32,000 nucleotides of DNA from Mycobacterium tuberculosis H37Rv. GTDB taxonomy: Bacteria; Actinomycetota; Actinomycetes; Mycobacteriales; Mycobacteriaceae. Under the pieces are notes generated by a model. That model had not been told where the DNA came from. It saw nothing but the letters and a program-made list of their open reading frames with translations, and searched no databases. The stretch is taken from assembly GCF_000195955.2 (NCBI RefSeq), contig NC_000962.3, forward strand, positions 2,820,001 to 2,852,000, read 5' to 3'. This document shows positions 1 to 32,000 of the stretch, in pieces. The position numbers and the translations under genes were made by a program. The stretch's first letter is position 1. Each line of letters begins with the position of its first letter.

Positions 1-8555: not shown

Positions 8556-9803
8556 CTAGGTGGTCAGTGCTGGGGTGTTGGTGGTTTGCTGCTTGGCGGG
8601 TTCTTCGGTGCTGGTCAGTGCTGCTCGGGCTCGGGTGAGGACCTCGAGGCCCAGGTAGCGCCGTCCTTCGATCCATTCGTCGTGTTGTTCGGCGAGGACG
8701 GCTCCGACGAGGCGGATGATCGAGGCGCGGTCGGGGAAGATGCCCACGACGTCGGTTCGGCGTCGTACCTCTCGGTTGAGGCGTTCCTGGGGGTTGTTGG
8801 ACCAGATTTGGCGCCAGATCTGCTTGGGGAAGGCGGTGAACGCCAGCAGGTCGGTGCGGGCGGTGTCGAGGTGCTCGGCCACCGCGGGGAGTTTGTCGGT
8901 CAGAGCGTCGAGTACCCGATCATATTGGGCAACAACTGATTCGGCGTCGGGCTGGTCGTAGATGGAGTGCAGCAGGGTGCGCACCCACGGCCAGGAGGGC
9001 TTCGGGGTGGCTGCCATCAGATTGGCTGCGTAGTGGGTTCTGCAGCGCTGCCAGGCCGCTGCGGGCAGGGTGGCGCCGATCGCGGCCACCAGGCCGGCGT
9101 GGGCGTCGCTGGTGACCAGCGCGACCCCGGACAGGCCGCGGGCGACCAGGTCGCGGAAGAACGCCAGCCAGCCGGCCCCGTCCTCGGCGGAGGTGACCTG
9201 GATGCCCAGGATCTCTCGGTAGCCCTCGGCGTTGACGCCGGTGGCGATCAAGGTGTGCACTCCGACGACGCGGCCTGCCTCGCGCACCTTGAGCACCAGG
9301 GCGTCGGCGGCGAGGAAGGTATACGGGCCGGCATCGAGCGGGCGGGTCCGAAACGCCTCTACGGCTTCGTCGAGCTCTTTGGCCATGATCGACACTTGCG
9401 ACTTGGAAAGCTTTGTCACACCAAGTGTTTCGACCAGGCGCTCCATCCGGCGAGTGGATACTCCCAGCAGGTAGCAGGTCGCCACCACGCTGGTCAGTGC
9501 GCGTTCAGCTCGCTTGCGGCGCTGCAGCAGCCAGTCCGGGAAATAGCTGCCCTGGCGCAGCTTGGGGATCGCGACGTCGATGGTTGCGGCACGGGTGTCG
9601 AAATCACGGTGGCGGTAGCCGTTGCGCTGATTGGACCGCTCATCGCTGCGTTCGCGGTAGCCCGCCCCGCACAGGGCGTCGGCTTCAGCCCCCATCAAGG
9701 CGGCGATGAACGTCGAGAGCAGCCCGCGCAGCAGATCCGGGCTCGCCTGTGCGAGTTGGTCAGCCAGAAGCTGCTCGGTGTCGATAAGATGAGAAGAGGT
9801 CAT
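8556..9803 (-). CDS. IS1081 transposase (IS256/mutator family)
   Basis: ORF 8556-9866. Start taken at ATG 9803 (MTSSHLIDTEQLLADQLAQASPDLLRGLL, 415 aa). The sequence is a typical IS256-family transposase and is bounded by the IRs. Confidence 0.95.
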   Translation of the reverse strand: MTSSHLIDTEQLLADQLAQASPDLLRGLLSTFIAALMGAEADALCGAGYRERSDERSNQRNGYRHRDFDTRAATIDVAIPKLRQGSYFPDWLLQRRKRAERALTSVVATCYLLGVSTRRMERLVETLGVTKLSKSQVSIMAKELDEAVEAFRTRPLDAGPYTFLAADALVLKVREAGRVVGVHTLIATGVNAEGYREILGIQVTSAEDGAGWLAFFRDLVARGLSGVALVTSDAHAGLVAAIGATLPAAAWQRCRTHYAANLMAATPKPSWPWVRTLLHSIYDQPDAESVVAQYDRVLDALTDKLPAVAEHLDTARTDLLAFTAFPKQIWRQIWSNNPQERLNREVRRRTDVVGIFPDRASIIRLVGAVLAEQHDEWIEGRRYLGLEVLTRARAALTSTEEPAKQQTTNTPALTT

Positions 9804-9840
9804 TGCGTCATTTCCTTCGATTGACTTTTGCTGGTCGTTT

Positions 9841-9855
9841 CGAAGGATCACGCGA
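9841..9855. repeat. IS1081 terminal inverted repeat (right in window coordinates)
   Basis: Exact reverse complement of 8532-8546. Confidence 0.9.
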
Positions 9856-10160
9856 TGACCGCCCACTACTGGGCTACGACACGCCCACCGGCCTTACCTG
9901 CCCGTACACCACACCCCTGGACGTAACTCCGCGCCGATGACTACAAGGCAAAGATGCTGGCTGCGTTTAGGTCTCACGATGCCGTGTTAAGAGAGTTCGA
10001 AAAGCTCGGCCGCTATCATCAGTCAACCGGGCACGGCTGCCTCTGCGGCAAACGAAACTGTGCAACGCTGTCCATCATCGATAGCAACCAGATATATGGC
10101 CACATTGACCGAATGAATCGCCGCGACGAGCTTGGCTAAGCCACAACAGAGAGAAACAAG

Positions 10161-10583
10161 GTGGACGACATCGCAGCATTCAAGCTCGACAGCCTGCCGG
10201 ACATAACCTTCACGGTCACGCGGGCCATAAGTTCGGGTGGGGAAAATCCGGCGGGGTTTCTCAATTTCGCGGCGCGCCGAGAGCAACCGGAGATCCTGGG
10301 TGGTGGAGGCCGTCCTGGACCGGTGGGCCCGGAAGCGGTCGATACTCCACGTATTCGCGGCGGGAAGGTGCCGTTCGTCTTCCGGACGCTACCGGGTTAC
10401 ACCTTCTACGCCAGCCAAATCGAGCCGAGAGTGGGCGACCCGGAAGGGCCCACACTCCTGGCTGGATTCGGCAATATCCCTGAGACTTCGCAGCGGTCGC
10501 CGGGATGGATCCGCATCACCTGCACGGGGCCAGACGACGATGAGGAGCTGGAATTCTTTGGATTCGCCGGGCCAGAGTCCTAA
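10161..10583 (+). CDS. Hypothetical protein, 140 aa, no recognisable domain (Rv2513-like)
   Basis: GTG-initiated ORF from the track. It has an acidic C-terminus and a Gly/Pro-rich middle. I see no motif I recognise. It lies in a compositionally atypical region. Confidence 0.55.
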   Translation: MDDIAAFKLDSLPDITFTVTRAISSGGENPAGFLNFAARREQPEILGGGGRPGPVGPEAVDTPRIRGGKVPFVFRTLPGYTFYASQIEPRVGDPEGPTLLAGFGNIPETSQRSPGWIRITCTGPDDDEELEFFGFAGPES

Positions 10584-10876
10584 CCAGGCGATGAACGAAG
10601 GATCGGCGACGGCTACGAACCTGGATAGGCAAGAATGGCGCACCGAAGCGTCACTCGACGTCGGCCGGCCGGAGAACGCACCACGAAACGAAACACTTGT
10701 GAGGACCAAGATTCTCCGATCTTCGGGTAGCACCCGAGAGCATGTCGTTAGGCCTGTCGGCATGGGCGCCGGCAAGGTCCTCCAGCCGGGTGATGGGCGT
10801 CGCAGAGTACAGACGTGGCTGCTGTCCGCAGGCTGAAGCGGATGAAGTGACAGCCCAGCGGCGCGGCCAGAAGCTC

Positions 10877-11338
10877 TCAGAAAGTCCATCCCTGCGCCTC
10901 GATATAGCCCATCAGAGTTAGCCACGGCACGCCAAGAGCGTCGCAGACATCGGGGATGCGCGGCTTTTCGATATTGCCGCTCGCAGTCTCCTGGGTAACC
11001 ACCGTGGCGTTGTTCACCATCGCGAGCGCGATGACGAACGGGTCGGCGGCGCTTCGCCTGCCACCCTGCCGGACCATGTTCGGGTGCAACCGCAAGATGT
11101 GCCGCGCCGCCTGCTGGATCTGTTCATCCAGAGGACAGAACAAGCCAGTTTGCCCGTCCGCCCACCGCTTCGCGTCATCATCACGCCTGGCGAGTTCGCG
11201 CTGAACCTCATCGACCGACCTGATCTGACCGGCGCTGATCGCATCCTCAACCCGGCCCCACAGACTGCGAAACACCGCTGGCCGAAACAGATCACGCCGT
11301 CCGTTCAGGATGGCGCTGGTATCGAAGGAATAGAGCAC
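10877..11338 (-). CDS. PIN-like nuclease of the DUF4411 type (Rv2514c-like), putative toxin or effector
   Basis: 153 aa. Acidic PIN-like signature positions are present: N-terminal YSFDTSAIL (D6), ADPFVIALA, VVTQE, and KPRIPDVCDALGVPW near the C-terminus. This pattern matches what I recall for DUF4411. The start lies 5 bp after the stop of the upstream HTH-peptidase gene. Confidence 0.8.
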   Translation of the reverse strand: MLYSFDTSAILNGRRDLFRPAVFRSLWGRVEDAISAGQIRSVDEVQRELARRDDDAKRWADGQTGLFCPLDEQIQQAARHILRLHPNMVRQGGRRSAADPFVIALAMVNNATVVTQETASGNIEKPRIPDVCDALGVPWLTLMGYIEAQGWTF

Positions 11339-11343
11339 AGCGG

Positions 11344-12591
11344 TTAGACCACGCTCCGCAGTTCGGCTGACTCAGCCAACTTCGGAATCTGGCTGACCTT
11401 GGCGTCGAGGTAGATCGCAGCGGTGTTGCTGTCGATGACGCGGCGGCGGTGGGCGTCGGTCACCGCCCGCACGTAGCCCTTACCGAGGTCTCGGACGGTA
11501 TTGCGGTACCAGTTGCCGCCCCCAGCCGATCGAGCCCGTTCGGCCTCGTCCTCGTGAGCCGCGATGAACTCGGCGCGGCGCTGTCGGTAGACCTCGACCG
11601 GCACGATTCCAAGCGTGCTTAGCCGCCGCAGGAACGCCTCGGCACTCACGCCAAAATGCGCCGCGACCGGCCGCAGCGATTCGTAATCCCACGAAGACGG
11701 AGTCTCGCTGCGAACGATGACCTCCGGCCGCGCTCGCACCACGTCGGCAGGCATCAGCACAGCGGCGGCGATCGCGTTGCATCGAGCCTCCAGCGATCGG
11801 TCCTGGGTGCTCGGATGAGCATCGGCGATCACGTCACACAAGCCCTCGGTGTGCAGCACCACGTGCACGAACTCATGCAGCAGCGAGAACAGGCGAGGGC
11901 GGGGGTGGTCGCTGCCATTGAGCACGATCACCGGCAATTCGTCGAAATACAGACACATACCGCGCATCTCGTCGATAGCGACCTTGCCGCCGCGGGTCGC
12001 GAGCACCAGAACGCCGGACGTTTCGATGGCCGACACCCAGGCGTTCAGATGCTCGTAAGGGTCAACCGAGGCCACGGGGATAGGCAACGGGCTGACCTCG
12101 ATCAAGGCCTTGCGGATTCGTGCCGCGATATCCGCGTCGGCCTCGTCGCCGGATAGGGGCAAACGCCAGGCGCCCGGTATCTCCCGGTCCTCGGCGTCGG
12201 CCAGCTCTAGCGCGAAGTCGCGTTGCGTGTGTGCGCGACGGAACTCCTCGTGAAGCCCCGGCGTCCATTGACCCGACGCGGCACCGTCCAATCGTCGGAA
12301 GTCGCGTAAGGTGTCAAACCCCTCGGGCGGCTCGGACAGGAAGAACACCGCCAGCGAGCGCTTGTAGACCTCGGCGGCCTTGCGCAGCTGCGCGATGGTT
12401 GGCACAACCTCGCCCACCTCCCAAGCCGCGACGCGATCATCAGGCAGGCCGAGTTTGCGGGCCGCGGCTACCTCGGTCAGGCCACACGACTCGCGAGCCC
12501 AACGGAGCACCGAGCTCTCCACCGAAGCGGGAATCGACCGCATGGCAATGATGATGCACCACCCCACCCACATTGGATGGCCGATACCCAC
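11344..12591 (-). CDS. Fusion of an Xre-family HTH with an ImmA/IrrE (M78, COG2856) zinc metallopeptidase (Rv2515c-like), putative antitoxin or sensor
   Basis: HTH region: SVLRWARESCGLTEVAAARKLGLPDDRVAAWEVGEVVPTIAQLRKAAEVYKRSLAVFF. The zinc-binding HEFVH motif is encoded at 11863-11877 (LLHEFVHVVLH). The longest ORF starts at GTG 12591 (415 aa). ATG 12543 (MRSIPAS..., 399 aa) is an equally plausible start. Confidence 0.85.
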   Translation of the reverse strand: MGIGHPMWVGWCIIIAMRSIPASVESSVLRWARESCGLTEVAAARKLGLPDDRVAAWEVGEVVPTIAQLRKAAEVYKRSLAVFFLSEPPEGFDTLRDFRRLDGAASGQWTPGLHEEFRRAHTQRDFALELADAEDREIPGAWRLPLSGDEADADIAARIRKALIEVSPLPIPVASVDPYEHLNAWVSAIETSGVLVLATRGGKVAIDEMRGMCLYFDELPVIVLNGSDHPRPRLFSLLHEFVHVVLHTEGLCDVIADAHPSTQDRSLEARCNAIAAAVLMPADVVRARPEVIVRSETPSSWDYESLRPVAAHFGVSAEAFLRRLSTLGIVPVEVYRQRRAEFIAAHEDEAERARSAGGGNWYRNTVRDLGKGYVRAVTDAHRRRVIDSNTAAIYLDAKVSQIPKLAESAELRSVV

Positions 12592-12709
12592 GCTTGGTTC
12601 CCGACCAGCCGATTAACCGCTCCCCCGCAACCTGGCGAGACGGTACTCGCCGCGTTCGGCGTCTGGGACGGTGTGCCGTGAGACCGGCTGCGGTGTAACG
12701 CCTTACGAA

Positions 12710-13513
12710 CTAGTGAGCAGGGTGCAACGGGACGGCCGCCCACTCGTCCTGTCCAGCCCAACGGACGTATAGCTGATTTGGAAGGGGATGGCCCCAAGCC
12801 GCTATCAAGACCATGTTGAGCCCCTCTCCGGGGCGAATCACCGTCTTCTTCGGGACATTTCGAGTGATCGCATCGATTCGCGAGAGGTCAATCTCGACAT
12901 CTTCTGCGATATCGTCGCCGATGTTGCGCAACACAAAGCGGATTTTGTCTGGGTTCTCGACACGCCACCGGACGTTAGGTGCCTTACCGGACCTGCCGAC
13001 CGCCGGTCCCACCGCCCACGAGTACGCGAACTTGGCAGTCCCGGTATGCGGCCGACCGGGCTTTCGCTCCCAGGTCTCCGCAAACCTGCGCACCGCTGCC
13101 GCATCCCACACCGCGCCTCCACGCAAATCTGCCAACGGAGCGGGAAACCCTGCTGTCGACCTCAATTGGTGCACCCTCTGACGCGAAACCCCCAACTCAT
13201 CCGCGATCTCAGCCGCAGACATCAACTCGGGCGTTGTGAACGCCTCAGCGCGCAGACGATGCTCTGGCTCGCTAATGATCTGCACAGCAATGGGACTCTT
13301 GGCTTGAACTACCGGCATAACCTCGCCAGCCATCTTGGCGAGCGCGTCGAACACACTCCAATCGCCGGGCGCATAGACCGTGACGTCAATGCCGTGTCCT
13401 GGGACCCGAGATACCAGTGCGTCGAAGCCCTCGAGCTGCGTCTCCCAGGCGTCCATGGTCTCCATCGAAGGGTCAGCATCAAACGTGAAGGTGACGACCC
13501 AGTCGGCTGTCAC
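12710..13513 (-). CDS. Three-domain hypothetical protein with a central excisionase/MerR-like HTH (Rv2516c-like)
   Basis: The GTG at 13513 overlaps the upstream stop as GTGA, giving 267 aa. The N-terminus is an alpha/beta domain of about 95 aa. The central HTH is MSAAEIADELGVSRQRVHQLRSTAGFPAPLADLRGGAVWDAAAVRRFAE. The C-terminus is a beta-rich domain of about 110 aa (VRWRVENPDKIRFVLRNIGDDIAEDVEIDL...). The track's longest ORF begins at 13570. Confidence 0.75.
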   Translation of the reverse strand: MTADWVVTFTFDADPSMETMDAWETQLEGFDALVSRVPGHGIDVTVYAPGDWSVFDALAKMAGEVMPVVQAKSPIAVQIISEPEHRLRAEAFTTPELMSAAEIADELGVSRQRVHQLRSTAGFPAPLADLRGGAVWDAAAVRRFAETWERKPGRPHTGTAKFAYSWAVGPAVGRSGKAPNVRWRVENPDKIRFVLRNIGDDIAEDVEIDLSRIDAITRNVPKKTVIRPGEGLNMVLIAAWGHPLPNQLYVRWAGQDEWAAVPLHPAH

Positions 13514-13761
13514 TGTGCGCCTTCCTTCCTGTGCTGTGCCCGCCGTTCCTTCTTGCTCGGCGGTGGCCACGTCAGGCCCGCTTTCTTCAACGCGCCCAAT
13601 AGGTCTCGCATCCGGCGGTACTCGTTGCTAGGTGTTGCCGGAAACCGAGCAATATAGACGCCCTGGGGGTTGTAGAAGCGGGTGTAGCCGCTGGCGTCAT
13701 CCTCAACCGTCCATTGTTGCGATTGCGCCCACTTCGCGATCTTGATGATTGCGCTGTTCAC
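13510..13761 (-). CDS. Small basic-tailed protein with HicA/YcfA-like topology (Rv2517c-like)
   Basis: GTG 13761 is preceded by GGGGAGA, giving 83 aa. The track ORF starts at TTG 13803. IAKWAQSQQWTVEDDASGYTRFYNPQGVYIARFPATPSNEYRRMRDLLGALKKAGL aligns by eye with the HicA consensus (helix, GSH strand, hpdG turn, vP strand, lrsILkqAGL helix). The Tyr in SGY replaces the catalytic His. Confidence 0.6.
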   Translation of the reverse strand: MNSAIIKIAKWAQSQQWTVEDDASGYTRFYNPQGVYIARFPATPSNEYRRMRDLLGALKKAGLTWPPPSKKERRAQHRKEGAQ

Positions 13762-14108
13762 ATCGTCTCCCCAACACTTGCGATGTGTCAAGAGTAATGG
13801 CAAGACGCGACATCGTAAAGGTTTTAGCCGGACTCATTCGAATATTTGAGCGATGTAGCCAGTGAGTGGGTGCTCCGATGATCACGGCTTCGCGCGAGCT
13901 CGCCCCGGCTGGCCTCATGATCGCCGACCGGCTGGGCTTCACCCGGTCTCAGTGGTTCTCCCAGTCGCGAAGGAACACCCGAGTGTCGTCATGGTCCGCG
14001 CGGTTGGGCACTGCGGCCATCGGATGTCATCGTCGTACAACGAACCATGCGGTCGTTGCAGGGCGTGTATCAGGCGCTGTTGGTTGTCTGGCGTTCCTCG
14101 CGGCGCGC

Positions 14109-15335
14109 TTACGCCTTGGCGTTACCGGCGCGCCACTGGTCCCACGGAATGTTCCAATCGCCGAGCCCGTCGATCCCCGGCAGGGTGCCACCCACGGTAT
14201 TGACCACCTCGACGATGTCGCCGCGCTTGACATGGTCGTAGAACCACTGCGCGTTGCTCGGGCTGACGTTCAGGCAGCCATGGCTGGTGTTGGTGTGGCC
14301 CTGAGCCCCCACCGACCACGGCGCTGAGTGCACGAAGACACCGCTGTAGGAGATCTGGGTGGCCCAGTCGACATCGGTGCGATATCCGTTGGGCGAGTTG
14401 ACGGGTACGCCGTAGGTGGACGAGTCCATGATGATGTGCTTGTACCGCGAGCCGACGATGTATATGCCGTTGGCCGTCGGGGTGCTGTCCTTGCCCATCG
14501 ACGTCGGCATGGACTTTACGACCTCGCCATTCACCCGCACGGTCAGTATCTTGGTGTTGTCGTCGGCGGTCGCGATCACCTCGTCGCCGATGGTGAAGTG
14601 CGTCTGCACGTTGTCCTCGCCGAACATTCCCTCGCCCAAGTCGACGCCGTAGGTGTTGACCGCCACATCAACGGCCGTACCTGGCTTCCAGAAATGCTCT
14701 GGGCGCCAACGCACTTCACGGTTATTCAGCCAGTAGAACGCGCCCTCCACGGGCGGGTTGGTGGTGATCTTGATGGCCTTCTCGGCCGCGCCCCGGTCAG
14801 CGATGTTCTCGTCGAATCGGATCGCCACCGGCTCGCCGACACCCACGACCTCCCCATCACCGGGCATGACGTAGGGCATGGTCAGGTGCGCGGGGGAACT
14901 GGTCTGGAAGGTCAGCTGGCGGGTCGCCGCGCCACCCAGTCCAAGCGCCGTCGCGTTCAGCGTGTAGCGCCTGTTGTAGCCGAGCTGCTCAGTGGTCGAC
15001 CAGCGCAGTCCGTCGGGGCTGAGTCGACCGGCCACCGGCCTGCCGTTGTCGTTGACCATGGTGACGGCCGCCAGCACACCGTCGGCGGCGGTCACCGACA
15101 CCGGTGCATCCACGGTGACGCCGACGGCGCCGTCGGTGACCGACGCGGTGAGCTTGGGCACCAGCAGATCGGCGAACGGCGTGCCCTTGTCCGCGATGAC
15201 CTTGATCGGTGCGGGTCCGCGGCCGCTGCCGCATGCGACGGCACCGATCATCACGGCGGTCATCATCAGCGCGGTTAACCAGGCTCTCCGAACCCTGGTC
15301 CTACCCGCCTGAGCTGCAATCCCCACCTTTGGCAT
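14109..15335 (-). CDS. ldtB: L,D-transpeptidase lipoprotein LdtB (LdtMt2 / LppS)
   Basis: Lipobox (MIGAVAC) after a signal peptide, two Ig-like regions, and a YkuD catalytic domain with HSAPWS...TSHGCLN. Start taken at ATG 15335 (408 aa). The track ORF starts at 15356. Confidence 0.95.
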
Positions 15336-15493
15336 GCCTTCCCTCACCTCCCCCACTGCGTCGTGACCGAGCTAGACTCGGCTGTAGTCTAGGTCCTGAC
15401 TGGCCGCCACGCTGCGATGCTGATACCAAGTTCAGTGTGAGATTTCACGCGAGAGCGCAAGGCCTGTTAATGTGCCTTGGCTAGGTAATCGAG

Positions 15494-15566
<73 letters not shown>

Positions 15567-15784
15567 CAGGTCAACGCGTTATTTCGGATGCACCAGCCGC
15601 AGCTGTCCCGTTGGGCGACGATTTCCGTATTCGGAAGGTGCACGCCGGTTACCGGATTTGGGCAGCGGATCGGATCGGAGCCACGGGGATAGCTCGACGA
15701 GACAGCCGGGGAAGCCGCAGAAAATTGGGTTGTAGGCGCGTGCAATAGCTACGCTGCATGTGGACAGCGGGGAAGAGGTTAGTT

Positions 15785-17263
15785 GTGTCGCGTCTGATCG
15801 TGGCTCCGGACTGGCTGGCGTCAGCAGCGGCGGAGGTGCAAAGCATCGGCTCGGCGCTGAGCGCGGCGAACGCCGCGGCCGCGGCCCCCACCACCCTATT
15901 GGTGGCCGCCGCCGAAGACGAGGTATCCGCAGCGGCCGCAGCGCTATTCGCCAACTACGGCCGGGAGTATCAGACGCTGAGTGTGCGGTTCGCCTCGCTT
16001 GATCAGCAGTTCGCGCAAGCACTGAACTCGGCGGCAGCGTCGTATCAGACGGCCGAAGCCACGGGTGCGTCGCTCGTGCAGACCGCGACACAAGGTGTAC
16101 TGGGTGTGATCAATGCGCCCACCGAGTTCATGTTCGGACGCTCGCTGATCGGCGACGGAGCTGACGGCACGGCTGCCAGCCCCATCGGCGAGCCCGGCGG
16201 AATCCTGTACGGCGACGGCGGAAACGGCTACTCCCAGACCACGCCCGGAGCTGTCGGCGGAGCCGGCGGGTCGGCCGGATTTATCGGTAACGGTGGCGCC
16301 GGGGGCGCCGGCGGGCCCGGCGCCGGCGGCGGGACTGGAGGCCTCGGCGGCTGGTTATGGGGCAACAACGGCGCCGCTGGCACCGGCGACCCAGTTAACG
16401 TTGCCGTCCCCCTGCGCGTGGAAAACAACTTTCCGCTGGTGAACCTCTTGGTCAACCGCGGGCCAACTGTCCCCATACTGCTGGACACGGGATCCTCGAG
16501 TCTCGTCATCCCATTCTGGAAAATCGGGTGGCAGAACCTGGGCTTGCCCACCGGGTTCGATGTCGTTCACTACGGCAATGGCGTGAGCATCGTCTACGCC
16601 GACGTGCCCACGACGGTCGATTTCGGTGGCGGCGCCGCTACCACACCGACCTCCGTCCATGTCGGTATCCTGCCGTACCCGCGAAACCTTGACAGCCTGG
16701 TCCTCATCGCTTCCGGCGGCGCTTTCGGACCCAACGGAAACGGCATACTGGGCATCGGGCCGAATGTGGGGTCGTATGCCGTCAGCGGGCCCGGCAACGT
16801 TGTCACGACCGATTTGCCGGGCCAACTCAACGAAGGCACCCTCATCGACATTCCCGGCGGCTACATGCAGTTCGGCCCCAACACGGGCACTCCAATCACC
16901 TCCGTGACCGGGGCACCGATCACCGTGCTGAACGTTCAGATCGGCGGCTACGACCCCAACGGGGGCTACTGGTCACTCCCCTCGATTTTCGATTCGGGCG
17001 GCAACCACGGAACGCTTCCGGCGGTGATTCTCGGCACGGGCCAGACAACCGGTTACGCCCCGCCGGGCACGGTTATCTCAATCTCAATACATGACAACCA
17101 GACGCTGCTGTATCAGTACACGACAACCGCGAGCAACAGCCCAGTGGTCACGGCAGACCCCCGACTCAACACCGGTCTAACCCCGTTCCTGCTGGGACCG
17201 GTATATATCTCGAACAACCCTAGCGGTGTCGGGACGGTGGTGTTCAATTACCCGCCACCGTAG
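15785..17263 (+). CDS. PE26: PE-family protein with a Gly-rich linker and a C-terminal pepsin-like aspartic protease domain
   Basis: GTG 15785 (492 aa) is preceded by GAAGAGG. The N-terminal PE domain is VSRLIVAPDWLASAAAEVQSIGSALSAANAAAAAPTTLLVAAAEDEVS. The Gly-rich GGAGG segment follows. Two aspartic-protease signatures are in frame: LLDTGSS (GAC at 16484) and IFDSGGN (GAT at 16991). Confidence 0.9.
   Translation: MSRLIVAPDWLASAAAEVQSIGSALSAANAAAAAPTTLLVAAAEDEVSAAAAALFANYGREYQTLSVRFASLDQQFAQALNSAAASYQTAEATGASLVQTATQGVLGVINAPTEFMFGRSLIGDGADGTAASPIGEPGGILYGDGGNGYSQTTPGAVGGAGGSAGFIGNGGAGGAGGPGAGGGTGGLGGWLWGNNGAAGTGDPVNVAVPLRVENNFPLVNLLVNRGPTVPILLDTGSSSLVIPFWKIGWQNLGLPTGFDVVHYGNGVSIVYADVPTTVDFGGGAATTPTSVHVGILPYPRNLDSLVLIASGGAFGPNGNGILGIGPNVGSYAVSGPGNVVTTDLPGQLNEGTLIDIPGGYMQFGPNTGTPITSVTGAPITVLNVQIGGYDPNGGYWSLPSIFDSGGNHGTLPAVILGTGQTTGYAPPGTVISISIHDNQTLLYQYTTTASNSPVVTADPRLNTGLTPFLLGPVYISNNPSGVGTVVFNYPPP
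16151..16390 (+). repeat. Low-complexity Gly-rich (PGRS-like GGAGGX) coding repeat inside PE26
   Basis: Encodes GDGADG...GDGGNG...GGAGGSAGFIGNGGAGGAGGPGAGGGTGGLGG...GAAGTG. The nucleotide sequence is dominated by GGC/GGN triplets. Confidence 0.7.
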
Positions 17264-17387
17264 CTTTCCGCCGGGTCCAGAACCGCCGCGCCATAAGGGC
17301 GTCACGTTCGTCCAGAACCTCGGCTAAGTGCGGAGTGCGCAATCATGGTGCACTGCAATGGGTTTCCCATCGGTAACTCCGGGTTGG

Positions 17388-17615
17388 TCAGCGATTCCTG
17401 ATCTTGTGGATGACCACGACGACGACCACAGACCCGATCCCGACCAGTGACACGGTCACGATGGGCTTCCTGAGGAAGGCGATCACCCGAGTTTTTGCGT
17501 CGTCGGCGAGGCGGCGGGGGTTGGCGCGCTCGGCGAGGGAATCGATGGTCGCCGCCAGTTGGTCGCGGGTTTGGTCGATCTCCTGCTTGATGGTATTGGG
17601 ATCGCGGTCCACCAC
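17388..17615 (-). CDS. Small membrane-anchored DUF3618-type protein (Rv2520c-like)
   Basis: 75 aa. The N-terminal coiled segment is DPNTIKQEIDQTRDQLAATIDSLAERANP. The C-terminal TM helix is VTVSLVGIGSVVVVVVI. Confidence 0.8.
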   Translation of the reverse strand: MVDRDPNTIKQEIDQTRDQLAATIDSLAERANPRRLADDAKTRVIAFLRKPIVTVSLVGIGSVVVVVVIHKIRNR

Positions 17616-17683
17616 GTGCTGTCCTCCAAGTTCTCCAGTCGCCCACTGCCGGCCTGCGTCGCCCGCCGAACTACCCTAGATCA

Positions 17684-18157
17684 GTGACCAAAACCACGCG
17701 TCTGACCCCCGGAGACAAAGCCCCTGCCTTCACCCTGCCCGATGCCGACGGCAACAACGTGTCGCTGGCCGACTACCGAGGACGCCGCGTCATCGTGTAC
17801 TTCTACCCGGCGGCCTCGACACCGGGATGCACCAAGCAGGCTTGTGATTTTCGCGACAATCTGGGCGATTTCACCACTGCCGGCCTCAACGTCGTCGGTA
17901 TCTCCCCCGACAAGCCGGAGAAGCTCGCTACGTTCCGCGATGCCCAGGGCCTGACGTTTCCGCTGCTGTCTGATCCCGACCGCGAGGTGTTGACGGCCTG
18001 GGGTGCCTACGGGGAGAAGCAGATGTATGGCAAGACGGTGCAGGGGGTGATCCGGTCCACCTTCGTCGTCGATGAAGACGGAAAGATCGTCGTCGCGCAG
18101 TACAACGTCAAGGCCACCGGCCACGTCGCTAAGCTTCGGCGCGACCTGTCGGTATAG
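17684..18157 (+). CDS. bcp: Peroxiredoxin Bcp (PrxQ/bacterioferritin comigratory protein)
   Basis: 157 aa thioredoxin-fold AhpC/TSA protein. The peroxidatic and resolving Cys are in the TPGCTKQAC (Cys-x4-Cys) motif. Confidence 0.95.
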   Translation: MTKTTRLTPGDKAPAFTLPDADGNNVSLADYRGRRVIVYFYPAASTPGCTKQACDFRDNLGDFTTAGLNVVGISPDKPEKLATFRDAQGLTFPLLSDPDREVLTAWGAYGEKQMYGKTVQGVIRSTFVVDEDGKIVVAQYNVKATGHVAKLRRDLSV

Positions 18158-19541
18158 CCGCGAGCTTGGCCAGCAGCAGCGCTTCGGCGGTCGCCGCGCG
18201 TTCCAGCACACCCAGATGCAGGCTTTCATTGACACTGTGCGCCTGCGTTCCGGGGTCTTCTACCCCGGTGACAAGGATGGTCGCCTGCGGGAACGCGGCG
18301 GCGAACTCGGCGATGAACGGGATCGACCCGCCCATTCCCATATCGATCGGATCGGCACCCCACGCCTGCCGAAACGCCGACCGCGCCGCATCATAGACAG
18401 GGCCGCTCGCCTCGATGGCGTAGGGCTGTCCGACCTCGCCGCGCGTGACAGTGACCTGGGCGCCCCAGGGGGCGTGCCGCCGCAGATGGGCCTCCACCGC
18501 GTCCAGGTGCGCCGTGGCATCGCCTCCAGGCGCCACCCGAATACTGATCTTGGCCCGGGCCCGCGGGATCAGCGTATTGGACGCTGCCGCAACGGATGTG
18601 GTGTCGATGCCGATTACGGTGATCGCCGGCTTCGCCCAGAGCCGCTGCGGCACCGAGCCCGTGCCGATTTCCGATACTCCGTCCAGTAGACCCGACTCAG
18701 CGCGTACCCGTCCAGCCGGGTAATCCACACGCGCCGCGGTGCTTTCGTGCATGCCCGCCACGGCCACGTTGCCGTCGTCGTCGTGCAGGCTGGCCAACAG
18801 CCGCACTAGCACGGTCAGCGCGTCGGGAACGACGCCGCCCCACAACCCGGAGTGCAGCCCGTGGTCGAGGGTGGCGACCTCGACGACGCAGTCGGCCATT
18901 CCGCGTAGCGACACCGTCAAAGCCGGGATGTCGGTGCTCCAATTGTCCGAGTCGGCGATGACGATCACGTCGGCTGCCAGCGCGTCACGGTGGGCGGCGA
19001 GCAACCGGCCCAGTGACGGCGACCCGGATTCTTCTTCACCCTCGACAAAGACCGTGACGCCCACCGGCGGTCTGCCGCCGTGTGCCCAGAATGCGGCCAC
19101 ATGCGTGGCGATACCTGCCTTGTCATCGGCGGTGCCCCGCCCGTAGAGCCGCCCACCACGCTCGGTCGGCTCGAACGGCGGCGACACCCATTGCCCGCGG
19201 TCACCCTCGGGCTGGACGTCGTGGTGGGCATAGAGCAGCACCGTCGGCGCCCCCGGCGGCGCCGGGTACCGCGCGATCACCGCCGGCGCACCGCGCTCGC
19301 TGACAATCCGCACGTCGTCAAAACCGGCCTGCGACAACAGGTCTGCCACCGCACGCGCGCTGCGGTGAACCTCGTCGCGCCGATCTGGGTCGGCCCACAC
19401 CGATTCGATGCGGACCAGCTCCTCGAGATCACACCGCACCGACGGCAACACCTCACGGACGCGCTCAACCAGCTCGCGAGCAGACGCAGAGTCGCATGAA
19501 AATCCGGATTTCGATGCGATTCTGCGTCTGCTCGCGCTCAC
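18129..19541 (-). CDS. M20-family metallopeptidase/dipeptidase (ArgE/DapE/CPG2-like; Rv2522c-like)
   Basis: 470 aa with metal-binding motifs HHDVQP, GRGTADDKAG and EGEEESGS. The GTG start at 19541 overlaps the acpS stop as GTGA. Confidence 0.9.
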   Translation of the reverse strand: MSASRRRIASKSGFSCDSASARELVERVREVLPSVRCDLEELVRIESVWADPDRRDEVHRSARAVADLLSQAGFDDVRIVSERGAPAVIARYPAPPGAPTVLLYAHHDVQPEGDRGQWVSPPFEPTERGGRLYGRGTADDKAGIATHVAAFWAHGGRPPVGVTVFVEGEEESGSPSLGRLLAAHRDALAADVIVIADSDNWSTDIPALTVSLRGMADCVVEVATLDHGLHSGLWGGVVPDALTVLVRLLASLHDDDGNVAVAGMHESTAARVDYPAGRVRAESGLLDGVSEIGTGSVPQRLWAKPAITVIGIDTTSVAAASNTLIPRARAKISIRVAPGGDATAHLDAVEAHLRRHAPWGAQVTVTRGEVGQPYAIEASGPVYDAARSAFRQAWGADPIDMGMGGSIPFIAEFAAAFPQATILVTGVEDPGTQAHSVNESLHLGVLERAATAEALLLAKLAAIPTGRAEA

Positions 19542-19930
19542 GGGGCCTCCAGGATGGCGACCGCGGCCGCGGTATCCCCTTCGTGGGTCAGCGACACATG
19601 GATCGTCACGTCGGCCAAATACTCAGCGATGGCCCCGGTCAGCCTGACCCGCGGCCTGCCCCACATATCGGTGACCACCTCGATATCGCGGTGGATGTCC
19701 TCCGGCAACACCGGCCGCTGCGCGAACCGCGATCCGGACCAGGCCTTGATCACCGCCTCCTTCGCGGCCCAGCGGGCCGCCAGGTGCCGGGCCGCCGACG
19801 AACTCTTGTCCGAGGCGTCCCGGCGCTCACCCGGGGTGAAGGTCTCGGCGAACACCGTTCCGGGCTGGTCGACCTGCTCGGCGAAATCGGGAATGGAGAC
19901 CAGGTCGATCCCCACACCGACGATGCCCAT
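19538..19930 (-). CDS. acpS: Holo-[acyl-carrier-protein] synthase (4'-phosphopantetheinyl transferase)
   Basis: 130 aa. N-terminal GVGIDLV motif, plus RWAAKEAVIKAW and LSLTHEGD-type signatures. It lies directly downstream of fas. Confidence 0.95.
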   Translation of the reverse strand: MGIVGVGIDLVSIPDFAEQVDQPGTVFAETFTPGERRDASDKSSSAARHLAARWAAKEAVIKAWSGSRFAQRPVLPEDIHRDIEVVTDMWGRPRVRLTGAIAEYLADVTIHVSLTHEGDTAAAVAILEAP

Positions 19931-20122
19931 GGGCGGCCACGTTAATCGATGGCCCAGTCCGGCGACGATGCGGTCCGCGTTGGGGGCACCTCCCGCTTGC
20001 GGGGGACGGACCGAAGAGATGCCGGGCAGTCAGGCCAAGGAGCACGCGGCGAGCGTGTATCCATGGCGGCGACACGCCGAACACCGTCGCCCTGAGCGCA
20101 CGTTCGGCGCCCAACGGCAGGG

Positions 20123-23100
20123 TCAGCCGATATACGCCTCGCCGTCACCCAGCCGGGCCGCCGGATTCAGCAGCATCGACGCCTCCTGCGGCCGCTCGGG
20201 CGCGTGGTGGTCGAAGCGACGGTCACCGGGCCGCTGGTACATCGGCGCACCACCGGCAATCGCCGAGGCCAGCCGGCGCTGACCGGCCAGCAGGCGGGCG
20301 TCGGCACGCCGCTGGTAGTCCGCGCGCTGTGCGGGATCCAGCGAGGCGATGAACGCCTGCGGATGCACCAACGCGACCAGGCCCGACACATGGCCGAACC
20401 CGAGGCTGGTCAGCATGCCGGCCTTGAGTGGGAACTTGCCGCCGAGCCGCAACGTGTCACGCACCCACACGAAATGCGCGGAGCCGGCCAGCTCGTCGTC
20501 GACGCAGTCGAGGCTGCGGTTGGGTGGGATCACCCCATCCCGCAATATCTGGCAGAGCCCCATCATCTGGAAGACCGCCGCGCCGCCCTTGGCGTGGCCG
20601 GTCAGGCTCTTCTGCGACACCACGAACAGCGGGGCGCCCTCGGAACGGCCCAGGGCGTCGGCGAGCCGTTCATGCAACTCGGTCTCGTTGGGATCGTTGG
20701 CCAGCGTCGAGGTGTCGTGCTTGGAGATGACCGCCACGTCGTCGGCGGCCACGCCCAGCTTGGCCAGCGCCCGCGCCAGCGGTGAATCCTTGCCGCCGCG
20801 GCCCGCCCCCAGCGCGCCCAGGCCCGGGGCCGGGATCGAGGTGTGCACGCCGTCGCCGAACGACTGCGCGAACGCCACCACCGCCAGCACCGGCAGCCCC
20901 ATCCGCAGCGCCAGGTCCCCGCGGGCCAACAGGATCGTCCCGCCGCCTTGGGCTTCGACGAAGCCCAGACGGCGGCGGTCGTTGGGCCGGGAAAACTTCG
21001 AGTCGTGGATGCCGCGGCCGCACATCATGGACGTGTCGGCGGTGGCGGCCATGTCACCGAATCCGATGATGCCCTCCAGCGTCAGGTCATCCAGGCCGCC
21101 GGCCACCACCAGTTGAGCCTTGCCCAACCGGATCTTGTCGACACCTTCCTCGACCGACACCGCGGCGGTGGCGCACGCGGCTACCGGGTGGATCATCGCA
21201 CCGTAGCTACCGACGTAGGACTGAACCACGTGCGCGGCAATGATATTCGGCAAGACTTCCTGGAAGATGTCGTTCGGCTTGTTGCGGCCCAACAGATTGC
21301 CGTGGTACATCGTCTGCATCGACGTGCCGCCGCCCATGCCGGTGCCCTGGGTGTTGGCCACCAAACTCGGGTGCACGTAACGCATCACCTCGGCCGGGCT
21401 GAAACCGGACGACAGGAACGCGTCGACGGTCGCCACCATGTTCCATACCGCCAACCGGTCGATGGAACCGGCCATGTCTGCGCTGATGCCCCACACCGTC
21501 GGGTCGAACCCGGTCGGGATCTGGCCGCCGACGACGCGGGACAGCTTGGTCTTTCGCGGCACCCGGATCTCGGTGCCGGCCTTGCGGATGACCTGCCAGT
21601 CGGTGGAGTCGGGCACCGGCCGGATGACCGTGTGCTCGGGATCGAACTCGACGAAGGCGCGCGCATCGGCCTCCGAGGACACCACGAACGCGAAGTCCTT
21701 CTCCAGGAACACCGACACCAGCAGCGGCGAGGCGTGGTCGGGGTCGATCGCGCCGTCATCAACGAATTCGCGAATGCCGACGCGCTGCACCACGGCGTCG
21801 TGGTAGCGCTGCACCAACTCGGATTCGTCGACCATTTCGCCGGATTCGGTGTCGTACCAACCGGGTTGCGGGTCGTCCTCCCAGCGGATCAACCCAGTGG
21901 TCCAGGCCAGCTCCAGCACGCCGGCCGCCGACAGCTCGTTTTCGACCTCCATCTCGAACCGGGTGCGTGACGAGCCGTACGGGCCGATTTCGGCGCCGCC
22001 GACGATCACCACCAGGTCGGCCGGGTCGACATCGAGGTCGTCCCATTGCGGCGGCGGTGCGGGGGTGAAACCCCGGGGCGGCGACGGCAGCGCGGCGATG
22101 GCGCCAGGGGCCTCGGCGTCCTCGTCGACGGCCGCCGCTGCCGACATCTGCTCGCGCGCCTTGGCCGCCAGCTCGGCCATGTCGAGGTTGGCCTCGGCCA
22201 GGCCCCCGGTCAGGTCGGCCTTGATCGGCGAACGCGCCGCAGCCACCTTGGATTCCGCATCACACAGGTCGAGCAGCAGCGCCGCCATCTCGTCGGTCGA
22301 GTAGGTGGTGACCCCGGCCTCTTCGACGGCGGCCACGATGGCATCGTTGTGGCCCATCAGCCCGGTGCCGCGGGTCCAGCCGATGAGCGCGTGCGCCAGG
22401 CTGACCCGTGCCGCCCAGGACGACTCGGCGTGCCAGCGGCTCACCACGGCATCCAGCGCGGACTTGGCTTCGCCGTAGGCGCCGTCGCCGCCGAACATGC
22501 CACGGTTGGGCGAGCCGGGCAGCACCACGTGCAGCCGCGACGCGATGTCGCGTTCGGCGCCGATCGTCGACAGGCCGCCGATCAGCCGTTGCACGGCCCA
22601 CAGCAGCACTTTCATCTCCATCTCGGCGCGCGAACCGGCCTCCGACAGGTCCCCGACCACGCGTGGCGCCGCGAACGGGAACAGCAGCGTCGGGGTCTGC
22701 GCGTCTTTGATGTGAATCGACTGCGGCCCAAGGCTTTCGGTCTGTTCGGTGCCGATCCATTCGACCAGGGCGTCGACGTCGGAGTAGGACGCCATGTTCG
22801 CCGCGACCAGCCACAGCGCCGCGCCGTAACGGGCGTGGTCGCGATACAGCGTGCGGTAGAACGCCAGCCGCTCCTCGTCGAGCTTGGAGGTGGTCGCGAT
22901 GACGGTGGCTCCGCCGTCGAGCAGCCGAGCCACCACCGACGCGGCGATCGAACCCTTCGAAGCGCCGGTCACCACGGCAACTTCGCCGCCGTAGCGGCCG
23001 GGTTCGGGGTTCTCGGCGCCGGCGGCGATGCGGCCGTACAGCGATGCATGGATCTGCCGGCCCGCGGCCAGCGACTTACCTTGCCACCAGGTAGCCTGGG

Positions 23101-26100
23101 TCGCCACGACGTGGCCGGCACCCTCGAAGCGCTCCGCCAGGCGCGGCCAGTCGGCGTCGATGTCGCCCTCGTCGGTCAGCCACAGCTTCACCAGGTCCTC
23201 GCGGGCGCTGGCCCAGCGGTCGTCGAATACGACGGCCTTCTTGGGGTCGAACACCGGTGCCACCAACCGCGGCCAGTCCGCTCCCAGTTCGGCGGTGACC
23301 AAGTCGATCAGCTCGGAATCGGGGGCGGCCGGCAAGGCGTTGACGGGGTCGTCCAGTCCCAGCTGCCCCAGCACCAGGCGGGCCGCGGAGGCCAGCACGC
23401 CCTCACGGCCGGTGATTTGGTCGGTGAACTCGCTGAGCGCGGCCGCGTCGATGGTGGCGCCGCCACCACTACCGGCCGACGGCAGCGCTACCGAAACGCC
23501 CTGGCGCGCGGCCACCGATGCGACCGCCGCGTCGATGACCTTGTCGACGGAGGCGGCATCGGCCAGCGCGCCCTCGTGCAGGTGGCCCATGGCGCCGCCG
23601 CGAACGCTGCTGCCCTCGCGGGTGCCCAGCGCGACCTCGACGGTGACATGCTTGGCCCAGCCCTCACCGAGCTCCCAGGTCTTCTTCACCCGCTCGGCGA
23701 TGGCGCCGGGCCGCTTGCCCGACGGTCCGAGGACGGTGCGAAGCTGGTCGTTGATGGCGTCGGAAAGCACTGGGCCGTAAGGCTTGTAGGTGCGCGCCAG
23801 TTTGGTCACCTGTGAGCGCAGACCGGCCAGGTCCGATTCGGCGGCGCCGTCAATGGCACCGAGGTTCAGCTCGGAGCCCAGGTCCACCAGCAGCTGGTTG
23901 CGCCGCGACGACGCACCGTCGGTGATGGACTCGATGGAGTCGAGTTCTTCGATCTGGTCGATGCGCATCTTGGCCGAGAGCGCGATCAGCGCCAGCGTGG
24001 CATCGGCGGCGTCGAAAACCAGATCGTCGGGACGCGGGCCCGCCGACGAAGCGGCCGGCGCGACGGGGGCGGCTTCCGAGACGACGTCCGGCGCGGGCGA
24101 TTCCGCGACCGGCTCGTCTTCCTCCGGCTCCGGCTCCGGGTCGGTGTCGGTGGCGAACAGCACCGCGGCATCACGCTCGGCGTTGAGCACTTCCACTGTG
24201 CTGTGGGCGTATTCGGGCAGTTTGAGGGTGTTGGTGGCAAGACCCGCCACCGTCGGTGAGCTCTTCACACCGATCTCGACGAATCGCTCCACACCCAGCC
24301 CGCCGGCGGCCTCCTCGATGAACAGCAGATCCTGCGTCTCGATCCAGCGCACCGGGCTGGCGAATTGCCATGCCAGCAGCTCGATGAACACCGTGCGCGC
24401 CATCTCGCGCGGACGCTCGCGAAGCCAGGTGTCGTAGTCGGCGAGGATCTCGTCGAGCGGCTCGGCGGGCACCAAATCCCGGATTTCCTGGATGAAGTCG
24501 CGGTCCAGGGTGAACAACCGCGGCACCAGGTTGGGAATGTAGCGCCCGATGATCAGGTCGGGGTCCGCGTCGCGCGGCATGACCCGGTCCAGCGAGCGCC
24601 GGAATTCGGCCACCCCGACCCGCAGCACTCGCGAGTGGAACGGAACATCGATGCCGGGCACCAAAATGAACGACCGTCGGCCGCCGGTGAGCTCGCGGCG
24701 CCGCTCCACCTCGGCCTCGAGCGCCTCGAGGCCGCGTACCGTGCCCGCGATCGCGTATTGCGAGCCACGCAGGTTGAAATTCACGATCTCCAGGAATTCA
24801 CCGGTGCTCTCCGCGATCCCGGCGACGAACGCGGGCACGTCGGCGTCGTCGAGGTCGATCTGGGACGGCCGGATGGCCGCCAGCCGATAGTTGGAGCGGC
24901 CGAGCTCGTCGCGCGGAACGATGTCGTGCATCTTCGACCCGCGGTGAAACACCATCTCCAGCAAGGCTTCCAGTTGGTAGATGCCGGTCACGCAGGCCAG
25001 CGCGGTGTACTCGCCGACCGAGTGGCCGCACGCGATGGCGCCTTCGACGAAGGCTCCCTGTTCACGCATCTCGGCGACCTGCGCGGCCGCCACCGTCGCC
25101 ATCGCGACCTGGGTGAACTGCGTCAGGTAGAGCACCCCGTCGGGGTGGTGGTAGTGCACACCGCTGGCGATGATGCTGGTCGGGTTGTCGCGGACCACGT
25201 GCAGTACCGAGAAGCCCAGGGTGTCGCGGGTGAACTTGTCCGCGGTGTCCCACACCTTGCGGGCCGCCTTGGAGCGGGCGCGCACCTCCATGCCCATGCC
25301 CTTGTGTTGGATGCCCTGGCCGGGGAATGCGTAGACCGTCTTGGGTGCGGCCAGTCGCGCGGAGGCCGACATCACTAGATCCGACCCGACGCGCGCGGCC
25401 ACGTCCACAATCTCTGCGCCCTGGTCGATTCCGACGCGCTCGACGCGGAAGTCCACCTCGTCGCCGGGGCGCACCATGCCCAAAAACCGCGCGGTCCAGC
25501 CGACCAGCCGGGCCGGTGGCCGGGCCTGCCCGTCGGTGGCGGTCACCGCGTGTTGCGCCGCGGCCGACAGCCACATGCCGTGCACGATCGGCGACTCCAG
25601 GCCGGCAAGCAGCGCGGCGGCCCGGTCGGTGTGAATGGGGTTGTGGTCGCCGGACACCACCGCGAACGGGCGCATGTCGACCGGCGCGGTGATCGTGACG
25701 TCGCGGCGGCGACGGCGCGGGGTGTCGGTGGCGTTCGCCGACACCGCGCCACCGGCTCGCGCCGGGTCGGCGAGCTCGGCGGAACCGGTGCGACCCAGGA
25801 TCGCGAATCGCTCCTCGAGAGTGGCGATCACGGCGCCATCGGCGCCGGTAACGACGACCGAGACCGGCACGACGCGGCCCATGTCCGTATCGGTTGCGTT
25901 GGCAGCCGTTGCGGTGACGGTCAATTGGGCCGGGACCGTGGGCAGCTGACCGACCACGCGGGCGGCGTGGTCCAGATGCACCAGGCTCAGCAGGCCTTCC
26001 ACCACCGGCTCACCGGTGTCGGTGACCGCCGATCCGATGGCCGCGAAAACCGCTGGCCAACAAGGGCCGACGAGCGCGTCGGGCACGTTGGTGAGGCTGG

Positions 26101-29100
26101 GTGCCAGCGGCTCACCGAACGTGGCGGTGACGCCGGTGTGGTCGGCAACACGCTCGGGGTGCCAGTCCACCGTCAAAGTGGCCGTCCCGTTGGCCACCGC
26201 AGGCAAGAACTCCGGGCTGTCGACACCGGCGGCGATCGCCAGCACCGTGCGCATGGCGCTGGTGGCGTCCTCGGTGGCGATCACCGGGGTGCCGCCATCG
26301 ACGGTGTTGGCCGGCAACGTGAATCGGATGTCGACCCAGGTGCCCGAGACGGGCACGCTCAAGGCGACGTCGTCGCCGTGCGTCTGCAGCCGGGCGCCGG
26401 TGGATGAGTGTGTGGCGCGCGGGTTTTCGGGTCCATCGTGCACCTGCCATTCGGCCGGGTCGGCGATCCGATGCACCGGGTTGGTCACGGTGCGACCGGC
26501 CCAGCGCACATCGGGTGCGTCGAGGACGACAGCCAACGGTCCGGCCACGTCGGCGCGGCCCAGCCGGCGCGACGCGACATCCTTCGGCTCGACACCGGCG
26601 CCGAGCACTTCATCGATTGCGGCTTGCTCGAAACGGTCCAGCAACTCACCGACGGGTTCATCCATCCGGGTGATGCCGGCTACCGACGCGGTGCCCGGAA
26701 TGATGCACACCGCATCGGCGTCGTAGCGGGCGTCGTGGGCCTGCCACAGCGAGTCGCTGCGCCACCAGCGCCGCACGTCCTGGTCGATCACCGGCACGAA
26801 GTTGACCGGCTTGCCCAGCGTCTTGCACAACGTCACGAAAAAGGGCACATCCGCGGGATGCAACTGCACGGTCTCGGCGTCGGGGTAGCGCGCCAGCAGG
26901 GCGGCGATCGCCTGCTGCGGATTGTCCAGCAGGCCAGCATCGGTGAATAGCGTCTGGATCGGGCCGAAATCCTGTGGGTGCAACCGGGCTTCGGCACGCT
27001 GCAGCATCTGCTCGAAGCGGTCCCGCCAGGTGTCGGCCAGCCACGGGCTGCCCACCGAGGCGGTGTCGGCGGTCGAGTTGCCTTCCCCGATGGCCAGTTC
27101 GACGTAGCGCCGCAGCCACTGCAGGTAGGTCATGTCGGCGACGTCGCCGAAGTAGGGCTTGGCGGTCTTGGCCATCGCCGCGATGATCTCGTCGCGACGC
27201 TCCGCGACCGCCTCCGCGTCACCGGCCACCTCGTCGAGCAGCCGCCCGCACCGGGATGCGCTGTTGTCGATCTCGTGGATATCGGCACCGAGCTGACTGC
27301 GGCTGGAGGCCATGCCGCCCTGCGCTTTTCCGGCGCTGATCCATTGGTCGGTGCCCTGAGTGTCGACGAGCATCCGCTTGACCGATGGCGACGTGGTGGA
27401 TTCCTTGGTGGCCATCGCCGCGGTGCCGACCAGGATGCCGTCGATCGGCATCAATGGGAAGCCGTAGGCCTGCGCCCAGCGCCCGGACAAATATTCCGCA
27501 GCCCTTCTCGGGGTGCCAATGCCGCCGCCGACGCACACCGTGATGTTGGCGCGTGAGCGCAACTCCGAGTAGGTAGCCAGCAGCAGGTCGTCGAGATCCT
27601 CCCAGGAATGGTGCCCGCCGGCGCGCCCGCCCTCGACGTGCATGATCACCGGCTTGGTGGGCACCTCGGTGGCGATGCGAATCACCGAGCGGATCTGCTC
27701 GATGGTCCCGGGTTTGAACACGACGTGGCTGATGCCGATGTCGCCCAGTTCGTCGATCAGCTCGACGGCCTCGTCGAGGTCTGGGATGCCGGCGCTGATC
27801 ACCACGCCGTCGATCGCGGCGCCGGACTGGCGGGCCTTCTGCACCAACCGCTTGCCGCCCACCTGAAGCTTCCACAGGTAGGGATCGAGGAACAGCGCGT
27901 TGAACTGATAGGTGCGGCCCGGCTCGAGCAGGCCGGCCATTTGTTCGATGCGGTTACCGAAGATCTCTTCGGTGACCTGCCCGCCGCCGGCCAGCTCGGC
28001 CCAGTGCCCGGCGTTGGCCGCCGCGGCGACGATCTTGGCGTCCACGGTGGTCGGGGTCATGCCCGCGAGCAGGATCGGCGAGCGGCCGGTCAGCCGGGTG
28101 AACTTCGTCGAGAGCTTGACCCTGCCGTCGGGGAGGCGAACCACGGTCGGTGCGTAGCTCGACCAGGCCCGGGCAACCTCGGGGGTGGCGCCGACGGTGA
28201 ACAGGTTGCGCTGGCCACCGCGGGTAGCCGCCGGCACGATGCCGATGCCCAGGCCGCGGATCACCGGTGCGGTCAGTCGGGTCAGGATGTCGCCCGGCCC
28301 CAGGTCGAGGATCCAGCGGGCGCCGGCCGCGTGGACACGGGTGATCTCGTCGACCCAGTCGACCTTTCTGATCAAGATGGCATCGGCCAGCTCCCGAGCC
28401 AAGGCGACATCGAGGCCCGCCTTCTCGGCCCAGCCCGCGACGATGTCGATCCCGTCGGATAGCCGCGGGGTGTGAAAGCCCACCTCCACCTGCACCGGCT
28501 CGAAGACCGGCGAGAAGACGTCGCCGCCGCGGACCTTGTTCTTGCGGTCGGCTTCTTCCTTCTCGGAGATCTGGCGGCAATAAAGCTCGAAACGCGACAG
28601 CTGCTCGGGGGTGCCGGTGATGACGACGGCACGCCGGCCGTTGCGGATGGACAACACCGGTGGCAGCACCGTGCGCACGTCCTGGGCGAACTCGTCGAGC
28701 AACCGGCCGATGCGCTCGGGGTCGGCGTTGGTGACCGATACCATCGGCGGGCGATCGCCCAGGACGGAAATTCCGCGCCGGCGGGCCACCAGCGTTCCGG
28801 CGGCACCGATCAACTGGGCCAAGGCAAACAGCTCGACGTCGCGTGCCCCACCAGCCTTGAGGGCTTCCACCGCCAGCACACCTTGCGAATGCCCCGCCAT
28901 GGCGACCGGCGGGGTGGCCACGAGGTCCATGCCTTGACGGGCCAGCGCCCGGGTCGCCGCGATCTGGGTAAGCAACACGCCGGGCACCGACACGGCGGCC
29001 GACGTCAGGTGCTTGTCGGACGGAACCGGGTCCTCGGCCGCCAGTGCGCGTACCCATTGCAGCGGCTCGAAACCGATCGGGCGCACCACAATCAGCTCGT

Positions 29101-29332
29101 CGGTGACCGGATCGAGCAACAGCTCTGCCTCACCGACCAACGTCGCCAACTCGGTTTCTATCCCGGTGGCCGACACCAGCTCTTCGAGGGTTTCCAGCCA
29201 GGCGCTGCCCTGGCCACCGAATGCGACAGCGTAGGGCTCACCAGCCATGAGGCGATCGACCAGAGCGTGGGTGGTATGCGGGCTGTCCCCGCCGCGATCA
29301 GCGGACACCCGGTCGTGCTCGTGGATCGTCAC
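20123..29332 (-). CDS. fas: Type I multifunctional fatty acid synthase (FAS-I; AT-ER-DH-MPT-ACP-KR-KS)
   Basis: Single 3069-aa ORF. It contains acyltransferase GHSQG and GHSVGE motifs, an FMN-type enoyl reductase TIM-barrel region, a hotdog dehydratase region, an ACP segment, a KR Rossmann segment (VAVVTGASKGSIA) and a C-terminal ketosynthase with active-site ACATAAVS. Confidence 0.98.
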   Translation of the reverse strand: MTIHEHDRVSADRGGDSPHTTHALVDRLMAGEPYAVAFGGQGSAWLETLEELVSATGIETELATLVGEAELLLDPVTDELIVVRPIGFEPLQWVRALAAEDPVPSDKHLTSAAVSVPGVLLTQIAATRALARQGMDLVATPPVAMAGHSQGVLAVEALKAGGARDVELFALAQLIGAAGTLVARRRGISVLGDRPPMVSVTNADPERIGRLLDEFAQDVRTVLPPVLSIRNGRRAVVITGTPEQLSRFELYCRQISEKEEADRKNKVRGGDVFSPVFEPVQVEVGFHTPRLSDGIDIVAGWAEKAGLDVALARELADAILIRKVDWVDEITRVHAAGARWILDLGPGDILTRLTAPVIRGLGIGIVPAATRGGQRNLFTVGATPEVARAWSSYAPTVVRLPDGRVKLSTKFTRLTGRSPILLAGMTPTTVDAKIVAAAANAGHWAELAGGGQVTEEIFGNRIEQMAGLLEPGRTYQFNALFLDPYLWKLQVGGKRLVQKARQSGAAIDGVVISAGIPDLDEAVELIDELGDIGISHVVFKPGTIEQIRSVIRIATEVPTKPVIMHVEGGRAGGHHSWEDLDDLLLATYSELRSRANITVCVGGGIGTPRRAAEYLSGRWAQAYGFPLMPIDGILVGTAAMATKESTTSPSVKRMLVDTQGTDQWISAGKAQGGMASSRSQLGADIHEIDNSASRCGRLLDEVAGDAEAVAERRDEIIAAMAKTAKPYFGDVADMTYLQWLRRYVELAIGEGNSTADTASVGSPWLADTWRDRFEQMLQRAEARLHPQDFGPIQTLFTDAGLLDNPQQAIAALLARYPDAETVQLHPADVPFFVTLCKTLGKPVNFVPVIDQDVRRWWRSDSLWQAHDARYDADAVCIIPGTASVAGITRMDEPVGELLDRFEQAAIDEVLGAGVEPKDVASRRLGRADVAGPLAVVLDAPDVRWAGRTVTNPVHRIADPAEWQVHDGPENPRATHSSTGARLQTHGDDVALSVPVSGTWVDIRFTLPANTVDGGTPVIATEDATSAMRTVLAIAAGVDSPEFLPAVANGTATLTVDWHPERVADHTGVTATFGEPLAPSLTNVPDALVGPCWPAVFAAIGSAVTDTGEPVVEGLLSLVHLDHAARVVGQLPTVPAQLTVTATAANATDTDMGRVVPVSVVVTGADGAVIATLEERFAILGRTGSAELADPARAGGAVSANATDTPRRRRRDVTITAPVDMRPFAVVSGDHNPIHTDRAAALLAGLESPIVHGMWLSAAAQHAVTATDGQARPPARLVGWTARFLGMVRPGDEVDFRVERVGIDQGAEIVDVAARVGSDLVMSASARLAAPKTVYAFPGQGIQHKGMGMEVRARSKAARKVWDTADKFTRDTLGFSVLHVVRDNPTSIIASGVHYHHPDGVLYLTQFTQVAMATVAAAQVAEMREQGAFVEGAIACGHSVGEYTALACVTGIYQLEALLEMVFHRGSKMHDIVPRDELGRSNYRLAAIRPSQIDLDDADVPAFVAGIAESTGEFLEIVNFNLRGSQYAIAGTVRGLEALEAEVERRRELTGGRRSFILVPGIDVPFHSRVLRVGVAEFRRSLDRVMPRDADPDLIIGRYIPNLVPRLFTLDRDFIQEIRDLVPAEPLDEILADYDTWLRERPREMARTVFIELLAWQFASPVRWIETQDLLFIEEAAGGLGVERFVEIGVKSSPTVAGLATNTLKLPEYAHSTVEVLNAERDAAVLFATDTDPEPEPEEDEPVAESPAPDVVSEAAPVAPAASSAGPRPDDLVFDAADATLALIALSAKMRIDQIEELDSIESITDGASSRRNQLLVDLGSELNLGAIDGAAESDLAGLRSQVTKLARTYKPYGPVLSDAINDQLRTVLGPSGKRPGAIAERVKKTWELGEGWAKHVTVEVALGTREGSSVRGGAMGHLHEGALADAASVDKVIDAAVASVAARQGVSVALPSAGSGGGATIDAAALSEFTDQITGREGVLASAARLVLGQLGLDDPVNALPAAPDSELIDLVTAELGADWPRLVAPVFDPKKAVVFDDRWASAREDLVKLWLTDEGDIDADWPRLAERFEGAGHVVATQATWWQGKSLAAGRQIHASLYGRIAAGAENPEPGRYGGEVAVVTGASKGSIAASVVARLLDGGATVIATTSKLDEERLAFYRTLYRDHARYGAALWLVAANMASYSDVDALVEWIGTEQTESLGPQSIHIKDAQTPTLLFPFAAPRVVGDLSEAGSRAEMEMKVLLWAVQRLIGGLSTIGAERDIASRLHVVLPGSPNRGMFGGDGAYGEAKSALDAVVSRWHAESSWAARVSLAHALIGWTRGTGLMGHNDAIVAAVEEAGVTTYSTDEMAALLLDLCDAESKVAAARSPIKADLTGGLAEANLDMAELAAKAREQMSAAAAVDEDAEAPGAIAALPSPPRGFTPAPPPQWDDLDVDPADLVVIVGGAEIGPYGSSRTRFEMEVENELSAAGVLELAWTTGLIRWEDDPQPGWYDTESGEMVDESELVQRYHDAVVQRVGIREFVDDGAIDPDHASPLLVSVFLEKDFAFVVSSEADARAFVEFDPEHTVIRPVPDSTDWQVIRKAGTEIRVPRKTKLSRVVGGQIPTGFDPTVWGISADMAGSIDRLAVWNMVATVDAFLSSGFSPAEVMRYVHPSLVANTQGTGMGGGTSMQTMYHGNLLGRNKPNDIFQEVLPNIIAAHVVQSYVGSYGAMIHPVAACATAAVSVEEGVDKIRLGKAQLVVAGGLDDLTLEGIIGFGDMAATADTSMMCGRGIHDSKFSRPNDRRRLGFVEAQGGGTILLARGDLALRMGLPVLAVVAFAQSFGDGVHTSIPAPGLGALGAGRGGKDSPLARALAKLGVAADDVAVISKHDTSTLANDPNETELHERLADALGRSEGAPLFVVSQKSLTGHAKGGAAVFQMMGLCQILRDGVIPPNRSLDCVDDELAGSAHFVWVRDTLRLGGKFPLKAGMLTSLGFGHVSGLVALVHPQAFIASLDPAQRADYQRRADARLLAGQRRLASAIAGGAPMYQRPGDRRFDHHAPERPQEASMLLNPAARLGDGEAYIG

Positions 29333-29851
29333 GGTCTATGTCTCCCTATGTGCATCGGTACGTGTCAGTTCGTACAGCGGCCCAGGCTGCCGTGCGGGGC
29401 ATCCCCGACTCCGCACCGACTCCCAGCCGAAATCCTCTGACCGGTGTGTTGTCGGTGGGCCGGCCCGTGGGTCGAGCAGCGCGACGGGCTGCATCGGCCT
29501 TATAAGAGTCTCATAAGGATCGGTCCACCTTGTTTACACAGATCGGTTACTGGCGAGTTCTACGTACGGGTAACCGTGTCGTGGGTAACGCCGGGTTCGA
29601 CGGCCGGCGCGTATGTGTTGACCAAACGTCCTGCGTGCAGGTGGTTACGGTGGAGTAGCTATAACTGCGCTGATCAAGGCAGTTTTGTTATCAAATCGTT
29701 ATGCTGGGAATTCGCTCTACGCCGGGCGCGTGCCGACGCGCCGACCCAAAGGCCGCGCCATTGGCGGCGTTGGCCCGGGGTTGGCAATGCCGTGCAGCGG
29801 GCGAACGAGTGTTTGCTGTAGTGCAGCGGGGGCCAGGCTCGGGGCGGCAGG
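29333..29851 (-). promoter_or_regulatory. fas upstream leader and promoter region (519 bp non-coding), expected to carry the fas promoter and TetR-type FasR operator(s)
   Basis: There is no credible ORF here. GC drops locally around 29655-29710. GGTTAC/GTAACC words cluster at 29544-29650. Regulation of fas by FasR is established knowledge, but I cannot place the exact operator from memory. Confidence 0.5.
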
Positions 29852-30574
29852 CTAAGCCCACTGCCCGAATTGGGGCTTCAGGATTTGGTTGACGTCCACC
29901 CCGACCCCACCAACCTTGCGCTTATCGATCTCCACCTGGTGCAGATGCGCGGCCGGGTGGGTGTATCCCTTGGGCGAGCCCCAGTTGTGCTGCCAGAAGT
30001 ACGAGCCCAAGCCATCGTTGACGGCCCAGTCGATGGTTTTGGAGTTGGCGTACACGCCGGTCCGCTGGTGTCCGATCACCGACTCCCAGGACCGCAGATA
30101 TGGCACGATCTGGTTCTTGTACTGCTCATATGATGGGTTGTCGTCGATCGAGGCGTAGATCGGGGCGCTCGTCGGGCCGCCGGCAGCGGCATGCAGCTCC
30201 GACCCCCGTCTGGCGTGCTGCACGCCGGCGCTGGCACCGCCCAGCCAGTCGGCAGTGCTCCCCTTGCCGTATTGATAACAGGACACGATCTTGAGCCCAT
30301 TGCCGCTCAGGTCACGGGCCTCGCTGAGCTGGATCGGCTTGCCAAGCATCCAGGCGCCGCCAGGCCGCCGATCGGACACGTACCGGATTGCCCCCACCGC
30401 GCCGGCAGCCCTGATCTGGCTGGCGGGGATGACACCGGCGGCGTAGTCCAACAGGGTGCCCAGCGAACCGGCCGATGCCGGCGCGGCGCGCAACGACGAC
30501 GCAACGACGCCAAGACCCAGCACGCCCGGAGTCGCCGCCGCGAATTTGAGCACATCACGCCGAGAGACCGACAT
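29852..30574 (-). CDS. Tat-secreted protein with a GH25-like glycoside-hydrolase fold (Rv2525c-like)
   Basis: 240 aa. The twin-arginine signal is MSVSRRDVLKFAAATPGVLGLGVVASSLRAAPASA. The identity of the mature domain is recalled from the H37Rv locus. Confidence 0.9.
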   Translation of the reverse strand: MSVSRRDVLKFAAATPGVLGLGVVASSLRAAPASAGSLGTLLDYAAGVIPASQIRAAGAVGAIRYVSDRRPGGAWMLGKPIQLSEARDLSGNGLKIVSCYQYGKGSTADWLGGASAGVQHARRGSELHAAAGGPTSAPIYASIDDNPSYEQYKNQIVPYLRSWESVIGHQRTGVYANSKTIDWAVNDGLGSYFWQHNWGSPKGYTHPAAHLHQVEIDKRKVGGVGVDVNQILKPQFGQWA

Positions 30575-31078
30575 ATGCCACAGGGTACGACAAAAACAAC
30601 AACTGTCACACTGGTTTCAGTGGTCACGGATGCATCACACTGGCAGAACACATGCATGCGGCCATACCGACACCGGTGCGGTCTCGGGCAGGCCGCCTCT
30701 CCCTGCGACCACTACTACGGTGTGATCGCCTACGCTCCCAACGGCGCAATGGGCAAAATCGTCGCGCCACCGCACTCGAGGCCAGGCGGATATCGACGCA
30801 TAAGAACTTTGCGGCGTCTTAGCTGCAAAGTGCTCAGCAACTTCACCAACTACCACGGGGGAGTCCGACGATCGCGCCCGCTGGCAGAACCTGGACGTGC
30901 AACCAGTTGAGTAGTTCCCACACTGCGCGCCGAGCGTGGGCTGGCTGCGCCGAATGTGCACTGGTGGCGGCGACACGCCCGGGCGACGCCGCCGTGGTTG
31001 CACGTTCGGCGTAGGCAGCCCCGTGCGCTTGCCGGGCAGGTGTCCTCAAAGGTCCAACTAGACACACATATCAGACAC

Positions 31079-31084
31079 TAGTAT
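31079..31084 (+). promoter_or_regulatory. Candidate -10 hexamer TAGTAT for a leaderless vapB17 transcript
   Basis: TAGTAT matches TANNNT. Exactly six nt (gtacat) separate it from ATG 31091, and there is no SD. The surrounding 50 bp are about 40% GC. Confidence 0.35.
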
Positions 31085-31090
31085 GTACAT

Positions 31091-31318
31091 ATGACCGTAA
31101 AGAGGACCACGATTGAGCTGGACGAAGATCTTGTGCGGGCAGCCCAGGCCGTCACCGGGGAAACATTGCGAGCGACGGTCGAGCGCGCGCTGCAGCAGCT
31201 GGTGGCCGCGGCTGCCGAGCAGGCCGCCGCGCGCCGGCGGCGGATCGTCGACCATCTCGCGCACGCCGGCACTCACGTGGACGCAGACGTGCTGCTCTCC
31301 GAGCAGGCGTGGCGATGA
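31091..31318 (+). CDS. vapB17: VapB antitoxin (ribbon-helix-helix type)
   Basis: 75 aa. MTVKRTTIELDEDLVRAAQAVTGETLRATVERALQQLV is a typical RHH VapB N-terminus. Its stop overlaps the vapC start as ATGA. Confidence 0.9.
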   Translation: MTVKRTTIELDEDLVRAAQAVTGETLRATVERALQQLVAAAAEQAAARRRRIVDHLAHAGTHVDADVLLSEQAWR

Positions 31319-31716
31319 CCACCTGGATTCTGGACAAGAGTGCCCACGTGCGACTCGTGGCCGGCGCCACGCCGCCAGCCGGCATCGACCTCACCGACCT
31401 CGCCATCTGCGATATCGGCGAACTTGAATGGCTGTATTCAGCACGGTCAGCTACCGACTACGACAGCCAACAAACGTCACTGCGCGCCTATCAAATCCTT
31501 CGCGCACCCAGCGACATCTTTGACCGGGTTCGCCACCTTCAGCGCGACCTAGCCCACCACCGTGGGATGTGGCATCGAACGCCGCTTCCGGACCTATTCA
31601 TCGCCGAAACCGCGCTTCATCACCGGGCCGGCGTGTTGCACCACGACCGTGACTACAAACGAATTGCCGTCGTACGGCCTGGGTTTCAAGCATGCGAACT
31701 CTCTCGCGGGCGCTAG
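31315..31716 (+). CDS. vapC17: VapC PIN-domain ribonuclease toxin
   Basis: 133 aa from ATG 31315. PIN acidic residues are present: WILDKSA (Asp), GELEWLY (Glu), LFIAETA, HHDRDYKRI. The gene is translationally coupled to vapB17. Confidence 0.9.
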   Translation: MTTWILDKSAHVRLVAGATPPAGIDLTDLAICDIGELEWLYSARSATDYDSQQTSLRAYQILRAPSDIFDRVRHLQRDLAHHRGMWHRTPLPDLFIAETALHHRAGVLHHDRDYKRIAVVRPGFQACELSRGR

Positions 31717-31750
31717 CTTCGCCCGAATCCGTGAGCGGAGGCGATAATCC

Positions 31751-32000
31751 TTACAGGCCATCAAAAAAGTCCTCGTCGAGCCGTAAGAGTTCGACGGTCT
31801 GCACCGCCTGGACACCGACTCGATACCGCACGAGCAGCTCGGCCAGCCGAGCGCCGTCGATGAGTTCGATCCGGGCGTTGATCCGCTCAGCTTCCTCGCG
31901 GGCACCGCGGGAAAACGATGACGTGGTGATGTAGACGCCCCGGTCGCCCTGCTTGCCCAGGAGGGCGCCGGCGAACTCGTGGATCTTCGGCCGGCCAATC
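31751..32000 (-). CDS. mrr: Mrr-type (type IV) restriction endonuclease, C-terminal part only. The 5' end lies outside the window.
   Basis: My minus-strand translation in the frame ending at TAA (31751-31753) reads IGRPKIHEFAGALLGKQGDRGVYITTSSFSRGAREEAERINARIELIDGARLAELLVRYRVGVQAVQTVELLRLDEDFFDGL. This is the conserved Mrr_cat C-terminal region. The 134-aa ORF in the track (31594-31998) is in a different frame and I consider it spurious. Confidence 0.85.
   Translation of the reverse strand, partial: IGRPKIHEFAGALLGKQGDRGVYITTSSFSRGAREEAERINARIELIDGARLAELLVRYRVGVQAVQTVELLRLDEDFFDGL

Follow-up and report, generated by a model that had tools for sequence, protein, structure and literature searches.

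Two adjacent genes on the minus strand fill positions 10877 to 12591 of the window, the whole 32,000-nucleotide stretch of Mycobacterium tuberculosis DNA that was analysed. Together they make up VapBC52, a type II toxin-antitoxin module of M. tuberculosis in which Rv2515c (VapB52) is the antitoxin and Rv2514c (VapC52) is the toxin. The features of the pair, all on the minus strand, are the following.

11344-12591, minus strand: vapB52 (Rv2515c) as annotated, an open reading frame of 415 aa that starts at GTG 12591 and ends with TAA at 11344-11346
12544-12572, minus strand: conserved block TGTGGGTGGGGTGGTGCATCATCATTGCC, which abuts ATG 12543, from a comparison of 9 loci
11344-12543, minus strand: likely true vapB52 coding sequence of 399 aa, with ATG 12543 (M17 of the annotated frame) as its start
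12346-12507, minus strand: Xre-type HTH, residues 29-82, in the N-terminal domain (Pfam HTH_3, E=1.7e-8)
12295-12300, minus strand: FR motif, F98-R99 (F75-R76 in the delta-23 numbering of the VapBC52 paper), the proposed self-cleavage site
11617-12024, minus strand: M78/ImmA-IrrE zinc-peptidase core, residues 190-325 (Pfam Peptidase_M78, E=1e-21)
11863-11877, minus strand: HEFVH (H239, E240, H243), within the peptidase core
11836-11838, minus strand: cysteine-switch residue C252
11788-11790, minus strand: third zinc ligand, E268
11347-11523, minus strand: C-terminal four-helix domain, residues 357-415, with boundaries from the crystal structure (PMC13273310)
11339-11343, minus strand: spacer CCGCT, 5 nt, from the stop codon of the antitoxin to the GTG of the toxin, a tight coupling of the genes
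10877-11338, minus strand: vapC52 (Rv2514c), an open reading frame of 153 aa with a GTG start, encoding a DUF4411 PIN-like tRNase
11321-11323, 11195-11197, 11042-11044 and 10988-10990, minus strand: vapC52 acidic codons D6, E48, D99 and E117

The identity of the pair was established by comparison with PDB sequences. All 153 of 153 toxin residues are identical to chain D of entry 9VZY, and entry 9VZZ is identical as well except for its D6A mutation. Residues 24-415 of the antitoxin are 100% identical to chain A of 9VZY. Both entries were deposited with the paper on VapBC52 by Singh et al. (NAR 2026, PMC13273310). Because both proteins are identical to published, crystallised ones, the locus is not new. 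Toxicity and rescue were published in 2019, followed by crystal structures, biochemistry and infection data in 2026, and these papers contradict the statement in the preliminary description that the pair has no experimentally defined function.

Proteins of this kind had been linked on paper earlier. A 2009 study listed operons of COG2856 and PIN genes and gave Rv2515c as the example of the fusion (PMC2701414). DUF4411.1 was predicted in 2017 as the toxin partner of HTH plus DUF955 systems (PMC5499597), and ImmA/Rosmer-type antitoxins were tied to PIN-like toxins in 2023 (PMC10440598). The remark that a PIN-like RNase is not the canonical partner is thus only partly fair, since the pairing had been predicted three times. 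Experimentally, Rv2514c was found in 2019 to be toxic in M. smegmatis and Rv2515c to rescue it (PMC6504116). A second study of that year (Tandon et al. 2019) is cited for the same two effects. What is new relative to the published work is the probable start of VapB52 at M17, giving 399 aa, the conserved upstream block and the co-occurrence survey with 78 of 79 loci, all described below.

The toxin matches the Pfam DUF4411 profile (PF14367) across positions 1-159 of 159 and scores 149.3 bits, where the cutoff is 23.5 (E=1.1e-43). Its four acidic residues, at the positions where a PIN-like fold of the DUF4411 arrangement had been recognised from the letters of the DNA, are invariant in 19 homologues. 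The Pfam PIN profile (PF01850) scores 18.3 bits, under its cutoff of 23.6, and no PADLOC family, RmrT included, matches the toxin at E<=0.1. VapC52 is a metal-dependent tRNase that cuts in the anticodon or variable loop and brings about growth arrest; it also cleaves tRNAs encoded by phage D29 (PMC13273310). In vitro, tRNA cleavage is abolished by each of the substitutions D6A, E48A, D99A and E117A (PMC13273310).

The antitoxin, of about 45 kDa, joins an Xre-type HTH to an M78 peptidase; the Peptidase_M78 match, at 77.4 bits, clears its cutoff of 22. What was read from the sequence alone is present at each coordinate given: two minus-strand genes 5 bp apart, an upstream protein of 399-415 aa depending on the start, the HTH-peptidase fusion, HEFVH (residues 239-243), and homology to M78 and DUF4411. 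The DUF4411, HTH_3 and Peptidase_M78 matches all exceed the Pfam cutoffs, with scores well outside what chance would give. The key residues of the peptidase, for which the zinc ligands were taken from PMC13273310, are conserved: H239, H243 and E268 occur in 71 of 71 aligned homologues, E240 in 70 and C252 in 69. R99 of the FR motif is also present in all 71, while F98 is found in 64 and is replaced by Y in 5. The motif lies where the N-terminal domain meets the middle one, and cleavage there is a proposal of the structural paper (PMC13273310). Alignments of the antitoxin relatives extend through residues 405-415.

In the crystal, VapB52 and VapC52 form a 1:2 complex that holds only these two proteins and in which the toxin dimer is open (PMC13273310). 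Direct binding of the two proteins is also documented by ITC, and a Kd of about 267 nM is given (PMC13273310). The N-terminal HTH domain of VapB52 clasps the VapC52 dimer from outside and is needed for toxin binding in pull-downs, the C-terminal helical domain occludes the toxin active site, and the middle, IrrE-type zinc peptidase is kept inactive by C252 on the zinc (PMC13273310). Single-stranded DNA (ssDNA) induces self-cleavage of VapB52 in vitro, which removes the N-terminal HTH domain, and H216A/H220A abolishes the reaction (PMC13273310). This trigger step has been seen only in vitro, with purified delta-23 VapB52.

The best explanation of the locus, which we put at a probability of roughly 0.92, is that VapBC52 combines a self-cleaving protease antitoxin with a DUF4411 PIN-like tRNase toxin. 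One VapB52 neutralises a VapC52 dimer, with the HTH domain outside and the C-terminal helices over the active site. In vitro, exposure to ssDNA leads to HExxH-dependent self-cleavage and loss of the N-terminal domain. In cells, ssDNA from DNA damage or from phage replication might then bring about release of the toxin from the cleaved complex, and the freed VapC52 would be expected to cut tRNA and cause growth arrest or abortive infection. The protease-gated toxin-antitoxin mechanism of the preliminary description agrees with the published work, which shows that it can be inferred from raw sequence; the anti-phage role given there is a proposal, and D29 protection has been seen only with the toxin alone.

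Several known systems share parts of this design. In RosmerTA, the antitoxin RmrA is an Xre-HTH and ImmA/M78 fusion like VapB52; 14 RmrA models match VapB52, the best at E=8.4e-17, and several span both HTH and peptidase, for instance over residues 22-338, the PADLOC models being used without curated cutoffs. Unlike RosmerTA, VapBC52 has a DUF4411 PIN RNase as its toxin, matched by no RmrT model, and its antitoxin has an additional domain at the C-terminus, which covers the active site of the toxin. Phage protection is published for the VapBC52 toxin alone and not with VapB52 co-expressed.

CapP/CapH resembles VapBC52 in its IrrE-type peptidase, cysteine-switch loop and activation by ssDNA. 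The CapP model matches VapB52 at E=1.7e-14, and structural similarity of the two proteins has been reported (PMC13273310). However, CapP cleaves a separate repressor, CapH, with transcription of CBASS as the outcome, whereas VapB52 cleaves itself, with toxin release as the outcome; protease and substrate are therefore one chain. CapP also contains a GAF domain, which is not among the three domains of VapB52 (PMC13273310). ImmA/ImmR of ICEBs1 and IrrE/DdrO of Deinococcus share the M78/COG2856 core and the cleavage of an HTH protein upon DNA damage, and the next-best PDB sequence matches to the antitoxin are structures of IrrE (E=9e-5). There too a separate repressor is cleaved, and genes are de-repressed, without a toxin taking part.

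Classical VapBC modules have in common with this one the PIN-like fold with four acidic residues, the tRNase activity and the order of antitoxin then toxin. They differ in that the VapC52 toxin falls in DUF4411, with PF01850 below cutoff, in that its antitoxin of about 45 kDa and 399-415 aa contains a peptidase and is unrelated to the small AbrB, RHH or Phd antitoxins of the VapB type, and in that one antitoxin binds two toxin molecules, which form an open dimer. The name VapBC52 rests on fold and activity.

The distribution of the pair was surveyed in 80 related loci from genome contigs, of which 79 had enough upstream DNA; the M. tuberculosis genome is not among them. A full-length VapB52-like frame lies directly upstream of the toxin gene on the same strand in 78 of the 79, in many phyla, which bears out the co-occurrence that the preliminary description had proposed to look for in a gene-neighbourhood survey. 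The gap between the genes in these 78 is mostly -4 to +8 nt. In the single exception both genes are present, split by about 1.7 kb. The module is patchy in its occurrence. As judged from these comparisons, the pair behaves as an autonomous, tightly coupled and horizontally mobile module with intact catalytic and cleavage motifs across many phyla. The self-cleaving design of the antitoxin (FR site, HExxH and cysteine switch) is kept together with a DUF4411 toxin throughout this range, and therefore the mechanism worked out in M. tuberculosis probably holds for the family at large.

The same alignments bear on the start of vapB52. In the 71 aligned relatives, homology to the antitoxin begins at residues 17-19, and relatives carry an ATG aligned with M17. 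The M. vanbaalenii frame has 401 aa. The true start is thus probably ATG 12543 (H37Rv position 2832543). The block directly upstream of it, which falls within the first 16 codons of the annotated frame, is kept in the closest relatives and includes a -10-like CATCAT (12551-12556) 7 nt before the ATG. No Shine-Dalgarno sequence is present within 12544-12572. The block is a candidate promoter or operator, and the mRNA is possibly leaderless.

Other signals of transcription were sought in and around the pair. A generic sigma-70 scan of 10600-14100 gave no promoter-like site, such a scan being uninformative for mycobacterial promoters, and a scan of the same interval placed no terminator between the four genes. 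Upstream of vapB52 there is only a weak 11-nt inverted repeat (12629-12656, 82% complementary), and the upstream regions of the relatives have no perfect 7-nt palindrome in common. The parts of the Shell 2015 and Cortes 2013 supplements that were available gave no transcription start for Rv2515c.

The wider neighbourhood in the window includes the following elements.

7854-7929: tRNA-His
8556-9866: Mutator-family transposase, presumably IS1081
15494-15567: tRNA-Lys

Between about 9600 and 14400 the G+C content is slightly lowered, to 0.58-0.63, the value for the whole window being 0.66. A search of limited depth found no integrase or attachment-site repeat, so the suggestion that the genes lie in a tRNA-linked island is no more than plausible.

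Just upstream of vapB52, on the same strand, lie Rv2516c, which encodes an HTH protein, and Rv2517c. They are a separate conserved pair adjoining VapBC52, in support of the earlier observation that another TA-like pair is located next to it. Rv2517c was considered as a HicA-like toxin. Its AF2 model is confident (pLDDT 84) and has the order helix-strand-strand-strand-helix. Foldseek against the PDB returned nothing significant for this model, with the HicA-like entries 1whz and 6g26 at E>0.3 and TM 0.43-0.58. Pfam and PADLOC searches of the four flanking frames gave no CBASS component, and none of the flanking genes that were examined is known as a defence gene. No match to Rv2513, Rv2516c, Rv2517c or ldtB was found in any of the 80 related loci, which rules out a larger conserved cassette that includes the M. 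tuberculosis neighbours.

Three other accounts of the pair can be considered. It might serve mainly for abortive infection as a dedicated defence against phages, in the manner of RosmerTA, in which phage ssDNA leads to self-destruction of the antitoxin and to cutting of both host and phage tRNA. The matches of RmrA and CapP models to VapB52, the triggering of self-cleavage by ssDNA, the cleavage of D29-encoded tRNAs (PMC13273310) and the patchy, mobile distribution all point this way. So do the enrichment of ImmA-type antitoxins in defence systems and their link to PIN-like toxins (PMC10440598), as well as the existence of PHROG families for both proteins. However, protection against D29 is obtained only by over-expression of VapC52 and is lost when VapB52 is co-expressed, and several unrelated toxins protect likewise (PMC13273310). 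The published D29 data establish protection for over-expressed VapC52 alone, not for the intact pair. In addition, neither RmrT nor any other PADLOC model matches the toxin, the flanking genes examined are not among the known defence genes, and sequenced phages seldom carry the pair (1 match in 50,697 records). A dedicated anti-phage function is possible but doubtful. A still older model, dating from the 2009 comparative-genomic study, is a three-component system in which a nearby gene encodes a separate Xre repressor or antitoxin that is cut by the COG2856 protease (PMC2701414). Rv2516c could have been such a protein by its HTH and its position, but the HTH of VapB52 is fused to the protease, the crystal complex holds two proteins only, Rv2515c rescues toxicity by itself (PMC6504116), and cleavage is autocatalytic (PMC13273310). 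The published complex, the autocleavage and the absence of Rv2516c and Rv2517c from 80 of 80 related loci effectively refute this model, and we regard it as highly improbable.

VapB52 could also be chiefly a DNA-damage-responsive regulator or protease switch like ImmA/ImmR or IrrE/DdrO, with other targets and with VapC52 as an accessory. Deletion of vapBC52 attenuates the bacterium in macrophages, copper and guinea pigs, and deletion of vapC52 does not (PMC13273310), so the toxin is not what these phenotypes depend on. In a transmission model, survival is reduced by rv2515c deficiency (PMC12458190), a result that free toxin might account for as well. Like IrrE, VapB52 contains a further HTH subdomain, in addition to its Xre HTH (PMC13273310), and a LexA ChIP peak has been published upstream of the adjacent same-strand genes Rv2517c/Rv2516c, with the LexA site at 13838-13853. 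Against such a function, no DNA target or second substrate of VapB52 is known, its N-terminal HTH domain is occupied in toxin binding, and its gene is coupled to the toxin gene in 78 of 79 loci; from this coupling, toxin control is argued to be the conserved job of VapB52. An antitoxin that is chiefly a regulator is unlikely for these reasons, and the self-cleaving toxin-antitoxin module is preferred.

Two further readings likewise have only a slim chance. One is that VapB52 has a job beyond the restraint of VapC52, given that the virulence, macrophage and copper phenotypes require vapB52 and not vapC52. The other is that Rv2517c-Rv2516c-Rv2515c-Rv2514c is a DNA-damage-responsive cluster. If so, the LexA site would provide a transcriptional layer and the ssDNA-activated, self-cleaving VapB52 a protein layer, and at native expression the pair would truly sense ssDNA and switch on a stress response or abortive infection.

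The two genes at 10877-12591 are the toxin-antitoxin locus VapBC52 itself. The toxin, VapC52 (Rv2514c), is identical at 153/153 residues to chain D of PDB entry 9VZY, and identical to 9VZZ save for the D6A mutation in that entry. Residues 24-415 of the antitoxin, VapB52 (Rv2515c), are identical to chain A of 9VZY (PDB sequence search). Window coordinates are H37Rv coordinates minus 2,820,000.

10877-11338, minus strand: toxin ORF, GTG start, 153 aa
11344-12591, minus strand: antitoxin ORF, GTG start, 415 aa; an in-frame ATG at 12543 gives 399 aa
11863-11877, minus strand: HEFVH, antitoxin residues 239-243
Antitoxin residues 29-82, minus strand: HTH_3 (Pfam, E=1.7e-8)
Antitoxin residues 190-325, minus strand: Peptidase_M78 (Pfam, E=1e-21)

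The antitoxin stop codon TAA (11344-11346) is separated from the toxin start (11338) by the 5-nt spacer CCGCT. The ORFs, this gap and HEFVH are where the preliminary description had placed them, and a script check confirmed the gap, HEFVH and the presence of four acidic residues (D6, E48, D99 and E117) in the toxin. The domains it proposed were also matched in the Pfam profile search; the toxin matches DUF4411 (E=1.1e-43), with PIN PF01850 appearing only below threshold. Its view of the pair as uncharacterised is outdated, given literature on the locus from 2009 to 2026 and the identity to 9VZY. The locus is thus already known, and the mechanism derived there from sequence alone was a good one.

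Makarova et al. in 2009 gave Rv2515c as the example of the Xre-COG2856 fusion, listed 42-60 associations of COG2856 with PIN in operons, and suggested a toxin-antitoxin system under protease control (PMC2701414). In 2017, DUF4411.1 was predicted to be the toxin in HTH + DUF955 systems (PMC5499597). TASmania, in 2019, reported that Rv2514c strongly poisons M. smegmatis and that the Rv2515c/Rv2514c operon rescues it (PMC6504116), a conclusion also credited to Tandon et al. (JBC 2019). NetFlax (2023) linked PIN-like toxins with ImmA/Rosmer-type antitoxins (PMC10440598).

Crystallography, at 2.6 A for the toxin and 3.2 A for the complex, shows one VapB52 bound to an open VapC52 dimer (1:2, Kd ~267 nM; PMC13273310, published in 2026 and also the source for the rest of this paragraph). 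VapB52 has three domains. The N-terminal HTH domain contacts the outside of the VapC52 dimer, the middle domain, a zinc peptidase of the IrrE/CapP type, includes a second HTH subdomain, and the C-terminal four-helix domain occludes the toxin active site. The zinc ligands are two His, one Glu and a "cysteine switch" Cys. In vitro, ssDNA induces self-cleavage of VapB52 with release of the N-terminal domain, and mutation of HExxH abolishes it. VapC52 cuts several tRNAs of M. tuberculosis and phage D29, for which it needs D6, E48, D99 and E117, and is cross-neutralised by non-cognate VapB antitoxins. Deletion of vapBC52 causes attenuation in macrophages, on copper and in guinea pigs. Two numbering schemes are used in that paper: V24, A356/G357 and V415 (domain boundaries) refer to the full-length protein, and H216, H220, C229, E245 and F75-R76 of the delta-23 construct correspond to H239, H243, C252, E268 and F98-R99 of the 415-aa ORF.

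VapBC52 has been shown to be a toxin-antitoxin system (PMC6504116, PMC13273310), the antitoxin neutralising the toxin 1:2 by way of its N- and C-terminal domains. Self-cleavage of VapB52 would free VapC52 in vivo, and phage infection or DNA damage would be the natural trigger. This mechanism has weak points, and because of them two alternatives stand. VapBC52 could be a dedicated abortive-infection system, which is rather unlikely: only over-expression of VapC52 on its own protected against D29, co-expression of VapB52 removed the effect, and several unrelated toxins protected as well (PMC13273310). Alternatively, VapB52 may be a regulator that acts on more than its own toxin. Deleting vapBC52 produces the defects in macrophages, on copper and in guinea pigs, and deleting vapC52 does not (PMC13273310), so what matters for these phenotypes is the antitoxin, or the two genes together, and not the activity of the toxin. 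Deficiency in rv2515c was likewise costly in a transmission model described in a 2025 preprint (PMC12458190), a cost that free toxin could explain. A wider regulatory role is the more doubtful of the two alternatives.

In how it works, VapBC52 resembles known systems. It shares an HTH-M78 antitoxin with RosmerTA, but is not a member by its toxin. Like CapP, VapB52 is an ssDNA-activated cysteine-switch peptidase; however, VapB52 cleaves itself and the four flanking ORFs scanned include no CBASS component, so VapBC52 is not a CapP/CapH system. VapB52 is matched by PADLOC models of CapP and of RmrA, the antitoxin of RosmerTA, and no PADLOC model matches the toxin. VapBC52 belongs with VapBC by fold and activity, but not by Pfam PIN or VapB homology.

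To survey relatives, 19 diverse toxin homologues from a protein search were aligned, and with this alignment 80 loci were retrieved from contigs sampled at one genome per species. These span Actinomycetota, Acidobacteriota, Chloroflexota, Gemmatimonadota, Planctomycetota, Spirochaetota, Bacteroidota, Nitrospirota and Proteobacteria. The preliminary description had held that a lack of co-occurrence across genomes would count against it; the pair is kept. Of the 80 loci, 79 include 1.2 kb or more of sequence upstream of the toxin gene; in 78 of these, tblastn places a near-full-length VapB52 homologue (typically residues 18 to 405-415) immediately before that gene and in the same orientation. 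The spacing between the antitoxin stop and the toxin start is mostly -4 to +8 nt. The sole exception (L034, a Pseudonocardiaceae MAG, 1123-4426) has the genes ~1.7 kb apart and an N-terminally truncated toxin. It is one of two decayed variants of the module; in the other (L017, Kocuria soli, 3043-3975), antitoxin homology begins only at residue 96, so that it seems to have lost or exchanged the N-terminal HTH domain that binds the toxin.

Among 71 aligned antitoxin homologues, R99, H239, H243 and E268 are invariant (71/71 each); E240 is found in 70, C252 in 69 and F98 in 64 (Y in 5). Conservation of these motifs makes the self-cleavage machinery a likely property of the whole family. At none of the 80 loci does Rv2513, Rv2516c, Rv2517c or ldtB lie within 4 kb of the two genes. 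Judged by these neighbourhoods, vapB52 and vapC52 travel as an autonomous module. A few plasmids carry relatives adjoining ImmA/IrrE or XRE genes; sequenced phages almost lack such relatives, and both proteins have PHROG families.

Relatives of the antitoxin align with the annotated ORF from residues 17-19 onward, and M17 (ATG 12543) is matched by an ATG in the closest relatives. That ATG is preceded in them by TGTGGGT, a variable stretch and GCATCAT/GCATGAT, ending 6-7 nt before it. The block before ATG 12543 contains no Shine-Dalgarno sequence; in more distant relatives the equivalent start follows a GGAGG-type ribosome-binding site. The alignment points to 12543 as the probable true start of Rv2515c (399 aa) and to a misassigned annotation. 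The mRNA is probably leaderless, and from the same comparison we infer that the DNA annotated as the first 16 codons serves as promoter or operator. Among the entries listed from published transcription-start tables, none is for Rv2515c. Published work on VapBC52, in which residues 1-23 were removed, would be unaffected by such a revision. The 16 codons (MGIGHPMWVGWCIIIA, 12544-12591, minus strand) show no conservation at the protein level and share sequence with the conserved DNA block, which ends in a -10-like CATCAT 7 nt before ATG 12543.

The window also contains tRNA-His and tRNA-Lys genes and the following features.

8556-9866, minus strand: Mutator-family transposase, 436 aa (Pfam Transposase_mut, E=7e-157), which we take to be IS1081
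10161-10583, plus strand: 140-aa ORF, probably Rv2513
12710-13513, minus strand: Rv2516c, 267-aa HTH protein
13513-13761, minus strand: Rv2517c, 83 aa, no Pfam match
14109-15356: YkuD L,D-transpeptidase with a Big_10 domain
20123-29332: 3069-aa ORF, presumably fas

The transposase lies between tRNA-His (7854-7929) and vapBC52. G+C is modestly reduced, at 0.58-0.63, over ~9600-14400 versus a window mean of 0.66, which fits horizontal acquisition, with no integrase or att repeat identified. From the IS element to vapC52 (9867-10876, ~1 kb) G+C is 0.59-0.61, and this stretch may be left over from the acquired segment. Its only ORF, 10161-10583, has no match in Pfam, PADLOC or NCBIfam.

The neighbouring genes noted earlier as another toxin-antitoxin-like pair are Rv2517c and Rv2516c, whose stop and start overlap as GTGA; they prove to be a conserved two-gene module. 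Rv2517c homologues are widespread in actinobacteria. In two unrelated contexts, a prophage-like region on a Mycolicibacterium goodii contig and a site beside imuA'/imuB-like genes in Tomitella, one is followed by a 157-166-aa protein with overlapping or abutting stop and start. This partner is 49-58% identical to the first ~175 residues of Rv2516c, which has an additional ~110-aa C-terminal region absent from the two homologues compared. The AF2 model of Rv2517c (pLDDT 84) has the order helix-strand-strand-strand-helix and no significant Foldseek matches, HicA-like chains giving E>0.3 and TM 0.43-0.58.

Smollett et al. assigned a LexA ChIP-seq peak at H37Rv 2833811-2833900 to Rv2517c, with a 3-mismatch SOS box (PMC3381160). 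Of the starts mapped by Shell et al. 2015, 2833784(-) precedes Rv2517c by 23 nt and 2833755(-) precedes Rv2516c by 242 nt. These distances give gene starts of 13761 and 13513, and therefore the offset of 2,820,000. The start sites fall at 13784 and 13755 (minus strand), the former with a TACTCT -10 at 13791-13796. The SOS box of Smollett et al., TCGAATATTTGAGCGA, is located at 13838-13853, 54-69 nt upstream of 13784. Rv2517c is induced 2.6-fold by moxifloxacin (PMC7911356). LexA, SOS and Rv2517c/Rv2516c are not mentioned in the VapBC52 paper (PMC13273310). With vapBC52 118-166 nt downstream of Rv2516c, a LexA site stands upstream of the gene for an ssDNA-activated antitoxin on the same strand, a possible link to DNA damage.
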